A stretch of DNA of 53,738 nucleotides from a virus, in the UHGV virus genome UHGV-0115803; one strand, written 5' to 3'. This document shows positions 1 to 53,738 of the stretch, one piece after another (within the stretch, counting starts at the first letter, position 1; every line of letters begins with the position of its first letter). The notes below the pieces were generated by a model. That model saw only the letters and a list, made by a program, of their open reading frames with translations. It had not been told where the DNA came from and did not search any database. The position numbers were made by a program, and so were the translations under genes.

Positions 1-395
1 AAAATCACCTCATTGTCATTTTAACAGGAATCAATCATCGAATCACTAATAACTATGTATTAGGCGGCACATGAACTTTAAAGGAAGAGGAGCTACTCAC
101 TTCCTTGTCATTGAATTTTTTGGGTGTGCCGCCATCGTTAAGATAAGCTGAGAAAGAAGCTGTTCACCTCCTTCTTTTTTGTAGGTAATGTGAGTAGCCT
201 ACAAAAATTTAAGATAACTCTTTATATCAACGGCTAGTTCAGATGGTTGTTCATTTACTCCACTTTTTAGCAGTTGTCCTGTTTATGATGTTCGTCTGAC
301 TAGCTGTAAATATACTAATTTGATAATAATAGTATATAGCAGAAAAACGTGATTAACCCGCCAAATATCCCGCAAAAAACCGCCAAAATAATTGT

Positions 396-812
396 TCAAC
401 GATATGCGATCAATCTGCCTTTTTTATAAGCTTCAGCAAATTCAATTAGAGCTTCTGACATTAGTCTTTCAACGCTGCGCTCAGAGTAGCCAATTTCACG
501 GCCGATTTTATAATTAGAATAACCATCAGGTGCACAGTAGCGGTAATAGAGAACTTGACGACTTGTTATTCCCAAAGACATCAAAGCTGCTAAAATAGCA
601 TCTCTTTCAGCTTCAGCTTCCATAAATTGGATCATTCCGTCTTCCGCCTTGTTCCCCCATCTATCGCCTTTTGGCATGTCTGACATGACTGGTGATTTAA
701 TATCTATCATTGACTTTCCCGCTATACGTACCCACTTACGATAATTTTTCAATATTTTTCTTGCATTACATTTAGTTTGATAAAAATCGACTTCTCTCAA
801 TAGCTCTATCAT
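396..812 (-). CDS. ArpU-family (sigma-70 region-4-like) phage late transcription regulator
   Basis: 138 aa with a C-terminal HTH (ITSRQVLYYRY...IGREIGYSERSVERL). In the circular-map reading it sits upstream of the small-terminase region, the usual ArpU position. Confidence 0.55.
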   Translation of the reverse strand: MIELLREVDFYQTKCNARKILKNYRKWVRIAGKSMIDIKSPVMSDMPKGDRWGNKAEDGMIQFMEAEAERDAILAALMSLGITSRQVLYYRYCAPDGYSNYKIGREIGYSERSVERLMSEALIEFAEAYKKGRLIAYR

Positions 813-887
813 GCCATCCGCTCCTTATGCTATAATGTTATTGACTAGATAACATTTAGCGCTGAGCGAAAGCTTGGTGTTTTTTTG

Positions 888-1075
888 TGATATAATCGTT
901 GTGAGCTGGGCTTTTCCTTCAATGGGCGCAAGCATATTTCAACTAGCTCAGGGCTGCTATATCGGGTAGCAGTCCTTTTTTTATGCTATAATCCAAGCAG
1001 GCTAGGTTTCACTCGCTTCCTACAAACGAATTTCTAGTCTATTGGTCGCCTCTTAAGGAGCTGCGGCCTTTTTAT
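888..1075 (+). ncRNA. Two tandem plus-strand minigenes: extended -10 promoter (TGaTATAAT ~888-896; TGcTATAAT ~984-992), ~75-nt transcript, intrinsic terminator (~952-982; ~1042-1075). The first carries the conserved box AAGCATATTTCAACTAGCTCAG
   Basis: Hairpin GGCTGCTA..TAGCAGTCC followed by T7. The conserved 22-nt box recurs at ~2732 and ~3003. The units are antisense to the minus-strand early ORFs. Confidence 0.35.
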
Positions 1076-1272
1076 CTTTCAGAATCAGTTAAATTGATGC
1101 CGTTTATTTTAGCTTCAACATAAAGTCTGTTTAGAGTATTTCTCTCATTATCAATGTATTTTTCTATGGACGCTCGAGCAGTTGGATTTTGTTTTGTTTT
1201 CAGTTCTTCTTCGAGCAAAGCAATCTTATCTTTTTGTAACGCTATTTGTGATCGAATCCTTCTAGGTATCAT
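1072..1272 (-). CDS. hypothetical phage protein (66 aa, coiled-coil)
   Basis: ORF in the early operon. Confidence 0.35.
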   Translation of the reverse strand: MIPRRIRSQIALQKDKIALLEEELKTKQNPTARASIEKYIDNERNTLNRLYVEAKINGINLTDSER

Positions 1273-1313
1273 TTGAAACCTCTTTAATTGGCGACGTTAG
1301 CGGAAAGCTAACT

Positions 1314-1565
1314 TTATTCTTCAAATAGCTTATTCATGTCTATTTCTCTAAACTTCTCTTTGATCCGAACTAATATTTCAAAGCTTGGCTTCCTGAAATC
1401 ATTCTCCATTTGTCGGTAGTATCCATACGAAAGATTTAAAGCTTCGGCCATTTGACGCTGAGTCAATCCTGCTTGCTGACGAAAACTTTTTAAATAATCC
1501 ATGTCTACACCTCCTGGTAGAGACGTTAAGGCAATCCTATCTGAACAACAATCGATTTTACCCAT
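1314..1565 (-). CDS. XRE-family HTH DNA-binding protein
   Basis: GLTQRQMAEALNLSYGYYRQMEN helix-turn-helix. Confidence 0.5.
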   Translation of the reverse strand: MGKIDCCSDRIALTSLPGGVDMDYLKSFRQQAGLTQRQMAEALNLSYGYYRQMENDFRKPSFEILVRIKEKFREIDMNKLFEE

Positions 1566-1870
1566 TCGTATTTTTCTACTGCATCAGTCGCGGTTTTATC
1601 TGCTATTTCATCATCAACCTCTGCTGGTATCTCATCTAGTACATTTTGGACCAGTTCTTCAAAATCATAGGTCTTGAAATAGATTCGTTTTCCGTTATCC
1701 CAAACATAATCAATCTCCGCTCTTCCAAATGAGCCTAACCAAGTTGTGTGTTCATCACTAGCTACCACTTCACTGTCAACCATCGGAACAATTGGTAGAT
1801 CAGGATTTTTTTTGATCAGATTAAGTAGCTCCGTCACATTTTCCATTTGAATTTCGCTTTGTGTTTTCAT
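1526..1870 (-). CDS. hypothetical phage early protein
   Basis: ORF only. Confidence 0.4.
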   Translation of the reverse strand: MKTQSEIQMENVTELLNLIKKNPDLPIVPMVDSEVVASDEHTTWLGSFGRAEIDYVWDNGKRIYFKTYDFEELVQNVLDEIPAEVDDEIADKTATDAVEKYEWVKSIVVQIGLP

Positions 1871-1891
1871 CAGATTCCCCTCCTATATACG

Positions 1892-2260
1892 CTAATTAAT
1901 AAGCTCCACCTTAAATACATGGCGATATTGAGAACTGATTCGTTCTCCTGCCTCGTTTTCATCAAGAGCAAATATTTTAATGGATTCCACCGGATTTGAT
2001 TCAGTCAAAACGTTCGTAAAGAACACCTTAAACTCTTTTTCTTTTAAGAAATCTCCTTCGTCCATCATGTCACTCGCCCATGACTTATCATCATTATCAA
2101 ACTGTCCAATGAAACTATCCTCAGAATCTACCTTTGGATTGTAAGCACAATATCTGATGGGGACAATTTCCAAACAATCTTCGTGATAATATTTATATTC
2201 AACTTCCACAATATCTTCAAACTGACGAAAGGTTTTATCACAAATCGGACATTTTTTCAT
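1892..2260 (-). CDS. hypothetical Cys-containing protein (CPICDK...)
   Basis: ORF; N-terminal CxxC. Confidence 0.4.
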   Translation of the reverse strand: MKKCPICDKTFRQFEDIVEVEYKYYHEDCLEIVPIRYCAYNPKVDSEDSFIGQFDNDDKSWASDMMDEGDFLKEKEFKVFFTNVLTESNPVESIKIFALDENEAGERISSQYRHVFKVELIN

Positions 2261-2661
2261 TGTTCCACCTCCAACAACTCTTTATCCTCGTAGATGTTTC
2301 CGATTACTTCTATTGGTAAATCAACGCTATATAATAATTCGAATTCAGTATCAAGATTTTTATAGTCAAGATAGAACCCGCCTTGTACAAATCTGATTAC
2401 TGACATACCATCATTTAATACGTCTCCGATAATCTTCACTATATCCCCCTCAAATATCTCCACGCCATTCTTGTCTTTAAGGCCTGTTGACTGCATTAAT
2501 TCAATATCTTCAAAACGATACCAGTCTAAACAAGTAGTACAGGTGCTATCACCACAACCATTTATTCCTACTGGTTCATCGTCTATGCCGTTAAGAGTGA
2601 GATCATTAACTGGATAAATTTTCTTCGATTTTTTTATATAAGCTTTAAACTTCGGTATCAT
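2257..2661 (-). CDS. YopX-like phage protein
   Basis: DKNGVEIFEGDIV motif typical of the YopX family. Start moved to M27 (ATG preceded by GGAAGTGAG); the upstream part of the listed ORF overlaps a repeated intergenic element. Confidence 0.5.
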   Translation of the reverse strand: MIPKFKAYIKKSKKIYPVNDLTLNGIDDEPVGINGCGDSTCTTCLDWYRFEDIELMQSTGLKDKNGVEIFEGDIVKIIGDVLNDGMSVIRFVQGGFYLDYKNLDTEFELLYSVDLPIEVIGNIYEDKELLEVEQ

Positions 2662-2697
2662 ATTACTCACTTCCATTTCTAATTTGTTGTACAATAG

Positions 2698-2786
2698 TGA
2701 TGAGCTGGCCCCTCCTTTTTTCAATCGGGTTAAAAGCATATTTTAATCAGCTCACGACCGCTGACCAATCCCCAGCGGTCTTTTTT
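2698..2786 (+). repeat. Copy of early-region repeated element (box AAAGCATATTTTAATCAGCTCAC + hairpin GACCGCTG..CAGCGGTC + T6)
   Basis: Related to the ~901-982 and ~2965-3059 copies. Terminator stems vary with compensatory changes. Confidence 0.4.
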
Positions 2787-2952
2787 GTTACAAATTATTT
2801 ATGACTTATTTCTTCTTAACTACCGTTCGCGCTTGAAACTAAAACGGTTACTTGTTACGCTTTTGGTGTCTTTTGAGAAGACACCAATTGTGCGCAGCTA
2901 GGTTCCCCACCTAGCACTAGACTGCCGTTTCATACCGCGGTAGTCCTTTTTT

Positions 2953-3059
2953 GTGTTATAATTTAAACGAGCTAGGTTCTTCCTTGTTGATTTCATTAAT
3001 CTGAAGCATATTTCAACTAGCTCAGAGACCGCTGCCACCCAATGTTCAGCGGTCTTTTT
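2953..3059 (+). ncRNA. Plus-strand minigene: extended -10 TGtTATAAT (~2954-2962), conserved box (~3003-3025), terminator (~3027-3059)
   Basis: Same architecture as 888-982. The surrounding 2790-3100 region is densely hairpinned (GGTGTCTT..AAGACACC; GCTAGG..CCTAGC). Confidence 0.35.
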
Positions 3060-3100
3060 CTATGCAATCGCTTCGGTTACCGGAAATAACAATCACTTGA

Positions 3101-3472
3101 TCAGTGCTCAAGCCACATGCTGTCATAACTTTCAATTTCGTTATCATTTCCTACCGATTCGCCGCCCACCGTATAAAAAGTAATAGTGTCCTCTTCATAG
3201 CAATCTTCGCAATATCTTGTATGCTCATCTTGCTTAATGTAAGTATCTCCAACAGACAAATCTTTATCGCAAGATTCGCAATATAAATCGATTTCTTCTT
3301 CGCCTAAATATTTCGTATAGTAGCTAGCTCGTTGATTATCAGGAACCAGTTTAAGAGCTCTTTCTTTCGTTCTTAAGTATCTTTTTTCAATAATTCGATC
3401 ATTGAATACAGTTCCTACTACGTACTTGGTTAACTTCATTCTCACACCTACACTTTCTCGATCAAACCCCAA
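3101..3472 (-). CDS. hypothetical Cys-rich (zinc-binding?) protein
   Basis: CESCDKD...CEDC motifs. Confidence 0.4.
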   Translation of the reverse strand: MGFDRESVGVRMKLTKYVVGTVFNDRIIEKRYLRTKERALKLVPDNQRASYYTKYLGEEEIDLYCESCDKDLSVGDTYIKQDEHTRYCEDCYEEDTITFYTVGGESVGNDNEIESYDSMWLEH

Positions 3473-3651
3473 GCTTTCGCCTGAAGCTTATACCTGTACT
3501 GATTGTCTTTCAGGTAAGCCAATCTATTACTTAGTGACTTCACGCTTTCCAACATGCACCACTGTCTTGCTTGTTCAAGTTCATATTCCAATTGATCAAT
3601 CTCGTCTTGGTGATCTTGAATGATTCCCATAATGTTTTTCATGTTTAGCAT
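3448..3651 (-). CDS. hypothetical protein (67 aa)
   Basis: ORF only; overlaps neighbour. Confidence 0.3.
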   Translation of the reverse strand: MLNMKNIMGIIQDHQDEIDQLEYELEQARQWCMLESVKSLSNRLAYLKDNQYRYKLQAKAWGLIEKV

Positions 3652-3660
3652 CTCTCACAC

Positions 3661-4257
3661 CTACACTTTCTCGACTGTGCCGCCGAGATTTTTAGCCACC
3701 GAAGAAGCTGTTCCCTCATTTTTATATTTGATAATCGACTCATCTTCACCAAGCACCGTGTTCATCACAAATTGAGCAGTGGTATCTTCCCAACCACAAA
3801 AATATAAATTACCAACTTTAACCACCCACTTCGGTTCTTCCTCGACCTCGTAGCCGTCTAGCCAAGCGCGCATATATTTTTCAGGATGTTTAACAAGCCA
3901 ATCAATAGCGTTCTCATTTTCCCCAGCTTTGTCTTTCCTGCAATACCAATCTTTAAAGGTAATTAGTAATGCCAATAGGTCGACATCAGTCGAATTACGA
4001 TAATAGTCAAGTAATTCTCCAACACATTTTGGCACTTTGACTTTCTGCGGTTCTTCTAATTTGGTAAGGACACTTTTTGCTATTCCCAAACCTGCAAAGA
4101 CACCTGTGGACAATGTTTTGTTATTGGCTTCTACGCCTGTGCTTGTTGCTACATGAAAAAATTGGGTACTTGTTGTTTCAAGTTCTTCTAAAACTTCTTG
4201 TTTATTCATTTCATACCTCCTAAATTCTATGTGATCAAAAAGTTGATTAATGATCAC
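3661..4257 (-). CDS. hypothetical phage protein (DUF1642-like?)
   Basis: 198 aa; family assignment from memory only. Confidence 0.4.
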   Translation of the reverse strand: MIINQLFDHIEFRRYEMNKQEVLEELETTSTQFFHVATSTGVEANNKTLSTGVFAGLGIAKSVLTKLEEPQKVKVPKCVGELLDYYRNSTDVDLLALLITFKDWYCRKDKAGENENAIDWLVKHPEKYMRAWLDGYEVEEEPKWVVKVGNLYFCGWEDTTAQFVMNTVLGEDESIIKYKNEGTASSVAKNLGGTVEKV

Positions 4258-4438
4258 ATAGATTCTTACTTGATAGGCTGAGATTGCGGATCTTTTTTAC
4301 CGTCAGTCGTAGTTGTTTTAAACATTTTATAAATATACGTGTTATACTGATGAAGAGCTGAAGAAAACAGTCGAAGTACATCAATTCAGCTCTAAGCCAG
4401 CTGCGGAAACAGCTGGTTTTGTTCATCAATCATCGGTA

Positions 4439-4765
4439 TTGTTACGTTTTACTTACGTTTACCCACTTATTCACACTAATCTCCTTTTTGATGCTATGGT
4501 TATTAAGTACCATAAGGATGTGAAAACAATGATTAACTTTTATCCTGTACACGTTTATGTTTCTAATTATCGAATATACGCTTCCCTAGAAAAAGCGAAC
4601 TTTGATAGTTCCCATACGAAGCCTATTAAAAGTCTATTTGCTGTTTTAAACTTAAAGGAAATCAAAGCTATGAAAATGAAACTTTTCATCTATGACCTTG
4701 ACATCAATAGTTTTGATAAAATGCAAGATGCGATAAACGATTGTCAAACGCAAATGAATAATTGA
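4439..4765 (+). CDS. hypothetical protein on the opposite strand within the early region (possibly starting at MINFYPV ~4529)
   Basis: Only sizeable ORF in the 4258-4821 gap of the minus operon. Followed by a perfect plus-strand terminator. Confidence 0.35.
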   Translation: MLRFTYVYPLIHTNLLFDAMVIKYHKDVKTMINFYPVHVYVSNYRIYASLEKANFDSSHTKPIKSLFAVLNLKEIKAMKMKLFIYDLDINSFDKMQDAINDCQTQMNN

Positions 4766-4770
4766 TACTT

Positions 4771-4800
4771 ACACTGAGCTTAGTACTCAGTGTTTTTCTT
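4771..4800 (+). terminator. intrinsic terminator ACACTGAG-cttagta-CTCAGTGT + TTTTTCTT
   Basis: 8-bp perfect stem plus T-run read directly from the sequence. Confidence 0.6.
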
Positions 4801-4821
4801 TGATTGGCGTGGTTAGCAGAA

Positions 4822-5103
4822 CTAACCGCCTAATTCAAAAGTGTTTTTCATACTTGATCTAAAGGCTTTTAGCTGATTTTCTATGATAGTATCTTTTACT
4901 TCGAACCGATCTTTGATTAAAGGTGCTGCCATGTCTTTTGCATAGCTTTGCCTGATATTTACCCTTTGGTTACCGATTTGTTTTACAACATCACGGCCAT
5001 TAATAATACTTTGAATATCGGCTTCACTTAAAATGATCTCCATCATTCGCCGTCCTCCCGTAGTAAAGTTTTCTCGCAGAAACGTTGCATCTGTGCCATG
5101 CAT
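4822..5103 (-). CDS. hypothetical protein
   Basis: ORF. Confidence 0.35.
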   Translation of the reverse strand: MHGTDATFLRENFTTGGRRMMEIILSEADIQSIINGRDVVKQIGNQRVNIRQSYAKDMAAPLIKDRFEVKDTIIENQLKAFRSSMKNTFELGG

Positions 5104-5360
5104 ATAACTTTGTCAGGCATATCCAATTTTTGGAAGCTTAAAGTGTATTGAACCGTGATACCACCGTTATTCCGTTTCCAAAATTCAGCCATCGATTGAA
5201 AGTTCTGCATGATTACATATTTCTCTCCATCTAATCGCCCTATTTGAAAATCACATGTATTATTTTTACTCATAAAAACCTCCTTGATTGTTGTCGTTAG
5301 TGGACTAAATACTACCTGTTTGAAAACCATAATGTGCAGTTTCAACGCCGTCATAATCAC
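5043..5360 (-). CDS. hypothetical protein
   Basis: ORF; overlaps neighbour by 60 nt. Confidence 0.35.
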   Translation of the reverse strand: MIMTALKLHIMVFKQVVFSPLTTTIKEVFMSKNNTCDFQIGRLDGEKYVIMQNFQSMAEFWKRNNGGITVQYTLSFQKLDMPDKVICMAQMQRFCEKTLLREDGE

Positions 5361-5757
5361 TTATTTCCCACTCAGCCCCATCGGGTATATCAACGACTTT
5401 AAGACTTGCATGTGGTCCACTGGCCTCACTTCCTAGTTTTTCGACAACAGCAACGAGGTCCTTATCACCTCTGTTTGAATCACTTGAAAAACTGGAATCA
5501 TCAGCAATTCCGTACAGTCGGTCAATTTCGCTATAAATTCCTGTAACTTTGTCGATTTTCGGGTCTTTTTTGAAATAGTAGATAAAATCCATCGAACCTA
5601 GCTTTTGGCCTGTGTGTCTCGTGTATTCATCATCTGAGTCATAGCTAAAGTTATTGATGTATGGGAATACTTCAATATTTTTTCTTTTAAAAATTTCCAT
5701 TTTTGCTTCATGGCTCAACCCAAAGCCACCAAAACATTTATTTAATACAATCTTCAT
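5305..5757 (-). CDS. hypothetical protein
   Basis: ORF. Confidence 0.4.
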   Translation of the reverse strand: MKIVLNKCFGGFGLSHEAKMEIFKRKNIEVFPYINNFSYDSDDEYTRHTGQKLGSMDFIYYFKKDPKIDKVTGIYSEIDRLYGIADDSSFSSDSNRGDKDLVAVVEKLGSEASGPHASLKVVDIPDGAEWEISDYDGVETAHYGFQTGSI

Positions 5758-5782
5758 TACTTTTCCTCCTTTGTATCCTCCA

Positions 5783-6244
5783 CTACAGTAGCTTATCTAT
5801 TACTAGATAAACAAATTTCCCTTTATAATTTTCAAGAATTTCAAGAATGTTGTGACCGCCCAATGTAAACGTTTCTGTATTAAATCCTTCAATAGTAAAA
5901 GATGAATACCCATACCAGGTTTCTTTAAATTCAAGTAATCCCATTGAGTCTAGAACGATATACTCTCGTATCTGATCTAACTTCATTCTTTTGTCTGACG
6001 CGTACAGTTCCATTGAAATGTTGTCAGCAATATATCTCCCTGAAATCCCGTTCTCATATTCATCTTCAGTGTGTAAATCGGAAAAACCTAATTTATCAAG
6101 AGCATTGCTAACTAGTACTCGTAATTGACGACCGTCGTCCGTGTCGTAATCTACAGTTTTTGAATTATTTTTAACTAAAAAAATTTCGTCTTCGTCTAAC
6201 CAATGCTCATTGACGACAACCCAGCCTTTAATAATCTGTTTCAC
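5783..6244 (-). CDS. hypothetical protein
   Basis: ORF. Confidence 0.4.
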   Translation of the reverse strand: MKQIIKGWVVVNEHWLDEDEIFLVKNNSKTVDYDTDDGRQLRVLVSNALDKLGFSDLHTEDEYENGISGRYIADNISMELYASDKRMKLDQIREYIVLDSMGLLEFKETWYGYSSFTIEGFNTETFTLGGHNILEILENYKGKFVYLVIDKLL

Positions 6245-6268
6245 GTATATCCCTCCTCAGATTACTTA

Positions 6269-6826
6269 CTATTCACTTATTAATTCCAACTGTTCTTGAG
6301 GAGACACTTCTTTACCCCAATACGGTGAAATTTTATAAAACTTTCCAACTTCTCTGTTCAACGATCTAACCATGCTTTCCATCAGCTTTGCCCTCATAGA
6401 TAGATTTACATTTTTACGCTTAGCACCAATTTGGCTACTCATATAACCCTGTTGAGTAACAAGTAAAATACCAATGCCTTTGTTCTTTATGCCCATGTCA
6501 AAAGCTTTTTTGGGGTCGTCATTAAAGAATTGATTTTTCTCGGCTTTTTTTTGCTCTTCTAATACTAGCTCTTTGTATAACTGTACTGGCATTACATAAT
6601 AGTTATAGTCGCCATAAAATGAAAGATTAGCACGGCTTTTGAAATCAGATTTACTGACTTTTATCTCATAACACCTAAATTCTCCGGTTGTTTTATAAGT
6701 AATGAAATCAACTATTTCTCGACCTTCCCAGCCGATCCCCACCTCGAAACATCCGAAAACTCCTTGTTTATTATTTTCTTTCCAAAGGGCACTTTCACAC
6801 AATTTTGTCAAATTCGTTTTCGCCAT
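6269..6826 (-). CDS. PD-(D/E)XK nuclease-fold protein (MmcB-like?)
   Basis: IVDF...YEIKVSKSD suggests a D...ExK motif. Confidence 0.4.
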   Translation of the reverse strand: MAKTNLTKLCESALWKENNKQGVFGCFEVGIGWEGREIVDFITYKTTGEFRCYEIKVSKSDFKSRANLSFYGDYNYYVMPVQLYKELVLEEQKKAEKNQFFNDDPKKAFDMGIKNKGIGILLVTQQGYMSSQIGAKRKNVNLSMRAKLMESMVRSLNREVGKFYKISPYWGKEVSPQEQLELISE

Positions 6827-6857
6827 TTCATACTCCTTTCCTATGTTAATGCTCCAG

Positions 6858-7169
6858 TTAGCGGAGCTTTTCTAAATCAGTCGACTTCACGAAGGAGCCG
6901 TTGATCATTTCTCCTGTCCGATTCTTTATTTCGTCATATGCACAATTTACGCACTCATATAGGTTCATGTCATTCTGCATTGCTAAGATGATCAATGTCA
7001 CGACTGTATCGCCAATTCCGTCACGCAAAGAAGCGCGGTCACTACGAACGATCGCCGCAGCAACCTCGCCAAGTTCTTCCATCACTTTCAACATTTGCTT
7101 GCTAGAATCAGCAGTGTCTAATTCTTTGTCTTTAGCCCATTGCTCAATTTTTTCAATCAGTTCATTCAA
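6858..7169 (-). CDS. MazG-like nucleotide pyrophosphohydrolase
   Basis: MEELGEVAAAI...GDTVVTLIILA motifs; 103 aa. Confidence 0.55.
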   Translation of the reverse strand: MNELIEKIEQWAKDKELDTADSSKQMLKVMEELGEVAAAIVRSDRASLRDGIGDTVVTLIILAMQNDMNLYECVNCAYDEIKNRTGEMINGSFVKSTDLEKLR

Positions 7170-7184
7170 AATACTGTTCTCCTT

Positions 7185-8195
7185 TTACGCTACATATTTT
7201 TCGTGTTCTAGTTTCAAGTCTGATCCCGACGTGTCGATGTATTGAAGCGTTGTGTCCACATCTGTGTGTCCGAGAAATCGCCGCACATCGTTCAGGCTCA
7301 TTCCTCTTTTCAGTGCTAAGGTTGCGGCAGTTCTCCGAAACTTATGTGGATGAACATGCGTCACGCCAGCACGTTTTCCAATTTCTTTGACCATCTTCTG
7401 AATACCGTTGCTAGTCATAGCTGTTCCCACTCCGTGTAATCCACACAGGATAGGTCCTTCTGAATGCGGCTTTATCACAAGATAATTATCAATAGCCACT
7501 TTGGCACGCGCATTGACGAAAACAACCCGTTCCTTGTTGCCTTTTCCGATCACAGTGATGGTTCCCCGTTGCTGATCATAGTTTTCCATCGTCAACATAG
7601 TCAGCTCTGTAACTCGGCAGCCTGTCGATAACAAGAGTTCGAATGTTGCTTTCTCTTTCGGCTTCCGACAAGCATTTCGCATCAGTTCTACTTCGACTGG
7701 CGTAAAGGCTTTTTTTAGTCGTTTTTCGACTTTGATCTTCTCAACCCTTCGTCCGGGATCCCTGCTAATGTATTCTTCTTCAAAGAGCCATTTAAAGAAT
7801 CGACAGATTGCACCGCGTTCTCTATCTAAAGTTGCTGATGATAGATGATCATTCATTTCTCTATTCGCAATGTAAAGACGTATATCATTCGTGGTCACAT
7901 CGTTAAATGATACTCGTACCCATCGATTAAATTTATCTATCGTTCGCATCGCCAGATTGATCGTTCCAGGCGAAAGACCGCGGAGTTTCATACTCACAAA
8001 ATATTGCTTGTATGCGGCAATGTCAGAAGTTTCATCGTAGATGATCACATCTCGACATTCTTCTTCGAGTCGTAATTTTTCTAGGTTGATTGTTAAAACA
8101 ATTTTCAGTTTTCTAAGTTGCTTTGCTTCAAGTTCGGGCTCCATATTCCTGACAACAGCATTAATAAATTGCTCTTTCAATTCCATGATTACCAC
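7185..8195 (-). CDS. XerC/XerD-like tyrosine recombinase (second recombinase of the element)
   Basis: 336 aa. C-terminal HPHKFRRTAATLALKRGMSLNDVRRFLGHTDVDTTLQYI (R..H..R..Y catalytic region). Sits among the early genes. Confidence 0.8.
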   Translation of the reverse strand: MVIMELKEQFINAVVRNMEPELEAKQLRKLKIVLTINLEKLRLEEECRDVIIYDETSDIAAYKQYFVSMKLRGLSPGTINLAMRTIDKFNRWVRVSFNDVTTNDIRLYIANREMNDHLSSATLDRERGAICRFFKWLFEEEYISRDPGRRVEKIKVEKRLKKAFTPVEVELMRNACRKPKEKATFELLLSTGCRVTELTMLTMENYDQQRGTITVIGKGNKERVVFVNARAKVAIDNYLVIKPHSEGPILCGLHGVGTAMTSNGIQKMVKEIGKRAGVTHVHPHKFRRTAATLALKRGMSLNDVRRFLGHTDVDTTLQYIDTSGSDLKLEHEKYVA

Positions 8196-8206
8196 CCTTT
8201 CAAAGG

Positions 8207-8416
8207 TCAGCTCACATACATATCAAATTGTTTTTCAACTTCTTCACGTATAATTTCCATAGGTTTTGAAATGTTAACAAACCATTCATTCGCTGCTAGT
8301 ATTTCACTGATAATTTGTTCTTTCGGTGTTTGATTCGAATATTCTTTTGGCATCGCCTGAACAAATATCCTTACTTGACGATCAATTCTTTTCCGTTCCC
8401 ACATTTTCATGTTCAT
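8207..8416 (-). CDS. hypothetical protein
   Basis: ORF. Confidence 0.35.
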   Translation of the reverse strand: MNMKMWERKRIDRQVRIFVQAMPKEYSNQTPKEQIISEILAANEWFVNISKPMEIIREEVEKQFDMYVS

Positions 8417-8703
8417 ACCTCCAGATATCGATATGACTTCCCAAATCTATCAGTTCCGTTGTTCCTTGCTAGATTTCGAATGGTTACTGGTGACAAAGTG
8501 GATCGCTGTCCTAATTCATCCTCAGTTCCAACCAGTACAATCCGGTTATTGAAACTCACTTCAATTTTTTTCTTTGGATGTTTTGGCAATTCTCGCCATA
8601 TTTTATTGCTGAGTTTTTCTGCTTCACGTTTGATATCTTCGTCATACCAGTAATTTGGATGAGCCATCAACATTCGAAATCGTTCTTTGTCAGTCATTGT
8701 CAC
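8413..8703 (-). CDS. hypothetical protein
   Basis: ORF. Confidence 0.4.
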   Translation of the reverse strand: MTMTDKERFRMLMAHPNYWYDEDIKREAEKLSNKIWRELPKHPKKKIEVSFNNRIVLVGTEDELGQRSTLSPVTIRNLARNNGTDRFGKSYRYLEV

Positions 8704-8950
8704 GTAATCTCAACTCCCTTACACGGTCCACGCCGCTCTCAGTCATTCGAATGGTTCTCACTGCTCCCGGTTCGATATTTAACAAGTTCATGGCTTTCAA
8801 TTGCCATAAATATGAACTGACTGATGATGTTGAGGGGATGCCTGTATTTTTTGATATCTGACGAATCGTTGGTGGATATCCCTTTTTCGTAATAAAGTCA
8901 TCAATGAATAGCAACACTATTTCTAACCGCTGCCGCTTTATCTGTCTCAT
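8690..8950 (-). CDS. LexA N-terminal DNA-binding-domain-only protein (no S24 peptidase domain)
   Basis: KKGYPPTIRQISKNTGIPSTSSVSSYLWQLKAMNLL resembles the LexA winged helix (compare B. subtilis LexA [36 protein letters not shown]). Only 86 aa. Confidence 0.5.
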   Translation of the reverse strand: MRQIKRQRLEIVLLFIDDFITKKGYPPTIRQISKNTGIPSTSSVSSYLWQLKAMNLLNIEPGAVRTIRMTESGVDRVRELRLRDND

Positions 8951-9357
8951 TCTCGAACCTCTTTTCTTTTGGATATAGGCATATTAAAGGGATAGTGAAC
9001 GAATCTGCCGCTTTGTTTTTTTGCCAGTTCAATTACAATTCCCAGTTCGCTGGCGACAATCTTCGCTTTCAGCCGAAAATCTTTCGTTTCCATGCCTTTG
9101 ACATCAACAAGTCGAACAAGCTTTCCTTGATCGTAGAACGCATAATCGGCCACATACTGTGTTTTTTTGATTGTCCATGGATTGATTTTCAGCGTTGGAA
9201 GAATATCCAATCGTTCCTGAAGTTTTAGTTCATATTCATGTTTTCTTGCATACGCGACGGCGATTGGATAATAATCCGCCTCAGCAATCGAATCAAACCA
9301 ACGATCATAGCGATATACTTTTTTGTTACCGTATTTCGATCTTGATTGATACCTCAT
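8947..9357 (-). CDS. DUF1064-family phage protein
   Basis: YGNKKVYRYDRWFDSIAEADYY N-terminal motif. Confidence 0.45.
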   Translation of the reverse strand: MRYQSRSKYGNKKVYRYDRWFDSIAEADYYPIAVAYARKHEYELKLQERLDILPTLKINPWTIKKTQYVADYAFYDQGKLVRLVDVKGMETKDFRLKAKIVASELGIVIELAKKQSGRFVHYPFNMPISKRKEVRE

Positions 9358-9617
9358 GCAGACACCTCAACATTCAGTCGACTCGTGAGAAAAGTAAGAT
9401 AGTAATCAGCATTTGTTTTGCTGTAATCTACTTGTTTAGTGACGTATCGAAGAATATAGCAAGTGATCATTAGGCAGAAGCGGTGTTCGATTTCTTCATG
9501 AGAACAATCAAATCGAACCATCTTTCTTAAACGTTCATAGTACGAACGTAATAATTCTTTCTCATCCTCGTTACTCGCTGTTTCGCCTAATTTGCTAATG
9601 ATTTCGAGAAATCGCAT
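9354..9617 (-). CDS. hypothetical protein
   Basis: ORF. Confidence 0.4.
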   Translation of the reverse strand: MRFLEIISKLGETASNEDEKELLRSYYERLRKMVRFDCSHEEIEHRFCLMITCYILRYVTKQVDYSKTNADYYLTFLTSRLNVEVSA

Positions 9618-10548
9618 CTTCCATACCTCGCTTTACTATTTCTTTTCTCAGTATTTCTATTTCAGTTTCAGTAACTCCGCGGTTACCATACTTCTCAGCG
9701 AAATAGTCGAGAGAAGCATTCCCACTCATCTTTTCTGCCCACCAGTGATCCCAAAGTCTTTTGGTTGTCCAATCATTGCCCCGCTTTTGAGTATTCGAGT
9801 TTCGGGAATAATGTCCGTTTAAGTGCTTTCTTGCTTTTTCAACAGTGTCTATTTTAGATTCTTCCCAACTCTTCAGTATCTGGTTCAAATAATTGTAATT
9901 GCGTGCTCCATGTTTAAGCATGTCATCAATCGCAAGAATCACAATTTCATCTTGACCACCAAAATCGTTTACCCAATGCTGAATGGATTGAGTAATGAAT
10001 GGTGCTTCTGCTGAATTTACTTGATTGAGCCAATAACGCACAGCGCTATCTTCTGAATCTTTAGTATTACTAGATACAGAAGCATTAATATTATTTACTT
10101 TAGTTTTGTTTCCTTTACTTTGGGGATTAATGTTCACATTAACTCCTTCTGCTTGCGAGTTATTGTTAGCATTAATTAAATATGCTGTTGGTTTTGGCGA
10201 TTTCCTTCTCTTTGTCGCTTCGAAAAAATTTGCTTGGATGTTTTCGCTTGTCAAGACCTTAGCCGAGTTAAACAGGTCCTCATCAAAGAATCCCCATGTA
10301 ACTAAGCGGATGACTATTTGCTCTAACAATTCCTTACTTACTCCAGGCAGGCGTTTTAAAAGTGTTGCTCTCGTTAAGTCATTCCATACAACGAAGTATC
10401 CCTTTTTGTATACCGCGCATAACAGCTTGATTACCGCTAACTCACCTTTAATGCCAAACTCCCCAGCAATAGCTTCTATCTTTTCATCTTCAAAAATGTC
10501 AACATCAAGAGGGAAATAATCAAGACCGCTCTTTGTTGGTCTTGCCAC
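9595..10548 (-). CDS. DnaD-like replication protein / phage replisome organiser
   Basis: N-terminal YFPLDVDIFEDEKIEAI...AVIKLLCAVYKKGYF and C-terminal DnaD-like segment. Confidence 0.7.
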   Translation of the reverse strand: MARPTKSGLDYFPLDVDIFEDEKIEAIAGEFGIKGELAVIKLLCAVYKKGYFVVWNDLTRATLLKRLPGVSKELLEQIVIRLVTWGFFDEDLFNSAKVLTSENIQANFFEATKRRKSPKPTAYLINANNNSQAEGVNVNINPQSKGNKTKVNNINASVSSNTKDSEDSAVRYWLNQVNSAEAPFITQSIQHWVNDFGGQDEIVILAIDDMLKHGARNYNYLNQILKSWEESKIDTVEKARKHLNGHYSRNSNTQKRGNDWTTKRLWDHWWAEKMSGNASLDYFAEKYGNRGVTETEIEILRKEIVKRGMEDAISRNH

Positions 10549-10591
10549 AGCTTCACCTCCTACTGTAGAAGGGAGAATTATCTCCCTCTAA

Positions 10592-11521
10592 CTAAAATGG
10601 AAAATCATCGTCTTTATTTGTTGAATCTTCCTTCTCATCAAAAAGTCCAGTCTGCTCTTTACTTTCTGTTTCATCAGGGGATATTTTTTCTGCTTCCTTA
10701 CGCTCTGTTTCTATTGGTTCCACCTCGCTCAGTCTTGTTTCTTCTATCAGATCATCGTTTTCATCCAATCTGAATACTTTTTCATCTGATGTAACGGCTG
10801 TTTGCATTTCAACAGATAGTATTCCCCATTTAGAAAGCATATTTCGAAGCACAGTTTTAATTGCCATTTGATTGTAGTTATCAACCCATGCACCTGACAG
10901 TTTTTCTTTGTCTTTCCCCTTCGCATTCTTGATGCGATGCGACTCAATCTCTTGTTTTGTCCAATAGACTGTTTTTTTGAAACCATTTAACAGTTCGAAG
11001 TAACCAACATATCCAATGACTTTATCTGATTTCTTTGCGTTATAATCGAAAGTGAATTCTTCTGTTAATGGATTCCAATCAACGAGTTGGCCTTCATAAA
11101 CTTCAAGTGCATTCAATGCTTTATACTGCCCTGAGCGTTGAGCTAACTGAATGTAGCCTTTGTACCCAAGTATGAACTGGGCCTCATTGTGAGTAATCCA
11201 CTTGTTTCCTTTCTTTTCGCTTCGATTAAACGGAACAATATATGCGTAACCAAGATTTTTATCAATTGGCAAATCCATTGTTGCTGCTTTTAGAGCAGAA
11301 GCAATAATTGTCATTGGTTCAGCTTTTGCTAAATAATTGTCACCGCCGACTAAAGTCATTAGAGATCCCATGAAAGAATCAGATTTTTCATGAAGAATAT
11401 CTTGGAATTTCTTCTTCATTGTCGGTGTAGCCATCAAAGACTTAAAACCCAGTGACTGAGCATCAACTTCTTGTGTCTTTTGTTCAGTAAGTTGATTCTT
11501 GAGTGTGTCATTTGTTGCCAT
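10592..11521 (-). CDS. recT: RecT-family single-strand annealing protein
   Basis: 309 aa; placed immediately downstream of a YqaJ-like exonuclease gene. Confidence 0.7.
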   Translation of the reverse strand: MATNDTLKNQLTEQKTQEVDAQSLGFKSLMATPTMKKKFQDILHEKSDSFMGSLMTLVGGDNYLAKAEPMTIIASALKAATMDLPIDKNLGYAYIVPFNRSEKKGNKWITHNEAQFILGYKGYIQLAQRSGQYKALNALEVYEGQLVDWNPLTEEFTFDYNAKKSDKVIGYVGYFELLNGFKKTVYWTKQEIESHRIKNAKGKDKEKLSGAWVDNYNQMAIKTVLRNMLSKWGILSVEMQTAVTSDEKVFRLDENDDLIEETRLSEVEPIETERKEAEKISPDETESKEQTGLFDEKEDSTNKDDDFPF

Positions 11522-11522
11522 G

Positions 11523-12521
11523 TTAGTTAATCTCCTTTACTGCTAATTTTTTATAGCAAGATGTTTTATAAATAGAATGATCATTGGCTACTTCTGGATA
11601 CTTCTTTTCTAAAAGATCTTTATTAATCGTTTTTCGATTAAATGACTTCCACGAAATTATTGATTTAGGAGTAATAGCAACTACCGCATTTTGTTTTCCT
11701 AACTCCGATGTAATCTGATTATCGATTTGTTGAATTTTCTTTTTTATGAAAGCTTCATCATCCTTAAGTTGTTTCTTGGTCTCAATCAGCTCATCAAAGG
11801 TACTTGAAAGTGTAATCTCATTTTCGCCTTCTTCTGAATATCGTTCCTTAAGGAAATCGGTAGTTGCATCACTGCCATCTATTGCTGGTTCAATTCCTTT
11901 TAAAACATTCACTTCCCAGAATTCAACTAATCGTTCCGTAATCATATCAATCAAGGTTTGATCACGATTGACCTTCTTCCAAATGAAACGTTGACCACCG
12001 ATTAATACTGCTACATAAGCCCAATCACGATTCAAAACATTCATATAATGTTGTATTTGACACAGGTAACTCATTGGAATCTCGTTACCATCCCACTCTT
12101 TGGATAAAAAAGCATTTGCAGTTTTACATTCTAAAATCGCATTTTCTCCAACTACGTCACGATCAATATTTGCACGAAGAAATGGATGTAAGGGATGTTC
12201 GAAAACTTGATTCCGTCTTCGAACTTTTTTTCCAGTTCGCTCGGTAAACTCTTTCGCTACAACTTCTTCTAGTACATTGCCCCAATACGCTGGTTCACTG
12301 TCCGATTCCTCAATTTCAATTTGACCAGTCTTTTCAAGCCATAGTTGATATGGAGCTTTCCATTTATTCAATCCTAGAATCGTAGCAACATCAGAACCAC
12401 CAATACCTTTTTGACGATCCATCAACCATTCTGTTCTGGTCATGTCCAGTGTAGATTTACTCATCTTCAACCCACCCTTCCATATTTTCAGGATTATCTT
12501 CATCATTGGGTATGTGAACAT
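11523..12521 (-). CDS. YqaJ-like (lambda Exo-type) recombination exonuclease
   Basis: GIGGSDVATILGLNKWKAPYQLW...YVAVLIGGQ motifs; paired with RecT. Confidence 0.7.
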   Translation of the reverse strand: MFTYPMMKIILKIWKGGLKMSKSTLDMTRTEWLMDRQKGIGGSDVATILGLNKWKAPYQLWLEKTGQIEIEESDSEPAYWGNVLEEVVAKEFTERTGKKVRRRNQVFEHPLHPFLRANIDRDVVGENAILECKTANAFLSKEWDGNEIPMSYLCQIQHYMNVLNRDWAYVAVLIGGQRFIWKKVNRDQTLIDMITERLVEFWEVNVLKGIEPAIDGSDATTDFLKERYSEEGENEITLSSTFDELIETKKQLKDDEAFIKKKIQQIDNQITSELGKQNAVVAITPKSIISWKSFNRKTINKDLLEKKYPEVANDHSIYKTSCYKKLAVKEIN

Positions 12522-12650
12522 TCACAAAAATATGACACTCTGGGTCCGCCATTGCGGTATCGTAATCAAACATGTTATAATCCTCCTAGATAAACATTGA
12601 TTTGGGACTTACTTTTGCTTGCCGGCGAGTAAGTCTTTTTTTATGTCTTT

Positions 12651-12848
12651 TCATAATCCCATCACCTTTTTACCAATCGTATTTACTCCAAGTAAGACGG
12701 GTAAAAGAGTTAATGATATTTGCCAGTAACCGACACAGATCGTTCCGAGCATAGCTCCTGTTAATAAAACTTTTGCAGCTCTATATTCGGATTTCTTTTT
12801 TGCTACTTTTAATGGGACTGTTGGTACGTATTCAAAATCATTCCTCAT
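12651..12848 (-). CDS. small membrane protein (65 aa)
   Basis: Two hydrophobic segments. Confidence 0.35.
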   Translation of the reverse strand: MRNDFEYVPTVPLKVAKKKSEYRAAKVLLTGAMLGTICVGYWQISLTLLPVLLGVNTIGKKVMGL

Positions 12849-13159
12849 GCTCTCACCTCGTAATTTCTAGAAGTGTTTCGTTCTTTCCACTCCATCGCTA
12901 ACTCATAAGGTATTCTACAAACTTCTTTCGTACCTGGTCGGGTCGGTGCTGTTTTCTCCATTGGTAGCGGATCAAAAGACCGATCAGTATATCGCTTAAT
13001 AGTTCCAATAGAATATCCCCATCGCCGCGCTAACTCAGACCGGCTAATCATTTCTTGTGTCTTTTTACTAGTTGCGATTTTTTCGTTTCTAAACTCAACT
13101 ACATTTTGCTTCTCGATAATCATCTTTAGTCCCCTTTCATGTATTTCTTCGCTACCCAA
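12845..13159 (-). CDS. excisionase/MerR-like HTH DNA-binding protein
   Basis: ISRSELARRWGYSIGTIKRYT helix-turn-helix. Confidence 0.45.
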   Translation of the reverse strand: MGSEEIHERGLKMIIEKQNVVEFRNEKIATSKKTQEMISRSELARRWGYSIGTIKRYTDRSFDPLPMEKTAPTRPGTKEVCRIPYELAMEWKERNTSRNYEVRA

Positions 13160-13659
13160 TGAGGCATGCGTTTCTTAAATGCAGTACTCACATTCATTCC
13201 CAAAATTTTTAGAATGGAGAATACAATGGATAACTCCACAACAATTTCATCAAGAAATTCCATTACGTACTTTTCAAGATCGGTTTTATCCTCGTTGTTT
13301 AAAGGCTCTAATTTTGACTTGATAAGCAATAATTTTGCTTGTTGTCGTCGTTCTTCTCGCTGCTTGGTTTCTTCCTCTTGCAGGAAATCCAATTCAGTTG
13401 GTGTTAGGATTTCCGCAATCTTTCCATCTAGGGCTTTTAACGTACCTAAGTACTTATTACCCACTTGACTAGCGAAAAGATCATCGCCAACAGCATTGTT
13501 AATCTCTACTGCTTTATTAACTGGAACTTCTTGTGAGCCTTTCGTGTAGCCGTTGAATGTAGAAAATGGGATTCCACTTCCACCAGCAGCTTCCTTTTGT
13601 GATAAATTATTTCGTACCATCAAACTATCCAATTCACTTTTCATATTCACTCGCATCAT
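13126..13659 (-). CDS. hypothetical early protein (HTH-like N-terminus)
   Basis: ORF; LSQKEAAGGSGIPFSTF. Confidence 0.4.
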   Translation of the reverse strand: MMRVNMKSELDSLMVRNNLSQKEAAGGSGIPFSTFNGYTKGSQEVPVNKAVEINNAVGDDLFASQVGNKYLGTLKALDGKIAEILTPTELDFLQEEETKQREERRQQAKLLLIKSKLEPLNNEDKTDLEKYVMEFLDEIVVELSIVFSILKILGMNVSTAFKKRMPHWVAKKYMKGD

Positions 13660-14007
13660 CTCGTCAATACCTCCTTCATATTTCTGAATTTTGTTGTTTC
13701 TATTTCAAATCGATGGTTCATCAATTGAAATCTGACCTAAAAAGATAATCTGTTCGTTTTTATCATTCCCTTAATTCGTTGAATCAGTAATCGTAGATAT
13801 TTCATCCAAAAACGAAGCAAACATGTTTACAATTAACTTATGGTTAAAACATTTCGCAAACCATTGAATCCATTTGTCGATCATCATTTTGACTTTCAAT
13901 TTCAAACAAGTTATTAATAAACGACTCTGGTTTAGTTTCTAAGTAGGCTTTCGTTAAGCGATCGCCTAAACGTTTAAGGATGAACTCGATTTTTTCTTGT
14001 TTTGTCA

Positions 14008-14259
14008 TTAGATCACCTCCTTGCTATTACCTTTTGGCAATTCTGTTTGCAAAATAAAAAGCTTGTCAAAATCAGCTTCAGACAAAGCAAAGGTATTAAG
14101 TAACTTTGCAATCATGTCATTCCCTAAACCTCTACTCCCATTCATAATTCGATAAATAGTAGTTGGTGCAACTTCGAGTTTTTCAGCTAGACCATAAACC
14201 GATAAATCATACTGTTCCATTAGTTCCTGAAGAACTCCATTTTTCAAAACAATTTTCAC
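14008..14259 (-). CDS. Cro-like XRE-family regulator
   Basis: 83 aa, HTH (GLAEKLEVAPTTIYRIMNG), divergent from the cI-like gene. Confidence 0.65.
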   Translation of the reverse strand: MKIVLKNGVLQELMEQYDLSVYGLAEKLEVAPTTIYRIMNGSRGLGNDMIAKLLNTFALSEADFDKLFILQTELPKGNSKEVI

Positions 14260-14279
14260 ACCGCTTCACCTCTCTTTCG

Positions 14280-14375
14280 TTACCTCATGGTAATACTATA
14301 ACACCGAAATTACCTATTGGCAACACTTAATTACCAAAAAGTCAAATTTTATTCGATTTTGTTACCAGTTGGCAT
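14280..14375. promoter_or_regulatory. Four operator-like sites with a TTACC half-site in the cro/cI intergenic region: TTACCTCATGGTAA (perfect palindrome), TTACCTATTGGCAA, TTACCAAAAAGTCAA, TTACCAGTTGGCAT
   Basis: Read directly from the sequence; classic genetic-switch architecture. Confidence 0.55.
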
Positions 14376-14412
14376 TATTATAAATATAGAAATATGGAGA
14401 AGAGGGATTTGG

Positions 14413-14751
14413 ATGGACTTTGGTTCACGATTAAAAGAATTGAGATTAGCAAAAAAATATGGAGTAAATCAATTAGCTCTTAAATCAGGAGTCAGTTCTG
14501 CACAGATTTCTCGTTACGAAAACGGAAAAAGAAAAACCCCTCAAATTGATACTGTGAAAAAACTAGCAGATGCTCTTGATGTTTCTGTATCAGAACTTAT
14601 TGGGAAGTGTTCAGATTCTGAAAGTAATGAGAGATTTAGTCAAAAACAGTTGACTGTTGCCGCGCACATCGATGAAGATACATCAGAAGAAGATATGAAA
14701 GATATTCTTAATTTTATAGATTTCATAAAAAATCGAGATCACAAGCAGTAA
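14413..14751 (+). CDS. cI/ImmR-like XRE-family repressor (HTH only, no peptidase domain)
   Basis: Start moved to the ATG after GGAGAAGAGGGA. LALKSGVSSAQISRYENGKRKTP is a helix-turn-helix. Confidence 0.7.
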   Translation: MDFGSRLKELRLAKKYGVNQLALKSGVSSAQISRYENGKRKTPQIDTVKKLADALDVSVSELIGKCSDSESNERFSQKQLTVAAHIDEDTSEEDMKDILNFIDFIKNRDHKQ

Positions 14752-14780
14752 TTCATTTTAATATCGGTAGGTGTTGTCAA

Positions 14781-15248
14781 ATGTATAACTATGAAGCTTT
14801 AATGTCATTTTTTTCAAATTTGCAGTATAAATTTGAAAAGAAGATGCCCGAAAAACAAAAGGGATTGTATGTCGACAATATAGTTTATCTCAATCCTAAT
14901 CAATCAAGTGCCGAACTAAAAAGTACGATTGCAGAAGAAATTGCGCATCATTACACTTCAGTCGGTGACATATCAAACTATAAAAATCCTGAGTCAAGAA
15001 AACAGGAACGAAGGGCACGGCTCGTAGCGGCTGAGATGACTGTCCACCCTTCCCTTTTGATCAAGGCTTATCAAAAAGGATGTAGAGAGTATTGGGAAGT
15101 CGCTGACGAGCTGGGAATAACCGTAGAAGCGTTAAAAAAGGCAATTGATCTTTTTAAACAAAAATATGGTGAAGGCTTTTGTTTTTTGAATCATAAGATT
15201 ATTTTTGGATCAGGCGATTCAATTAAAGTAGTAAAAATAAAGCAGTGA
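14781..15248 (+). CDS. ImmA/IrrE-like protein (position-based; HEXXH degenerate: EEIAHH)
   Basis: Directly downstream of the repressor as in immR-immA-int arrangements. No canonical HEXXH motif. Confidence 0.35.
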   Translation: MYNYEALMSFFSNLQYKFEKKMPEKQKGLYVDNIVYLNPNQSSAELKSTIAEEIAHHYTSVGDISNYKNPESRKQERRARLVAAEMTVHPSLLIKAYQKGCREYWEVADELGITVEALKKAIDLFKQKYGEGFCFLNHKIIFGSGDSIKVVKIKQ

Positions 15249-15297
15249 TTTACATATAAATTTATATTTGTGATTTCGTATACATGAGGAGGAAGTT

Positions 15298-16194
15298 ATG
15301 GAGACGGTGTTTACCCTTGTTTTTATTATAGGTTGTATTGGAGCTTGGTATTTCATAAAAAGGAGTCCGAATAAACGTAACAGAAATATCTCTTTTGGGT
15401 TGATAACCTTATCAGTAATAATAATTGGTTTCATTCCAACAACCGAGACTAAAGAAGTGACTTCTAAACCTGTAGAAGAAAAGAAAACCAAACAACAGAG
15501 TAGTGCCAAAATTTCAGATTTAGTTTTAGAGACACCTAAAGAAGCAATCTCTGATGATACCGGAGAAGTTAAAATATCAGGAAAAACTTCGCCAAATGCG
15601 GAAGTATCAATTGGAATGGGAATAGTTGGAGATAAAACAACAGCTGATAAATCTGGCGATTTCATGCTTCTTTATGAATTAAGCAGTCCAGAAACAACTC
15701 TTACAATAAATTCAAAACGTGACGGAGATTCAAAAAGCACTAAGATAAAAGTAAAAATGAATGACAATGCACTCTCAGCATTAGAGGAAAAAGAAGCTGA
15801 AGAATCAAGAAAAGCTGAGTCAAAAAACTTGGAAAAGCAAAAGAGCGAAGAAAGCAAAGAAGCTGAACAAAAAAGAACTGAAGATAGTAAAAATGCTGAA
15901 AACCAAAAAAATAGTGATATCACACAACTCGCGGACGAAGCAACACCGCAACAATCGGATATCCTTACTGAATTGGCATTACAACAATTTGACAAATCAT
16001 ACCCTTATAAAGGAAGTAAACTTCATATTGCTATCGGTAAATTGCAAGATTGGACTCAAAAGGATGGAAAATGGTTTGCTAAATACGAGGCAACAATAGT
16101 AAATGCGTTTGATGCAAAAAGAAGTGCTAATGTTGAAGTAACTATAGAACCTGTATCCGAATCCAGCGGTTATGTTTCGTTCCTTGATTATTAA
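15298..16194 (+). CDS. membrane-anchored K/E-rich surface protein (moron)
   Basis: Two N-terminal TM helices followed by a long charged extracellular region. Confidence 0.45.
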   Translation: METVFTLVFIIGCIGAWYFIKRSPNKRNRNISFGLITLSVIIIGFIPTTETKEVTSKPVEEKKTKQQSSAKISDLVLETPKEAISDDTGEVKISGKTSPNAEVSIGMGIVGDKTTADKSGDFMLLYELSSPETTLTINSKRDGDSKSTKIKVKMNDNALSALEEKEAEESRKAESKNLEKQKSEESKEAEQKRTEDSKNAENQKNSDITQLADEATPQQSDILTELALQQFDKSYPYKGSKLHIAIGKLQDWTQKDGKWFAKYEATIVNAFDAKRSANVEVTIEPVSESSGYVSFLDY

Positions 16195-16217
16195 AATAAT
16201 TTGTTGGAGGTGGTCAT

Positions 16218-16772
16218 ATGGTTGATTGGAAGGAATTAGGGAAAAAAACTTTCGATGTCACTAAGAATGTGACCGAAAAAAGTGTTGACTCTTTTCAGGA
16301 GTGGAAAGACGATCCAAAGCGAATTGCTAAAGTTGAAAAGAAAAAGGCTACAAAAAAAGCACGGAAAGAAATTGAGAAGGCTGAAAAAAGAAAGTCAAAA
16401 ACGAAAGACACTTATCACTCTGATTCAAAAAAGACAAATTCAACTATTTTAATCAAACATGCAGGGAAAACTGAGATCAGCCTGACGGATAAAGCAATAA
16501 CAATAAAGAAAACTGGCGGACTTGATATCCATAAAGGTACAAATATAATTCCATTTAGTAGAATTACTTCTATTCAACTAAGACCTGCTACAAATTTTTA
16601 CGCAGGATATATACACTTTAGTATCCCTGGTAGTTATCCTCCAAAAAATGGACTCACTGATGCAGCAGCTGATGTTAACTCTGTTCTGTTTTCAAAAAAA
16701 TATAATGGGCAAATGGAAGAATTAAAATCCATAGTCGAAAAAATAATTTTGAAAGATGAACTGGAGGATTAA
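16218..16772 (+). CDS. hypothetical protein with a bacterial PH-like C-terminal segment
   Basis: K-rich N-terminus; ISLTDKAITIKK...IPFSRITSIQLRP. Confidence 0.4.
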   Translation: MVDWKELGKKTFDVTKNVTEKSVDSFQEWKDDPKRIAKVEKKKATKKARKEIEKAEKRKSKTKDTYHSDSKKTNSTILIKHAGKTEISLTDKAITIKKTGGLDIHKGTNIIPFSRITSIQLRPATNFYAGYIHFSIPGSYPPKNGLTDAAADVNSVLFSKKYNGQMEELKSIVEKIILKDELED

Positions 16773-16773
16773 A

Positions 16774-17832
16774 ATGAAAAAACTTACGATCGCATTAATA
16801 CTCTGCTCTACCCTGCTCTTCTCAGCCTGTTCGAGCAATAAAAAGGCTGATACGACTGATTCGACAAGAACTAAACTTGCAACAACTAGTAGCAATGAGA
16901 AGATAAACAAAGTTACTTTCAATGATGGAGTCTTGGAAACTAAAGTTTACAAATTGAAAGTTGTTACTTCTGAAGTTATTCAGAGTCCATCCGTTTCTAA
17001 CCCAGGGCTTTATGTAACTTTTGAACTGATTAATAAATCCAAGAAGAATATTGTCCCTTACCAAGTTCTTCATGATATATCATTTAAGCAAAAAACAGAT
17101 ACTTCACTTGTTAATATGACCGCTGAATATCATAGCTCTGATGCATTCGGCGAGGATGTCGAAACGGTCAATAAAATCAACAAGCGTAGTAATGATCAAA
17201 ATAATGAATTGCTACCTGGTAAGAGTATCGAAGTATTCGAAGGCTATTCATTAGAGGATAATATTCACGAAGTTCAAATGTTGCCTGATTTTGATAACCG
17301 TAAACAAAGTGAGTTTAAACCCTATATTATCAAGCTAATCGGAAATACAGATTCCGATGCCGAAGGTTCATCATCCTCACCTACAAATCAGAGCGCATCA
17401 CAAGAAGAAACATATGAACAGTTGAAGCAACGAACACTAAAATCAACACCAACTGACCGCGTGAACTGGTCCAACAAAGAATGGGAAGCATTCGGAATGG
17501 CTTTAAGCGAAAATGGATTAGCTATGGATGATAATGGATATGTCATCACTCAAGCTCAAAAAAATCAAGTTGAGGCTGAAAGACAAAAATCAGAGCAAGT
17601 AACTGAATCCCAAGGTGGCCACGGAGCACCAAAGGTTGTCACATCAGAAGCACAAGCAGTTCAGATAGCACAGAGTCAATTCGGTGATAATAACGGAGCA
17701 TGGACTTGGGGTTGTATGTATGAGGACGAACGTGGCTATTTTGTGAAAGCCACTGATCCCAACGATGGTACTATGACACACACTGCAAAGAGTGTTTTCG
17801 TACACTATGATGGTTCTGTTACGGAAAACTAG
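16774..17832 (+). CDS. lipoprotein (DUF4352-like)
   Basis: Start moved to MKKLTIALILCSTLLFSAC (lipobox LFSAC) after GGAGGA. Confidence 0.55.
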   Translation: MKKLTIALILCSTLLFSACSSNKKADTTDSTRTKLATTSSNEKINKVTFNDGVLETKVYKLKVVTSEVIQSPSVSNPGLYVTFELINKSKKNIVPYQVLHDISFKQKTDTSLVNMTAEYHSSDAFGEDVETVNKINKRSNDQNNELLPGKSIEVFEGYSLEDNIHEVQMLPDFDNRKQSEFKPYIIKLIGNTDSDAEGSSSSPTNQSASQEETYEQLKQRTLKSTPTDRVNWSNKEWEAFGMALSENGLAMDDNGYVITQAQKNQVEAERQKSEQVTESQGGHGAPKVVTSEAQAVQIAQSQFGDNNGAWTWGCMYEDERGYFVKATDPNDGTMTHTAKSVFVHYDGSVTEN

Positions 17833-17933
17833 TTTTCAATATCTTATATGTCTTGACTTATTCTATATAACTGGCGACTATCGCTACCTGCCATAAGTGG
17901 GAGTAAAATTTGAATTTATTGGAGGAAAAGAAA

Positions 17934-18560
17934 GTGAAAAAGGTATTATTAGCTTCTATTGTTATTATCTCAATGTTAGGGTTAGTTGGTTGTAGTGGAG
18001 AATCAGATTCTAGTAGTGAAGTACAGGTTAGCAAAGCGTCAACATCTATCACTGATAGTTCAACAAAAAAGAAAGAAAAATCTACTGAGGCCGCTGTTGG
18101 CAAACGATCTAATCCAGTTCCACTTGACTCTACCGCAACTTTCGATACCACTTATTACAGTGAAGATAGTGAAGATATACCCGCAAATATTTCAATGACT
18201 ATCTCAAATGTTATTCGGGGTGATGAAGCAATGAACTACTTAACTAATGCAAACGAGTTCAATGAAGCTGCTCCTGAAGGAAAAGAATGGTTATTGTTTG
18301 ATGTGACTATGAAAATGAATAAGGGTAGCCAAGATGACGCATATTACGTAACCCCTTCATTCATTCCAATAAGCTCCACTGGTGAAGAAGTGTCTCAGGA
18401 TACCTATGGAACTTTAGCAGATGGAGAAGAATTTGGGAATAAAGACCTATATGAAGGAGGAACTCAAACTGGGAAAGTCGCTTTATTAGTGCCGACTGGC
18501 GACGATACTTTGGTTGAATTCCAAGATTTTAATACTGGAGTATTCTTTAAATTACAATAA
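17934..18560 (+). CDS. lipoprotein (DUF4352-like)
   Basis: GTG start after GGAGGA. Signal VKKVLLASIVIISMLGLVGC (lipobox LVGC). Confidence 0.5.
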   Translation: MKKVLLASIVIISMLGLVGCSGESDSSSEVQVSKASTSITDSSTKKKEKSTEAAVGKRSNPVPLDSTATFDTTYYSEDSEDIPANISMTISNVIRGDEAMNYLTNANEFNEAAPEGKEWLLFDVTMKMNKGSQDDAYYVTPSFIPISSTGEEVSQDTYGTLADGEEFGNKDLYEGGTQTGKVALLVPTGDDTLVEFQDFNTGVFFKLQ

Positions 18561-18570
18561 TATAAAGATC

Positions 18571-18590
18571 AGCCCTCGGGCTTCTTCCCC
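18571..18590 (+). terminator. intrinsic terminator AGCC-tcg-GGCT + TCTT
   Basis: Hairpin after the lipoprotein gene. Confidence 0.4.
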
Positions 18591-18625
18591 ACCTGGCGCC
18601 GCCGGTTCGATTCCGGCTTGGGGAA
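18585..18625 (+). other. tRNA-3'-half-like fragment / minihelix (TCCCCA..GCCGG-TTCGATT-CCGGC-TTGGGGA-A)
   Basis: Perfect T-arm (GCCGG/CCGGC with GTTCGATT loop) plus a 7-nt acceptor-like strand that pairs with an upstream TCCCCA. No D arm or anticodon arm. Confidence 0.4.
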
Positions 18626-18653
18626 TAAAAAACAAATTTTTTGGGAGGTAAAT

Positions 18654-19514
18654 ATGTCGAACGCATCTGAAGATCCAAAAATAATATCTTTCATTAATAT
18701 GAAAGGCGGTGTTGGTAAAACAACTCTTTGTAAGGAAGTTGGATATCACTTAGCAAAAATCAGAAAGAAAAGAGTTTTATTGATTGATACCGATCCACAA
18801 GCTAATTTAACTCAATCATTTTTTAAAAAGTTTCATTTAAAACAACCTGGTTCAATGTTAGAAGGTGAAGACTCTTTTGAAGAATCTTCAGCAAGTATCA
18901 ATAATCTCTTCAAGAGTGATGGTATAGACCCTTCAAAAAAACTAGTAATAAGAAATCTAGATGAACAATTATCAATTATCCCTGGTGATCTAAATACTGT
19001 TTTTATGTCTAGAAATACTGATTCCTCAACTATGAATCAGTCTATTTACAATTTTCTTTTTATGAATTCTAGTTTTGAAAAATCTGAATACGATTATATT
19101 TTGCTGGATTGTCCACCGACATACTCTGAATACACAATCTCTGCCATCTTAGCTAGTACACATTACATCATTCCAGTTAAACCTGACAATTATTCAGTTC
19201 TTGGAATACAGATGCTAGAAAAAGTGATTCAGGATATAAAGAAGAAAAATCCTATTTACTTTAAAGAAAAACCAATAAAGAATATTGGTATAATTTTTAC
19301 GGATTTGCCCCTAAGGGTTGCAACTGGACAGGCAGAAACGATAAAATTGATCAAAGAAACTAAAAAACTGGAACCTTTTTACTTTTTCCAATCACATTTT
19401 TTAAAAAATAATGGCTTTTTCAAAAAGCTTGATTACTTTGTTGACGCCAGAAACAGTGAAAAGTCAAAGGAAAATCTTTATGCATTAGTTTCTGAATTAA
19501 TAGGGAGGTTATAA
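18654..19514 (+). CDS. ParA/MinD-family deviant Walker-A ATPase
   Basis: NMKGGVGKTT, DTDPQANLT and ILLDCPP motifs. Start at the ATG after GGGAGG (the listed ORF begins at an upstream TTG). Confidence 0.7.
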   Translation: MSNASEDPKIISFINMKGGVGKTTLCKEVGYHLAKIRKKRVLLIDTDPQANLTQSFFKKFHLKQPGSMLEGEDSFEESSASINNLFKSDGIDPSKKLVIRNLDEQLSIIPGDLNTVFMSRNTDSSTMNQSIYNFLFMNSSFEKSEYDYILLDCPPTYSEYTISAILASTHYIIPVKPDNYSVLGIQMLEKVIQDIKKKNPIYFKEKPIKNIGIIFTDLPLRVATGQAETIKLIKETKKLEPFYFFQSHFLKNNGFFKKLDYFVDARNSEKSKENLYALVSELIGRL

Positions 19515-19515
19515 A

Positions 19516-19908
19516 ATGCAACCCAATACTCAGTTAGAAGTTTACTTATCAAAGATTAACAAACGTACTCCAATTGAAGAAATGAAATTTACTCTTTATG
19601 GTTGTGCCACAATTTTCTTTTTATCAAAGCAATTGTTTCCACTCAATAAAGATATACAGATTTTTATCAATAGTTTTAAACTCAATCCAGTAGAAAAAAA
19701 TTATGGTGATTATCTTTACAAAAGCAGAACCTTGCTTTTATCTAGGATAATTCGTGATATTAAAGTTTCAGAAGTAGAAAGATTGACATTATATATTAAT
19801 GCAATGAAAGCATTAGTATTCTCTGATAGTTATAATTATAAAGAAACAACTGATAAGGATACAAAGAAGAATTACTTCGATGAACTATTTAATCAATTTG
19901 GAGGATAG
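19516..19908 (+). CDS. hypothetical protein (130 aa), translationally coupled to the ParA-like gene
   Basis: ORF; very AT-rich. Confidence 0.4.
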   Translation: MQPNTQLEVYLSKINKRTPIEEMKFTLYGCATIFFLSKQLFPLNKDIQIFINSFKLNPVEKNYGDYLYKSRTLLLSRIIRDIKVSEVERLTLYINAMKALVFSDSYNYKETTDKDTKKNYFDELFNQFGG

Positions 19909-19909
19909 T

Positions 19910-20563
19910 ATGAAAATAGATAATGAAAAATACATGAACTATTTAAATTTCGTAAATTCAAACTATCCAAACTCTGATTGGGGGGATTCAAAAAAAGAGA
20001 AAACTATTTACATGAACATTTCAAATTCTCTTTCTTGCTTAGATATCTACACTTCCGTAAATCATAAAAAATGTATTCATTCGGATCTTTTAGATGACCT
20101 AATAGTTTTGCTCCGACATTATCTTTTTTTATTACCCCTTAAGAATCCTATTTCTTATCATGCGATTATGCGAGCAATTTGTGAAACAATAATGAAAATT
20201 ATGTACTCATCTATATATCCAAACGAAACTTCCGAGTCTATACGAAAACTAAATTATAGATATTTAAGTGAGACTATTGACTCCGACGTAACCCTAAAAA
20301 GCATCGTTGGTGAAAATACTTTAAAAATTAAAAACAGTTATGCAAGTTCTTCAAATCAAATACATTCAAAAACTGGATTCAGTCAATTCAATGCTCCTTA
20401 CCTTGCAAATTTTTGGAGTTCTTCATTTTTATCAATAGATACAATGAAAAATGATTCTTCAACTATTTATGAGTTTATTTCTAAGAGTATTTATGTTTTG
20501 AATAAGTATGATTCAAATGATTTCGGTCATAATCAAAAAAATATACTACTAAACATGATATAG
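19910..20563 (+). CDS. hypothetical protein (217 aa)
   Basis: Start at MKIDNEKY after GGAGGA; N/S/Y-rich. Confidence 0.4.
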   Translation: MKIDNEKYMNYLNFVNSNYPNSDWGDSKKEKTIYMNISNSLSCLDIYTSVNHKKCIHSDLLDDLIVLLRHYLFLLPLKNPISYHAIMRAICETIMKIMYSSIYPNETSESIRKLNYRYLSETIDSDVTLKSIVGENTLKIKNSYASSSNQIHSKTGFSQFNAPYLANFWSSSFLSIDTMKNDSSTIYEFISKSIYVLNKYDSNDFGHNQKNILLNMI

Positions 20564-20570
20564 AATCTTA

Positions 20571-20590
20571 AGCCTCCGGGCTTTTCTTTT
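20571..20590 (+). terminator. intrinsic terminator AGCC-tccg-GGCT + TTTTCTTTT
   Basis: Read directly from the sequence. Confidence 0.5.
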
Positions 20591-20601
20591 AACGAACAAA
20601 A

Positions 20602-20615
20602 CGAACATACATTCG
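20602..20615. promoter_or_regulatory. Cheo-box-like LexA site CGAACATACATTCG (13/14 to CGAACRNRYGTTCG) upstream of the small gene and integrase
   Basis: Matches the Firmicutes LexA consensus with one mismatch. Confidence 0.45.
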
Positions 20616-20721
20616 TATTCGTTGCTGTTTTATTCGATAGTCTAAGGAAACGTGTGAAAATAATCTTTTTTTGCACGTGTTTTCGAATCGTATACAAAAT
20701 ATTTCGAAAGGAAATGATTTT

Positions 20722-21000
20722 ATGTCACCATATGAATTGAGAGAAAGACTAAAAAAAGAGGTACCAGAAGTAAAGATATACCCTATCCTTACAAAGTTTA
20801 GTTACAGTGAGGAAGAATATCAAGAAGAATTGAAAAATCAACTAGATTTAAAAAAAGATATTGAAGCTGGAAATGTGATTTCACGCCCTGTTTATACCTG
20901 GCAAGAGAAAGAACTAAAAATGGATAAGTTTTATGAAAAAGGATGGTATAAACCAAAGTTCTATACGCTTCCAAAATCTATGTTCAGGAGTGAAGACTGA
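20722..21000 (+). CDS. small protein overlapping the integrase start (Xis/accessory candidate)
   Basis: ATG after AAAGGAAA; stop overlaps the int ATG (TGATGG). Confidence 0.4.
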   Translation: MSPYELRERLKKEVPEVKIYPILTKFSYSEEEYQEELKNQLDLKKDIEAGNVISRPVYTWQEKELKMDKFYEKGWYKPKFYTLPKSMFRSED

Positions 21001-22217
21001 TGGCTTCAATAAAACCGTATAATTTAAAAAATGGTGAGCTGCGCTACGAAGTATTTATTTCTAACGGAGTGGACCCTGGTACCAAACGTCAAAATAAAAT
21101 TCATAAGAAAGGCTTCAGATCTTGGGATGAAGCAGATACTTTCGCAAAGATTACCGAAGGAGAAATCGCTAAAGGAAACTATAAAAAAGATGATGTAAAG
21201 CATTTGACAATTGAGCACTTTCTAAAGACGTGGATCACTGATTACAAATTAAGTGTTAAGGAAGGTACTAGAATTGTTCATCGGGACAATATTCGGATGT
21301 ATATAAACCCTTATATTGGAAAACATCGTTTAACTACCTACTCTCGTGCGGATCATCAGAAGTTCATTAATATGCTATTCACACTTAATGGAAAAGGCAG
21401 AAGTAAGAAAGGCTTATCTTTTAATACTGTTAAATTAGTAAACGCCACTCTTTCGAATGCTTATAAAAAAGCGATACAGCTTGGATATGTAAGTGAAAAC
21501 CCAACAGACTTTGTGGAATTTCCCTTACCGCCGAAAAAAGAGAAGATTCCTCCCCACTATACCGCAAGCGAAGTGGATTTATTTTACGAAGCAGCTAAGA
21601 AAGAAAAAGAACCATTTTGGTATCCGTTCTTCTTGTTAATCTTTGATTGTGGATTAAGAAAAGCAGAAGTGATGGCATTAAGATGGTCAGATTTTAATTT
21701 CGAAAAGAATTTTGTTGATGTGCAGCGAGAAAGACTCTATCGTGCTGAAGTTAAAGAAAACAAAGATGCGATCATAATTGATGACACAAAGACTCCAGCT
21801 GGCGAACGTGATCAACCAATCACACAAAGAACAAAATTTGCTCTACTCGAATTCTATAAATATTTTTATGATCTTATAGGAGTTACACCCTTACAGAAAA
21901 ATAATTCTGATTATGTGTTTATCTATACCTCAAGCAGCTCAAAGGGCAAAATAGTTCGAAATCGTTCAGTGAACGGCGCTTCTGTACGAATAGCGCGTAA
22001 AGCGGGCTTATCTCCCATCAAGGTACATGATGGCCGACACACCTATGCCATCCGCATGAGACAGGCTGGCGTTGATTTGGACGATATAAAAGACCTCCTT
22101 GGGCATAAAGATATATCTACAACTCAAATTTATGCTTCTGTGACTCCTGAAGTGAAGGAACGATCGGTGAAAAAATTCGAGGAATATTTAGAAGCGCAAA
22201 AGAAAAAGCACTCGTAA
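21000..22217 (+). CDS. int: phage tyrosine integrase
   Basis: 405 aa; C-terminal HDGRHTYAIRMRQAGVDLDDIKDLLGHKDISTTQIYASV. Confidence 0.85.
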   Translation: MASIKPYNLKNGELRYEVFISNGVDPGTKRQNKIHKKGFRSWDEADTFAKITEGEIAKGNYKKDDVKHLTIEHFLKTWITDYKLSVKEGTRIVHRDNIRMYINPYIGKHRLTTYSRADHQKFINMLFTLNGKGRSKKGLSFNTVKLVNATLSNAYKKAIQLGYVSENPTDFVEFPLPPKKEKIPPHYTASEVDLFYEAAKKEKEPFWYPFFLLIFDCGLRKAEVMALRWSDFNFEKNFVDVQRERLYRAEVKENKDAIIIDDTKTPAGERDQPITQRTKFALLEFYKYFYDLIGVTPLQKNNSDYVFIYTSSSSKGKIVRNRSVNGASVRIARKAGLSPIKVHDGRHTYAIRMRQAGVDLDDIKDLLGHKDISTTQIYASVTPEVKERSVKKFEEYLEAQKKKHS

Positions 22218-22231
22218 TTGAGTGCTTTTTC
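22208..22231 (+). terminator. intrinsic terminator GCACTC-gtaatt-GAGTGC + TTTTT
   Basis: Immediately after the int stop. Confidence 0.6.
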
Positions 22232-22524
22232 AAGTTCACTATCACCTTTTCTATCACCAAAAAAGGAATGACGCAAACATGTTTCTATCACCAGTTAGTT
22301 TTCAACTAGCCAGAAACATTGATTTATAGACGATTATTCAATTCTTTTGCTAAATCTTCAAATCCTGGTTTTCCAAGTAGGGCAAACATATTTTTCTTAT
22401 TGGTTATACCTTATTCCCTAATTTTCTCGATGATTGATTGGCTTAATATCAACGTTTCCACTGGATAAGTACCCTTCCTAGATTGTACCAATTTTACATT
22501 CACTATCACCAGTACTATCACCAG
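22232..22524. repeat. attP-like region: five direct repeats of (C)TATCACC(AG) in two clusters (~22236, 22250, 22284 | ~22499, 22514) flanking a ~200-bp presumptive core
   Basis: Integrase arm-type site architecture on both sides of a core, directly downstream of int. Confidence 0.45.
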
Positions 22525-22540
22525 CGATTGAGTGTCTTTC

Positions 22541-22735
22541 CTAAATTACTGTTGTGTCATAAACATATGTAATATGACCTTTTAATCCAGCTATCCCCCT
22601 AAAGAATTTTTTGTCTTCTTGCTTAATCCAAACATCGCGCCAAAGAAAAAAGTTTTCCCGATTAACTTCAATCTTATCGATCTTTCCATCACGTAAATCC
22701 TTGATTTGTTGTTCATATGATTCCATCACTTTCAC
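22541..22735 (-). CDS. hypothetical protein (64 aa)
   Basis: ORF. Confidence 0.3.
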   Translation of the reverse strand: MKVMESYEQQIKDLRDGKIDKIEVNRENFFLWRDVWIKQEDKKFFRGIAGLKGHITYVYDTTVI

Positions 22736-22776
22736 CTCGAATGTATTATAGCAGATTTCTTAATTTTTCGTTCCCC

Positions 22777-22805
22777 TTTACAAATCGAACATGCGTTCGT
22801 ATAAT
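22777..22805 (+). promoter_or_regulatory. sigma-A promoter TTTACA-17-TATAAT with a Cheo LexA box CGAACATGCGTTCG (14/14 to consensus) filling the spacer
   Basis: Read directly from the sequence; drives the translesion-synthesis operon. Confidence 0.6.
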
Positions 22806-22823
22806 GATTTTGAGGTGAATAAC

Positions 22824-23057
22824 ATGTTGGAAGATTACATCAGGACAAATTATGGAGATGACTACGCGAGAGTCTATAAAAAAATTACAGATAAACAACA
22901 TACTCAAATTGATCTAAATTTTATTTCTATTCTAGCAACAGGTAACAGCGACTTACCAGTCAGTATAGAAAAAGAAACTGTGATCAAGGACGGAAAATTG
23001 AAAGTTCGATATATCCTTGAAACAGAATTAAAATATCCGAAAACATCTGAGGAGTGA
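22824..23057 (+). CDS. hypothetical protein (77 aa), first gene of the SOS operon
   Basis: ATG after GAGGTG. The listed ORF start at 22791 lies inside the LexA box. Confidence 0.45.
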   Translation: MLEDYIRTNYGDDYARVYKKITDKQHTQIDLNFISILATGNSDLPVSIEKETVIKDGKLKVRYILETELKYPKTSEE

Positions 23058-23061
23058 TATC

Positions 23062-23505
23062 GTGGAGGAAAAACTATCTGTAGAAGTATTGATAAACAAA
23101 ATGGATTTGCTTCAACATCTAGAAACAGCTAAGAAAAGTGTTACTAGCAGAATATGTTTGGATGACTTCTTTGCTATAGATGATAATGAATATACTCTAC
23201 TCGAGTCAGAACTAAATGAACTATATCCAGATTTCACTTTTAAAGTGGTTCCAGTTTTTAGCGGATTTGCACTGGATTTATTAATCACTAACAAAGAAGC
23301 AAAGAAACGTTATGATGCTATTCTGAAAACAAAAACTTATCATGACGTGTATAGATTTCTTTATGAGAAACACGGAATTCATAGTTCGGGATCTTTTACA
23401 GAAGATATGAGCGAGAAAATCACAGATAACGAATTTGATAGTCTTGTAAACTTTCATCTAAGTTTAAGCAAAATGACTAAGGAAGCGTTCAAGCAACAAT
23501 ACTGA
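23062..23505 (+). CDS. hypothetical protein (147 aa)
   Basis: GTG after GAGGAG. Confidence 0.4.
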   Translation: MEEKLSVEVLINKMDLLQHLETAKKSVTSRICLDDFFAIDDNEYTLLESELNELYPDFTFKVVPVFSGFALDLLITNKEAKKRYDAILKTKTYHDVYRFLYEKHGIHSSGSFTEDMSEKITDNEFDSLVNFHLSLSKMTKEAFKQQY

Positions 23506-23531
23506 TGATTGAACATATCGAGGTGAGTAAA

Positions 23532-24883
23532 ATGGATAGCGTTAATTTTAAATACGAGTTAGAACCCTCACGGGATTATGCTTTCATTGATATGAAGTCT
23601 TTTATGCAAGCTGCGAGTTAGTGTCTCGCGGATTACATCCGCTGCGTGATTTGTTGATCGTCATGAGCACGGCTGACAACACGTCGGGCTTAATACTAGC
23701 AAGCAGCCCAATGGCAAAAAAGGTCTTAGGAGTTCGCAACGTAGCGCGAAAATGGGATCTCCCTACCGAAGCGGAGAATCCTCGCGTCAGAGACTTGATC
23801 GTAGCACCGCCAAGGATGCGATATTACATTCAAGAAAATCTGAAAATCCAAAATGTTGTGCGCAAATATGCTGCTGACGAAGACATTATGTGGTACAGCA
23901 TCGACGAAGGCGTAGTCGATTTGACTGCCTCTCTTAACTATTTTGTACCTGATAAAAACCTAAGTCGTGCGCAAAAACTGGATATCGTTTCGCAGCGCAT
24001 CCAGCAAGATATTCTACGAGCAACTGGTATTTTTTCGACAGTCGGTATGTCAAACAGCAATCCCCTGCTCGCAAAATTGGCACTTGATAACGAAGCAAAA
24101 CACAATCACAATATGCGCGCATTGTGGAACTACGAAGACGTACCGACAAAAGTCTGGTCCATTCCTGAAATAGATGATTTTTGGGGAATCGGAAGTCGTA
24201 TGAAACGTAATTTGGAATTTATGAACATTAAGTCTATAAAAGATTTGGCGCATGCATCCCCCGAACGATTACATAAGAAATTCGGGATTATAGGACTTCA
24301 GTTGTTCCATCATGCGAACGGTATTGATCGATCTAAGTTACAAAAACCCTATGTTCCGAAAGGAAAGAACATTGGGAACAGTCAGGTGTTACCGCGTGAT
24401 TATGCCGGTTTTGAAATGCCTCTTCTTATAAGAGAAATGGCTGAACAAGTAGCCATTCGATTGCGTCGTAGAGGAGCACAAACGACAACCGTTCATTTAT
24501 TTATTGGCTACAGCAAAGATGAAGGAAAGCGTGGATTCGGACGTCAAATGAAAGTTCCCGCTACGAATGATACAAAGCAGTTAGCTGAGCATTTATTATT
24601 TTTATTCAACAAATTTTATGATGGTCGCGGGTTTATTCGACACATTGGTGTCACCTACTCTGATTTAGTATATGACGGTGGTGATCAGTTAAACCTTTTT
24701 GAAGATCCAACTGATCAAGAAAAAAGAATCAAAATCGATCAAGTAACAGATAAAATTCGTGAGAAATATGGTTTTGTGAGCATCGTTCGCGCAAGTTCAA
24801 CTTTGGAGAACGGTCGCAGCATAAAACGGGCTGGACTTGTGGGTGGTCATAATGGCGGCGCTGGTGGTTTAGATGGGTTATAA
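23532..24883 (+). pseudogene. Y-family DNA polymerase (UmuC/UvrX-like) interrupted by a 1-nt frameshift in a T-run (~23597-23601)
   Basis: Frame A encodes MDSVNFKYELEPSRDYAFIDMKSF..stop. Frame B continues FYASCELVSRGLHPLRDLLIVMS...SIDEGVVDLT (canonical SFYASCE motif). One extra T would fuse the two frames. Confidence 0.7.
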
Positions 24884-24904
24884 AAATTGAGAGGATGAGT
24901 TAAA

Positions 24905-25309
24905 ATGGGCGAAGCATTTATGGCATATCATACTGATCCCTTTGTCAGAAACTATGATGATCGCGGGATGGCTAAATGGATGGGATTTTATCTAAGCGAA
25001 CATACATCTGAAATGGAAAAAGACAACACTATTAGAAACACTATTTATTATAGAAGAGAAAAAATGAGTGAGATTGAGATTTCAAGTATTTTGGATACTG
25101 CATATCGTTATCGCTATTCAGTAATCATTCAATTAGATGCATTAAATACTGAAGGATTTGCTTTTGAGGATGTTACCGGTGTGGTTGAAGGTTTCAACGG
25201 AAATAAACTCTATCTTTCCGATGTTGAAACTGGAATACAGATTGTTTCGATAAATTCGATCAATCATATTGCCCTTTCTACAACTGAAAAATGGAGTCAG
25301 CTTTCTTGA
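24905..25309 (+). CDS. YolD-like protein (UmuD functional analogue family)
   Basis: DRGMAKWMGFYLSEH motif; adjacent to the Y-family polymerase. Confidence 0.5.
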   Translation: MGEAFMAYHTDPFVRNYDDRGMAKWMGFYLSEHTSEMEKDNTIRNTIYYRREKMSEIEISSILDTAYRYRYSVIIQLDALNTEGFAFEDVTGVVEGFNGNKLYLSDVETGIQIVSINSINHIALSTTEKWSQLS

Positions 25310-25611
25310 CTCTCAACACGGATGATTTAGAATTTGATTACCACACCGAGAATTCTGAAAAATTCACTAAGGACTTTTTGAACTATGTAATTACTGATGT
25401 TCCTCTGTTTGCCTTGCAAGATGAGTTTTTATATCTGATGAATAGACGTAAATTGACCTATTTCAAAATTCCTGGTTATAAATGCGTAGATGGTCAAGAC
25501 CATATTTTTTATTTTACTCTAAGGCATATAGAAGAAAATCCACGAATCAAAGTTTATCGATATCTTGGAATTGACCTAGAAAAGCACGGATTAATGAAAA
25601 GGAGTGAGTAG
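25291..25611 (+). CDS. hypothetical protein (106 aa)
   Basis: ORF. Confidence 0.4.
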   Translation: MESAFLTLNTDDLEFDYHTENSEKFTKDFLNYVITDVPLFALQDEFLYLMNRRKLTYFKIPGYKCVDGQDHIFYFTLRHIEENPRIKVYRYLGIDLEKHGLMKRSE

Positions 25612-25612
25612 C

Positions 25613-26203
25613 ATGTGTGGACGATATTTATTTGATCCAATGACTGGCGAATTGGATGAATACTGGCAGATTATCGCTGACGTAGCCAAGAAGCAAGAAA
25701 AGTATAAAGAGCAGGAAATTGCAACTGGCGAAGTATTCCCTTCTAACAACGTTTTGACTCTAGGTGCTAATAAAAATAATGAGGTTGTACCAGGGATTAC
25801 TAAATGGGGATTTGAGGGCTTCAAAAAAGGACAGCTCTTCATCAATGCCCGTGCCGAATCAGTTGAGGAAAAGAAAACCTTTAGCAAGCATTTCCGTGAA
25901 CGTCGCATTGTCTTTCCGATGAACGGCTTCTACGAATGGGATTCTGACAAAAAGAAATTTCTCTTCACTGGCAATAACGAAGTTATTTACGTTGCCGGCT
26001 TTTATCGCATTCATGAGAATGTTGCAGAATCAATTATTATGACCACTGAACCGAATGCTGCAGTCTCCCCCATTCATGATCGCATGCCCTTAATCATTGA
26101 AAAAAGCGATATAGATAAATGGGTTCTTGATTTAGATTTTGCTAGAGAATACCTAAAGCGTGATATGGATAAATTCGAAAACTTAAAAATTAAATCTGCA
26201 TAA
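25613..26203 (+). CDS. SRAP/YedK (HMCES) family abasic-site processing protein
   Basis: True N-terminus is MCGRY (Cys2 nucleophile), with INARAE, GFYEW and IHDRMP motifs. The listed ORF starts 9 nt too early. Confidence 0.8.
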   Translation: MCGRYLFDPMTGELDEYWQIIADVAKKQEKYKEQEIATGEVFPSNNVLTLGANKNNEVVPGITKWGFEGFKKGQLFINARAESVEEKKTFSKHFRERRIVFPMNGFYEWDSDKKKFLFTGNNEVIYVAGFYRIHENVAESIIMTTEPNAAVSPIHDRMPLIIEKSDIDKWVLDLDFAREYLKRDMDKFENLKIKSA

Positions 26204-26217
26204 TTGGAGTGAATGAA

Positions 26218-26430
26218 ATGAACTTAATTTTGCAGTATGAACAAGGATATATTCCGTTCTCAGAACTCGAAAAAGTTCTCTGGGATTTCGGTCCAAATGC
26301 TATCAATGAAGTCGGAGAAAAATGTTTTGAGTTTTACTGCAATAAAGCTAACGGTTTTCACAATTTCGATTTTTATATTCTTAAATATGGGAGTGGTTTA
26401 AATGATGAGCATGAGTGGTTCAGTGAGTAG
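26218..26430 (+). CDS. hypothetical protein
   Basis: ORF; second ATG chosen for RBS spacing. Confidence 0.35.
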   Translation: MNLILQYEQGYIPFSELEKVLWDFGPNAINEVGEKCFEFYCNKANGFHNFDFYILKYGSGLNDEHEWFSE

Positions 26431-26656
26431 CATCAAAATACTGAAATTTTCTGAGCGTCCCCTTGTCTATTTCAAATTAGATGATCAATCATGTCTTATT
26501 GCCTCACACTCACTATCATTTTTGGCAGATGTTGAGAACGGAATGCGAATCGTAGTGGCTGGCGAGTACAATAGTAGAAAACAGTTCGTGGTGAAGAAAT
26601 ATGCGGTGATTGGCAAGACGAAGATTATGATGGAGTTTGAAATGATGAAAATATAA
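26402..26656 (+). CDS. hypothetical protein (84 aa)
   Basis: ORF. Confidence 0.35.
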   Translation: MMSMSGSVSSIKILKFSERPLVYFKLDDQSCLIASHSLSFLADVENGMRIVVAGEYNSRKQFVVKKYAVIGKTKIMMEFEMMKI

Positions 26657-26804
26657 AAATAAAACCTCCACAACCAACTAAGGCTGTAGAGGGTGTTTGC
26701 TGCATACGAAAACCCACTCTTTAGCAAGGGTAAAGAGTGGGCAAAAGAAAATGTGAGAGCGGATTACTCTCTACTTAGCAGTTTATCACTTTTAGGTTTC
26801 AGTG

Positions 26805-26876
26805 CAATAAAAAACAGGCACCTTTCGCCAGGGTGCCTGCCCCTCCTGTTTAGTTGAGGTATGAGGATACTTAGTA
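26805..26876 (-). ncRNA. array unit IV short RNA (terminator hairpin ~26815-26839)
   Basis: Promoter (plus coordinates) -10 at ~26882-26887, -35 at ~26905-26910; hairpin CAGGCACC..GGTGCCTG + T6. Confidence 0.35.
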
Positions 26877-26924
26877 AATTCATCATAATATAAAACGGTT
26901 ACAATGGCAAACAAAATGATCTCT

Positions 26925-26990
26925 AAAATAAAAAGGAGCACCCGATTATTCGAGTGCACGCAGATAAAATGAAAGAAAAGTTTCTAGGAT
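26925..26990 (-). ncRNA. array unit III short RNA (terminator ~26936-26960)
   Basis: Promoter -10 at ~26997-27002, -35 at ~27020-27025. Confidence 0.35.
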
Positions 26991-27039
26991 ACTTGTATTG
27001 TAAGCTAAAGCGCTTACATTAGCAAGGGGTAAGTAAAGC

Positions 27040-27102
27040 TAATAAAAAGAAGCACCCGATCACTCAGGTGCTCCCACAGAAATAAAAGATTCTCTAGAAT
27101 AA
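27040..27102 (-). ncRNA. array unit II short RNA (terminator ~27049-27074)
   Basis: Promoter -10 at ~27108-27113, -35 at ~27130-27135. Confidence 0.35.
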
Positions 27103-27154
27103 ATTCAGTATACAATGTAACGGTTACATTGACAAGCAATATGATGATATCGCA

Positions 27155-27212
27155 CCAAAAAGGGACGCTCAATAATTGAGCGTCCCTAGAGAAAATAAAA
27201 GATTCACTTGGA
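27155..27212 (-). ncRNA. array unit I short RNA (terminator ~27162-27186)
   Basis: Promoter -10 at ~27218-27223, -35 at ~27241-27246. Perfect 11-bp stem GGGACGCTCAA. Confidence 0.35.
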
Positions 27213-27330
27213 TCTTTAGTATATAATGTTAAGGTTACATATGCAATAGAAAAAACAGCTTAGTTTAGAGGTCTTTACTATAACTATTTAACTTAAAATC
27301 AGTTTTCTAGATTACATTTAGTTTTTTTAT

Positions 27331-27401
27331 GTACCCCGCAGGCCTCGAACCCGCATCTTCCGATATGAACCGGAGTATTCTACCAATTGAACTAAGGGTA
27401 C
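27331..27401 (-). tRNA. tRNA-like gene (CAT anticodon candidate) with a non-canonical anticodon arm
   Basis: Acceptor GTACCCT/GGGGTAC, D-arm GTTC-AATTGGTA-GAAT, T-arm GCGGG-TTCGAGG-CCTGC. The anticodon arm folds only as a 5-bp stem with a 6-nt loop, or a 4-bp stem with an 8-nt loop. Confidence 0.55.
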
Positions 27402-27756
27402 TTTAAATGAGTATTATTATTTTTTAAACGTGTTACAATAAAGAAATAGAACGTCAGATCTTCCCCACAGTCCACTTCCCCAAGTAACTGTATCTGACGT
27501 TCCCTTTTTTTATGGGCGAGTGACTTCCCAATAGAGTAGATGTTACCTAGAAACCGATTTCTTTGCAAATGATACACTCATGACAAAGTGATACACTACA
27601 CAAAGAAACAACCAGCCCGCACACGACTGGTTGCCGATCAAGATGAAACTTAGTTATGAAAAAGAAGTAAGTTCTGGCAAAACTTACACATTCATAATAG
27701 CTCTTTTGTTAATATCTTGCAAGCGCATTCTCGTCTAAACTCTTTTTTAATGTCAC

Positions 27757-27782
27757 TTAATATCGTGATACCAACGGGTTTC
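27757..27782. repeat. 26-bp direct repeat TTAATATCGTGATACCAACG(G/T)GTTTC, copy 1
   Basis: The second copy (~28548-28573) is the 3' end of the endolysin gene. Confidence 0.6.
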
Positions 27783-27850
27783 AAAGACATTCAATCTCCA
27801 AAGATAAATGTGGTATCATAAAATATCAATAATTCTTAAAGGAGAACGCT

Positions 27851-28378
27851 ATGGAATCATTTCAGGATAACCACTATATTTTATACTGGCTGTTTCAAAT
27901 TTTAACTTTCGTCGGAGCATTCACCATTCTTCAGGGTCTTGTATACTTTATTAAACCCTATGAGTATGAAAGTATCACTGTAAAAAATGTTGATAAAATT
28001 GATAAAACAGCGGTCTATAATGATTATGATATTATTGAGGAAATTGATTTTGACAAGAAAAACGAATTCCCAAACCATAAGACTATTATTATAAGTCCGC
28101 AGGATTCATTAATGAGTAGTATTGAGTTTTCAGAGTTAAGTAATGATTTGACCCATTTTAAAAAATCAAGTATCCAGTTTAGAACGAGTGAACTAGAACC
28201 ACAACAATACTTACTTTTAAGAGTTCCTACTACGGATATGACTGGTATAATTCAAATTAACTTCAAAATAAATTATAAAAAAGGATCATATGAGTTTTCT
28301 CCAAATATGAGAAATGGTCATGAAGATAAAGTCGTTCTTAAAGTTAAAAAAACTTTAACAAGCTTTATTAATAAATGA
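27851..28378 (+). CDS. membrane protein (175 aa), flanked by the direct repeats
   Basis: N-terminal TM helix YILYWLFQILTFVGAFTILQGLVYFI; very AT-rich. Confidence 0.4.
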   Translation: MESFQDNHYILYWLFQILTFVGAFTILQGLVYFIKPYEYESITVKNVDKIDKTAVYNDYDIIEEIDFDKKNEFPNHKTIIISPQDSLMSSIEFSELSNDLTHFKKSSIQFRTSELEPQQYLLLRVPTTDMTGIIQINFKINYKKGSYEFSPNMRNGHEDKVVLKVKKTLTSFINK

Positions 28379-28506
28379 TCATTTTCTTGATAGATACAAA
28401 CAAAATAATCCTATAGCGATCAATACTGCTCCTAGTATAAATGTTTTAATAAATTCAACATTAGTTAACACACCAATAAAAATCTGTTTCATAATTAATT
28501 ACCTTT

Positions 28507-28550
28507 TAACTCCCTTTGTTATTTTGCAAAGGGAGTTCTTTCTTTTATTT
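28507..28550 (+). terminator. intrinsic terminator AACTCCCTTTG-ttattttg-CAAAGGGAGTT + T-rich tail
   Basis: 11-bp stem read directly from the sequence. Confidence 0.5.
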
Positions 28551-29552
28551 AATATCGTGATACCAACGTGTTTCGTAGAAGTCTTGATGACCTCCACTTA
28601 CATCACCTTTAGCGTCATTTGTAGCACGTGTCATCACAATGACTGACTTACCACTAAAATGCTTAGCATTGAAATTCACATCATAACCGACATTCCCAGT
28701 CGTCCGATAAGCAGCATTCACATCTGGTCTTGCTACTCCAGGTGCTTTCTGGCGTGCCAATTCTTTGCCAGTTGTCCGATCAATAATAAATACATATTGA
28801 TACTTGTAATTAGCGATATGCCACCCACGCGCCTTCAAGGTGTTCCCGATTCTCCCCCATTGATCAACATGAGCATGGTTTCCTTTGCCATCGTTCATTA
28901 CAGAATATCCTGATCCTGCGGTAGTTGGATCTACAGGTTTGCTTGGAGTCGGTGCAGGTTTGTTCTCGTTTGATTCAAACCCATACTTCACATCATGCGC
29001 AAATTGCGCTTGAGACACACCCTGACTTGCTAAATAGCCATACGGGTCCGTATGATCGCCCCACCAATTCGTAGAAATGTATTGGTGACTGATGACCCCT
29101 TTGCCGCCTACTGGACTGTCTACAGTAAGAGGAATATTAAACCGTTTCGCACTGTCACGAATTAATTCAATGTAAACTTTATAGTTCTGTTTAAAGAGCG
29201 CTGGATTTGGCGTTGCCTGCAGTTCAATTTGAACAGGTGAATTTGCATTCGCAAAAGCTCCGGCTCCATATTGTACATATCCTGGTTCACCAACTTGGTA
29301 GACAATACCGTCACCAACAATATAGCTAGTGTAGGCATTCATCCAATTGCGCTTCATAAAGGTAGCTTCGTTACGTCCTGTTGCGCTAGGATTTGCAGTA
29401 TCGTGAGCAATAATGTAATTATGATTCGCTCTAATTGGACTGCCTTCATTCGCCCCTAAATTGAACTCGTTATTGATCGTGTAAGCAAACCCATTAATAG
29501 GCAATAAAAAAAGAGCCAGTAAAAGGCTCAGTAACGTAATTTTCTTTTTCAT
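28545..29552 (-). CDS. endolysin: N-acetylmuramoyl-L-alanine amidase with Sec-type signal peptide and C-terminal wall-binding domain
   Basis: Start at MKKKITLLSLLLALFLLPINGFA, preceded by AGGAGGA. IIAHDTANP...GDHTDP are amidase_2-like motifs. The listed ORF start at 29591 overlaps the holin. Confidence 0.7.
   Translation of the reverse strand: MKKKITLLSLLLALFLLPINGFAYTINNEFNLGANEGSPIRANHNYIIAHDTANPSATGRNEATFMKRNWMNAYTSYIVGDGIVYQVGEPGYVQYGAGAFANANSPVQIELQATPNPALFKQNYKVYIELIRDSAKRFNIPLTVDSPVGGKGVISHQYISTNWWGDHTDPYGYLASQGVSQAQFAHDVKYGFESNENKPAPTPSKPVDPTTAGSGYSVMNDGKGNHAHVDQWGRIGNTLKARGWHIANYKYQYVFIIDRTTGKELARQKAPGVARPDVNAAYRTTGNVGYDVNFNAKHFSGKSVIVMTRATNDAKGDVSGGHQDFYETRWYHDIK
28548..28573. repeat. 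26-bp direct repeat, copy 2 (inside the endolysin 3' end)
   Basis: See 27757-27782. Confidence 0.6.
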
Positions 29553-29562
29553 GTGATTCCTC

Positions 29563-29760
29563 CTATTTTTTCGAATTGTATGCTGAGACACCTGTAACTA
29601 CTCCTAAAAAAGTAGCTACAGCATTAATTGTTAGCACAGTCATATCCGCGCCACCCCAACCGTATGCTTTTCCAAGCGTGCCAACTAAAACAGATGCAGC
29701 TGGCAACACTGTGAGAACCGCCCATTTAATAATTTGGTAATACTTGTCCGGTAAAATCAT
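29563..29760 (-). CDS. holin (65 aa, two TM)
   Basis: Start MILPDKYYQ after a G-rich RBS; two hydrophobic helices. Confidence 0.5.
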   Translation of the reverse strand: MILPDKYYQIIKWAVLTVLPAASVLVGTLGKAYGWGGADMTVLTINAVATFLGVVTGVSAYNSKK

Positions 29761-29771
29761 TTCAACCCCCC

Positions 29772-30032
29772 CTATAATTTCGTTAAGAAATAGCCTAATA
29801 TAGTAATACCTAAACCGATCATGTAACCCCATGACCATTTATTGTTTGCTTTAATTTCTTTGATGTCATCAGCATTGTTGAGTGCAATAGAATATGCGTG
29901 ATCCGCCACATCTTTCGCAGCATCCGCCTTCTCTCTCAATGCCTCGTAATTATCAAGTTTTGTTTCAATGCGCACTAAGCGCTCAATAACATCTTGTGCA
30001 GTATCATCTTTCAAAACTCCCCCGCCTTCCAA
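29772..30032 (-). CDS. XhlA-like holin-associated protein
   Basis: Coiled N-terminus plus one C-terminal TM helix; located in the lysis cassette. Confidence 0.45.
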   Translation of the reverse strand: MEGGGVLKDDTAQDVIERLVRIETKLDNYEALREKADAAKDVADHAYSIALNNADDIKEIKANNKWSWGYMIGLGITILGYFLTKL

Positions 30033-30069
30033 CTAAATAATTAGCCCCGTTAAAAACGAGGCTAAATTG

Positions 30070-30300
30070 TTACTCTGCCAATTCTGGCAAATCCATATCT
30101 ACTAGAATCTCTTTCACTTGCTCGCGAATTAGACCTGGTACTTGTTCAATCGTTTTCTTACCTTTAATAATTAAAGTCGCATACACTACAGCCATTTCTT
30201 CCACCTCCCTTCTGAGTAAATAAAAAGCAATCCTAATCCGCAGTTTCTGCATCAAGGATTGCTTGTACTTCATTTCTGATTGTTCTAGGAACTTCTTCAA
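30070..30300 (-). CDS. XkdX-like small phage protein
   Basis: VVYATLIIKGKKTIEQVPGLIREQV resembles the XkdX family. Confidence 0.45.
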   Translation of the reverse strand: MKKFLEQSEMKYKQSLMQKLRIRIAFYLLRREVEEMAVVYATLIIKGKKTIEQVPGLIREQVKEILVDMDLPELAE

Positions 30301-30346
30301 TAGTCTTCAATCCCTTCCGGATCAAATTCACGTAAATATTCGCCAT

Positions 30347-30706
30347 TTACATATCCCCCTTCGCCGCATCGGCAGGAATTAACATTTCGTACACTTCTGC
30401 CAAAGCCAACTGTGTATCAGTTAACTGAGTTTCTTGTTCTTTAGCTTTAATCTTCAACTCTTCATTCTGCTTTTGAATAGCTTGATTAAGTGTTTCTATT
30501 AATTCGAGCTTTTCGTTAAAGTTCTGGGTTACAACTTCTTCCCAAACATTTTTTGCAAAATTGAAAAACTGCGACTGCGGATTCTCTAAATTTTGAATAG
30601 GTTCGACTTCCACAAATGGAATAGAAGTTGGGAAATCATCTGCTACCTCGTGTATTTCATATCCAATCGGATATAATACCTTGTAAATTAATTTCATATC
30701 ACTCAC
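30347..30706 (-). CDS. hypothetical tail-associated protein (XkdW-like position)
   Basis: ORF; coiled-coil C-terminus. Confidence 0.35.
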   Translation of the reverse strand: MSDMKLIYKVLYPIGYEIHEVADDFPTSIPFVEVEPIQNLENPQSQFFNFAKNVWEEVVTQNFNEKLELIETLNQAIQKQNEELKIKAKEQETQLTDTQLALAEVYEMLIPADAAKGDM

Positions 30707-30708
30707 TC

Positions 30709-33429
30709 CTACAATTTGTTTTTTGCCTTATATGATGCAGTTCCAACATACCAGATGCCTTTTGTTAACGTACTGTGCGCCTTGATTCCTTTCCCAACAA
30801 ACTTGACGACTGCTTGAGCCGTTTCATTCCCAACAAAAAAGCTGAAATTCTCTCCAGGTTCAAAAATATCATCCACAATAGATTCAGCTACAATATTCAT
30901 ATCCCTTGTTAAATCCCCACTTGCTCTGACTTGGAAATTTGCATAGATATCTACATCATCACCGTACCGTTTGAAAACTATCGAGCCCGATTCAAGTGAA
31001 GAATTGTTGGTAGAGTTGGTAACAAAACGGATTTCACCGTTTTGAGTAAGAACGTTGTTTCCGCCAACTTGAAGGCCATTGGCAAAGTTCTTAACACCAA
31101 GTACAGTCTCATTTTCAGTCCGAGAAACAAACTTGTCTTTCGTCCATTTCGCAATTGCTTGAAAAACGCGCAGCGGTGTCATTGTCTTCTCATTGTTTTC
31201 TCCTGCTTCCGCCTCTTCTTCAGTTGCAATATTTTCTATGTGATTGGCCGCGATTATAGACTCGATAATTGTTTTACCGTTTGCTTCAATTTCAACGATT
31301 AAACGTAAATCTTTCACTTCTAATAATGCAGATGTTACACCATCTGATATCGCACCAGCGTCATTAGTGCCATTTCGTTTAGTCGTCGCATAGACCGTCA
31401 AAACGCCTGTTGAAGATAATTGATCTAGTTGCGTAGCAGTCAGTGTTTTTGATATTTCTACAAACTCAGATGTTTGATTGTTTACTAAAAATTCTGACGT
31501 TCCATCGGTATATTTTAGATATAGTTGACCATTTTTCGAAGCATTAGCACCACTACCTCTCAAAGTAGATTTAATAGTGACACCTTTTTGAATTGATTTA
31601 AAGCATGTAATTTTTTCAGCATCAGTTGTTGTTTTCCCGAAAATATCAGGATATCGATTTGCAAATACTTCAATAATTTTAAAAGGCGTTTCAATCTCAG
31701 CTCCACGCCCGACGATTTTAGTCTCTGCTCGAACAATTCCATCATCTGAAAGTAAGTCTTCATAGTCTTTTTCATTGAATGGAACCATGCCGCCGTTAAT
31801 CGGTGTTAGTCCGCTGTCAGCTTGCGAAGGTGTCCATTCGTCCATTGCTTCGAGTGATCCATTGATTAGTTTTTCCTCACCATACCTTACTGTTGTAGAA
31901 ATAGTTGAGTTGGATTTTACGAGCGGTTTAACATAAATATTTGTGTATTCCTCCAAAACTGTGACTTGTACCATCGATCTACCGATAGACCCTTTTAAAA
32001 CTGATGATCCATTGAACGAAACATACGTGTTGTCACTCTTTTTACATGCTAATTGGGCAAATACATCAGCAGTCCCTGCAGTGTTATCAATTTGAACGGC
32101 GTAAGTTACTAGATCATTTGGTTTAAAAAGATTGCTGACAACTAAATTCGTTTCTTTATATTGTGTTTGAATAAATGTTACTTCACTTAATGTTGAGCTT
32201 GTTCCGTTCCGTAAATTAGGCTGTCCGTGAACAACCCCCACGTCTTCGGCAGCGGGATAAAAAGATTCAATATTCATAATTTCGCTCTTAGAAACAATGA
32301 TCGCTTTAATCCACATTTCACCGGTAGTGTAAAATGTCATTACTTCATTGTCGGTGGTTCCCGTACTTTCTACGCCGACCCACGTGTAATTTTGTGTCAG
32401 TGTCGCTGAACCTCTTTTTTTGTCGAAACCTAATTGAATTATTCCTGTTCCTTTTGCCAATGCGTAAAAGAAAAATTTTTCATTGGCTTTTGTGGAATAA
32501 CCGTATTTTAATCGTTGGTCAGAAGGTTGAAAGACACCCGTAACTGTACCATTATTTGATTTAGCATGAACAACGTCGTCTACAAACTCAGAAAGATTTC
32601 CCGCTGGTTGATGATAAGACCAATTTGTTATACCGTTTTTGAAATCCCCGTTTAAGATAATATTCGTGTACGGCAAATCCTTAACAAACCGACTCGCCAT
32701 TCCCTCAGTTCCATTAACCAACAATTCTTTTTTCAAGATTGTTGACTCAGCGCCACCTATCTGATCGATCACGTTTGCGGAACTTTCTTGCTTGGTAAAA
32801 ACGTCATGCTCTTCTATAGATTTCAGTATCTCTGCTTGAACTTCTTGTAATGATTTAGCATCCTTTGATAAGTTATTAAGTTTGATAACCAAATCATTGT
32901 ACATTTGATAAATGCTCTGATACTGAGATTCTTTAGCTTGAAGAAATACTTTAAATCTTTCCTCAAAATCAATAGATTGGTCTCCAAACCTTTTTTCAAA
33001 ATCCGATAAAAGTTGGTCTAGAAGCCGTACATACAATGTCACTTGACCCTGATCTATGTCAGAATTATTGAGTACATCAACAGTGAAATCTTGGAATGTT
33101 ATTCTATTGCCATCAGCATCGGTCAATTGAAAATACGCTCTTTTAAACTCTTTCAAGACACTAAAATTATCTTTAGTAAATGTGTAGCGAATCATACCTT
33201 TCTGTCCATCAAGTATTTCGGGAACACCATCTGTATACTCGCCCTTTGCGTTAGTGCCGACAAAAATCAAATCATGGTTTGAAAAAACAGAATACGGTGT
33301 TTTCCCATCTGATTTTAGTAATTCGACATCAATCGTTGTTAGTCCTCCATCGCCTAACCTTCCAACAACTCGTTGCTTTCGATACGGACTTGACTTATTT
33401 TCGGTCAATATTAGTTTTATATTACTCAA
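30709..33429 (-). CDS. receptor-binding / tail fibre protein with BppU-like N-terminal domain
   Basis: 906 aa, last large tail gene; central coiled coil and C-terminal beta-rich region. Confidence 0.55.
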   Translation of the reverse strand: MSNIKLILTENKSSPYRKQRVVGRLGDGGLTTIDVELLKSDGKTPYSVFSNHDLIFVGTNAKGEYTDGVPEILDGQKGMIRYTFTKDNFSVLKEFKRAYFQLTDADGNRITFQDFTVDVLNNSDIDQGQVTLYVRLLDQLLSDFEKRFGDQSIDFEERFKVFLQAKESQYQSIYQMYNDLVIKLNNLSKDAKSLQEVQAEILKSIEEHDVFTKQESSANVIDQIGGAESTILKKELLVNGTEGMASRFVKDLPYTNIILNGDFKNGITNWSYHQPAGNLSEFVDDVVHAKSNNGTVTGVFQPSDQRLKYGYSTKANEKFFFYALAKGTGIIQLGFDKKRGSATLTQNYTWVGVESTGTTDNEVMTFYTTGEMWIKAIIVSKSEIMNIESFYPAAEDVGVVHGQPNLRNGTSSTLSEVTFIQTQYKETNLVVSNLFKPNDLVTYAVQIDNTAGTADVFAQLACKKSDNTYVSFNGSSVLKGSIGRSMVQVTVLEEYTNIYVKPLVKSNSTISTTVRYGEEKLINGSLEAMDEWTPSQADSGLTPINGGMVPFNEKDYEDLLSDDGIVRAETKIVGRGAEIETPFKIIEVFANRYPDIFGKTTTDAEKITCFKSIQKGVTIKSTLRGSGANASKNGQLYLKYTDGTSEFLVNNQTSEFVEISKTLTATQLDQLSSTGVLTVYATTKRNGTNDAGAISDGVTSALLEVKDLRLIVEIEANGKTIIESIIAANHIENIATEEEAEAGENNEKTMTPLRVFQAIAKWTKDKFVSRTENETVLGVKNFANGLQVGGNNVLTQNGEIRFVTNSTNNSSLESGSIVFKRYGDDVDIYANFQVRASGDLTRDMNIVAESIVDDIFEPGENFSFFVGNETAQAVVKFVGKGIKAHSTLTKGIWYVGTASYKAKNKL

Positions 33430-33440
33430 TCCTTCACCTC

Positions 33441-34229
33441 CTATTTAGCCAGATATAAACCAGTTCCAAGATAATATGAATTTCCCTTTAACCCCCATTC
33501 CGTTCGAACAGTTTGTGTTTGTGCGTCTATTACAAGATCACCAGTTCCAGTAAGAGAAATGTGCGAACTAAAATCAACTTCTAAATTTGATGGAATTCTA
33601 TTAATTAGATTTTCTTTTGCTTTTAATCCAGCATCTTTAGTTTGAAAATTACAATGAACAATCACTAAATCTCCGGTTCTAATGAACCTTACTTGCCCAC
33701 CTTTAATTGCAGGATCACTATTTTTTGTTCTGTCGACAATTACATATCCTTTATAATTTGACTCATTCAGTTCGTAATTAACATTTGAACCATTTGAGTT
33801 GAAACTACAAAGTGAAAATGTATATACTTTGTCTCCTTGATTAAGATTGCCATTTACTAATGACGTAACCCACTCCAAACTGACTTGATTATTTGTCCAT
33901 GTATATAAATCAGTTGCAGGATCATTTTCCAAATCTGGAACGACTTCTTGAGTTAAATCGATTCTCAAGACGATATAACCACTCGAATTTGCTGGAACAG
34001 TTATCGTCTGAGCTTCTTTTAAATAAATAAAACGCCCTTGTACTAATGCACAACCAGCACCTACAGTAATTTTTAATCCACTCTTCGAAAGTCTCAGTTC
34101 CTGCTCATATCCCTTTATCACATAGTTCCTTCGCTGAGCTAGGGTATGATACAACTTCGCATCATTCGCAGCACTCACCTTCACATTGTCAAACTGGAAT
34201 CCATCTACATTATCTGCCAAACTAATCAC
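33441..34229 (-). CDS. baseplate/tail protein
   Basis: Position between the Tal-like gene and the receptor-binding protein. Confidence 0.4.
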   Translation of the reverse strand: MISLADNVDGFQFDNVKVSAANDAKLYHTLAQRRNYVIKGYEQELRLSKSGLKITVGAGCALVQGRFIYLKEAQTITVPANSSGYIVLRIDLTQEVVPDLENDPATDLYTWTNNQVSLEWVTSLVNGNLNQGDKVYTFSLCSFNSNGSNVNYELNESNYKGYVIVDRTKNSDPAIKGGQVRFIRTGDLVIVHCNFQTKDAGLKAKENLINRIPSNLEVDFSSHISLTGTGDLVIDAQTQTVRTEWGLKGNSYYLGTGLYLAK

Positions 34230-34231
34230 TC

Positions 34232-35281
34232 CTAATCTTCGTCAAAATAATCACTTACCCTGCTTCTGATATTTCCAAAAGTAAGATTTATTGAATTGCT
34301 GTTACTGTTGATTCTCCACGCACTTAACACGGACTTATACATTTTTTCTTTTACTGTTACATCAAAAAGTAATCCTGTTTGTAAATCACGAATATCAAAG
34401 TTTTTCGAGTCTAGAATGATACTCACGCTGATTTCGTGACTGTACGCGTTGCCTTTTAATTCAGAATTTGCTACTTCTTCATAGCTAGGCTTATCCTCTT
34501 GTTCGGTGTCGTAAATCGATACAATACTGACTGTCGGTTTGAGAATACTTTCGTTAGTTTTATCTGTGGTTAGTTCATTCTGATCATCTAGATAATATGT
34601 AGAAAGGATTCTAGGATTCTCTATATCAGTCATTTTCTTATCCACTATCAACAACATGTTTTCGTTACCATTTCCTGGCTTTTTGATGAAAACATTCCAG
34701 TCGTAAAACTCACTTGAATTATCCTTGATTTGCTTCGTCGTATCGATTCGCTTAATACTTGAAATGATCTTATCGTCGCGAATCTCTTCAAAGCACCATT
34801 TTATGTTGTATTTTTTAAATGCATTTCGTAGGTAGCTATTCAGTTTTCTCGAAGTAACTTCGGTTGCCTGATAACTATGATTCGTATTGGTTACTGTATT
34901 CACAGATAGAATCTCTGAAAGATTCTTTGTCGGATCACTTAAGAGATATTTTTCTATCAACCGCTTGAAATGCTCCTCAAAACTCGGACCAGTAGTTTTA
35001 CAAGTTGGGATACTACTATCTCCAAGTGCTTGCGCTAAATCTCTACATCTTATTTTGATATCTTCTTGTGAATCAATTACACCGAAATATAGTACTCTTC
35101 CGCTCTCAATATCTTTTGCTAAAAGAAAATCTCCTTTCTCAATTTGCACATACTTATTCAAATCAAATTCGCTAACCCAATTTGAAGAAATCTCATCGAT
35201 TCCAAAATCAAAGTCCTCACTAATGTATTCTTCTTCGTACTTCGATAAGTCAAACCTATATAGATGAATGGACAGAATCAA
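34232..35281 (-). CDS. tail-associated protein (Tal-like, short)
   Basis: Position downstream of Dit. Confidence 0.4.
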   Translation of the reverse strand: MILSIHLYRFDLSKYEEEYISEDFDFGIDEISSNWVSEFDLNKYVQIEKGDFLLAKDIESGRVLYFGVIDSQEDIKIRCRDLAQALGDSSIPTCKTTGPSFEEHFKRLIEKYLLSDPTKNLSEILSVNTVTNTNHSYQATEVTSRKLNSYLRNAFKKYNIKWCFEEIRDDKIISSIKRIDTTKQIKDNSSEFYDWNVFIKKPGNGNENMLLIVDKKMTDIENPRILSTYYLDDQNELTTDKTNESILKPTVSIVSIYDTEQEDKPSYEEVANSELKGNAYSHEISVSIILDSKNFDIRDLQTGLLFDVTVKEKMYKSVLSAWRINSNSNSINLTFGNIRSRVSDYFDED

Positions 35282-36156
35282 AAAACATCACACTCCTCAT
35301 AAACTTCTACAGAAACCTCAGCATTTGCAGTATGAAAAACGATGGATGAGTTTCCAATAGGCATATGCACAAAATTTGTTTTTGTGTGATCTTGTTGCTG
35401 ATAAACTGAAGAAACATTTCCTTGAGAATCATAAAGTAGCGCTGTTCGATCCTGAAAAAGACTCGATACTACTAGTGTTTGTCCTTCTTCTAAATTCAAA
35501 AAGAACCCATCGCTAGCGACGAGTTCTCCATCCTTAAATACTTCCCAATACGGATTTTTACATTCACCTGAAACCGTTACTTTTACAGGCGAACTACGAT
35601 CTTTATTGTTGAAAAGATAAACTGAATCATTCGAAACATTAAAAGTTCCGGTCTTTTCATTTGCATTTTGAGTATACACGTAAGGAAAAGTGAATCCGTA
35701 TATTTTCCCTCTCGTATATATTTTTTGATTACTTTGTTGAATTTCTGCTTTTTTTACTTCATACCAAGGGGTTAAATATTCGAGTAATAAAGACTCTTTA
35801 AGCAACCTTCCAAATGAACGTTCCGACTTAGTTAATCGTTTCAGCGCAACATTTCTGTATTTCTCCCCTGCGTCACTTGCATACTTTAATACAATAGGCG
35901 GATGAGAAAGGAACTTAACAAACTCGAGATAAATTTGGTATGTTTGTTGGTGATCACGAAGACCATAAATGATGTCTATTTTGAACTCTTCGAAATCCGC
36001 TTCACACTCAACCAATCTCTGGTTACCATTACTAGCATTGAAATTATTACTTATTGAGATTCCAAGGCCTTCTGGATCTACTCCCAGAAGACCTTTTTTG
36101 TCATTTAAGGAAATAGCATCGCCATCTCCGTTAGTTAGCTCAAACTCTCGACGCAT
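35278..36156 (-). CDS. distal tail protein (Dit)
   Basis: 292 aa, immediately downstream of the tape measure gene. Confidence 0.5.
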   Translation of the reverse strand: MRREFELTNGDGDAISLNDKKGLLGVDPEGLGISISNNFNASNGNQRLVECEADFEEFKIDIIYGLRDHQQTYQIYLEFVKFLSHPPIVLKYASDAGEKYRNVALKRLTKSERSFGRLLKESLLLEYLTPWYEVKKAEIQQSNQKIYTRGKIYGFTFPYVYTQNANEKTGTFNVSNDSVYLFNNKDRSSPVKVTVSGECKNPYWEVFKDGELVASDGFFLNLEEGQTLVVSSLFQDRTALLYDSQGNVSSVYQQQDHTKTNFVHMPIGNSSIVFHTANAEVSVEVYEECDVF

Positions 36157-36157
36157 A

Positions 36158-39100
36158 CTATAACCCCTTTCTTACTATTTCTTTTGCGATAGGTTCAGCT
36201 AATTCTTGCGAAACTTTTTTCTTATCAAGATAGGTTGATGAATCTTTCACTGCAATTTCATGAAGCAATTCATTATTTACCTTAAGTAAATTGATAATCT
36301 CCGTTAAGTCGATCATCCCACCAGATTTTGATTGCATAAAGTTTCTAGCGCCTTGTGTCTCCATCCCTATAATTTCAGCTAGATTAACAGTCATATTTGA
36401 TGCGAGATTATTCAAACCGGTACTCGCTGAGTCAAGGATATTTGATCCATTGTTGACCATGTACGAAATAGCTTGACCAATCAGTTCCATGGCACGAGCT
36501 GGCTTAGTCACTGGTAGAACGACCTCTGGTTTTCCTTTTTCTCCAGCTCGGTAAAGACCGTCTTGAGTAATCCAACCGCCGTTTTCGTATCCATGGCCAT
36601 GACCGATAACCCCAAGCATATTTGAACCATAACGGCCTTTCGCATATCTAATTGCAGCCAAGATATTATCGAATCCATTCATTATGTTTCCATGTCCTGG
36701 AAAAGCATTTGCCGCAAATGTACCTGGCTTAGTTTGAAGCAAGCCTGTTGCATTTCCATCTGCCAAACCGTCATTACCACCTATCGCTGATGGATTCCCT
36801 CCTGATTCTGTCTGGATTTGAGACATCCAAGCATTTACATAAGCCTGAGTTGTTGGTAATCCGTTCATTTTAAGTGCTTTTTTCACATACGAACGCCACC
36901 GCTCTACGGCAGACCCTCCAGGAGTAGGCAGACCACCAGCAACGTCTGTCCCAGCCTTATATACACTGCCAGCACCTAATGAACCATTTAGATGGATGTG
37001 ATCATAATGATCGCCATCAGGCCAAGGTACCCATTGACCTGTTGCTGCTTGACCAGACATACCAACTCGATCACGAACTCTGCCGTTGGTAATTACATAT
37101 GCTATTTGTTTAGGGAATTTCTCAAATGCCCAATTAGCTGCTTCTGTATATCTCGGACTTCCGTATGGGTATCCTGAAATATCTAATGCCTGATGTTTTC
37201 CATGATAGTAAGGATCACCAGGTCGATATCCAGAAGTTATTGTTAATCCACCGAATTTAGACATAACTTTTTGAGCGATATCAACTAAGTATTGATAAAC
37301 ATTATTCGCATTCATGGCACCGTCAAAACTACCACCGTATGCATCCTCCACTTGCTTCTGAGCAAACGGATAAGCTGCGTTTGTCATTAACTTAACGCCC
37401 GCTTTAGTCATATTTTTCCAAGGTTCGACGATACTGTTATAATCTACACGCTGATCAACAAGTTTTTTGAAGGCTCCTTCATCATCTATGAGGTCGAAAA
37501 TATCGAACTCTCCAATGCCATCTTCATATTTCGGAATCATACTTCCAAGGTTATTCTGAGCTTTTAAGACTCGTTCAGTCATCGAAGCATTGAGTACCTT
37601 CGCACCCTTTTTAAGCCAAACAAGAGCATTTCTACCCTTAGCAATAAAGGTAGATCCGTCTGGTTCTTGGATGATTTCCTGATATTTAGAACCTTTTTGG
37701 TCATTTACTATTGCCGGACCATCAGCAGGATGGCCATCTGTTCCTCTGGCATACTGCGGTACTGTCCAAGCTCCTAATTTCTTGTCGGACTCTACTTCTT
37801 TTAGGACATAGTTAACTCCACCAATTACGCCATTAACACCTTTACCGATACCACCAACCATCTTATTAGCAACGCTGTTCATTGTTGCAGATAGAGAACT
37901 ACCCATAGAATTAATACCATCGATCAACGACTGCATTAAAAAACGTCCAGCGCTATTAAAGCCGCCCGACTTCGATCGAAGATTATTAATCGCATCATTT
38001 CCCAGCTGATTCACTCGATTGATGAATGTTTGGTAAAGTGAGTTCCAACCGTTCAACAGATTTTGAAGCCACGTACGGCCAGTCTGGTACATCGCATTGT
38101 AGAAGCTACGTAAAAGATTTATGACTTGATTACAGAAGTTTCTCACAGTCGTAATGAATGTAGAAACAAGGCTATTCCAGCCATTCAGCTTATTTTGTAT
38201 CCAAGCTCGACCCATTAAGTAGTTTGGTGAGTTCTGTGCTGTAATTACTTTTGTGTAATTGCTGATGAATGAACTAACTAAGTTCATCATTGAAGGAAGT
38301 ACTGAATTCCAGCCGTTCATGAAGTTACTCAACCATTCAGAACCCTGAGTTACCATCGAAGGGCTGATTGAGCTAAACTGACTCAAAATACCATTAGCAG
38401 CTGATAAAGCTGTTTGTAGCAACTGAGGAGTTGAATCAGACATTCCTTGATTACCTGCCTGTGAAGCTTGTTGAGCTGAGGCCTGCATCTGACTCGCATC
38501 AGGCATCCCGTAGCTCTCAGTTACAATCATGTCATTTGAGAGTCCGACAGGTTCTGCATCTTGTACAGCCTTGGTCATCATGTCTGTCATTGTAGAAACA
38601 ACGCCTTCAATAACTGGTAATCCTTTTTCTATTCCGACAGCAACACCTTCAGGGACCCATTTAGCGATCCCAATCATCACTCGTGACGGTGACTTGATTT
38701 TTAGTTTATCTTTGAACCATTTACTAACATTCCCTGCAACATCAGTTACTGTTTTTTTGAGTGAGCCTAACGCGTCAGTAATTCCTTTGCCAATACCACC
38801 AATAATATCTTTACCAATCTTGCCCCACTTTACATCTCCAAATGCTTTGAAGATAGCAGCGACAACTTGCGGCAACATCTTAATCAAGACACCGATGGTA
38901 TTCAAAATACCTTTTCCAAGAGCTATCAGGATTTGAACACCTGCTGCAATGATTTTCGGTAAATTCTGAATAAGAATTGCTACAATCGTAATGATTAATT
39001 TAATCGCCAATTCAATTAATTTAGGCAAGACGTTCAGAATTCCTTGAATTAACGATCCAAGAATTTTGACACCTGCCTCGATAATCTTCGGCAAGCTCTG

Positions 39101-42100
39101 AATCAATGTCGTGACTAGAGAAATAATCAGATTGAAGGCCAACTCAATCAATTTTGGAAGCATCATCATAATCCCATTGATCAAAGCAACGAGGATAGTC
39201 ATACCAGCTTCAATAATTTTTGGAAGATAGGTAATAATCAGCGAAAGAATCATCTCAACAAGTGAAATAACTGCACTGATTAGATTTGGTAGCATCTGAA
39301 TGATTCCGGTAATAATCGCAGTCAGGATTGTAACTCCGGATTCAATCAACTGAGGCAAAACAGAGAGTAATGTCTCAATGATTGTCTTAGAAATGGTGAA
39401 TGCGACTGTTACAGCAGCTTGTGCTAAAGGAATAAGTGTTTGTAGTATTCCTTGTATGATATTCGTTAGTAGATTGACTCCAACTTCTATCATTTTAGGT
39501 AATATCTCAGTAAACGAAGTCACCAATCCAAGAACGATTTCTGAAACTTTTTCCAATAAGTCTGGTACCGTAGTTCCCATACCTTCTGCGAGTTTCGAAA
39601 TGAGATTGCTTCCGGTAACAATCAATCCAGGTATGCCACCGACCAAAATTGCAATGATTTTTGGCAGTAGCGATTTGAAAATGTTGATTAATGGTTCAAA
39701 ATTTCCATCGAAAGCTTTGGCTACCGCAACCTTGAACTCAGCAAACTGCTGTTTTACACCTTGAACGAAATTTCGAATGCCTTGACCTAATCGATAGATC
39801 ATATTTAGTTGATTTTCACTAAATGAATCACCAAAAAGATTCGTCAGGCCTTCAAGGCTGGTAATATTTCCTGAAATAATGAACTTTAATCCTAAGAATG
39901 CCCGTCGGATTTGTTGAACGATCTCATAGAATTTTTCAAAACGTTGAATCGTTACATCGCTGAACATACTTGTATTGATAGATTCGGAAAACGAATGAAA
40001 GTCCATATCGCCAGTTAGAACATCTTTGACGATTTGAATTCCATTTTTCAGTCTGTTAAAACTTTCATGAAGTATAGTTATTCGATTCATGATCGCATTA
40101 ACAGTGTCTTGCGGTAAAAAGTCAGCTAAAGCCAACTTCAAATCTTCATACTGCTTGCGATCACCGCCATGAAGAATCTGATCTAGACTTGACCTGATGA
40201 TATTTGACGCTACTTGTACTCTTTCGTTAGCGTCTTTTTTGAATTGATCAAAGGCTTTGTGAAGAATCGTTAAACGATCAAGAATTTTATTGGCGGTTTC
40301 TTGAGGAAACAGATTATTGAGTGTTTGTTTCAGTTCCTCAGTCTTACCTCTATCTCCGCCAACGAAGATTAAGTCAAAACTTCCTTTAATTGCTTGAGCT
40401 GCAAGCCCAAACTTCTCACTAGCCTTTTCCCTGAACTCTCCAAATGCTTTGTGCAACGCTGTTAATCGATCGATAATGACGTTAACAGTTTGTTGCGGTA
40501 AAAGCTGATTGAGATTTTCTCGAAGCGCTTCGGTCTTCTTGCGATCCCCACCAACAAATATTAACTGCAATGCTCCATGAATAGCATTTCCTGCAATGAC
40601 AAACGTTTCTCCAAGTTTCTTAACGAAGTTAATCAATGGTGCGACTAATTGTCTGAATTTCTCTGAGCGTTTGTAGAGATCAGTTATTGCGACTCCTAAA
40701 CCAATCACTGCTGCAATAACTAGCACAAACGGATTAGCAGCAGCCAATTTGATAAATGGACCAATCCATTGAACGAATTTTATTAGAGCTGCGAGTAAAA
40801 GAACCAATGCTCCATACGAACTCAAAGCTGCAAATAATCCTTTTACAATAGAAATTAATGGATTTGCTGATTTGCCAATATTTTCTAATGCTTTAGCAAT
40901 TGAAGCTAATACCTCTTGAACTTTTTCAGATCCAATCGTATTATCTCTGAATGATTTCATTGAAGCAGTCGCAGAACCTAATGCATCAACCGCAACTTTT
41001 TTGAAAGGTTCTAATCCTTTGACGATAGTTGTAGTAATAGCCGTTCTGAAATTGGCCATTGAACCAGATAGAGTATCACCAGCTGTTTTAGCCAAACCTG
41101 CCATCCTAGCTGTTGAACCTGCAACTCCGTCGGTACCTTCTTCGATTCCTTTACGAAGTGTCTCGATTGCTTTACCAGCTTCTAACGTTCCATCAGAAAC
41201 TGCTTCTTTCATATCTGTTACAGATTTCTGACTCGCATTAGCTAGAATTTGCCAAGCCGGAATCCCAGCGTCTACCAAACGATTAATATCATCCGCATAA
41301 ACAACACCAGCTGATTGCATACCCGAAATTGCACTAGTAATCTGGTCTATAGATTCTGCACCGTTACCCACACCATATGCGGCATCAGCGATTGCTTGGA
41401 AAACACCTTTTACTTTCGTGCCTTCCATGCCAGCAGCAACCATTTTCTTAGCACCCATTGCAACATCATTCAAAGCAATAGGTGTGCCTTCAATAGCGGC
41501 TGCCAGATCATCCATGACTTGTTTAGCGATTCCTGCACTTCCTGTTAAAACAGTAAGTGATTTCGTAGCTGTATCAATCGTGTCAATACGGTCAATGGCT
41601 CTGCCGATAGAATCTCTCAAAATATCAAATGCTTTCGCTACAATTGCAATGGAAGCAATAGAGCTCGCAACGTCTTCTACTGATTGCCTAGCAGATTTAG
41701 AAGGATCATCAACACCCGATTTAATTTGATTCCTGATATTAGGAAATATTGATTTTGCTTTATCAAAAACAGATTTAAATCCACTAGTAAGATTATTCTT
41801 TACTGATCTTGATGCATCTGACGCACTCGTTGATATTGACTTGATACCACTTTTTACTGATTGCCAAATGTTAGAAGCGACACTCGGAATGCTCTTTATT
41901 CCATTCACAAACCCTGTTCTTATGTTTGAGGCTACCTGTGACGCTTTTGAAGGAAGCTGAGACAATCCGTTGCCGATTTTAGATACAGCACTTGCAGTCG
42001 TATTAACTATTGAGTTAAAACCAGTAACAAAGACATCCTTAGTTCGATTTAAGACTTGAGTTGCCTTTGTTGGAATTGACTGTATCTGAGAAATTGCTTG

Positions 42101-42655
42101 ATTTTTTGCTTGAGCGAAACCTGAACTAACAAAACCAGTTACGGATTTCATGGCACGTTGAATGGTTCCTGGTAATTCTATGACTTTATCGACAGGCTTT
42201 TTAATCAAATCCAGCAATGAATTTCCAATTGTCTTAAAGCCATTCTTCAGATCGGTAAAACTTGACTTCAAATTGGATACGCTGCTTTTCATTGAAATAA
42301 CTAATGCTTTATTCATCGCTTTGCTATCTTTAGTCATTTCTGAATAGGATAATTTTGCATCGCTTTTCATCTGATCGAAATTCTTTTTCGAATCAGCAGA
42401 TAAACTAGCATTTGCGCTTTTCATTTTCTGCGTCATCGATTGAAAACCAGTTGAAACTGTCTTCGCTGATTGGCTTCCTTTTTCGCCTAAATCTTTTGCA
42501 GTCTCAACCGTGTTACTGATTTTACTTGCCAAATCAGTAGCGGCCTCGCCAGTTCTTGTGAACCAGTTGAAAAAAGTGGCTACCGCCTTCTCAGCTGGTG
42601 CAGAGTCTGCTGTGATTTCTATATAAGCACCGCCAACTTTTGTACCTTCTGCCAT
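36158..42655 (-). CDS. tape measure protein with C-terminal LAS/M15-like zinc peptidase and SLT lytic transglycosylase domains
   Basis: 2165 aa. Internal tandem repeats (three units of ~50 aa, then units of ~33 aa LPKIIEAG...). HGKHQALDI...DHYDHIH peptidase motifs. TESGGNP...GLLQ is SLT-like. Confidence 0.85.
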   Translation of the reverse strand: MAEGTKVGGAYIEITADSAPAEKAVATFFNWFTRTGEAATDLASKISNTVETAKDLGEKGSQSAKTVSTGFQSMTQKMKSANASLSADSKKNFDQMKSDAKLSYSEMTKDSKAMNKALVISMKSSVSNLKSSFTDLKNGFKTIGNSLLDLIKKPVDKVIELPGTIQRAMKSVTGFVSSGFAQAKNQAISQIQSIPTKATQVLNRTKDVFVTGFNSIVNTTASAVSKIGNGLSQLPSKASQVASNIRTGFVNGIKSIPSVASNIWQSVKSGIKSISTSASDASRSVKNNLTSGFKSVFDKAKSIFPNIRNQIKSGVDDPSKSARQSVEDVASSIASIAIVAKAFDILRDSIGRAIDRIDTIDTATKSLTVLTGSAGIAKQVMDDLAAAIEGTPIALNDVAMGAKKMVAAGMEGTKVKGVFQAIADAAYGVGNGAESIDQITSAISGMQSAGVVYADDINRLVDAGIPAWQILANASQKSVTDMKEAVSDGTLEAGKAIETLRKGIEEGTDGVAGSTARMAGLAKTAGDTLSGSMANFRTAITTTIVKGLEPFKKVAVDALGSATASMKSFRDNTIGSEKVQEVLASIAKALENIGKSANPLISIVKGLFAALSSYGALVLLLAALIKFVQWIGPFIKLAAANPFVLVIAAVIGLGVAITDLYKRSEKFRQLVAPLINFVKKLGETFVIAGNAIHGALQLIFVGGDRKKTEALRENLNQLLPQQTVNVIIDRLTALHKAFGEFREKASEKFGLAAQAIKGSFDLIFVGGDRGKTEELKQTLNNLFPQETANKILDRLTILHKAFDQFKKDANERVQVASNIIRSSLDQILHGGDRKQYEDLKLALADFLPQDTVNAIMNRITILHESFNRLKNGIQIVKDVLTGDMDFHSFSESINTSMFSDVTIQRFEKFYEIVQQIRRAFLGLKFIISGNITSLEGLTNLFGDSFSENQLNMIYRLGQGIRNFVQGVKQQFAEFKVAVAKAFDGNFEPLINIFKSLLPKIIAILVGGIPGLIVTGSNLISKLAEGMGTTVPDLLEKVSEIVLGLVTSFTEILPKMIEVGVNLLTNIIQGILQTLIPLAQAAVTVAFTISKTIIETLLSVLPQLIESGVTILTAIITGIIQMLPNLISAVISLVEMILSLIITYLPKIIEAGMTILVALINGIMMMLPKLIELAFNLIISLVTTLIQSLPKIIEAGVKILGSLIQGILNVLPKLIELAIKLIITIVAILIQNLPKIIAAGVQILIALGKGILNTIGVLIKMLPQVVAAIFKAFGDVKWGKIGKDIIGGIGKGITDALGSLKKTVTDVAGNVSKWFKDKLKIKSPSRVMIGIAKWVPEGVAVGIEKGLPVIEGVVSTMTDMMTKAVQDAEPVGLSNDMIVTESYGMPDASQMQASAQQASQAGNQGMSDSTPQLLQTALSAANGILSQFSSISPSMVTQGSEWLSNFMNGWNSVLPSMMNLVSSFISNYTKVITAQNSPNYLMGRAWIQNKLNGWNSLVSTFITTVRNFCNQVINLLRSFYNAMYQTGRTWLQNLLNGWNSLYQTFINRVNQLGNDAINNLRSKSGGFNSAGRFLMQSLIDGINSMGSSLSATMNSVANKMVGGIGKGVNGVIGGVNYVLKEVESDKKLGAWTVPQYARGTDGHPADGPAIVNDQKGSKYQEIIQEPDGSTFIAKGRNALVWLKKGAKVLNASMTERVLKAQNNLGSMIPKYEDGIGEFDIFDLIDDEGAFKKLVDQRVDYNSIVEPWKNMTKAGVKLMTNAAYPFAQKQVEDAYGGSFDGAMNANNVYQYLVDIAQKVMSKFGGLTITSGYRPGDPYYHGKHQALDISGYPYGSPRYTEAANWAFEKFPKQIAYVITNGRVRDRVGMSGQAATGQWVPWPDGDHYDHIHLNGSLGAGSVYKAGTDVAGGLPTPGGSAVERWRSYVKKALKMNGLPTTQAYVNAWMSQIQTESGGNPSAIGGNDGLADGNATGLLQTKPGTFAANAFPGHGNIMNGFDNILAAIRYAKGRYGSNMLGVIGHGHGYENGGWITQDGLYRAGEKGKPEVVLPVTKPARAMELIGQAISYMVNNGSNILDSASTGLNNLASNMTVNLAEIIGMETQGARNFMQSKSGGMIDLTEIINLLKVNNELLHEIAVKDSSTYLDKKKVSQELAEPIAKEIVRKGL

Positions 42656-42682
42656 TTGCTCAACTCCCTTCTATATGTATTT

Positions 42683-42964
42683 TTATTTCTTCCACCATTG
42701 AGTGGTGTCAATACCTTCCTCATTTGCATTTTGAGTGATATTTTCTTTTGCGCTCTTGATAGCTTCTTCGTACGGCTTCATCAAATTAGAATCATAATCC
42801 TGTTGCCCAGTCAGTTTGCTTAAGAACATTCCAACTGAATCAACGATTGCTACTTGAATCTCATATTGTCGAGCACGTCTTGATTCATATTCCTTTTTAT
42901 TTCCCCATTCATATTTTCGTCTCAGCCAACTAAACGACTGATCCAATACATACTCTTCTGACAA
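42683..42964 (-). CDS. tail assembly chaperone T-segment (expressed by -1 frameshift from G)
   Basis: The frame remains open upstream into the 3' end of 43000..43599, in the -1 frame. Confidence 0.5.
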   Translation of the reverse strand: MSEEYVLDQSFSWLRRKYEWGNKKEYESRRARQYEIQVAIVDSVGMFLSKLTGQQDYDSNLMKPYEEAIKSAKENITQNANEEGIDTTQWWKK

Positions 42965-42999
42965 TGAATAAAAATATGAAACGAATTGAATCTGTTCAA

Positions 43000-43599
43000 T
43001 TACGCTTGAGGCGAAGGATTCAATTGCACTACTGATGCCGACTGCTGATCGGCCGCTGGTTTTGTTTGAGCCGCTTGTTGATTCTCCTTGCTCATCGGAC
43101 GAAATTTCGTTTGAATCTTTTTTATCAGCGCCGTTAATTTTTCGATCGGAGTTCCTTCTAAAAATGCCCCAATAATCAACGATGTATCAAAGAAGTCCAT
43201 TTCTTCTGCTTCTTCAATCGTCTTATCCAAAACGATTGCTAAAAGTTTTGTAATTTTTTCATCAGGTAACACCTCTAACGCAAATTCAACAATTTGATCG
43301 ATCGTTGGGAATTTGAATTCCCATTCTAAATTTCCATTTTCATCTTTTTTCTGTTCGCCAACTTCATCAAGTGCAGGGCGTTTTTCCGTGTTTGCTTCTC
43401 GCCATTTTAAATAGTCGTTGTAAATTATCAAACCGTCACCGGCAACGAATTTAACTAACGACACTACTTTCTTATTCGTTAAGCGCGGTACAGGAATCTT
43501 ACTTCCATCGCTTAACTCCACCATTTTCATTTCAGTTACTACACTATTGATTTGTTCTACTGTTGTATTTTCAGTCATGTTATTCTCCTTTTTAGACAA
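43000..43599 (-). CDS. tail assembly chaperone (gpG-like)
   Basis: Acidic protein between the major tail and tape measure genes. Confidence 0.5.
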   Translation of the reverse strand: MSKKENNMTENTTVEQINSVVTEMKMVELSDGSKIPVPRLTNKKVVSLVKFVAGDGLIIYNDYLKWREANTEKRPALDEVGEQKKDENGNLEWEFKFPTIDQIVEFALEVLPDEKITKLLAIVLDKTIEEAEEMDFFDTSLIIGAFLEGTPIEKLTALIKKIQTKFRPMSKENQQAAQTKPAADQQSASVVQLNPSPQA

Positions 43600-43634
43600 A
43601 ATAAAAGACCCTGCTGATAAGCAAGGCCATGCGA

Positions 43635-44453
43635 TTACAATACTTGTTCGATTTCAATGAAGACATTTTCGTCTTCTGGAAGATCATCCTGAGCGAATGA
43701 AGTAAACGACACTGGAAGTGTTGCCTTCTCTTTACCGTGATTCGTTTCGACATTATCACTAATCTTCACTTCATAATAGTGGACCATTAAGAATGTCCCG
43801 TCTTCACGTTTTACAATCAGAGTTAAGCTATATGAAGCAATTGACGTTGGTGCACCATAAGAAATCGTCTTAGTTCCGAGTTCTTTCACCGGTGTCAAAG
43901 TATCTGTTGTGGAATATGCTTTTGAAACACCTTTTTTTAGTGTGATAAGATCGTCAGCGGCTTGAACAGAAGAAATTTCAATAGTTTCATCACCAATTTT
44001 AGCAAAACGGACAGTTTCGAAATCCACGCCTTTACCAGTAGCTACTTTGATTTTACGGTTGCCTTTATTTATTGCTGCAGCTAGTGTCGCAGGATCGCCG
44101 AGGTCGGCTGCTGTCTCAGTGATATCGCCACCAGCCATAGCTAACGAACGATTGTCAATTGAGTTTTCCATTAATGTGGTACCAATAGTGTTGGTCCATC
44201 CGCTAATTGTCGTGTCAATCGGAGTAACTGATTGGTCAATCGTTACTTCTTCTGTTTCGTTACCGCGAGAACGGCTGATACCTTCTGTTGTTCCACCAAG
44301 ATCACGGAAACCTTCTTTAAGTTCAAAAGTTTTCATATCCATTACATCTGAGATTTTTGTTGGACGAAAAGTCGTATCTTCACCAATGATTAAACGACCC
44401 GCACCGCCTTGAATGTTCTTTTTATTAAAATGGAAAAATTGGTCTTTTGCCAT
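43635..44453 (-). CDS. major tail protein
   Basis: 272 aa, position upstream of the chaperones. Confidence 0.55.
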   Translation of the reverse strand: MAKDQFFHFNKKNIQGGAGRLIIGEDTTFRPTKISDVMDMKTFELKEGFRDLGGTTEGISRSRGNETEEVTIDQSVTPIDTTISGWTNTIGTTLMENSIDNRSLAMAGGDITETAADLGDPATLAAAINKGNRKIKVATGKGVDFETVRFAKIGDETIEISSVQAADDLITLKKGVSKAYSTTDTLTPVKELGTKTISYGAPTSIASYSLTLIVKREDGTFLMVHYYEVKISDNVETNHGKEKATLPVSFTSFAQDDLPEDENVFIEIEQVL

Positions 44454-44716
44454 TATTTAGTCCCCTCCTTCTTTTCTGATTCTTCATAACTCCATGATGA
44501 ACTAGAAATTTTCAATTTTTGCAGTTGCTTGTTTGTCAATTCAAGGATTTCTCCATGAATAATCACTTTTCGAACGCCTTCAATATTGACGCTTAACGTC
44601 GTTCCAGCACCAGAATTCGATTTAGCCATTACTCTAACTTTGGATTCTTGAGTAGTAGTTTCTTGTTTTGTTTCTTGCTTCTTTTCTTTTTTCTTGTCTT
44701 GCACTTTCTCTGCCAA
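44453..44716 (-). CDS. hypothetical K/E-rich protein
   Basis: ORF. Confidence 0.35.
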   Translation of the reverse strand: MAEKVQDKKKEKKQETKQETTTQESKVRVMAKSNSGAGTTLSVNIEGVRKVIIHGEILELTNKQLQKLKISSSSWSYEESEKKEGTK

Positions 44717-44728
44717 AATATTTCCTCC

Positions 44729-45082
44729 TTAATTTTCGAAATAGTTAATGTACATGTAGCACCACGCCTCGTCTTTTTTGGACACATCATCGACATTCGG
44801 AACTGGTGACATTTGAAAATCAATATCAAAGACATTGACACCCGCTATATCAGAAAAGTTCCGTTTTAAATAATTACCAACTTCTGTGCATTTCTCCAAT
44901 GCCTCTATATCGCTTTCTGAGCGTACTAAAAGTTGTATGGTATTTTTCCCTATTGTCTTAACTAAAAGACAGGGAAGTGGTGCTGTGGCTTCAATTTTCC
45001 AAGTTCTAAACGAATTGAAATCTTCAAAAAAAGCAGCCTTCAGGAAATCCCGAATACTGCTTGAAGCATCGACAAAATCCAT
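44729..45082 (-). CDS. tail completion / head-tail joining protein
   Basis: Position. Confidence 0.4.
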   Translation of the reverse strand: MDFVDASSSIRDFLKAAFFEDFNSFRTWKIEATAPLPCLLVKTIGKNTIQLLVRSESDIEALEKCTEVGNYLKRNFSDIAGVNVFDIDFQMSPVPNVDDVSKKDEAWCYMYINYFEN

Positions 45083-45096
45083 CGAGCTACCCCTTT

Positions 45097-45522
45097 CTAT
45101 GTTCGTAAAACTTTCTTCATCACGTCCAAACCAGAACTGATCATCCGATCCATGCCGTTTTCAAGTCCTCTGGCGTAAATGTTGTAACGACCTTCTAGAT
45201 AAATTGCGTATGGTACGCCTGATCCAGTCTTGAGAGTAGTTTTAGTTCCCGTCTCTTCCCATTCATTAATGATCGGGCCAACAGCGGAACCGCTTGGACC
45301 CAAATAATGAGTAATGAATCCGAGCGAGTTAATGTACGCTGCAGTATCTATGTGATTATCAGCAGAAGTAACTTCTTTCGCACTCTTCGCCCATTCCTTA
45401 GCCATTTCAGAAACCAAAGCTTTTCTAGCATCTTTCATCGATCTTGAACCGCCGAGTGTCTCGGAATCAAGTGAAATCGATACTGCTGCAAATTTCGACT
45501 TGTACTGCATTTTCTTCTTCAT
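45097..45522 (-). CDS. head-tail joining protein (HK97 gp10-like)
   Basis: Position and size. Confidence 0.4.
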   Translation of the reverse strand: MKKKMQYKSKFAAVSISLDSETLGGSRSMKDARKALVSEMAKEWAKSAKEVTSADNHIDTAAYINSLGFITHYLGPSGSAVGPIINEWEETGTKTTLKTGSGVPYAIYLEGRYNIYARGLENGMDRMISSGLDVMKKVLRT

Positions 45523-45523
45523 G

Positions 45524-45883
45524 CTACTCAGCGCCCTTTAAGAAAACTTTGTAATGATGAAGCGTGCGATCGTCATAATGAGGCGTGATAGAGTCCACTT
45601 CAAGATTTGCCGTGGTGAGCAAATTCCCTTTATCATCCTTGATGTTTTCAACAGTCATTTGTGGATCGACTGCTGTATCTGGTGTTAGATGCAAACTCAT
45701 TTCTATTACTCGATCGGTACCAGACGAATTCCTTACATAAACTTTTTTCGTCATGAATCGACATTTGACAGTTTCAGGTTCATTTTTTTCATAGATAGGT
45801 CGTCCCCATTTATCCTCACCAACATACTTTTCTCCAGGCAATGTCAGGTCGCATGTATGAATCAATAAATCATCAAACAACAC
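45524..45883 (-). CDS. head closure protein
   Basis: Position and size. Confidence 0.4.
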   Translation of the reverse strand: MLFDDLLIHTCDLTLPGEKYVGEDKWGRPIYEKNEPETVKCRFMTKKVYVRNSSGTDRVIEMSLHLTPDTAVDPQMTVENIKDDKGNLLTTANLEVDSITPHYDDRTLHHYKVFLKGAE

Positions 45884-46289
45884 CGATTCTCACGCTCCTT
45901 TTTCGTAGGAGTCCTGTTCCCTCCAAAAACATTAAGCAAGAAGGCGCTACTCTCCCAGCTTGTCGGCTAGTAGATCCACCACTTGCAGATCGGCTATAGT
46001 CACCGATGGAATAGCTTAATGAACTTTTGGGCGTTCCTGTTATATCTACATCAATACCTTCAACTTGATAGTACTCGATCTGGGCGCAACATGCTTTCTT
46101 GATCAGTTCTTGAACATCCTCAGAAAACTTATCTAACCCTATTTTGAGAATCTGATACTCTGTCAACGCGTCAACTATTTCAGTTGCACGTTTAGAAAAT
46201 CGAGAGAACTTGCCATTTTCGACAGGTGTTCCCTCGAATACTTCTTCATAATACTTTTCGTCAACATAAGCTTGAGCCATACCGCCCAC
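45873..46289 (-). CDS. head-tail connector protein
   Basis: Position and size. Confidence 0.45.
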   Translation of the reverse strand: MGGMAQAYVDEKYYEEVFEGTPVENGKFSRFSKRATEIVDALTEYQILKIGLDKFSEDVQELIKKACCAQIEYYQVEGIDVDITGTPKSSLSYSIGDYSRSASGGSTSRQAGRVAPSCLMFLEGTGLLRKRSVRIGVV

Positions 46290-46610
46290 CTACTTTTCTA
46301 ATGCTTTTTCAGCTTCGATAGCATCATTTTTGTTTCCGATAAAACTTTCACCATTAGACAACTGATAGTTTCCACGACTAATCATTTTTGGAAACTCTGC
46401 GCTGGAAGCTTCTTCTGCTGATTGTTCTGTTTTATCATCATTACAAGCCTCTTCTTGTTCGACTGGCTCAAAAATGAATTTGAATGCATCCACAGTTTCC
46501 AAATACTTCTTTTCAGTTTCTGTGATTTCAGTTAGTGATGAAGATGTGATTTGTTTTTCACGAAAGAAATAATCTTTTCCTTCAACGGCACTTTTCACTG
46601 TATACAGCAT
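46290..46610 (-). CDS. hypothetical head protein
   Basis: ORF directly after the capsid gene. Confidence 0.35.
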   Translation of the reverse strand: MLYTVKSAVEGKDYFFREKQITSSSLTEITETEKKYLETVDAFKFIFEPVEQEEACNDDKTEQSAEEASSAEFPKMISRGNYQLSNGESFIGNKNDAIEAEKALEK

Positions 46611-46623
46611 AAAAAACGACCTC

Positions 46624-47574
46624 CTAGATAATTTCGTGTTTTACATTGATAGCTTTTGCCACTGCGTCTTCTTCTTCAAATTTAGTATCTAGTTTCATCG
46701 TTAATACTATAATGAACGTCCGAGAACGGATGTCTTTATCGAATTCCAATCGAACATTACGAGAGACACCTAATACAATATTTTTTGGGTGAGTTAGTAA
46801 TAAGTCCGATACTTTTTCAGCTCCTCCGCTTACTGTAGCGTCGTAAGGCTGCAGCATCGCAATCCCTTTAGTAGGTACTCCATATGCAGCAGGACGATTT
46901 GTTCCCGTTAAAGTCGTATCACCAAGTCCGGTATTACGATTGGCAATTTCATCACGCCAGTTTAATTCATTAACATGACTCATATAGTATCGGAAATCAG
47001 CTGGGTTTCGTAAATACTTAGCAGGTACAGAACCATAAAGCTTTTTCAATAGCGGACGTTTAAAGTCTCCGCCGTCGTGATCGACAATATGTGAAGTTGC
47101 TTGTTTTCGTAATCCATCCAACAATGCTAAGTATGGATCAGAAGAAGTTTTATCTCCATTGACAATTAGCTCTTCAACATCCAAAGAAGCACGTTCTGCA
47201 ATCATACTGATAATCGTATTGTGCAAATTTCCCCCTTCGATGTTGTTTTCCAACGTATCGTAAGAAATATTTACTTCAGCAATCACTTCTTTTGCATTCA
47301 ATTCGATTTTACCTGTCGTTGGTTTTGATCGCTTGCTAGCATCTAAAGCTGTTGCTTCAACTCCAGGATGTAAGATACGTTGACCGAATCCGATTTTTTC
47401 AATTTTCATCGCATCTGACGTCATTGGGACAGTTCGTGCTTCATTAATGATCGTTGGCTGATCAATCAGCATTTGATAAAACTTTTTGAATTGCATAGGA
47501 TTCATTAATCCGCCAGCTGCTAAATCACTTAATGTCATCGTTGCTTTTTCAATAATTGATTGGTTACTTGCCAT
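46624..47574 (-). CDS. major capsid protein
   Basis: 316 aa, immediately downstream of the scaffold gene (overlapping stop/start). Confidence 0.65.
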   Translation of the reverse strand: MASNQSIIEKATMTLSDLAAGGLMNPMQFKKFYQMLIDQPTIINEARTVPMTSDAMKIEKIGFGQRILHPGVEATALDASKRSKPTTGKIELNAKEVIAEVNISYDTLENNIEGGNLHNTIISMIAERASLDVEELIVNGDKTSSDPYLALLDGLRKQATSHIVDHDGGDFKRPLLKKLYGSVPAKYLRNPADFRYYMSHVNELNWRDEIANRNTGLGDTTLTGTNRPAAYGVPTKGIAMLQPYDATVSGGAEKVSDLLLTHPKNIVLGVSRNVRLEFDKDIRSRTFIIVLTMKLDTKFEEEDAVAKAINVKHEII

Positions 47575-48758
47575 TATTCATTTCCTCCTTTTACTGAGAA
47601 TAGACTTCCGAAAACATCTTCTTCTTTCTCAATCTGTTCTGTGTAATTTTGTTCTTGATTGTTACTGAAACGAGCTTTTTCAAGCGTCTCAACCTTTTCA
47701 TTCAAAGGAGCTACCGCTTCTTGAACTGCTTTAGTGATGTCTTCAGCAGTAAATGCTTCTTTTTTCACCTTTTTCTTTGCAGCAGCGGCTTCCTCTTCTT
47801 CCTTTTTCTTCTTCTCTTCATCAGTAAGCTTGCCTTCACCATTTTTAGCGTCTTCTAATTTCTGAAGGCGCTCTGTGATTGGATTTAGAGCTTCACCTAA
47901 TGCTTTTTTTAATTCTTCTTCTGTCATCTCGTGTTCCTCCTTAGATTTTTTCGTACTAAAAAAGGACTTGATCCCATTGACCACGCCCTGCTTTGTTACT
48001 GATTTAGTTGTTTGTATGGTTCCGATTAATTCGGATAATTCACTTACCTCTTTTTGAATTTCTGCAACTTTATCTGCATCATCGGACGAATAGTTGTCTA
48101 ATATGGACCATGCAGCAGATTGGAAAGCTTCGATAGCCGCGTTCACATCTCGGAAAGTCTTCCTTCGATTGAAATTGTTTGTCGTCTGTTTTTTGACTTC
48201 TTCAACCTCTGCAGTGCCAGCAAGTGAGTATCCAGTGAACTCGCCTTTTTGAATATCTTCCCACATTTCGTCTGTCGCTTTTGTTACGAGTACCCATGTT
48301 CCCTTAGTGATTGTTGTGTCTTCAATTGTCATATCGACAGGCGCGACATAGCTTTCCACTACTTTTCCAGCACTAGTAGTAAAATCATGCTGCTTATCAA
48401 TTTGTTGGTAGTCTTCCATAAAGCTATGTGCCGCTTTTTCAATTGTCTCAGCATCCATGTAGTCACCGTGAGCATCTTCTGTTTCAGGTTCATAAACAAC
48501 ACCATATACAAGCTTTTGCGGATCGTCAGCTTTCGTCACAAGCTTAACAGCCGTTTCAAATGTCGGCTCGCCTTCCGCTTTTGTCAGGAAAAATGATTTC
48601 TTATTCGCCGCTTTATCAACGTAAGAGACATGTGTTACTTTAACGTTTTCTAGTTTTCGCATTTTATCACCACCTTTCGATGTTCTTGATTCATTAGATA
48701 TGGCTTCAAGCCGGATCACCTGTCCTTTCCGGCAAAGACTGCCGATCGTCTTCTCCAT
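47574..48758 (-). CDS. scaffolding protein (E/K-rich coiled-coil C-terminal half)
   Basis: Position; EEKKKKEEEEAAAAKKK segment. Confidence 0.5.
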   Translation of the reverse strand: MEKTIGSLCRKGQVIRLEAISNESRTSKGGDKMRKLENVKVTHVSYVDKAANKKSFFLTKAEGEPTFETAVKLVTKADDPQKLVYGVVYEPETEDAHGDYMDAETIEKAAHSFMEDYQQIDKQHDFTTSAGKVVESYVAPVDMTIEDTTITKGTWVLVTKATDEMWEDIQKGEFTGYSLAGTAEVEEVKKQTTNNFNRRKTFRDVNAAIEAFQSAAWSILDNYSSDDADKVAEIQKEVSELSELIGTIQTTKSVTKQGVVNGIKSFFSTKKSKEEHEMTEEELKKALGEALNPITERLQKLEDAKNGEGKLTDEEKKKKEEEEAAAAKKKVKKEAFTAEDITKAVQEAVAPLNEKVETLEKARFSNNQEQNYTEQIEKEEDVFGSLFSVKGGNE

Positions 48759-48893
48759 TCAATTCATCAGGAGGCTTTCTCTCATAATCAAGTAAATTCA
48801 AATGAGTTTTATGAAACATTAATAGCAAACTTGTTAACGTCATTGGTCGAAAGTTACTACGGTTTTCTTTGTTCTCCATAACTGAACAACTCC

Positions 48894-49001
48894 TTATTTT
48901 TTTAGTTGTTTAACCATTTCCTTGAGTATAATCGCAGTGACATAGATAGAAAATGCTCCTAATGGGGTTAGTATTAAAATGCCTAATATTGTCTTGAACA
49001 T
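48894..49001 (-). CDS. 35-aa hydrophobic peptide MFKTILGILILTPLGAFSIYVTAIILKEMVKQLKK
   Basis: Not in the ORF track (under 60 aa). Strong RBS AAGGAG 7 nt upstream. Lies in a 250-bp gap between the scaffold and head-morphogenesis genes. Confidence 0.4.
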   Translation of the reverse strand: MFKTILGILILTPLGAFSIYVTAIILKEMVKQLKK

Positions 49002-49012
49002 TATTTTTCTCC

Positions 49013-49879
49013 TTAATCCACTGGCGGTTTTTCAATCTCATATTCAATTTCATTTCTTGAACGATCAAATATCGGATCAAGCCAGCAGTGACAATAGATG
49101 GTTTCCTCAATTGGCGCTAATGGATCACGTGGATATCGAATAAATGTGCCGTTGATATAAAAAAACTCCCCTTTGGCCGCCGTCATTCCATCAGCGGATA
49201 CATGTGCCGGTCGTGGCTCCTTAACACCATCAGCATGCCGCCACGTACTTCCAATCACATGACGGTTTAGCATCATCGCTTCATATTGAGAGCCGCCGTA
49301 CATCCGAGTAATTTCAAGGATGGCGATCGATCGAGCACGAACATATCCGAAAACTGCTAATTCCGCTAAAGAAATTCCTTTCTTTTTCTCCTCGTCGTCT
49401 CTTTCGTAGTATTTATCTAGTTCACGACTAACTGCATCATCTGTTGTCTGTCGGAGTTCAATTGACAAATTCTTTAACCAATCTTTCAGCTCTTTATATG
49501 CCTCTGAATTTTCATCAAAGGGTAACTCACTGCCGTATTGCTTTTTGAATGCTTCTAGTAACGCAAAAAACGCCGCTTCTAATTCAGGAACGATGTCATT
49601 TGTCATCGTCGAATCAAAAGAACGCTTCTTCATTGTTCGCTTTAGCTGTTTTTCGGTTGGCGGCTTCTTCTTAAATTTCTGGATCAGCTTATCAACTATC
49701 TCTTGCAGTTCTTCGTAATCTATCTGAAAGGCTTCTTCGATCTTTGTTTCTACCAACAAAATGTACTCCATTAGCAAATCAATAAACTGATACTCAGCAT
49801 TTTCCAGTAGCTTCTTAAGTTCCTTGTCCTCTTCTTCTTTGATCAGAAAAGCCAACTCTATCATTTGAGAATCATCCAT
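49013..49879 (-). CDS. head morphogenesis protein (SPP1 gp7 / Mu F-like)
   Basis: Position after the portal gene; 288 aa. Confidence 0.5.
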   Translation of the reverse strand: MDDSQMIELAFLIKEEEDKELKKLLENAEYQFIDLLMEYILLVETKIEEAFQIDYEELQEIVDKLIQKFKKKPPTEKQLKRTMKKRSFDSTMTNDIVPELEAAFFALLEAFKKQYGSELPFDENSEAYKELKDWLKNLSIELRQTTDDAVSRELDKYYERDDEEKKKGISLAELAVFGYVRARSIAILEITRMYGGSQYEAMMLNRHVIGSTWRHADGVKEPRPAHVSADGMTAAKGEFFYINGTFIRYPRDPLAPIEETIYCHCWLDPIFDRSRNEIEYEIEKPPVD

Positions 49880-49880
49880 C

Positions 49881-51404
49881 TTAGGACCTCACCTCTTTAA
49901 TCAACCTGCGTAAAGTTGCTGCTAGCTCACTTGTTTCAGACTTACCATAAGCTTTTTCGAGATCAATTTCACCAGTGAGTGAACCAACGGCATTCCCTTG
50001 ACTATTAGTAAGTATGGGTTTGTTGTACTCATCGCCATCAAAAGGTCCTAAAGGTTTATTGAGCACTTTCCCGACAATATCACGCAGATCATTTGGAGCT
50101 ACTGCTTTCGCTTTGATAGCGGGATCAAGAATGGCTTTGATATCTTCCATATTCACAATATTCGAAGTCTTGAAGAATACTTCGACATACTTGAAATCGT
50201 ATTCTCTAAATAGTGAGTTGATACGCCATTCATACGTCTCACGTAATGATTGGAAAACTTGTTCCTCCGTCAACTCTTTTGCTGTTTCAACAGTCGAACG
50301 ATTATAGTCAGTGGAAAGGCCAACATAGATTGGAGGCAGTCTGAAGGCTGAAAGTATAGCTTGAATCACGTTTTCATCATATTCGAGAAACAACGCATCC
50401 TTCTGTAAAATATCAGCTAACTTCTCAATTCGGATGGCTGGCTTATATTTATCATCTTCACCAAGCATCGCATCAGCAGGTGTTACTTTCTCAGCTTCTA
50501 GTAAAAGAAACTTGTGTTGATTTTCCTCACCACCAATTGCATTCGCATAGGATTGAAGTGTCGCTTCTGATTCAGCGGTTAATTGGGCATTCTCTAATGT
50601 GATTGCTAGCGGAATGTGTCTGCCTTGCGTAAAATATCGGTAATTCAGTTCATCCGCTTTTCGATTTCCAATAACCTTGATTAGCGCTCCAATCCACCGT
50701 GGAATACCGTATGGGTCTTGGAAGTCGCCCTTTTTAAGGTGGATTACCTCGGTTGCTGTTCCGCTGCCTTCTTTTCCGACCGATCCATTTATATTTAGCG
50801 GTGTAGGATCACCAAACGTCTTGTACCAAGTGCCACTCTCGACTCCAGAATCCATTAACGGATCTCGAAAACAAAAATAACGGACCTTGATATCCTGTCC
50901 GTTTTCGTTTACCACTCTATTCAGTTTTGTAACGGACATATACTCCGGCTTAATCGAATCAATGCCCACGACCTCGCCTTTGCCATTTCGAATTACCTCT
51001 AAAAATCCATTCCCACACTCTTCCACGTGACTAATGACCTCTTCAATTACTTCTTTTGCAGGTCGTTCGTAGCAAAGTTCTTTCACCAACAGTTCAAGTT
51101 GATTCCATTCAGCTTTCATTTCTGGGGTTTCTTCTAAATCTTCTACTTTGTAACGAATCCCCATTCCAAAACCAACAACGTTCGTTTTGTAAGCCTCAAT
51201 TGACTGATTGAGGATATCTGATAGATCCGTGATTGAACGCAATACTGACAGATCATATGGAGGGTTTAGCAAAGTTAAGTCTCTAATTTGTTCTCTGCCA
51301 CCAGACATTTTATATGTCAGACTTCTCTTTTTCTGAATCTTGATATCTTGTTTTTTAATTGGAATATTCCCACTTTTACCGCCGCTAATAATTCTCGATG
51401 TCAT
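49881..51404 (-). CDS. portal protein
   Basis: 507 aa, downstream of the large terminase. Confidence 0.7.
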   Translation of the reverse strand: MTSRIISGGKSGNIPIKKQDIKIQKKRSLTYKMSGGREQIRDLTLLNPPYDLSVLRSITDLSDILNQSIEAYKTNVVGFGMGIRYKVEDLEETPEMKAEWNQLELLVKELCYERPAKEVIEEVISHVEECGNGFLEVIRNGKGEVVGIDSIKPEYMSVTKLNRVVNENGQDIKVRYFCFRDPLMDSGVESGTWYKTFGDPTPLNINGSVGKEGSGTATEVIHLKKGDFQDPYGIPRWIGALIKVIGNRKADELNYRYFTQGRHIPLAITLENAQLTAESEATLQSYANAIGGEENQHKFLLLEAEKVTPADAMLGEDDKYKPAIRIEKLADILQKDALFLEYDENVIQAILSAFRLPPIYVGLSTDYNRSTVETAKELTEEQVFQSLRETYEWRINSLFREYDFKYVEVFFKTSNIVNMEDIKAILDPAIKAKAVAPNDLRDIVGKVLNKPLGPFDGDEYNKPILTNSQGNAVGSLTGEIDLEKAYGKSETSELAATLRRLIKEVRS

Positions 51405-51414
51405 ACTCCACCTC

Positions 51415-52863
51415 CTAAAATGCTGTTTTTCTATTTGTTCTCCGTTTTCTTGTTTGTTTGTTATCCATCTTCACTAACGCTTGAGACATTGCGTCAACAT
51501 CATCATCGTGTGCTCCGTTCGGAAAAGCTTCTAACTCATCTAGAACTTCATCCGCCCATGATTTCCAAAGCGGATGTGGTACGTAGACATTTCCCGATTC
51601 CCAAAATGGGGCCACAGCCTGAGCTCTGACTTCTTTCCCACCTTGCGGATTCACTGCAACCATTCCAGGTATCTTTTTCTGTAGCATTTCAATGACGGCA
51701 GAACCATTTGCTTTATCCTCAACATATTTTGCTTTTGCGTCAGGCCAACGATTTGCCATAGACTGAATAGCTCTCATAGTTTCAACAATACCCATTCGTT
51801 CATGATGTCGATCCAACAAATAGTAATCTGCTTCATCACGTGCCCATACGTGTCCGGCAACAAAGTCAGAAGTGTTCTTGTCTTTAAAAGTACAATCCCA
51901 CGATTGGGCTTGCTGAGAAAAAGAACTAGGCATGACTTTTACATCATCGCCTAGTCCTAATCGTACTTTCATTTCAATGGATGGTACATAATACTTCGCC
52001 CACGACCGTTTGAAGATATCGCCGCCAGCTGGTGTTGGGCGCTGTTGGTAAAGAGAAGCCCACCCACGAGATCCAGTTACCGCTTTTGTTTGCGCCGCCC
52101 ACTCTTCATCTTTTCCTATTTCAGGAGCTAAAGCTTCACCAACTTCACGACCAAGCAAGTCCTTTTCCTCCGCAATCGCTGGTATTTTGATTTCGATCCA
52201 AGGTAATGTTTTTTCTTTTAATAAACGACCCGCTAAATCATCTTCATGCCAACGAGTCATAATAATAATTACAGAACCATTTGCTGATAAGCGAGAATAA
52301 AACGTATCCCGCCATTCAGAATAAATTTTATCTCGCATTGTCTTACTTTCTGCCTCAGCCCTGTTTTTTACAGGATCATCAATTATCAAAAGATCGGAGC
52401 CTCGGCCAGTTGCACCACCTAAGATAGAAGTGCTGTATAGCTGACCTAAATGATTATCAATACCCCATTCAGAAACACTCGCTGTCTCAGAACTTAGTTT
52501 CAAATCGAATAGTTCATCACTGTATAAACGAAATTTTTCTCGGTTTTTTCGTCCGAACTTTTTGTAGAGTTCCTCTGAATACGAAACAACCATCGCCAGT
52601 TTATCCGGATTCTTGCATAAAAAATAAGCTGGGAAAGTCTCTGTAATAAAAGTTGATTTACCATGTTGTGGTGGTAACTCTACGATGATAAACAACCGTT
52701 CTCTATTTGCTATACGATCCAAATAAGGTGAGATATATAACTGGTGTCGTAATGGCTTAAATGTGCACCCATGGGTATAGAAAAAGAAGTCAGCGAAATT
52801 TCTCCTCGCTAACTCCTTTAGTGATTCTTTTCTAATTGTCTCAAGATCAACCATCTTGTTCAT
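51415..52863 (-). CDS. terL: terminase large subunit
   Basis: Walker A PPQHGKST; 482 aa; C-terminal nuclease-like region. Confidence 0.8.
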   Translation of the reverse strand: MNKMVDLETIRKESLKELARRNFADFFFYTHGCTFKPLRHQLYISPYLDRIANRERLFIIVELPPQHGKSTFITETFPAYFLCKNPDKLAMVVSYSEELYKKFGRKNREKFRLYSDELFDLKLSSETASVSEWGIDNHLGQLYSTSILGGATGRGSDLLIIDDPVKNRAEAESKTMRDKIYSEWRDTFYSRLSANGSVIIIMTRWHEDDLAGRLLKEKTLPWIEIKIPAIAEEKDLLGREVGEALAPEIGKDEEWAAQTKAVTGSRGWASLYQQRPTPAGGDIFKRSWAKYYVPSIEMKVRLGLGDDVKVMPSSFSQQAQSWDCTFKDKNTSDFVAGHVWARDEADYYLLDRHHERMGIVETMRAIQSMANRWPDAKAKYVEDKANGSAVIEMLQKKIPGMVAVNPQGGKEVRAQAVAPFWESGNVYVPHPLWKSWADEVLDELEAFPNGAHDDDVDAMSQALVKMDNKQTRKRRTNRKTAF

Positions 52864-53341
52864 AGGCTAATCGCCTCAATTCGTCAGTGCTTAGTTCAGC
52901 ATATGGATTTTTTGCTTTTACTTCACCGGATAACTCTAATTTCTTAGTGTATATACCATCCATTTTGTTCAATGTATCAATTGCTCGAATCTGATCTCCA
53001 GGATATTCATCATCATTAGCAATCTCAGAAAGCTTCACCATACGTTCCTTTCGGGTCATAATAGCCTCATCTTGAGCTTCTTCTTGGAGTTCCTTATACC
53101 TAGCCAGAACCTCATTTTCTCTGAACAAAGCACTCGCTTTGTTGTCTACTGTAGTGTCTTTCCACCTATTAGCAGAAGCGAACGCCTCTCGGTAAGCTTT
53201 TCGTTGTGTCATGCCTGTGATTAGGCATTGGACAAATTTTTCATGTCTTGCATTTTCTAAAACAGGCATCTCTTTCCCTCCAATTTCGACAAAATAAAAA
53301 GACCTCAATCCGAGGTCAATGGAATATTTTTCTGAATTCAC
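52847..53341 (-). CDS. terS: terminase small subunit
   Basis: HEKFVQCLITGMTQRKAYREAF HTH motif; overlaps the terL start. Confidence 0.6.
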   Translation of the reverse strand: MNSEKYSIDLGLRSFYFVEIGGKEMPVLENARHEKFVQCLITGMTQRKAYREAFASANRWKDTTVDNKASALFRENEVLARYKELQEEAQDEAIMTRKERMVKLSEIANDDEYPGDQIRAIDTLNKMDGIYTKKLELSGEVKAKNPYAELSTDELRRLAYEQDG

Positions 53342-53738
53342 TCAAATAGCGTTGATGATCTTCTATTTCTTTTTTCCAGTTTTCATTTAAAACATTTGTT
53401 TCAATTTTATCAGTCTTGCAGTTTGGACACCTTCCAACTACAACTTTTACTCTCACCTCTGGATCAAGAATTAAGTGTACGAGTATACCTTTTGTATCAA
53501 AACAATTTGTACAAAATGGACCCTCTTCGCCTTTGTAATATGTATTTCCGATTTTTTTTACTTCACTTCTCAAAATTTGAACATTTTTTAAATCATGTAT
53601 TTCTTGCCTCAGTTCCTGATTTTCCTGTAATAACTGTGACATTTCTTTTTGAACTTCAATTACCGCCTTAAGAGTAACCGGATCATTAGTGCCAGTAACA
53701 AGTCCTAACATATTATCCCATTTTTCTTGTAATCCCAT
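53316..53738 (-). CDS. coiled-coil / zinc-ribbon protein (CTNCF...CPNCK)
   Basis: The ATG is the last three bases of the window. Its apparent RBS (AGGTGA) lies at window positions 1-12. Confidence 0.4.
   Translation of the reverse strand: MGLQEKWDNMLGLVTGTNDPVTLKAVIEVQKEMSQLLQENQELRQEIHDLKNVQILRSEVKKIGNTYYKGEEGPFCTNCFDTKGILVHLILDPEVRVKVVVGRCPNCKTDKIETNVLNENWKKEIEDHQRYLSEFRKIFH

Follow-up and report, generated by a model that had tools for sequence, protein, structure and literature searches.

What are the short transcription units that lie between the early lytic genes of this phage, pointing the other way? The window analysed here, the whole stretch of 53,738 nucleotides, is a circular temperate phage of the Enterococcus avium group (~53.7 kb). 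Its - strand carries cro and the genes for YqaJ/RecT, YopX and ArpU; its + strand carries cI and the genes for ImmA and integrase. A tRNA-like gene at 27330-27401 is the sole match in the window at the Rfam gathering threshold. Among the early genes, an initial annotation had noticed repeated + strand promoters and terminators accompanied by a conserved 22-nt box. It suggested that these encode antisense RNAs that limit read-through or, alternatively, antitermination RNAs of the put type.

The gene at the end of the early operon makes the question a pointed one. ArpU of the window is 64% identical to ArpU of phiFL2A, which experiments showed to be needed for terS expression (PMC3753634). On the circular map arpU is the final early gene ahead of the terminase genes, and it is faced by an array of three + strand units (E, A and D). 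How is arpU itself transcribed? A scan of the window detected neither a promoter nor a terminator on the - strand in the interval that separates arpU from the gene upstream of it, which leaves read-through as the way arpU must be reached; on the same ground, + strand RNAs made there should overlap the early read-through transcript. We also looked for a sense (-) promoter within the conserved box: TTGAAA is there, but no -10 box lies at the correct spacing.

Anatomy of the + strand cassettes

Opposite the early lytic operon, the window holds five intact copies of a + strand cassette (A, D, B, C and F) and one decayed copy. They are confined to gaps between the early genes and lie on the strand of cI, immA and int; all genes flanking them are on the - strand. 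Each cassette consists of an extended -10 promoter (TGnTATAAT) without a -35 box, exactly 6 nt of spacer, a clamp-loop and a strong intrinsic terminator. The clamp is a 7-bp stem, 5'-GAGCURG / CYAGCUC-3', that closes an open loop of 24-41 nt. The terminator T-run of each cassette adjoins the next promoter. The predicted RNAs would be about 75-95 nt long, starting at the G of GAGCURG and ending at the intrinsic terminator. The features are as follows.

396-812, - strand: arpU-like late-gene activator gene (phrog_248 'transcriptional activator', E = 9e-41)
828-888, + strand: unit E; antisense extended -10 promoter TGCTATAAT at 828-836
888-983, + strand: cassette A; promoter TGATATAAT at 888-896, 6-nt spacer, clamp arms GAGCTGG (903-909) and CTAGCTC (943-949), terminator at 951-982
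984-1073, + strand: cassette D, the divergent member; promoter TGCTATAAT at 984-992, clamp arms AGGCTAG (999-1005) and CTAGTCT (1034-1040), terminator at 1044-1073
2257-2661, - strand: YopX-family early gene (Pfam YopX, E = 8e-25), its 5' untranslated region faced by cassette B
2688-2786, + strand: cassette B; -10 box TACAAT at 2690-2695, clamp arms GAGCTGG (2702-2708) and TCAGCTC (2747-2753), terminator at 2756-2786
2822-2952, + strand: decayed cassette; -10 remnant TGTTACGCT at 2853-2861, terminator at 2920-2952
2954-3059, + strand: cassette C; promoter TGTTATAAT at 2954-2962, clamp arms GAGCTAG (2969-2975) and CTAGCTC (3017-3023), terminator at 3025-3059
4341-4424, + strand: cassette F, outside the interval first noted; promoter TGTTATACT at 4341-4349, 6-nt spacer, clamp arms GAGCTGA (4356-4362) and TCAGCTC (4387-4393), terminator at 4398-4424

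The box that first marked these elements is not a chance repeat: AAGCATATTTCAACTAGCTCAG occurs exactly at 930-951 and at 3004-3025, with 0 expected in 100 shuffles. It had been credited to three or four copies. This holds exactly for A and C and approximately for B (18/22 at 2734-2755), but D has no strict box. D nonetheless keeps the promoter, the spacing, the terminator and the clamp, in which positions 1 and 2 differ from those of A, B and C on both sides (G-C to A-U; A-U to G-C). The box had also been described as lying outside any stem, and its conservation served as the argument that these are more than ordinary intergenic terminators. That argument misreads the structure, for half of the box is stem: its 3' part, CTAGCTC, serves as the clamp's 3' arm by pairing with GAGCTRG at the predicted 5' end of the RNA. 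The conclusion itself stands on other grounds. The -10 box, spacing, clamp and terminators are conserved or co-vary in many related prophages.

The promoters and terminators bear out their first description as autonomous + strand units opposite the early genes. TGnTATAAT followed by RGCTRGG is found on the + strand at 888, 984 and 2954, against 0.3 expected, and TGnTATAAT boxes cluster on that strand in the region. An intrinsic terminator follows every unit on the + strand, and the T-runs at terminators are on that strand exclusively. A repeat finder independently recovers the promoter/5' arm and box families (D1-D3).

Between the clamp arms the copies differ. The loop of A (33 nt) contains CUUUUCCUUC and AAGCAUAUUUCAA; that of D (28 nt) has CUUCCU, that of B (38 nt) has CCCCUCCUUUUUU and that of C (41 nt) contains UUCUUCCUU and AAGCAUAUUUCAA, while the loop of F (24 nt) has no CU-rich motif. 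Cassette A folds at -30.8 kcal/mol (z = -3.4), and the folds of B and C have z = -4.0 and z = -4.2. A covariance model built from relatives matches the window four times, always on the + strand: at 891-951 (A, E = 1.2e-10), 987-1042 (D, E = 1.4e-5), 2690-2755 (B, E = 6e-13) and 2957-3025 (C, E = 1.8e-11), an E range of 1e-5 to 6e-13. The model is insensitive to short-loop members and misses F, so its counts are lower bounds. After F comes a + strand ORF with its own terminator, an arrangement that recurs in the related locus L158.

Hairpins between 2790 and 2950 are present as reported and belong to a decayed sixth cassette. It has a hairpin at 2822-2848, a perfect hairpin at 2863-2887 and a collapsed clamp, GCTAGGT-ucccc-ACCTAGC, at 2897-2915. 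A full-length homologue in another locus, L031, carries TGTTAAAAT, an identical hairpin, GAGCTAGG ... CCTAGCTC and an identical terminator.

Two promoters lie close to translation signals of the opposite strand. Fifteen nt separate that of B from the complement of the YopX gene's ribosome-binding site. That of unit E, which precedes A, starts at a distance of 5 nt from where the Shine-Dalgarno sequence of arpU has its complement. Unit E has no clamp stem; its predicted RNA would be about 45 nt long, with a terminator hairpin and T-run at 858-886.

Conservation and distribution

Related prophages carry arrays of 5-8 cassettes; about 13 loop types occur among them, and terminators have been swapped. 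The covariance model finds 104 + 17 matches in related loci and arrays of up to five detected units; in L017 eight units can be counted by eye. Of 111 units scored for orientation, 77 clearly oppose the flanking ORFs and three share their strand; the remaining 31 are ambiguous, for instance because shadow ORFs or an IS30 transposase gene upset the strand count. The typical site is directly upstream of a late-gene activator, either ArpU or another sigma-region-4 protein. In all ArpU loci examined, type A plus unit E lies immediately upstream of arpU; in L017 the eight units face another sigma-region-4 regulator (phrog_36), after which come the terS, terL and portal genes.

Alignment of the copies with loci of related phages yields the covariation that the initial annotation had proposed to look for there. 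In the clamp, 99% of cells are paired, a percentage that is circular in so far as members were partly picked by a scan requiring pairing; two-sided changes, present in four of the seven pairs, and the box-selected and neighbour-selected members are free of that circularity. Which strand is the RNA? The clamp has 10 G.U cells and one A.C cell, and this ratio would reverse were the - strand the RNA; the excess therefore points to the + strand. Consensus folding with RNAalifold predicts the clamp alone and no conserved inner helix within the loop. In the promoter, 18 diverse members agree without exception at T1, A2, A5 and T6 of the -10 hexamer, and the sequence of the 6-nt spacer varies freely. 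The terminator stems, said at first to vary with compensatory changes, do so: in related prophages identical RNA bodies are followed by differing terminators. Conservation is higher in the clamp loops than in spacers or terminator loops, and motifs are common to cassettes at different positions, CUCCUUUU near the 5' arm and AAGCAUAUUUCAA beside the 3' arm. The anatomy, strand, family and genomic placement of the cassettes are thereby established in silico.

The cassettes are found in prophages of the E. avium group only; a covariance-model search found no homologues in phages of E. faecalis, E. faecium or E. gallinarum. Matches in a genome collection to Oscillospiraceae, two Alphaproteobacteria and Pseudoalteromonas (n = 4), and several pattern matches in IMG/VR, were treated as chance, as none has a significant covariance-model match at E <= 0.01. 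Unit E reaches much further. An equivalent stands upstream of arpU in 80 of 80 IMG/VR ArpU loci, in phiFL2A, phiEf11 and phages of E. faecium and E. gallinarum, and in phages of Latilactobacillus, S. pneumoniae, S. pyogenes and S. thermophilus. A predicted antisense promoter-terminator abutting the arpU ribosome-binding site is conserved across at least four genera of Lactobacillales. The E. gallinarum phage EG-TP1 has small membrane-protein genes at the corresponding site. The site is a general hot spot for antisense-oriented accessory genes.

Has this RNA been described before? At the gathering threshold of Rfam 15, no family matches the cassettes anywhere in the window. Between 700 and 3300, at E <= 10, only three matches arise, all to unrelated families (isrD, snR41 and ZNRD1-AS1_1); the best, isrD, scores 20.9 bits against a threshold of 37 and aligns with a terminator alone. 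BLAST searches of GenBank phages, in near and distant modes, and of plasmids found no cassette match: the region matched through the YopX coding sequence and a chance 32-nt stretch of Salmonella, and nothing else. By these comparisons the cassettes constitute a previously undescribed multi-copy family of predicted structured RNAs in phage genomes. A protein-coding reading was rejected: the small ORFs on both strands lie in different frames with no ribosome-binding site, and differences in loop length are not multiples of three. So was the antitoxin RNA of a type I toxin-antitoxin system, as no hydrophobic toxin ORF lies opposite. The - strand ORFs over A, B and C (MLAPIEGKAQL..., MLLTRLKKGG... 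and MLQINEINKEE...) are non-hydrophobic and unlike one another in frame and length.

Possible functions of the RNAs

We favour, at somewhat less than an even chance, the view that the cassettes are sibling genes for small RNAs whose antisense pairing, together with convergent transcription, counteracts read-through into the late activator. Opposition to read-through was one of the two functions first suggested and is the best supported, although we infer it, like expression itself, from sequence. Each cassette has its own promoter and terminator and lies opposite its presumed target transcript, as do cis-antisense RNAs of phage regulators. The sigma-A extended -10 promoter would start each RNA at the G of GAGCURG, and the RNA could then act by two routes. 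In the first, it would be perfectly complementary to the early transcript, its open loop would pair fast with the mirror-image loop there, and the resulting duplexes would be expected substrates of RNase III. In the second, repeated firing from several convergent promoters would lead to collision with, or blocking of, incoming polymerases. The cassette terminators would keep antisense transcription out of the early genes. The outcome would be a threshold or delay for the late genes, and leaky expression would be silenced in lysogens.

Several observations count against such a brake. The RNAs reach neither the start codon nor the Shine-Dalgarno sequence of the gene that they face; in the cases inspected, their 5' ends are estimated to lie about 25-50 nt upstream of the latter. 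Cassettes B, C and F are 2-4 kb away from arpU, and the site also hosts other antisense accessory genes, as in EG-TP1. Nor would a purely cis role account for loop motifs shared between positions, or for loops more conserved than spacers.

These last features suit a different reading, which we regard as possible but doubtful: the RNAs are trans-acting siblings whose loop mimics the anti-Shine-Dalgarno sequence of 16S rRNA (CCUCCUUU / UUCCUU) and pairs with ribosome-binding sites of host or phage. Their antisense position would be incidental, merely where accessory genes are tolerated. The cassettes are indeed several homologous genes, each autonomous with its own promoter and terminator, and in about 8 of 13 loop types a CU-rich motif lies 2-4 nt past the 5' arm of a loop predicted to be single-stranded (A, B and C are included; in D the motif is mid-loop). 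AAGCAUAUUUCAA and CAAUSGGG are common to several loop types. However, a CU motif is missing from 4-5 loop types and from copy F, and the CU bias is partly compositional, the + strand being C- and T-rich throughout the cassette region. The CU-rich motif stands 5' of CAU, an order that does not suit colinear pairing with a stretch from Shine-Dalgarno sequence to AUG. Finally, when duplex energies were computed for possible trans targets among the ribosome-binding regions of the phage's 89 candidate genes, none paired better with the real small RNAs than with shuffled ones, and Rfam gave no homology to the known LhrC or csRNA families.

Could the target be another phage? Constitutive prophage RNAs might bind the early transcript when a relative bearing the same cassette enters the cell, and block that phage's route to the late genes, and the shuffling of cassettes and diversification of loops would then reflect an arms race. 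The promoters have a constitutive look and share a strand with the lysogeny genes, the cassettes are modular and shuffled among phages with many loop types, and there is an experimental precedent in the prophage antisense RNA STnc6030, which excludes superinfecting BTP1 (PMC7067206). We nevertheless think exclusion unlikely: phages of the same immunity are already stopped by repressor, and the targets would lie in untranslated intergenic RNA, where pairing need not harm the incoming phage.

It is also unlikely that the RNA is functionless and the cassettes are passive or selfish modules, spread by recombination at the T-run / -10 junction or kept as mere insulation. Mosaic exchange of terminators and bodies, the decayed copy in the window and the narrow host range, restricted to E. 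avium-group prophages, would all fit. But the clamp is maintained through two-sided changes, the -10 box and spacing are invariant, and placement relative to the late activator is kept even where the activator family differs. To a bolder idea we give only a slim chance: the arrays may be a phage-borne library of 'clamp-and-loop' guide RNAs, with the invariant clamp GAGCURG/CYAGCUC as a handle for a dedicated protein or RNase III and the hypervariable 24-41 nt loops as exchangeable targeting modules, diversified by cassette shuffling, that silence competitor phages or reprogram host translation.

Very improbable is an RNA that acts in cis on + strand transcripts through antitermination, put-like or otherwise, or through attenuation: a structured RNA directly 5' of a terminator does give a superficially leader-like layout of promoter, domain and terminator, and a + strand ORF follows F, but no + strand gene lies downstream of A-D, each strong terminator is directly followed by a fresh promoter, the fold is a single clamp stem with no Rfam match, and terminators are so freely exchanged behind the same RNA body that no conserved alternative pairing is possible.

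The proposed antisense brake on the late activator bears on a poorly understood matter: how temperate phages of Gram-positive hosts time the passage from early to late genes and keep such activators (ArpU, RinA, Ltr) silent in lysogens, beyond the fact that the activator is part of an early operon under repressor control (PMC3753634). Insulated antisense RNA genes stacked ahead of the activator offer a concrete candidate, simple to mutate, for a device that sets a threshold or delay, and so does the widespread single antisense promoter abutting the arpU ribosome-binding site. A position used in EG-TP1 for antisense-oriented small protein genes can, it appears, hold RNA genes instead.

Comparison with known systems

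HK022 put-type RNAs are promoter-proximal in a long operon on the same strand, let polymerase pass terminators downstream and so reach genes, and have a conserved two-hairpin fold; cassettes A-D do not fit this pattern, and each has one 7-bp clamp with an open loop. Closer in organisation are the multicopy CU-rich small RNAs of Firmicutes, Listeria LhrC1-5 and the streptococcal csRNAs. Like them, the cassettes are sibling genes, some in tandem, with their own promoters and terminators and with single-stranded CU motifs that could pair with Shine-Dalgarno sequences. LhrC and the csRNAs, however, are encoded in the chromosome under the control of two-component systems, and their trans targets are proven, whereas the cassettes are carried by prophages, have consensus-like promoters and lie nearly always antisense to an operon.

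In the E. faecalis plasmid pCF10, the convergent promoters of prgQ/prgX and the Anti-Q RNA set the threshold of an operon. What we propose is similar in kind: on an enterococcal mobile element, convergent transcription and a small countertranscript would set a downstream threshold. pCF10 relies on one promoter pair with a long overlap, and its sense RNA contains a defined attenuator terminator; the phage has many short insulated units, and no sense-strand terminator was found.

Among phages, lambda OOP is antisense to cII, the paQ transcript to the late regulator Q, and P22 sar to ant. OOP is also summarised in PMC7067206. The cassettes share with these a short terminator-ended RNA with its own promoter opposite a lytic regulator, whose level it would be expected to lower. 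They differ in forming up to eight homologous tandem units with a conserved clamp, in having no sequence relationship to the three, and in lying in untranslated gaps rather than over a coding sequence or ribosome-binding site. STnc6030 of the Salmonella prophage BTP1 is a 786-nt RNA over late structural genes for which phage-phage exclusion has been shown (PMC7067206). It too is a prophage RNA antisense to lytic genes, but single and long, whereas the cassettes form a family of small structured RNAs arrayed in the early region.

Cassettes within the early region

Gene order, together with terminase genes adjoining its end, means that the window reads as a circularly permuted temperate phage genome. 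Its terminase and that of P335-type Lactococcus phages share 80% identity. The leftward-running early lytic operon ends with arpU, the late-gene activator gene, directly beyond which lies terS.

Gene map of the window
14317-22217, plus strand: cI-like gene, ImmA, integrase
14008-14259, minus strand: cro-like HTH gene, early operon
10592-12521, minus strand: YqaJ and RecT genes, early operon
3661-4257, minus strand: DUF1642 gene, early operon
2257-2661, minus strand: YopX gene, early operon
1314-1502, minus strand: small HTH gene, early operon
396-812, minus strand: arpU, early operon
28.5-53.3 kb, minus strand: late genes, with the terminase genes adjoining the window's end

ArpU shares 64% identity with its counterpart in phage phiFL2A, which belongs to a repressor-controlled early operon and has been shown by experiment to be needed for terS expression (PMC3753634).

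Two other features of the map deserve mention. Between the lysogeny/accessory block and the late genes lies a tRNA-like gene (27330-27401, minus strand; Rfam, 38.6 bits). ARAGORN assigns it no amino acid and makes an abnormal call for its anticodon loop, of two bases ('ca'). Two consecutive gene junctions (3440-3461 and 3653-3674) carry identical copies of a 22-nt direct repeat, TCTCACACCTACACTTTCTCGA; on the minus strand each copy spans the last codons of one gene (…EKV, stop) and the ribosome-binding site of the next, and may be a recombination joint between gene modules.

The gaps between early genes hold short units on the opposite strand.

Antisense units of the window
828-888, plus strand: unit E, short and without a clamp stem
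888-983, plus strand: cassette A
984-1073, plus strand: cassette D
2688-2786, plus strand: cassette B
2822-2952, plus strand: decayed copy
2954-3059, plus strand: cassette C
4341-4424, plus strand: cassette F

The initial annotation rested on a repeated 22-nt box, extended -10 promoters and terminators, and these are borne out. The box is exact at 930-951 and 3004-3025 (0 expected by chance), and B keeps 18 of its 22 bases. The pattern TGnTATAAT-N7-RGCTRGG occurs three times on the plus strand against 0.3 expected. Plus-strand terminators stand behind every unit, and positions 1-6000 contain nine terminator-like sites against 3.1 expected. The box is not, as had been thought, a non-stem element, because in the folds a closing stem pairs the 5' end of the RNA with the 3' end of the box. 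Its 3' part, CTAGCTC, is one arm of this clamp; the other, GAGCTRG, lies where transcription is expected to start, exactly 6 nt past the -10 hexamer. The predicted transcripts of A, B and C fold alike, their first bases pairing with the last bases of the box, followed by the terminator hairpin (z -3.4 to -4.2). The 'perfect hairpins' said to pack 2790-3100 do exist; those at 2790-2950 are the remnant of a full cassette that is intact in a related locus, L031.

Cassette F has a perfect clamp and a short loop (24 nt) without a CU-rich motif. Directly after it, inside the minus-strand early region, comes a plus-strand ORF (4439-4793; 78-108 aa, according to which start codon is used), equipped with a terminator of its own at 4771-4793. 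The ORF resembles an accessory gene in antisense orientation, and read-through from the F promoter may express it. F recurs unchanged, in the same arrangement, in one other contig (L158).

A family of arrayed small-RNA genes

Scans for exact patterns find the repeats in prophages of Enterococcus avium, E. raffinosus, E. malodoratus and E. hulanensis. Scanning IMG/VR for the box alone returned 31 loci, every one a true homologue, with three near-invariant body types (A, B and C); the terminators behind them are swapped or differ through compensatory stem changes. Around these matches lie tandem arrays. L017, another related locus, has eight consecutive units in ~1 kb. In each, a -10 box, a 6-nt spacer and GAGCTNN precede a loop of 28-45 nt that differs from unit to unit; then come the arm complementary to GAGCTNN and a terminator, its T-run directly adjoining the next promoter. 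With a descriptor scan, and with another IMG/VR scan that took the -10 box and two arms as sole criteria, the distinct loop types come to ~13.

A covariance model (R1) built from 18 diverse members finds A, D, B and C alone in the window, all on the plus strand, and leaves F undetected. It finds 104 copies in the first 40 related loci and 17 in the next 27, and none in phages of E. faecalis, E. faecium, Enterococcus sp. or E. gallinarum. No similar elements were found in Rfam, GenBank phages or PLSDB plasmids.

Two variations on the arrays were seen. One member, GGGCTAG ... CTAGCCC (L017 3300-3420, minus strand; equivalents in L002, L005 and others), has a further long hairpin, GAGTTAGGT ... 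ACCTAACTC, between clamp and terminator, making a larger, two-domain variant. The arpU-proximal cassettes are separated from the distal array, in an E. malodoratus prophage (L031 1074-2033) and in the IMG/VR counterpart of that prophage (L032 4030-4989), by an ORF whose N-terminal sequence suggests an IS30-family-like transposase.

Are these RNA genes, and on which strand? In the -10 box T1, A2, A5 and T6 are invariant over 18 members, and the spacer is free. In the clamp 99% of cells are paired, a figure that is partly circular since some members came from a scan requiring pairing, and 4 of the 7 pairs show two-sided changes. The clamp is nevertheless kept in members chosen by the box alone or by array adjacency, and the two-sided changes in D, GGGCTAG/CTAGCCC and GAGCTGA/TCGGCTC are independent of pairing-based selection. 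Ten cells are G.U wobbles, against one A.C; on the minus strand those ten would be mismatches. RNAalifold recovers the clamp unaided and predicts no conserved structure inside the loop. Hairpin T-runs occur on the plus strand only. Protein coding is excluded because frames differ among copies, indels are not multiples of three and a ribosome-binding site is absent. We conclude that the cassettes form a genuine family of phage small-RNA genes, arranged in arrays and not catalogued before.

Position relative to the late activator

Relative to flanking ORFs, 77 of 111 units are clearly opposite, 3 lie on the same strand and 31 are ambiguous, the count being confused by, for example, shadow ORFs or an IS30 transposase gene. 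Type A lies directly upstream of arpU, with unit E always before it, in every ArpU locus examined. In L017, L037 and L038 a different protein, of 162 aa, takes this place opposite the array; in L017 it matches sigma-70 region 4 and belongs to phrog_36, and the terS, terL and portal genes come after it. The array thus keeps its link to the late-activator position even when the activator family is replaced. Between arpU and the gene upstream of it we found neither a promoter nor a terminator on the minus strand, so transcription must cross the array to reach arpU.

In unit E a perfect antisense TGnTATAAT lies 2-5 nt away from the Shine-Dalgarno complement of arpU and is followed by an RNA of 35-60 nt and a terminator. 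The unit stands just upstream of arpU, on the opposite strand, at window 828-888 and in L041-L045, L073-L077 and L078-L157. It is present in phiFL2A, phiEf11, E. faecium phage 4995_2, vB_ElaS_B1578 and EG-TP1, in all 80 IMG/VR ArpU loci (79 with the terminator) and in phages of Latilactobacillus, S. pneumoniae, S. pyogenes and S. thermophilus; a Lacticaseibacillus phage has the variant TGGTATGAT at this position. TGnTAnAAT occurs 22 times in 107 kb (the window, both strands), or ~1% per 70-nt stretch per strand, so this recurrence is not chance. Unit E is older and wider than the cassette family, which has a narrow host range yet is attached to this widely conserved antisense unit. No description of an antisense unit abutting the arpU ribosome-binding site was found in the literature searched; unit E may be a general regulator of the late activator.

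A second E-like unit (12573-12642, plus strand) encodes a short RNA with a terminator at 12605-12642. Its TGTTATAAT lies between a strong minus-strand Shine-Dalgarno sequence (AGGAGG) and the ATG of a 38-codon ORF that overlaps the YqaJ exonuclease gene at its start. Transcription of this unit would open with CUAGAUAAACAUUGA, which is similar to the CUAGAUAACAUUUA of unit E.

At the site of B and C, upstream of YopX and on the opposite strand, the E. gallinarum phage EG-TP1 (L045, 560-1100, minus strand of that locus) carries a pair of small membrane-protein genes. A terminator follows each of them, and the first has a clear TGATATAAT promoter. Antisense-oriented accessory units thus have a hot spot here, a general landing place.

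What the cassettes might do

As to function, we can only infer. The most economical reading is that the cassettes build on the conserved antisense unit and turn it into a multi-unit brake that limits read-through into the late activator. They could act by pairing, since every RNA would perfectly complement the early transcript, and loops that a clamp holds open in both partners would speed the encounter. They could also act by convergent transcription from several strong promoters, with the terminators keeping antisense transcription within the gaps.

Three observations count against a purely cis role and make a trans anti-Shine-Dalgarno role of the RNAs a serious rival: cassettes at different places share loop motifs (one like CUCCUUUU close to the 5' arm, and AAGCAUAUUUCAA ahead of the 3' arm), loops are conserved more than spacers, and the RNAs do not extend as far as the ribosome-binding site. 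However, none of the phage ribosome-binding regions scored above shuffled controls, the strand is CU-rich in any case and several loop types lack the CU motif. The cassettes might instead exclude related phages, for which STnc6030 offers an experimental precedent (PMC7067206); cassette shuffling would agree with this. The earlier suggestion of a put-like RNA fails on anatomy. Among known systems, the cassettes are akin to phage antisense RNAs and sibling small RNAs.

Follow-up and report, generated by a model that had tools for sequence, protein, structure and literature searches.

An 86-aa open reading frame in the early operon of an Enterococcus phage encodes a LexA DNA-binding head that lacks the S24 autocleavage/dimerisation domain. 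Public databases already list this protein (hereafter the LexA head) as a 'LexA family protein', and it belongs to a frequent class of phage genes that has one characterised precedent, gp6 of phage GIL01. We judged the chances about even that the LexA head is a non-cleavable transcription factor that works in the manner of gp6 and has its own operator. All coordinates refer to the window, which is the whole 53,738-nucleotide stretch of DNA that was analysed.

Domain and fold of the LexA head

The protein starts at an ATG and has the sequence MRQIKRQRLEIVLLFIDDFITKKGYPPTIRQISKNTGIPSTSSVSSYLWQLKAMNLLNIEPGAVRTIRMTESGVDRVRELRLRDND, which contains KGYPPTIRQI...STSSVSSYL. The initial annotation had recognised a LexA winged-helix DNA-binding domain in it, and a Pfam profile search bore this out: LexA_DNA_bind (PF01726) matched residues 6–66 on profile positions 7–65 of 65 with E = 1.4e-12 and 47.6 bits, against a gathering cut-off of 23.7 bits. 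A phmmer search of the PDB returned LexA of T. maritima (3.9e-6) and the DNA-binding domain of E. coli LexA (3e-4). An AlphaFold2 model, for which the input was an alignment of 90 short homologues, had a pLDDT of 92.6 and contained helices at residues 2–23, 29–36 and 41–53, a wing at 57–69 and a C-terminal helix at 71–85. LexA N-terminal domains occupied ranks 1–9 throughout when this model was searched with Foldseek (rmsd 0.9–1.5 Å); the best superpositions had an rmsd of 0.9 Å over 62–64 residues, at 31–34% identity. By its score above threshold and a fold that superposes on solved LexA N-terminal domains, the protein is a member of the LexA_DNA_bind family. PHROGs assigned it to phrog_3502 (unknown function) and phrog_362 ('transcriptional repressor'). 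The features of the gene are:

8690–8950, minus strand: stand-alone LexA-type winged-helix protein, 86 aa (open reading frame, Pfam, AlphaFold2, Foldseek)
8753–8935, minus strand: segment matching Pfam LexA_DNA_bind, residues 6–66 (profile alignment)
8792–8833, minus strand: predicted recognition helix alpha3, residues 40–53, STSSVSSYLWQLKA (AlphaFold2 secondary structure)
8696–8740, minus strand: extra C-terminal helix after the wing, residues 71–85, not in LexA (AlphaFold2 secondary structure)

The absence of an S24 domain, also part of the initial annotation, was confirmed. Pfam detected no second domain in the 86 residues, which leave no room for S24, and in alignments with LexA-size proteins the LexA head stops before the S24 block. 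The NCBIfam lexA equivalog TIGR00498 matched only over profile positions 7–74 of 203 and scored 49.3 bits, below its cut-off of 110.95. Thus, lacking the S24 Ser/Lys dyad and the dimer interface and falling short of the equivalog cut-off, the protein is not a LexA repressor proper. What it shares with bacterial LexA is the N-terminal fold, at the rmsd and identity given above, and the GYPPT-R-I and S-x-S-x-V motifs; bacterial LexA has in addition a linker, a cleavage site and the S24 catalytic/dimerisation domain, whereas the LexA head has none of these. Given the established LexA mechanism, a protein without S24 is predicted to escape inactivation by RecA-stimulated self-cleavage. The missing C-terminal domain also limits an earlier suggestion, that the protein might act as a dominant-negative competitor of LexA: heterodimerisation is impossible without that domain, and competition on DNA is the sole route that remains. 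The short homologues have in common RTIxLT-xxG followed by a short tail. In the model, the C-terminal helix (residues 71–85) is a candidate dimerisation or partner surface.

Genome setting and early operon

The window represents a temperate Enterococcus phage whose sequence is circularly permuted. We found an identical LexA head on 941 contigs named Enterococcus. Integrated copies exist in which the integrase abuts the host pgi gene that follows it, and a 54-kb gut-metagenome contig matches the window in its circular layout. Genes on the plus strand encode a CI-like XRE repressor, an ImmA-type M78 protease, a ParA-like ATPase and the integrase, as well as the products of the Y-polymerase/SRAP operon. 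On the minus strand, the early operon runs from a cro-like gene through RecE/YqaJ, RecT, a DnaD-like initiator, an 87-aa ORF and DUF1064 to the LexA head, and then through p96, p69, an XerC/D-like recombinase, MazG and about 6 kb of small genes to an ArpU-family gene, downstream of which lie the packaging, morphogenesis and lysis genes. The genes most relevant here are:

8947–9357, minus strand: DUF1064 gene (PHROG 'Holliday junction resolvase') upstream of the LexA head; 4-nt overlap with the start of the winged-helix gene
8413–8703, minus strand: 96-aa gene p96 (phrog_5224, unknown function) downstream of the LexA head; overlaps the stop of the winged-helix gene
9595–10548, minus strand: DnaD-like replication initiator/replisome organiser (Pfam Lin1244_N and DnaB_2; PHROG replication initiation)
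396–812, minus strand: ArpU-family late (packaging/lysis) transcription regulator (TIGR01637, 112.6 bits against a cut-off of 43.1; phrog_248)

Because the gene of the LexA head overlaps the stop of DUF1064 by 4 nt and also the start of p96, it is without a promoter of its own. It is a delayed-early gene, translationally coupled within a replication/recombination module.

This setting could mean that the LexA head is an accessory DNA-binding factor of replication or recombination, acting at an origin or on branched DNA with the DnaD-like initiator, DUF1064 or p96. We consider that unlikely, although the gene is translationally coupled to DUF1064 and always adjoins DUF1064 and p96, independent distant homologues lie beside a DnaD-like loader, NinB or a RuvC-like resolvase, and the protein gave a weak DnaD_N match (E = 0.091). 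That match, at 13.4 bits, is far under its cut-off of 27, and a generic delayed-early position would equally give the adjacency. To our knowledge, moreover, all characterised proteins with a LexA_DNA_bind domain (LexA and gp6) are transcription factors. An origin might be at hand: a 51-bp imperfect inverted repeat (10126–10176; 20-nt arms, 85% complementary) falls within the linker region of the DnaD-like gene and is a candidate for the phage origin, which would fit the accessory role.

Like the LexA head, ArpU/RinA-type proteins are small regulators whose genes lie in the early/middle region of the phage, 5' of the packaging genes, but they have a different, sigma-like fold and belong to a different family. 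Since the phage has its own ArpU (396–812), the winged-helix protein would be an additional regulator and not an ArpU equivalent; with the late-activator slot already taken, a direct late-activator role like that of gp6 is unneeded.

Three further elements of the genome were recorded. Besides the integrase, the early operon encodes an XerC/D/XerA-like tyrosine recombinase (7185–8195, minus strand), and the lysogeny module a ParA-like ATPase (18618–19514, plus strand); together these hint at dimer resolution or partitioning, perhaps in a plasmid-like phase, yet copies integrated at pgi exist. Directly 3' of the integrase gene, the segment 22230–22530 contains repeated (T)CTATCACC motifs, which are likely the arm-type integrase binding sites of attP. 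The sole Rfam match in the window was a tRNA-like element (27330–27401, minus strand; 38.6 bits), located in the accessory region that separates the SRAP operon from the lysin, for which ARAGORN reported an abnormal anticodon loop ('tRNA-???').

LexA boxes in the window

We searched for Cheo (LexA) boxes of the CGAAC-N4-GTTCG type with the pattern CGAACNNNNGTTCG, allowing at most one mismatch. The only perfect occurrence in the window was CGAACATGCGTTCG at 22786–22799; a second box, CGAACATACATTCG at 20602–20615, has one mismatch. By itself this count is not beyond chance, as at least two boxes with at most one mismatch arose in 18 of 100 shuffles, and at least one GAAC-N4-GTTC in 51 of 100. 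The two sites are:

22786–22799, plus strand: perfect Cheo box in the promoter spacer of the Y-polymerase/SRAP operon (sequence match and placement)
20593–20622, plus strand: cluster of CGAAC/ATTCG units that includes the one-mismatch box 20602–20615 (sequence, after a terminator)

Placement supports the perfect box convincingly. It fills the 17-nt spacer of TTTACA-N17-TATAAT (22777–22805; 11 of 12 consensus matches), and 3' of this promoter a ribosome-binding site and the ATG at 22824 open an operon with a Y-family polymerase (23621–24883) and an SRAP peptidase (25604–26203). A Y-family polymerase operon whose promoter contains an SOS box is the classical case of repression by host LexA, and by analogy the box is most simply a predicted host-LexA operator. 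The imperfect box belongs to a cluster with the layout CGAAC-AAAA-CGAAC-ATAC-ATTCG-TA-TTCG, situated just past a terminator and about 55 nt 5' of a small ORF and the integrase. No consensus promoter was found around 20602–20615. The imperfect cluster may nevertheless be functional, because the ATTCG variant likewise adjoins a perfect LexA box in the P3 region of GIL01. In light of the classical arrangement at the polymerase promoter, host LexA sufficiently explains both boxes.

Two related prophages integrated next to lepA (L011 and L012) carry a Cheo-type box, AGAACATACGTTTG on the integrase strand (1501–1514 and 2188–2201, respectively), 42 bp 5' of an integrase unrelated to that of the window. 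These sequences suggest that SOS-box control of the integrase may be recurrent in these Enterococcus prophages.

A frame change at a T4 run (about 23596–23599, within 23533–23640, plus strand) breaks the Y-family polymerase gene itself. The ORF from ATG 23533 reads ...YAFIDMKSF and then stops, and FYASCELVSRGLHPL continues in the −1 frame; the 420-aa ORF from GTG 23621 is without the N-terminal catalytic-Asp motif, and the same 420-aa call was seen in another contig (L018). Ribosomal slippage, an assembly error or decay into a pseudogene could account for the break.

The initial annotation had joined the boxes to the LexA head and cast the protein as a LexA mimic. As such a surrogate, the uncleavable head would bind Cheo boxes at the integrase cluster, the Y-polymerase operon and host SOS promoters, where it would re-repress or compete; we regard this as possible though doubtful. 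The Cheo-like boxes before two unrelated integrases in carrier prophages speak for it, as does the behaviour of the isolated N-terminal fragment of E. coli LexA, which keeps weak operator binding and dimerises on DNA. On the other side, host LexA alone explains all the boxes. In a fuller version, which we likewise doubt, the surrogate, produced early in the lytic cycle, would re-occupy phage and host boxes after RecA has destroyed LexA, shutting SOS down and curtailing integrase and moron expression during replication; stand-alone heads would make up a widespread SOS-rewiring toolkit of phages, to which the near-canonical heads with Cheo boxes in Bacillus-type phages would also belong.

Recognition helix and specificity

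Base contacts of E. coli LexA are made by S39, N41, A42 and E45 (PMC11442139). In a gap-free alignment to 1lea, the residues of the LexA head that align with these are S40, S42, S43 and S46. At the first three of the four positions LexA-size homologues carry S, S and T/S, the fourth being variable, and one of them (P0120, with the helix STSSVHSHL) has S, S, S and S, exactly as in the LexA head; this sharing of contact residues favours a surrogate LexA. Judged by the alignment, the contact positions appear compatible with a Firmicutes-type LexA and with GAAC-type half-sites.

The rest of the helix is less canonical. It reads STSSVSSYL in the LexA head versus S[AT]S[TS]VH.[YH]L in LexA-size homologues. 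His45, present in four of five Firmicutes-type LexA-size matches, is replaced by Ser in the LexA head, and positions 46–47 differ as well; the canonical helix in this comparison was defined from the LexA-size matches and near-canonical phage copies. Furthermore, because the LexA dimer domain is missing, the spacing of half-sites need not be N4, which counts against a surrogate that reads Cheo boxes. Pairing of two heads could occur through the extra C-terminal helix or by dimerisation on DNA.

Related loci

We examined twelve genome loci, of which eight encode the identical protein and four a homologue that is 76% identical. All twelve retain DUF1064, the winged-helix gene, p96/98 and p67–69, and the larger block of DnaD-like gene, DUF1064, winged-helix gene, p96 and p69 was retained in these loci (L002–L013) and in twelve viral loci (L021–L032). 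In every related locus examined, p96 accompanies the LexA head. The carriers differ in immunity (ImmR/ImmA or CI-S24), and their integrases and late modules also vary.

GAAC-N4-GTTC did not occur in twelve related 20-kb neighbourhoods (10 kb each side of the gene, about 240 kb). The gene of the LexA head therefore travels with the replication/recombination module and not with the boxes, and the absence of a Cheo core within 10 kb on either side in 12 related prophages weighs against a surrogate LexA. Of the mimic proposal, then, the LexA domain and its non-cleavability stood, but mimicry is not the leading reading, given that host LexA explains the boxes and that the gene travels without them.

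The same loci bear on a role as a recombination directionality or accessory factor for the XerC/D-like recombinase (7185–8195) or the integrase, which we hold to be very improbable. Small winged-helix proteins are common among excisionases, in most loci the recombinase follows as the third gene after the winged-helix gene, and CGAA-type repeats are found 5' of the integrase operon. However, L011 and L012 retain the winged-helix gene, p98 and p68 but are without the recombinase, for which reason linkage to the recombinase was rejected; distant homologues are also unlinked to recombinases.

Two sub-types of stand-alone LexA heads

An exhaustive HMMER search returned 1194 clusters at E ≤ 1e-3. 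Among the best 150 of these matches, about 85 were at most 120 aa long and only about seven were LexA-sized; some had tandem copies of the domain. From IMG/VR, using a 10-sequence alignment for retrieval, we confirmed 139 viral relatives, and 69 of the 80 loci kept were ORFs of at most 130 aa. Stand-alone LexA heads are thus a common, mostly phage-borne gene type. These counts (69/80 viral loci; 1194 clusters), with gp6 already characterised, contradict the earlier view that the protein represents an unusual wiring of a phage into SOS.

Upstream of the homologues, GAAC-N4-GTTY was enriched tenfold: within 250 bp 5' of the genes in the 80 viral loci we counted 11 in 20.8 kb versus 39 in 770 kb. 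The box-bearing loci mostly have their own promoter space, the canonical Firmicutes-LexA helix SSSTVH.HL and Pfam scores of 91–104 bits. Near-canonical heads with a Cheo box 14–80 bp upstream were seen at L015 (4904) and L016 (4924) and, in IMG/VR, at L036, L041, L047, L074, L079, L065 and L038. Their sequences suggest that the near-canonical heads are SOS-induced or autoregulated, and they form an apparently coherent, uncharacterised sub-class. The Bacillus-type phage heads (phage 11143, 'LexA DNA-binding domain protein'; Wrath; and L036, L041, L047, L074 and L079), known from annotation only, share with the LexA head a stand-alone LexA_DNA_bind domain in a protein of 71–100 aa and a temperate phage as carrier. 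They differ from it in scoring 91–104 bits and in having the SSSTVH.HL helix, their own promoter and a Cheo box 14–80 bp 5'; they lie between integrase and lysin, whereas the gene in the window is embedded in the early operon and has no box. A conserved two-gene cassette was rejected, as p96 is without similarity to the small ORFs that follow the Bacillus-phage homologues.

By contrast, most viral homologues (57 of 76) are embedded in operons, where a 4-nt overlap is frequent and no space is left for a separate promoter. The recognition helices of these embedded homologues are very diverse, which points to diversified specificities. Their nameable neighbours include a DnaD-like loader (L064), NinB (L070), a RuvC-like resolvase (L091) and DnaD-like plus DUF1064 genes (L051), that is, a delayed-early replication/recombination setting as in the window; distant homologues near replication/recombination genes have 30–37% identity. 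With 47.6 bits and the helix STSSVSSYLWQL, the LexA head of the window belongs to this embedded, diverged sub-type.

The box-linked sub-type can be read in favour of a surrogate LexA, given the tenfold enrichment 5' of family members (one of which, L038, has Ser45 like the LexA head) and the boxes about 80 bp 5' of the stand-alone gene in phages 11143 and Wrath. Yet those members are mostly near-canonical (91–104 bits), whereas the LexA head scores 47.6 bits and is without the His45/Gly46/His47 pattern.

Comparison with gp6 of GIL01

In a literature search for characterised stand-alone LexA heads of Enterococcus and other Firmicutes, we found only the work on GIL01/Bam35. The gp6 protein of GIL01, a truncated homologue of LexA, activates the late promoter P3, whose −35 element overlaps the site GaCACAnnTGTGaC that gp6 binds; Lys38, in the recognition helix, is essential (PMC6182141). 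P3 is repressed by host LexA together with gp7 via tandem LexA boxes (PMC6182141). The gp6 operator GaCACAnnTGTGaC differs from the LexA box, so that specificity can change, a precedent that argues against a surrogate LexA (PMC6182141).

Like the LexA head, gp6 of GIL01/Bam35 (Betatectivirus) consists of the winged-helix domain alone, without S24, and it scores in the same range against the same Pfam family (51.6 vs 47.6 bits). Its gene directly follows that of the DNA polymerase and closes the replication part of the early operon, a position comparable to that of the LexA head; GIL01, like the window phage, also carries LexA boxes. A phage-encoded protein with only the LexA DNA-binding domain, made from an early operon after the replication genes, the LexA head is gp6-like. 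The two nevertheless show no pairwise BLASTP similarity. gp6 has 66 aa and is without the extra C-terminal helix, whereas the LexA head has 86 aa; Lys38 of gp6 corresponds to Ser42 in the LexA head; and the gp6 phage is a tectivirus, whereas that of the LexA head is a siphovirus-type Enterococcus prophage with an ArpU late regulator. The gp6-type sequence GaCACAnnTGTGaC had six matches in the window at two or fewer mismatches, versus 3.0 expected, and none in a promoter context. The LexA head falls in the same category as gp6 but is not a gp6 orthologue.

Search for an operator

We enumerated exact palindromes over the window (arms of 5–7, spacers of 0–10). None that was repeated, or shared with P0005-type loci or with the contig of P0027 (a protein that has the same recognition helix), was linked to the gene, and across the window and related loci no repeated or conserved dyad linked to the gene emerged as a candidate operator.

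Several candidates were considered individually. A 19-bp perfect palindrome, TGTTAT-N7-ATAACA (836–854), lies 22 nt 5' of the ArpU-family gene and adjoins a GC-rich hairpin (858–881) whose opposite strand has a T-run; two copies of ATTATAGCATAA (at 825 and 981) fall in the surrounding block 825–992. This block is conserved with arpU in many related prophages, some about 75% diverged, and might serve the late regulator as a control site or as the source of a small antisense RNA. As an obligatory target of the LexA head the palindrome was rejected, since it is absent from L012, which carries the gene. When GAAC/GTTC dyads with other spacings were examined, only CGAAC-N10-GTTCG was common to all loci; it lies inside the YqaJ/RecE-like gene (12220–12239) and had the same position in that gene in 13 of 13 related sequences, including the diverged P0005 loci, which is probably a coding constraint. 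CGAAC/GTTCG pentamers were in excess at 8770–9543 (seven versus about one expected). This signal was also rejected: it lies within coding sequence and the P0005 loci do not share it, and we therefore treated it as chance or codon composition.

Proposed role of the LexA head

Domain, fold, absence of S24, operon position, synteny and family distribution are observations, from which we infer DNA binding, dimerisation (through the C-terminal helix or on DNA) and a regulatory role. We favour a transcription factor of the gp6 kind on several grounds. First, gp6, the only characterised member, shares the domain, the score range and the place in the operon, and it binds a non-LexA palindrome. Second, there is no Cheo core in about 240 kb of related early regions. 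Third, the synteny block persists despite differing immunity and late modules, and 57 of 76 homologues are embedded. Fourth, the diversity of recognition helices across the class points to specificities that have diversified. Counting against this reading are the lack of an operator candidate, the absence from L012 of the palindrome 5' of arpU, the presence of ArpU, the absence of similarity to gp6, the change of Lys38 to Ser and contact positions that fit a Firmicutes-type LexA.

The LexA head is a product of the delayed-early lytic operon, which begins with the cro-like gene, and is encoded in a module analogous to the lambda nin region. As such a factor, it would accumulate after induction. 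Helix alpha3 and the wing would bind a dyad operator of its own that had drifted from the host Cheo box. Bound there, the protein might time transcription; its targets would be middle/late genes ahead of the ArpU step or, alternatively, lysogeny-side genes. Its place would be between the ImmR/ImmA switch and the ArpU step, and it would not be a surrogate LexA.

Significance

The most useful by-product of this analysis is the split of the class into near-canonical heads with Cheo-box promoters and diverged heads in replication modules, two sub-types that offer testable groups for experiments. Were Cheo-box binding true of the LexA head, phages would have a simple means, unaffected by RecA, of silencing the host SOS regulon, with bearing on prophage induction, mutagenesis by Y-family polymerases and antibiotic responses in enterococci. 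If instead the LexA head has its own operator, it would insert a further level of control, after the ImmR/ImmA switch and before the ArpU step, in Enterococcus prophages of a widespread group, and the principle known from gp6, a LexA head reused as a phage transcription factor, would extend from tectiviruses to tailed phages.

Follow-up and report, generated by a model that had tools for sequence, protein, structure and literature searches.

What does a gene for a ParA-like ATPase do when it lies, followed by two short genes, near the integrase of a temperate phage? We addressed this question in 53,738 nucleotides of virus genome UHGV-0115803 (hereafter the window), which belong to an Enterococcus-type temperate phage with a YqaJ/RecT/DnaD-like replication module. 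A preliminary description of the locus had offered two answers: a partition module supporting a phage-plasmid lifestyle, or an uncharacterized ParA-containing exclusion or defense system.

Organization and boundaries of the cassette

The cassette consists of three plus-strand open reading frames: the ATPase gene (18654–19514, 286 aa), gene 2 (19516–19908, 130 aa) and gene 3 (19910–20563, 217 aa). A single nucleotide separates stop and start codons at both junctions (TAA-A-ATG and TAG-T-ATG), and GGAGG-type ribosome-binding sites are embedded in the preceding gene. The reading frames, their spacing and the ribosome-binding sites, together with the ATPase motifs described below, bear out the earlier proposal of a ParA-like ATPase translationally coupled to a 130-aa and a 217-aa protein. 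With a length of 1.9 kb, the system is small and complete in itself. Its GC content of 28.7%, compared to 37.5% for the window (s.d. 2.5% for 1.9-kb windows), makes it the lowest-GC 1.9-kb stretch in the window (rank 2 of 1,037, with the minimum beginning at 18651) and confirms that it is far more AT-rich than its flanks. The cassette is co-oriented with the repressor–ImmA–int lysogeny operon, and a promoter and terminator scan of the locus revealed no obvious promoter of its own.

Downstream of gene 3, the scan identified a plus-strand terminator-like hairpin with a T-rich tail (20570–20590; hairpin 20570–20583), which consists of AAGCCTCCGGGCTT followed by TTCTTTT and closes the cassette. 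At the 5′ edge, after the upstream lipoprotein gene, sequence reading and folding pointed to a short G+C hairpin on the plus strand (AGCC-CTCG-GGCT, 18571–18582), the equivalent of which is also found in the related locus L014. This hairpin is weakly terminator-like and was not called by the scan because it has no proper T-run. A tRNA-like remnant is indeed present on the plus strand at 18587–18624, with an acceptor-like CCCCA/TGGGG stem and a GCCGG-TTCGATT-CCGGC T-arm that has a GGTTCGATTCC loop. It was called by neither ARAGORN nor Rfam, and its fold is no better than that of shuffled sequences (z = −1.2). It is kept upstream of the ATPase gene in L014 and L016, the two closest loci, and is absent from all more distant cassette loci. 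The remnant is probably a hitch-hiking relic that travels with this cassette subfamily, and not an edge of the current att site. We rejected the idea that the remnant is attP or a functional RNA belonging to the system, since it is restricted to the two closest loci and the arm-type repeats lie downstream of int. The phage attachment site more likely lies at the latter, a cluster of CTATCACCA repeats just downstream of int (22236–22523). The cassette does lie between the remnant and the integrase gene, as first described, but a further open reading frame (20722–21000, phrog_2240) separates it from int.

The three-gene unit is mobile prophage cargo

The same gene order, in which an ATPase gene is followed by genes for proteins of ~110–160 aa and ~215–250 aa that overlap or are spaced by 1 nt, recurs at 13 independent loci outside the window. 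The cassette occurs in prophages of Enterococcus, Streptococcus, Lactococcus, Staphylococcus and Bacillaceae, and forms bare three-gene islets between housekeeping genes in the chromosomes of Streptococcus suis and Fusobacterium. Within prophages, it occupies four different accessory-gene hotspots: between the repressor/ImmA genes and int (the window, L001, L014, L016 and Javan1), beside int at a contig end (L003), after the holin/lysin genes (L002, L012 and probably PLg-TB25) and just upstream of terS (L007–L009). The interval between int and the repressor is a known site for exclusion genes in enterococcal and lactococcal prophages (PMC6356687). This agrees with the earlier view of the int-proximal position as a hotspot for accessory and defense genes. 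Addiction modules and lysogeny-regulation genes also occur as prophage cargo, which counts against a defense role. None of the loci examined places the cassette beside known systems in a classical defense island.

The nearest relatives, at 85–95% amino acid identity, are found in prophages integrated in the chromosomes of E. faecalis and E. dongliensis, with host genes directly past int. The L014 cassette is 95% identical at the amino acid level, yet is linked to an integrase and a repressor type that differ from those of the window, and L014 and L016 have the cassette in common while their neighboring genes differ. Because otherwise similar phages carry the cassette only sporadically, we regard it as dispensable cargo. 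GenBank phages contained no near-identical DNA of the cassette, and tblastn searches of phages with genes 2 and 3 gave no match at E ≤ 0.01; divergent copies were found via ATPase matches. Scans of viral contigs for gene 3 and of genome contigs with the gene 2 alignment, the patterns of which were too narrow, returned nothing.

A ParA/Soj-class ATPase outside a partition module

The ATPase features a deviant Walker A motif with the signature lysine (KGGVGKTT, residues 17–24), a D-x-D-P-Q-type A′ motif (DTDPQ, residues 45–49) and a Walker B motif with its aspartate (LLDCPP, residues 150–155). It matches the Pfam families AAA_31 (E = 1e-34; 120.5 bits, cut-off 27) and CbiA (E = 3e-16; 59.8 bits, cut-off 25.4) above threshold, as well as phrog_164, a ‘ParA-like partition protein’ (E = 3e-45), and its nearest solved structures are Soj, ParA and delta. 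These features place it in the ParA/MinD (SIMIBI) class. Judged from the sequences, the Walker A, A′ and B motifs, which are invariant across eight cassette ATPases, are under selection. With all of them intact, the protein is a genuine ATPase of the ParA/Soj class.

An ATPase of this kind could belong to an ordinary type I partition module, in which gene 2 or gene 3 would encode the centromere binder and the phage would segregate extrachromosomally as a phage-plasmid. As in type Ib systems (ParF–ParG, delta–omega and ParA–ParB), a deviant-Walker-A ParA precedes small co-translated proteins. Some enterococcal phages also have ParA-like genes, among them the extrachromosomal EF62phi, whose ParA is 34% identical to the cassette ATPase over 65% of the protein, and the window phage encodes a second, XerD-like recombinase (7185–8195). 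We nevertheless consider partition highly improbable. In and beside the operon there is no parS or iteron-like array, just chance AT-rich two-copy matches and no intergenic multi-copy family. Genes 2 and 3 have no helix-turn-helix or ribbon-helix-helix match and resemble ParB/ParG neither in sequence nor in fold; a ParB/ParG-type partner with an adjacent parS array was looked for at the locus and not found. The ATPase falls far below the cut-off of every NCBIfam partition equivalog (ParA_partition, 74 bits versus 180; RepA, 66 versus 348; PrgP, 58 versus 400). Plasmid context is likewise missing: 72,556 plasmid records hold no gene 3 match, and their sole gene 2 match lies on a 2.1-Mb Fusobacterium replicon that is listed as a plasmid but is really a chromosome. 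The closest homologs reside in integrated prophages flanked by host genes, the chromosomal islets in S. suis and Fusobacterium are places where partition would be senseless, and the window phage has phage-type replication genes and no plasmid Rep gene. The partition reading is thus disfavored and largely refuted by context, and the proposed phage-plasmid lifestyle was not borne out. The label ‘ParA-like partition protein’ in these prophages is no sign of a phage-plasmid, which corrects a tempting misannotation.

Gene 2 encodes a small helical protein

The product of gene 2 is small and helical and is predicted to be a partner or adaptor of the ATPase. It features a near-invariant motif, Y-x3-SRT-LL-x-[SA]-R, and a C-terminal helix that is preceded by a disordered Lys-rich tail. 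Genes 2 and 3 had been described as devoid of recognizable motifs. This holds for Pfam, NCBIfam and PADLOC, the defense or HEPN models of which matched neither gene consistently, but gene 2 matches phrog_6264 (E = 1e-11) and each of the two proteins is a member of a conserved family. None of the middle-component (MC) families of Lamassu/ABC-3C systems matched gene 2. A match of the L001 gene 2 to DUF5891 (E = 3e-4) was unseen in 27 family members and was dropped.

Gene 3 is predicted to be a divergent HEPN-like nuclease

Structure prediction for gene 3 yielded a confident all-helical model of a soluble protein. HEPN domains, whose four-helix up-down bundle carries an insert between helices 2 and 3, are the best specific fold matches of this model. 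The gene 3 family has few members, with 49 representatives (50% identity) in a set of 1.84 billion proteins; it evolves fast, whereas genes 1 and 2 are conserved. Arg88, Ser148 (Ser or Cys) and His152 are invariant, and Glu92 (Glu or Asp; 54 of 54 members) and Lys96 (Lys or Arg; 52 of 54) are near-invariant. All 13 loci examined have in common the pattern R-x3-[E/D]-x3-[K/R] followed by [S/C]-x3-H, and the first of these elements was present in 11 of 11 extra loci checked. It fits the HEPN Ex3[KR] motif, including the upstream acidic residue. Ex3[KR] is common in HEPN families, some of which are without the canonical arginine and use another one (PMC3710099). The canonical Rx4-6H motif is absent from gene 3: His152 is invariant, but no arginine is present 5–7 positions upstream of it, and the pattern reads [SC]-x3-H instead; variants of a comparable kind occur in established HEPN families. 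The spacing of Arg88-x3-Glu92…His152 parallels the triad of the anticodon nuclease PrrC, Arg320-x3-Glu324…His356 (PMC1484252), although no sequence similarity of gene 3 to PrrC or RloC was detected.

Among the curated HEPN profiles, HEPN_STY4199 matched 1 of 50 family members at E = 0.01 and no other model matched; querying PDB sequences with the profile of gene 3 gave no meaningful match. A CTD11 match that would link gene 3 to ABC-3C/Lamassu systems (E = 0.043) was below the cut-off, occurred in 1 of 50 members and not in the 49 others, and was dismissed as noise. The best reading of the model is that gene 3 is a predicted divergent HEPN-like nuclease, for which we infer RNase activity. The strict invariance of the Arg/Glu/Ser/His constellation argues for a catalytic role.

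A model for cassette function and its alternatives

Searches of PADLOC-DB v2 gave no consistent match to genes 2 and 3 or their families, and the ATPase matched PDC-M28B alone, through the P-loop only (20 bits). Because the PADLOC models do not match, the cassette is not a catalogued system. With modest confidence, we read it as a self-contained conflict module of three genes that moves horizontally and travels as prophage cargo. Most likely it serves abortive infection or defense against superinfection or, equivalently, is a toxin-type module. The initial suggestion of an uncharacterized exclusion or defense system is supported circumstantially, by the four prophage cargo hotspots, the HEPN-like predicted fold of gene 3 and the lack of a PADLOC match.

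In this model, the ATPase would act as a nucleotide-dependent switch or sensor. Gene 2 would be its partner or adaptor; its Lys-rich tail and C-terminal helix resemble the ATPase-contacting peptides of other ParA partners. Gene 3 would be the effector, with the invariant Arg, Glu/Asp, Ser/Cys and His forming a metal-independent RNase site. In a lysogen, read-through from the repressor-side lysogeny operon would transcribe all three genes, and the effector would be kept inactive in a ParA–adaptor–effector complex. Infection by another phage would change the state of the ATPase and free or activate the effector, which would cut RNA and stop translation. The adaptor role, the infection trigger and the defense phenotype are those we infer for this scheme.

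An addiction module is a related, though unlikely, explanation: gene 3 would be a toxin checked by the ATPase and/or gene 2, and the unit would serve to stabilize the prophage or islet and not to fend off phages. ParA/Soj–HEPN dyads have been proposed as such by Anantharaman et al. (PMC3710099), and the tight operon, the fast evolution of gene 3 next to conserved genes 1 and 2 and the isolated chromosomal islets would all be compatible with this. In S. suis, the gene 3 frame continues into glyQ, a possible sign of a decaying toxin gene. However, post-segregational killing would be a presumed role, and the repeated location in prophage slots known for exclusion and defense genes (PMC6356687) argues against addiction alone. 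Since many toxin–antitoxin modules are defense systems, the two functions are inseparable by sequence alone.

It is quite doubtful that the module instead serves the phage, with the ATPase and its partners acting on the host nucleoid, cell division or phage DNA and with gene 3 being non-catalytic. Establishment of lysogeny, positioning of replicating DNA and interference with a competitor’s ParA systems are examples of such functions. To our knowledge, every characterized ParA/MinD ATPase is a positioning machine, and the co-orientation with the lysogeny operon, with no obvious promoter of its own, would suit a phage function; HEPN-like domains, too, may be non-catalytic binding domains (PMC3710099). 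On the other hand, the position in the prophage varies (after the lysis genes, before terS or beside int), islets exist outside prophages, and the cassette is sporadic in otherwise similar phages, with different neighbors in L014 and L016. The strict invariance of the putative active-site residues of gene 3 also speaks for catalysis.

Returning to the conflict-module reading, a more far-reaching form of it would see a new anti-phage class in the combination of a ParA/MinD-type ATPase as infection sensor or switch, a small death-fold-like (CARD-like) adaptor and a non-canonical Arg-Glu-His HEPN RNase, which the adaptor would couple to the ATPase. The result would be a bacterial ATPase–adaptor–executioner scheme with parts unlike those of Lamassu, PrrC and NLR-type systems. 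Death-fold/CARD domains are six-helix Greek-key bundles. We advance this idea tentatively and regard it as improbable; our literature search found no report of the ParA/MinD ATPase class acting in defense.

Comparison with known systems

A close precedent in composition is the ParA/Soj–HEPN gene pairs (MAE_18760 family), predicted computationally as toxin modules in 2013 (Anantharaman et al., PMC3710099). Like the cassette, these dyads are compact mobile operons with a ParA/Soj-class ATPase directly upstream of a HEPN-type protein; the proposal is that an RNase toxin is kept under the control of the ATPase. In contrast, the cassette contains a third gene for a conserved small helical protein in between, and its gene 3 has neither Rx4-6H nor a consistent Pfam HEPN match; the dyads are themselves predictions, compared here by description only. 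PrrC and RloC share the principle of an NTPase controlling a latent anti-phage RNase of the HEPN class, but there an NTPase domain of the ABC/Rad50 type shares one polypeptide with the nuclease, whereas the cassette ATPase is a separate ParA-class protein. PrrC further sits in a type I restriction–modification locus, a linkage that the cassette lacks, and the cassette has an extra partner.

Among the prophage-borne HEPN defenses known are Tha of S. aureus phages, HepS of the Salmonella prophage Gifsy-1 and, according to its published summary, RemAIN of Gifsy-1, which comprises the RemA ATPase, the RemI immunity protein and the RemN HEPN anticodon nuclease (PMC13043305). As summarized there, RemAIN resembles the cassette in being a prophage three-gene unit of ATPase, small protein and HEPN nuclease that protects the lysogen; it comes from a different host phylum, and the likeness rests on that summary. 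The LT2 Gifsy-1 record has no annotated ATPase. Tha and HepS likewise place a HEPN-type effector in prophage accessory slots and protect the lysogen by RNA cleavage. Unlike the cassette, with its non-canonical effector that invariably comes with an ATPase and a partner, they contain the canonical Rx4-6H, act alone and sense phage tail proteins. Lamassu/ABC-3C systems match the order of ATPase, small helical ‘middle component’ and effector, but the cassette ATPase is of the ParA class and not SMC/ABC (LmuB). Finally, type Ib partition operons resemble the cassette in gene order and differ from it in their centromere repeat, ribbon-helix-helix or helix-turn-helix partner and plasmid context.

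Implications

Overall, the cassette has the look of an anti-phage or toxin-type module that has yet to be described, and does not resemble a DNA partition system; neither PADLOC nor Pfam contains it. It is straightforward to clone and mutate. Its carriers include prophages of the clinically relevant Enterococcus faecalis, E. faecium, Streptococcus suis and Staphylococcus, and it could therefore affect host range in phage therapy. If lysogens prove to be protected, the ParA class would join the few NTPases that gate HEPN nucleases (the ABC domain in PrrC/RloC, paraMORC), and the ParA/Soj–HEPN association, a prediction since 2013, would gain an experimental footing.

Genomic setting of the cassette

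The window represents the genome of a temperate siphovirus of the Enterococcus type in circularly permuted form. Because the left-end early genes and the right-end terS are contiguous only under circular topology (window 1-53738), it is a phage genome, probably complete, and not a prophage with host flanks. The minus strand carries the late genes, which extend from terS, at the right end, as far as a lysin at 28545. The early genes occupy the same strand from 13659 to 396 and encode YqaJ, RecT, a DnaD-like initiator and an XerD-like recombinase. One early gene (5783-6244, minus strand) has a weak, sub-threshold match to Pfam Tad6, an inhibitor of type I Thoeris (E=3.7e-4; 21 bits, cut-off 27), and may be an anti-defence gene.

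The lysogeny block lies on the plus strand and begins with a cI-like HTH gene (14317) and ImmA (14781), followed by four membrane or lipoprotein genes (15298-18560). Two of these four carry lipoprotein-type signal peptides, and a Pfam scan assigned the last three, in order, to DUF4429, DUF5067 and DUF4352. In both location and kind, this group of genes separating ImmA from the cassette is classical for superinfection exclusion. This layout puts the cassette in the repressor-to-integrase interval; a phrog_2240 ORF (20722-21000, plus strand) intervenes before int (21000-22217, plus strand). The view of the int-proximal site as a hotspot holds, as exclusion genes are known from this slot in enterococcal and lactococcal prophages (PMC6356687).

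Just downstream of int, CTATCACCA occurs in five copies (22236-22523), some of them in the form TTCACTATCACC. They resemble arm-type sites bound by integrase, which places the phage attP probably in this cluster and not at the tRNA-like remnant that precedes ParA. Between attP and the lysis module, cargo genes encode a UmuC/ImpB-type Y-family polymerase (23621-24883; the match begins at profile position 18, and the protein may be N-terminally short) and an SOS-response-associated peptidase, SRAP (25604-26203). A tRNA gene (27330-27401, minus strand), which scores 38.6 bits with Rfam and to which ARAGORN assigns no anticodon, is also present in the accessory stretch that separates int/attP from the lysin gene.

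Architecture of the three-gene operon

The cassette comprises ParA (18654-19514, 286 aa), gene 2 (19516-19908, 130 aa) and gene 3 (19910-20563, 217 aa), all on the plus strand. A GGGAGG precedes the ParA ATG at 18654; a longer reading from a TTG at 18618 finds no support among homologues. Stop and start codons are separated by 1 nt at both junctions, in agreement with the tight coupling proposed in the preliminary description. Its AT-richness is equally clear: at 28.7% GC, against 37.5% for the window, the cassette is the lowest-GC 1.9-kb stretch of the entire sequence. Of the bounding terminators, the terminator-like hairpin directly 3' of gene 3 (20570-20583) stands, but its upstream counterpart (18571-18582) is only a weak hairpin.

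The tRNA-like boundary exists as an acceptor/T-arm minihelix at 18587-18624, which neither ARAGORN nor Rfam calls. The two closest relatives retain it ahead of ParA: the E. faecalis locus L014 (~7075-7115, decayed by a 1-nt deletion and wobble pairs) and the E. dongliensis locus L016 (~6680-6720). It is absent from all other cassette loci. The minihelix is a hitch-hiking relic outside the system; it may mark the ancestry of this subfamily beside an old att site or a tRNA gene.

Conservation and mobility of the cassette

Gene 3 has only 9 close homologues, and when 1.84 billion representatives were searched exhaustively with a profile, 49 family representatives emerged, all of 215-250 aa. The 34 homologues of gene 2, every one annotated as hypothetical, come from Enterococcus, Streptococcus suis, Staphylococcus saprophyticus, Priestia, Peribacillus and Metabacillus. 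At every inspected locus, ParA is followed by a protein of ~110-160 aa and then one of ~215-250 aa, including on a short contig (L005). At each of the 11 extra loci, gene 2 is matched by the gene 2 profile (E = 7e-12 to 1e-43). Divergence is faster in gene 3, several copies of which the profile misses.

The surroundings of the unit vary. In L014 a LexA-type repressor lies upstream, and the cassette is followed by int and host genes; L016 has the order cI-ImmA-DUF5067, cassette, int, host genes. The cassette sits between cI and ImmA/int in a metagenome prophage (L001), beside int in an IMG/VR contig (L003), after holin/amidase in a Logan assembly contig (L002) and in S. saprophyticus (L012), and just upstream of terS in E. 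faecium (L007-9). In Streptococcus phage Javan1 (L018, MK448665) it lies between repressor and int, and its gene 2 homologue (4414-4755, 113 aa) is unannotated in GenBank. In Lactococcus garvieae phage PLg-TB25 (L019, KX833905) the cassette (3489-5486), with all three genes annotated 'hypothetical protein', lies towards the right end of the genome and probably follows the lysis genes. The L014 cassette, 95% identical at the amino acid level, has another integrase and another type of repressor beside it, which indicates that the cassette moves as a unit.

Bare islets between housekeeping genes occur in the chromosomes of S. suis (L010/11) and Fusobacterium vincentii (L020). The gene 3 homologue of S. 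suis L010 (7321-8967) has no stop before glyQ; its frame continues into the glycyl-tRNA synthetase alpha gene and was not called by the gene caller, which may reflect effector decay or an unusual overlap. The complete F. vincentii cassette (2144-4028), flanked by an ispA-like gene and uppS, places the module outside Bacillota. Its replicon, NZ_CP084075 (2.1 Mb), is filed under plasmids by PLSDB and is evidently a chromosome.

This distribution bears on the possibility that the cassette is a positioning or regulatory module serving the phage itself. Its variable position, its presence in non-prophage islets and the enzyme-like character of its invariant residues all speak against that role, which we regard as distinctly unlikely.

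ParA and the partition question

The assignment of the first protein as a ParA-like ATPase is borne out by KGGVGKTT, DTDPQ and a DCPP Walker B motif and by matches to Pfam AAA_31 (1e-34), CbiA and phrog_164. The catalytic motifs are invariant across eight cassette ParAs that are 33-76% identical, indicating that ATP binding and hydrolysis are under selection.

An ordinary partition module, one of the two readings offered in the preliminary description, is highly improbable. Neither the ParB/ParG-type partner nor the parS array that would identify one was found: there is no parS-like repeat array in or beside the operon, and neither gene 2 nor gene 3 shows an HTH, RHH or ParB signature or such a fold. 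ParA scores far below every cut-off of the NCBIfam partition equivalogs. A comparison with 72,556 plasmid records gave no match for gene 3 and a single one for gene 2, the misfiled Fusobacterium chromosome. The window phage has no plasmid replicon, and the closest cassette copies are in integrated prophages with host-gene flanks. The ParA annotation should no longer be read as a sign of a 'phage-plasmid'. The XerD-type second tyrosine recombinase (7185-8195, minus strand; Phage_integrase and SAM_4/SAM_1 domains), which adjoins DUF1064 and the DnaD-like initiator within the early block, is not by itself evidence for a plasmid lifestyle.

Predicted structures of the gene 3 and gene 2 proteins

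AlphaFold modelling, suggested earlier for both proteins, gave a confident AF2 model of gene 3 (pLDDT 91.8, pTM 0.91, 54-sequence alignment); the protein is all-alpha and soluble. Arg88, Ser148 and His152 are invariant in all 54 family members, position 92 is Glu or Asp in all 54, and position 96 is Lys or Arg in 52. The pattern R-x3-[ED]-x3-[KR], followed ~60 residues on by [SC]-x3-H, recurs at all 11 further loci. According to a survey of HEPN domains (PMC3710099), many of these families have an Ex3[KR] motif upstream, and some, in which the canonical Arg of Rx4-6H is missing, probably rely on a different conserved basic residue. The layout R-x3-E...H equals that of the PrrC catalytic triad, Arg320-x3-Glu324...His356 (PMC1484252). 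The gene 3 fold is predicted to be HEPN-like. A link to ABC-3C CTD11 was discarded, as the weak match is confined to the window protein and absent from other family members.

In the gene 2 model (pLDDT 81), residues 3-101 form a bundle of five to six helices; a Lys-rich linker, which is disordered, connects it to a terminal helix. Helix 4 bears a near-invariant motif, Y-x3-S-R-T-L-L-x-[SA]-R. Both proteins had been considered devoid of recognizable motifs; gene 3 indeed has no consistent match among Pfam, PADLOC and PDB sequence models, but both carry conserved family motifs.

A candidate ATPase-gated effector module

The cassette is most likely prophage cargo that encodes a HEPN-like effector module gated by an ATPase. 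Its gene arrangement, shared synteny, cargo behaviour and intact ATPase motifs are shown, and the HEPN-like fold is a prediction. We infer that ParA would act as a nucleotide switch, gene 2 as its partner or adaptor and gene 3 as a latent RNase. In a lysogen, the genes would probably be read through from the repressor-side operon; no convincing promoter was found at 18560-18654. Infection by another phage would then alter the ParA state, free the effector and arrest translation. A pure addiction or toxin-antitoxin module, which sequence alone cannot separate from defence, is a rather unlikely alternative.

The closest precedent is the ParA/Soj-HEPN (MAE_18760) dyad, predicted in 2013 to be a toxin-antitoxin pair (PMC3710099); we found no later literature following up that prediction. 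PrrC/RloC and the prophage system RemAIN are functional analogues; RemAIN is described as combining an ATPase with an immunity protein and a HEPN nuclease (PMC13043305). The general logic of a mobile element on which an NTPase controls a HEPN nuclease is known, and a ParA-HEPN pairing was previously predicted. In the PADLOC comparison proposed earlier, neither the components nor their linkage were present in PADLOC v2, nor are they in Pfam or NCBIfam, and full-text literature searches retrieved no paper describing the system. As a candidate defence system of prophages in Enterococcus, Streptococcus and Staphylococcus, the cassette is compact and testable.

Follow-up and report, generated by a model that had tools for sequence, protein, structure and literature searches.

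What is encoded by a stretch of about 1.1 kb in a temperate phage that is crowded with promoter and terminator signals and was left without gene calls in nine independent assemblies? The stretch lies in the window, by which we mean the whole 53,738-nucleotide sequence analyzed here, and the window is the genome of a temperate siphophage of the Enterococcus avium group. A preliminary description had proposed that a tRNA is followed by minigenes, each made up of a promoter, a short RNA, and an intrinsic terminator. We found five such units, named U1 to U5, on the minus strand (27246-26709), downstream of a tRNA-like gene. They probably encode regulatory small RNAs that have no existing name.

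Five units with their own promoters and terminators

The array is in an accessory region, with the endolysin gene on one side and a convergent UmuC/SRAP operon on the other. It lies between the endolysin and the integrase side, where a moron or other accessory cargo would be placed. As read from the sequence, each of the five units has its own promoter and its own Rho-independent terminator around a short noncoding transcript (Table 1). Successive units are separated by 111, 110, 115, and 103 bp, measured from -35 to -35. The promoters had been called near-consensus sigma-A promoters, which is correct for U2, U3, and U4 (9-10 of 12 positions match). However, U1 and U5 have a weaker -35 in which only TTG agrees. 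The RNA start sites were placed at a variable 6-9 nt behind the -10 box.

A consensus scan found seven terminator-like sites in 3 kb, compared with 1.8 +/- 1.4 in shuffled sequences. Five of the seven are within or beside the array and on the same strand. The GCACC(C)GAT core that several terminators had been said to share corresponds to AUCGGGUGC, which forms the 3' arm in the terminators of U2 and U3.

The fifth unit had been described as partial and as pointing antisense into the end of the translesion operon. However, U5 is complete, belongs to a distinct type (C), and is the best conserved of the five. It ends 53 nt short of the stop codon of the convergent 84-amino-acid (84-aa) open reading frame (ORF), with a further terminator in between. 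The 84-aa ORF had only a subthreshold match to an OB-fold family in Pfam (tRNA_anti_2) and none in PHROGs or NCBIfam, and a neighboring 175-aa ORF had no match in any of the three.

Table 1. Features of the noncoding module in the window, in the order of minus-strand reading
Feature	Position	Strand	Remarks
Candidate structured RNA X	27440..27572 (ends approximate)	-	Upstream of the tRNA-like gene; long hairpin
tRNA-like gene	27330..27401	-	Own promoter, with a TTGTAAC box as -35; derived from a phage tRNA-Met(CAU)
Decayed terminator relic	27250..27275	-	Form in relatives, AAGACCCUAGC..GCUAAGGUCUUUU; compared with L178, L184, L186, L190, L196, and L257
U1 promoter, TTGCAT-17-TATACT	27218..27246	-	ATGTAACC box right behind the -35
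U1 RNA (A-type paralogue), ~55 nt	27157..27211	-	Unstructured U-rich 5' part; predicted start
U1 terminator, 12-13 bp	27187-27161	-	Terminator scan
U2 promoter, TTGTCA-17-TATACT	27107..27135	-	Palindromic box TGTAACCGTTACA
U2 RNA (A-type paralogue), ~57 nt	27044..27100	-	Terminator scan, fold
U2 terminator, GGGAGCACCUGA-GUGA-UCGGGUGCUUCU	27075-27048	-	
U3 promoter, TTGCTA-17-TACAAT	26997..27025	-	Box TGTAAGCGCTTT
U3 RNA (A-type paralogue), ~61 nt	26930..26990	-	Terminator scan, fold
U3 terminator, GCACUCGA-AUAA-UCGGGUGC	26957-26938	-	
U4 promoter, TTGCCA-17-TATGAT	26882..26910	-	Box TGTAACCGTTTT
U4 RNA (type B), ~67 nt	26809..26875	-	5' part with CCUC motifs and a AGGAGGGG run
U4 terminator, GGCAGGCACCCUGGCGAAAGGUGCCUG	26841-26815	-	Same as type B in relatives, or one loop base off
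U5 promoter, TTGCAC-16-TAAACT	26780..26807	-	Box TGAAACC; the -10 in E. malodoratus is TATACT
U5 RNA (type C), ~65 nt	26709..26773	-	Two hairpins, 26771-26755 and the terminator, 26742-26712
Bidirectional terminator	26665..26692	.	Common to the array and the convergent UmuC/SRAP/84-aa operon; terminator scan

The units are old paralogues with a covarying hairpin

Across the array, the units are 55-75% identical. U1, U2, and U3 are 67-72% identical to one another over approximately 95 nt, which bears out the earlier view that the array did not arise by recent duplication. These three are old, diverged paralogues of a single unit, A, that is expanded here; U4 is type B and U5 is type C.

Each RNA was predicted to fold into an open 5' part and a terminator hairpin. 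The fold of U1 reached -21.5 kcal/mol (z = -6.2). The z scores were -3.9 for U2 and -5.1 for U5, and the range for U1, U2, U5, and type A was -3.9 to -6.2; the scores were weaker for U3 (-2.0) and U4 (-1.5). In an alignment of 14 A-type sequences, 5 of the 12 pairs of the terminator helix were altered on both sides, and 93.9% of cells were paired. These counts were reached by none of 500 shuffles, and slid controls were 47-53% paired. Pairing is thus held by compensatory changes, as had been claimed. A covariance model of the A-type RNA (R1) found no additional members in 66 loci or in the rest of the window.

Conservation of the array in related prophages

Related phages carry a trio of units, A-B-C, and other phage contigs have two-unit and one-unit variants, so that unit number ranges from 1 to 5. 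U5 is 86% identical to the type C of relatives over the entire unit. Type B has an almost invariant terminator hairpin, including the 9-nt loop, but a 5' part that is very different in the window and in its relatives.

The most informative comparison was with a prophage of E. malodoratus. Its 1.09-kb RNA module is 94.5% identical to that of the window, compared with 74-86% for the alignable structural-gene segments, and the endolysin and operon side could not be aligned. The RNA bodies differ at 7 of 306 columns, whereas the promoters and discriminators differ at 19 of 174 (Fisher P = 1e-4). Related prophages thus retain the array, with substitutions that avoid its transcribed parts. There are zero to two differing positions per RNA body: none in U3, and two in U1, where a stem A-U has become G-U and a base in the loop has changed. 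The four substitutions counted for the terminator stems broke no pair (three convert A-U to G-U, and one is in the loop).

The preliminary description had argued for selection on RNA structure. The retained pairing agrees with this, but structure is not the only feature that is kept. The unstructured 5' parts of U1, U2, U3, and U5 are invariant between the E. avium-type and E. malodoratus phages, and that of U4 differs by a single deleted A. Therefore, selection acts on the RNA sequence as a whole. Recent duplicates that show neither covariation nor conservation in related phages would have refuted the preliminary description, and the opposite was found.

The array is an accessory element. Of 58 loci with the 84-aa ORF in common, 8 had the array. 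The comparisons as a whole draw on a narrow set, a single phage clade in which many copies are near-identical. At 17 array-less loci that we examined, the junction held other cargo or the terminator alone; in the latter case, the bidirectional terminator was the sole element between the endolysin gene and the UmuC/SRAP/84-aa operon. In E. malodoratus, the module has no convergent operon beside it and is at the end of the prophage, adjoining non-phage-like genes. A near-identical module was present at all nine places examined in a public assembly collection, which therefore yielded no informative population variants. Searches by blastn and megablast with the array and with a 15-kb stretch around it had no match among 50,697 phage records or among the PLSDB plasmids. 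Searches of IMG/VR with loose patterns for the RNA body or for two boxes returned mostly chance matches. Word and sequence-string searches of the literature found no description of the array.

Neighboring tRNA-like gene, candidate RNA X, and a cargo slot

The tRNA-like gene scored 38.6 bits as a tRNA in Rfam. ARAGORN reported it as "tRNA-??? (ca)," with no assignable anticodon, because its anticodon loop is noncanonical (6 nt or, with the stem drawn differently, 8 nt). A canonical tRNA, with a 7-nt loop and an assignable anticodon, was found at this place in neither the window nor six relatives, whereas a more distant relative (L268) has a canonical tRNA-Met at the equivalent place. An exact 31-mer of the tRNA-like gene occurs in 22 IMG/VR contigs.

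Upstream of the tRNA-like gene is the candidate structured RNA X, part of the conserved noncoding module and kept in relatives. It was predicted to fold into a hairpin, GAACGUCAGAU...AUCUGACGUUC, around a ACUUGGGGAAGU motif. Both stem arms are changed together in L268 (GGAUUCCUGAU/UUCAGGAAUCC), X-like hairpins are also present in L221, L226, and L254, and X had no match in Rfam. Wherever upstream sequence was at hand, the array was downstream of X and a tRNA or tRNA-like gene.

Between the tRNA-like gene and U1 is a decayed relic of the terminator that, in relatives, closes a variable cargo slot upstream of unit A. This slot is empty in the window. In relatives, the slot contains Abi_2, GNAT, PIN, DUF3800, and SocA/Panacea genes.

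No conserved peptide and no known RNA family

The region contains no plausible or conserved ORF. This agrees with the earlier statement that no peptide ORF is conserved between the units, and small peptides were rejected as the product for this reason. An Rfam scan had been recommended for the array. In Rfam 15, whose families include LhrC, csRNA, RsaOG, and the Fst antitoxin, only the tRNA passes, and all other matches were far below the gathering threshold.

A promoter box common to the units

A TG(T/A)AA(C/G)C box directly behind the -35 is common to the units, which suggests that they are under common transcriptional control. The 9-mer WTGWAASCG occurs three times in the 53.7-kb window, each time at the same position in an array promoter. 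The box resembles the left half of a cre site, the operator of CcpA. The U3 and U4 promoters match the 14-nt cre consensus TGWAANCGNTNWCA with two mismatches, but in U2 and type A the right half-site is one base too near. At up to two mismatches, the consensus had 63 matches in the whole phage genome, where 70 are expected, and thus was not enriched.

Two candidates for the box were rejected. A phage repressor operator was dismissed because the palindrome is not present in the CI/Cro switch region. The TGTAAC/TGAAAC box resembles the -35 of an extracytoplasmic function (ECF) sigma promoter, but such a promoter was dismissed because a CGT-type -10 is missing at the correct distance. The box of the array promoters, together with their -10, also precedes a ROK-kinase gene (L262/L263), possibly by chance.

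Possible pairing partners

The motif UUU(C/U)AU is present in every A-like 5' part and, with G.U pairs included, is complementary to AUGAAA. Against the phage's own ribosome-binding regions, the 5' parts paired better than against random windows by about 1 standard deviation, a general bias with no outlier. The best sites in scans of the phage genome were marginal: U4 against the ribosome-binding region of the ORF at 8947-9357 (-23.6 kcal/mol) and U3 against a cro-like ORF (-18.3 kcal/mol). Pattern searches of the phage genome for targets returned nothing, and a genome-wide duplex scan of the phage returned only self-antisense matches (z of about -4.5 to -5.5). There was no significant pairing among the module's own RNAs, where the best was U4 with the tRNA-like RNA (z = -2.6).

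Sibling small RNAs as the favored explanation

Our favored explanation, to which we give an even chance, is that the array encodes sibling small RNAs that act in trans, have an unstructured 5' end rich in U and C, and belong to the accessory genes of the prophage. Five independently transcribed genes of three types (three of type A, one of B, and one of C) would form moron-like cargo after the endolysin gene of temperate phages of the E. avium group. Host sigma-A RNA polymerase would read each gene from its own promoter and stop at its own intrinsic terminator. The predicted RNAs are ~55-67 nt long; their 5' part, of 25-37 nt, is U/C-rich and unstructured and is followed by a 3' hairpin. They would most likely act in trans by antisense pairing that tolerates G.U pairs. 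Their partners would probably be purine-rich ribosome-binding or start-codon regions in one or more mRNAs of the host or of phages. The three diverged A copies might provide dosage or a broader target range.

Some considerations count against pairing. The pattern of type B, with a fixed hairpin and a variable 5' part, is the opposite of that of a classical seed-driven small RNA. Also, enterococci are not known to have Hfq, and very AU-rich pairing would therefore be weak.

Alternative explanations

The type B pattern would be easier to understand if the RNAs, together with the tRNA-like RNA and RNA X, were protein-binding decoys or antidotes against RNA-targeting effectors. Those effectors might be HEPN, PIN, or GNAT toxins of the adjacent slot or host defense nucleases, and the outcome would be self-immunity or counter-defense. 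The constant position of the array downstream of X and the tRNA or tRNA-like gene, the content of the intervening slot in relatives, and an anticodon loop that should not decode are all consistent with this. Expansion of unit A also recalls escape phages, in which copies of pseudo-ToxI are expanded. We nevertheless consider decoys unlikely. The array is unchanged beside very different cargos, and in the window beside none, so it is not a dedicated antidote to one toxin. Furthermore, a ligand that consists only of a hairpin would not need the full conservation of the 5' parts of U1, U2, U3, and U5 between E. avium-type and E. malodoratus phages. It is improbable that the whole 1.1-kb module (X, the tRNA-Met-derived RNA, and the small RNAs) is an RNA-only device for counter-defense or self-immunity. 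In such a device, the RNAs would be decoys or antidotes for HEPN Abi_2, PIN, and GNAT toxins or for host anticodon nucleases, and three copies of unit A would raise the decoy dosage. The position of the module around the phage's defense-gene slot would then be explained. Tandem short RNAs in a phage, with defense genes alongside in relatives, might also belong to a known repeat-RNA system. The candidates are type I antitoxins paired with a small toxin, ToxI-like antitoxin arrays of type III, and CRISPR-like mini-arrays or RNA anti-CRISPRs. The GCACC..GGUGC hairpin resembles the last hairpin of Cas9 tracrRNAs. However, these systems are largely refuted by the anatomy of the array, and we find them hardly credible. 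Type I was rejected because there is no conserved small toxin ORF on either strand; a 22-aa ORF opposite U3 is not matched in type A, B, or C, and its ATG is ATA in type A. Type III was rejected because the array had no detectable tandem repeat, its units are promoted and terminated individually instead of being part of a single precursor, and what is downstream is the convergent operon and not a ToxN/AbiQ-like gene. Tandem- and direct-repeat searches found no identical repeats of the CRISPR type, and there was no Rfam match.

The units might have no RNA function and be relics, that is, promoter-terminator cassettes left empty after cargo loss. At most, they would be a terminator stack that shields the convergent UmuC operon from late read-through, much like the transcriptional insulator that had been suggested earlier. 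The region is a hotspot where cargo is frequently gained and lost, a decayed cargo terminator is just upstream of U1, and six consecutive terminators on the late-gene strand would stop read-through. However, relics should decay evenly, yet the transcribed parts are approximately five times more conserved than the promoters, every old paralogue was retained, and the stems have compensatory changes. An insulator is not needed either, because about 50 of the 58 related phages manage at the same junction with one bidirectional terminator, and E. malodoratus lacks a convergent operon that would need protection. This makes relics an improbable explanation. We judge it very unlikely that the array acts at the level of DNA, with TG(T/A)AA(C/G)C sites ~110 bp apart serving as a centromere, as iterons, or to titrate a regulator and with incidental transcripts. 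An iteron or centromere array had been raised as an alternative. The restriction of WTGWAASCG to the array promoters, a spacing near an integral number of helical turns, the ParA-like protein encoded by the phage, and the likeness to a half cre site fit this idea. It is a poor fit in other respects. The box is only partly conserved, and its right half drifts between close relatives, whereas the RNA bodies are better conserved. Different versions of the box are found in types B and C and in the tRNA promoter, the number of units varies, and the parA-like gene is 8 kb from the array. The module is also found in an integrated prophage, at the end beside non-phage-like genes, and the full cre consensus is not enriched.

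Relation to known systems

Returning to sibling small RNAs, tandem multicopy examples are LhrC1-4 of Listeria, PrrF1/PrrF2 of Pseudomonas, and OmrA/OmrB of E. coli. The array resembles them in having diverged paralogues head to tail, each with its own sigma-70/sigma-A promoter and intrinsic terminator, and a common promoter motif that suggests co-regulation. Its RNAs are also short and have pyrimidine-rich single-stranded stretches able to cover ribosome-binding sites. Unlike these siblings, the array is on a prophage rather than in the core genome and combines three RNA types. Its RNAs match neither LhrC nor another Rfam family in sequence or structure, and they are 55-67 nt long, whereas LhrC is ~110 nt.

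Prophages are known to encode trans-acting small RNAs or anti-small RNAs, such as DicF and the AgvB/AsxR RNAs of enterohemorrhagic E. coli (EHEC) prophages. These are single genes, Gram-negative, and Hfq-dependent. The array shares with them noncoding RNA genes as temperate-phage cargo that varies among related phages, and presumably expression from the prophage and action on host transcripts. It differs as a five-gene array in an Enterococcus phage that is linked to a tRNA or tRNA-like gene and a structured RNA and flanks a defense-gene slot. Like phage morons, the units are self-contained transcription units in a classic moron position and are missing from most related phages. However, the "gene" here is a noncoding RNA of ~60 nt, and five cassettes are in series. 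Type III toxin-antitoxin arrays (ToxI and antiQ) and pseudo-ToxI also have tandem short RNAs in or near abortive-infection genes, with a copy number that can grow in phages. ToxI-type repeats are near-identical units of ~35 nt in one precursor, with the toxin gene after them. In contrast, the array units are ~110 bp, are diverged and individually promoted and terminated, and have no toxin gene downstream.

Enterococcal small regulatory RNAs, like those of Gram-positive prophages in general, have been poorly charted. In this case, a single mobile module would account for five, and possibly seven, noncoding RNA genes, and it is absent from annotation and from Rfam even though the public assembly collection has the neighboring 84-aa protein in 262 blocks. 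If host mRNAs are regulated by these RNAs, a prophage would rewire its host through them. If the RNAs are linked to the adjacent defense-gene slot, they would add an RNA layer to phage-host conflict. Direct tests of the module are feasible, because the E. avium type strain, ATCC 14025, is a lysogen that carries the array.

The array consists of five predicted small-RNA genes

The array, carried by an Enterococcus prophage and set inside a larger noncoding module, forms a family of predicted sibling small-RNA genes that had not been described before. When read on the minus strand, it comprises five units (U1 to U5). In each, a predicted promoter of the sigma-A type precedes a short transcribed stretch and its intrinsic terminator. 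A consensus scan found seven terminator-like sites in 3 kb, versus 1.8 ± 1.4 in shuffled sequences, and five of the seven were in or adjoining the array, on its strand. This reading and the scan confirmed the preliminary description of self-contained promoter/RNA/terminator minigenes just after a tRNA. However, that description called the fifth unit partial, whereas U5 is complete: it has a pair of hairpins and stops short of the convergent ORF.

Features of the array and its surroundings
Feature	Position	Strand	Remarks
Module aligned with E. malodoratus	26642-27731		1.09 kb, noncoding
Array (U1-U5)	27246-26709	−	units of 103-115 bp each
U1 promoter		−	TTGCAT-17-TATACT
U2 promoter		−	TTGTCA-17-TATACT; listed by consensus scan
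U3 promoter		−	TTGCTA-17-TACAAT; listed by consensus scan
U4 promoter		−	TTGCCA-17-TATGAT; listed by consensus scan
U5 promoter		−	TTGCAC-16-TAAACT
Bidirectional terminator	26692-26665		separate element between U5 and the convergent ORF
Terminator relic	27275-27250		decayed
tRNA-like gene	27330-27401	−	anticodon cannot be assigned
RNA X	~27440-27572	−	second unannotated structured RNA, just upstream of the tRNA-like gene
19-nt direct repeat	27566-27605		GTGTATCAYTTTG..., 2.3 copies
175-aa ORF	27851-28378	+	between endolysin and X, opposite strand
Endolysin	28545-29591
Second tyrosine recombinase	7185-8195	−	early region
Holliday-junction-resolvase-like ORF	8947-9357
ParA-like gene	18618-19514	+	lysogeny arm
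Integrase	21000-22217

The predicted RNAs are 55 to 67 nt long, and each is predicted to fold into an open 5′ part of 25 to 37 nt plus the terminator hairpin. Fold z-scores ranged from −3.9 to −6.2 in U1, U2, and U5, but U3 (−2.0) and U4 (−1.5) had weaker scores. Repeat searches detected no tandem or CRISPR-like repeats in the array. There was no plausible ORF on either strand of the region, in agreement with the claim that the units share no peptide ORF, and gene callers predicted nothing there in nine independent assemblies. An Rfam scan of the region recognized only the upstream tRNA; the array units matched no family.

The RNAs are conserved while their promoters drift

The module in Enterococcus malodoratus ATCC 43197 is 94.5% identical to that in the window, whereas alignable structural-gene segments are 74 to 86% identical and the endolysin and far side are unrelated. 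Differences affect 7 of 306 columns in the RNAs but 19 of 174 in the promoters and discriminators (Fisher P = 1e-4). Of the RNA changes, three replace a stem A-U pair with G-U, one alters a base in a loop, and the other three each change the length by a single base (at a stem base, in an A-run, and in a U-tail). Promoter hexamers are altered yet still promoter-like (TACAAT to TAAAAT, TATGAT to TATCAT, and TAAACT to TATACT).

Among 14 distinct sequences of type A, the class to which U1 to U3 belong, pairing in the terminator helix reaches 93.9%, with both sides changed at 5 of 12 pairs. None of 500 shuffles reached these counts, and slid controls were 47 to 53% paired. Thus, the claim that the terminator stems differ but keep pairing through compensatory changes held, and the contrast between RNA bodies and promoters supports the proposal of RNA minigenes under selection. 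A weak AU hairpin in the type-A 5′ part was not kept in other A-like units (75% paired). Therefore, this part is best treated as single stranded.

The array is an accessory element next to a variable slot

Relatives were found by an exact 31-mer of the tRNA, by the 84-aa ORF of the convergent operon, and by a promoter pattern in metagenomes. Their usual order is X, the tRNA-like gene, a protein-coding slot that varies and ends in a conserved terminator, units A, B, and C, and the end of the convergent operon. The window has an empty slot and a terminator relic; U4 is type B, U5 is type C, and U1 to U3 are three type-A paralogues (67 to 72% identical among themselves and 71 to 75% to type A elsewhere). 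Other layouts are two divergent A-like units alone (three loci), a single A-like unit (one locus), and unit A with an inserted gene and then small units of a different kind after it (two loci).

The array is accessory cargo, because only 8 of 58 phage loci with the shared 84-aa ORF have it. Among 17 array-less loci that we read, several have nothing but a single bidirectional terminator between the endolysin and the ORF, and cargo of another kind is present in others. In E. malodoratus (L173, 1-2550), the module directly follows the endolysin, and the only ORFs on its far side encode two predicted membrane proteins that do not look phage-like. The UmuC/SRAP operon is absent. Therefore, the module is not tied to that operon.

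Slot contents differed among seven relatives. They include Abi_2 (abortive infection, HEPN type), a GNAT acetyltransferase preceded by a small ORF, a protein with a PIN domain, DUF3800, and a SocA/Panacea antitoxin-domain protein. These contents mark the slot as a defense and toxin-antitoxin hotspot. The array would gain a larger meaning if its link to this slot and to the odd tRNA-like RNA proves functional.

A shared promoter box

The box TG(T/A)AA(C/G)C lies directly 3′ of every −35 element. The 9-mer WTGWAASCG, identical to the left half of the CcpA cre consensus, has just three occurrences in the window, always at the equivalent promoter position in the array. Full cre matches were imperfect and not enriched in the window. 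In metagenome contigs L262 and L263, the type-A box plus −10, ATGTAAGCGTTTCAGTGTATAAT, precedes a ROK-family sugar-kinase-like gene, in the intergenic region after a HAD-phosphatase-like gene, with a second TTGTAAC 25 nt upstream. This could mark the native operator of the regulator, or be chance, since the search pattern selected for the box and −10. Therefore, common regulation of the units by the box is a lead rather than a result.

Alternative explanations

The units might be relic cassettes without RNA function, or an insulator at the junction. Decay should be even in relics, whereas in the array the RNA bodies have been conserved and the promoters have drifted. As for insulation, a single terminator suffices at the junction in most relatives, and in E. 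malodoratus there is no converging operon that would need protection. We consider these explanations unlikely. A DNA-level operator or centromere array is less probable still, because the box drifts where the RNAs stay unchanged, unit number and box versions vary between phages, and parA is 8 kb from the array. RNA minigenes under selection are the reading that these patterns favor. Type I and type III toxin-antitoxin and CRISPR-like systems were also considered, but the array lacks their defining features.

The tRNA-like gene and RNA X

The tRNA-like gene has CAU in a 6-nt loop (8 nt if the stem is 4 bp) and a short variable region. The odd anticodon loop is kept in relatives, and the exact 31-mer occurs in 22 IMG/VR contigs. 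At the equivalent place, a more distant relative (L268, 9380-9456) has a canonical 77-nt tRNA-Met(CAU) with shared acceptor and T arms. Together, these observations make the gene look like a conserved, nondecoding derivative.

RNA X, which had no Rfam match, is predicted to form a long hairpin around the conserved core GAUACAG...ACUUGGGGAAGU...CUGUGGGGAAG. In L268 the arms of the outer stem differ but retain complementarity. X-like hairpins also occur in three related phages without the tRNA, one of which (L254) has two copies. The direct repeat, located after a terminator and before X begins, may be where a regulator of X binds.

Possible modes of action

With an open 5′ part and a terminator hairpin, the array RNAs would have the anatomy of base-pairing sRNAs. 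Their 5′ parts are rich in U and C, and all A-like ones contain UUU(C/U)AU, a potential partner of AUGAAA when G·U pairs are counted. Taken as a class, the 5′ parts score approximately 1 SD better in pairing with ribosome-binding regions of this phage than with random windows. No specific target emerged from a scan of the phage genome, and the best sites were marginal, namely the ribosome-binding region of the Holliday-junction-resolvase-like ORF for U4 (−23.6 kcal/mol) and the Cro-like ORF for U3 (−18.3 kcal/mol). Testing the module's own RNAs against one another gave no significant pairing. In type B, the terminator and 9-nt loop are near-invariant, whereas the 5′ part varies by lineage. This counts against a simple seed model and would be compatible with a protein-binding or decoy role.

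Phage genome and host

The window is the circularly permuted genome of a temperate siphophage. Late genes occupy the minus strand, running down to the endolysin, and the UmuC/DUF5960/SRAP/84-aa operon runs toward the array on the plus strand. Other products of the genome are RecE/RecT, a replication initiator, regulators resembling Cro and CI, a ParA-like protein, and an integrase, besides which there is a second tyrosine-recombinase gene. The host group is Enterococcus, and the copy in E. avium ATCC 14025 is 98.7% identical. The exact 84-aa protein sequence is recorded in public assemblies (262 blocks, with a complete 4.79-Mb chromosome among them), and the module was almost invariant in the nine places read there.

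The 175-aa ORF had no match in Pfam, PHROGs, or NCBIfam. It varies among otherwise near-identical E. avium prophages, some with it and some without (four versus five loci). At one end of an IMG/VR contig (L215, 1-60) there is sequence resembling Nextera/Illumina adapters (...CTGTCTCTTATACACATCT... on the opposite strand), which is an assembly artifact in the public record.
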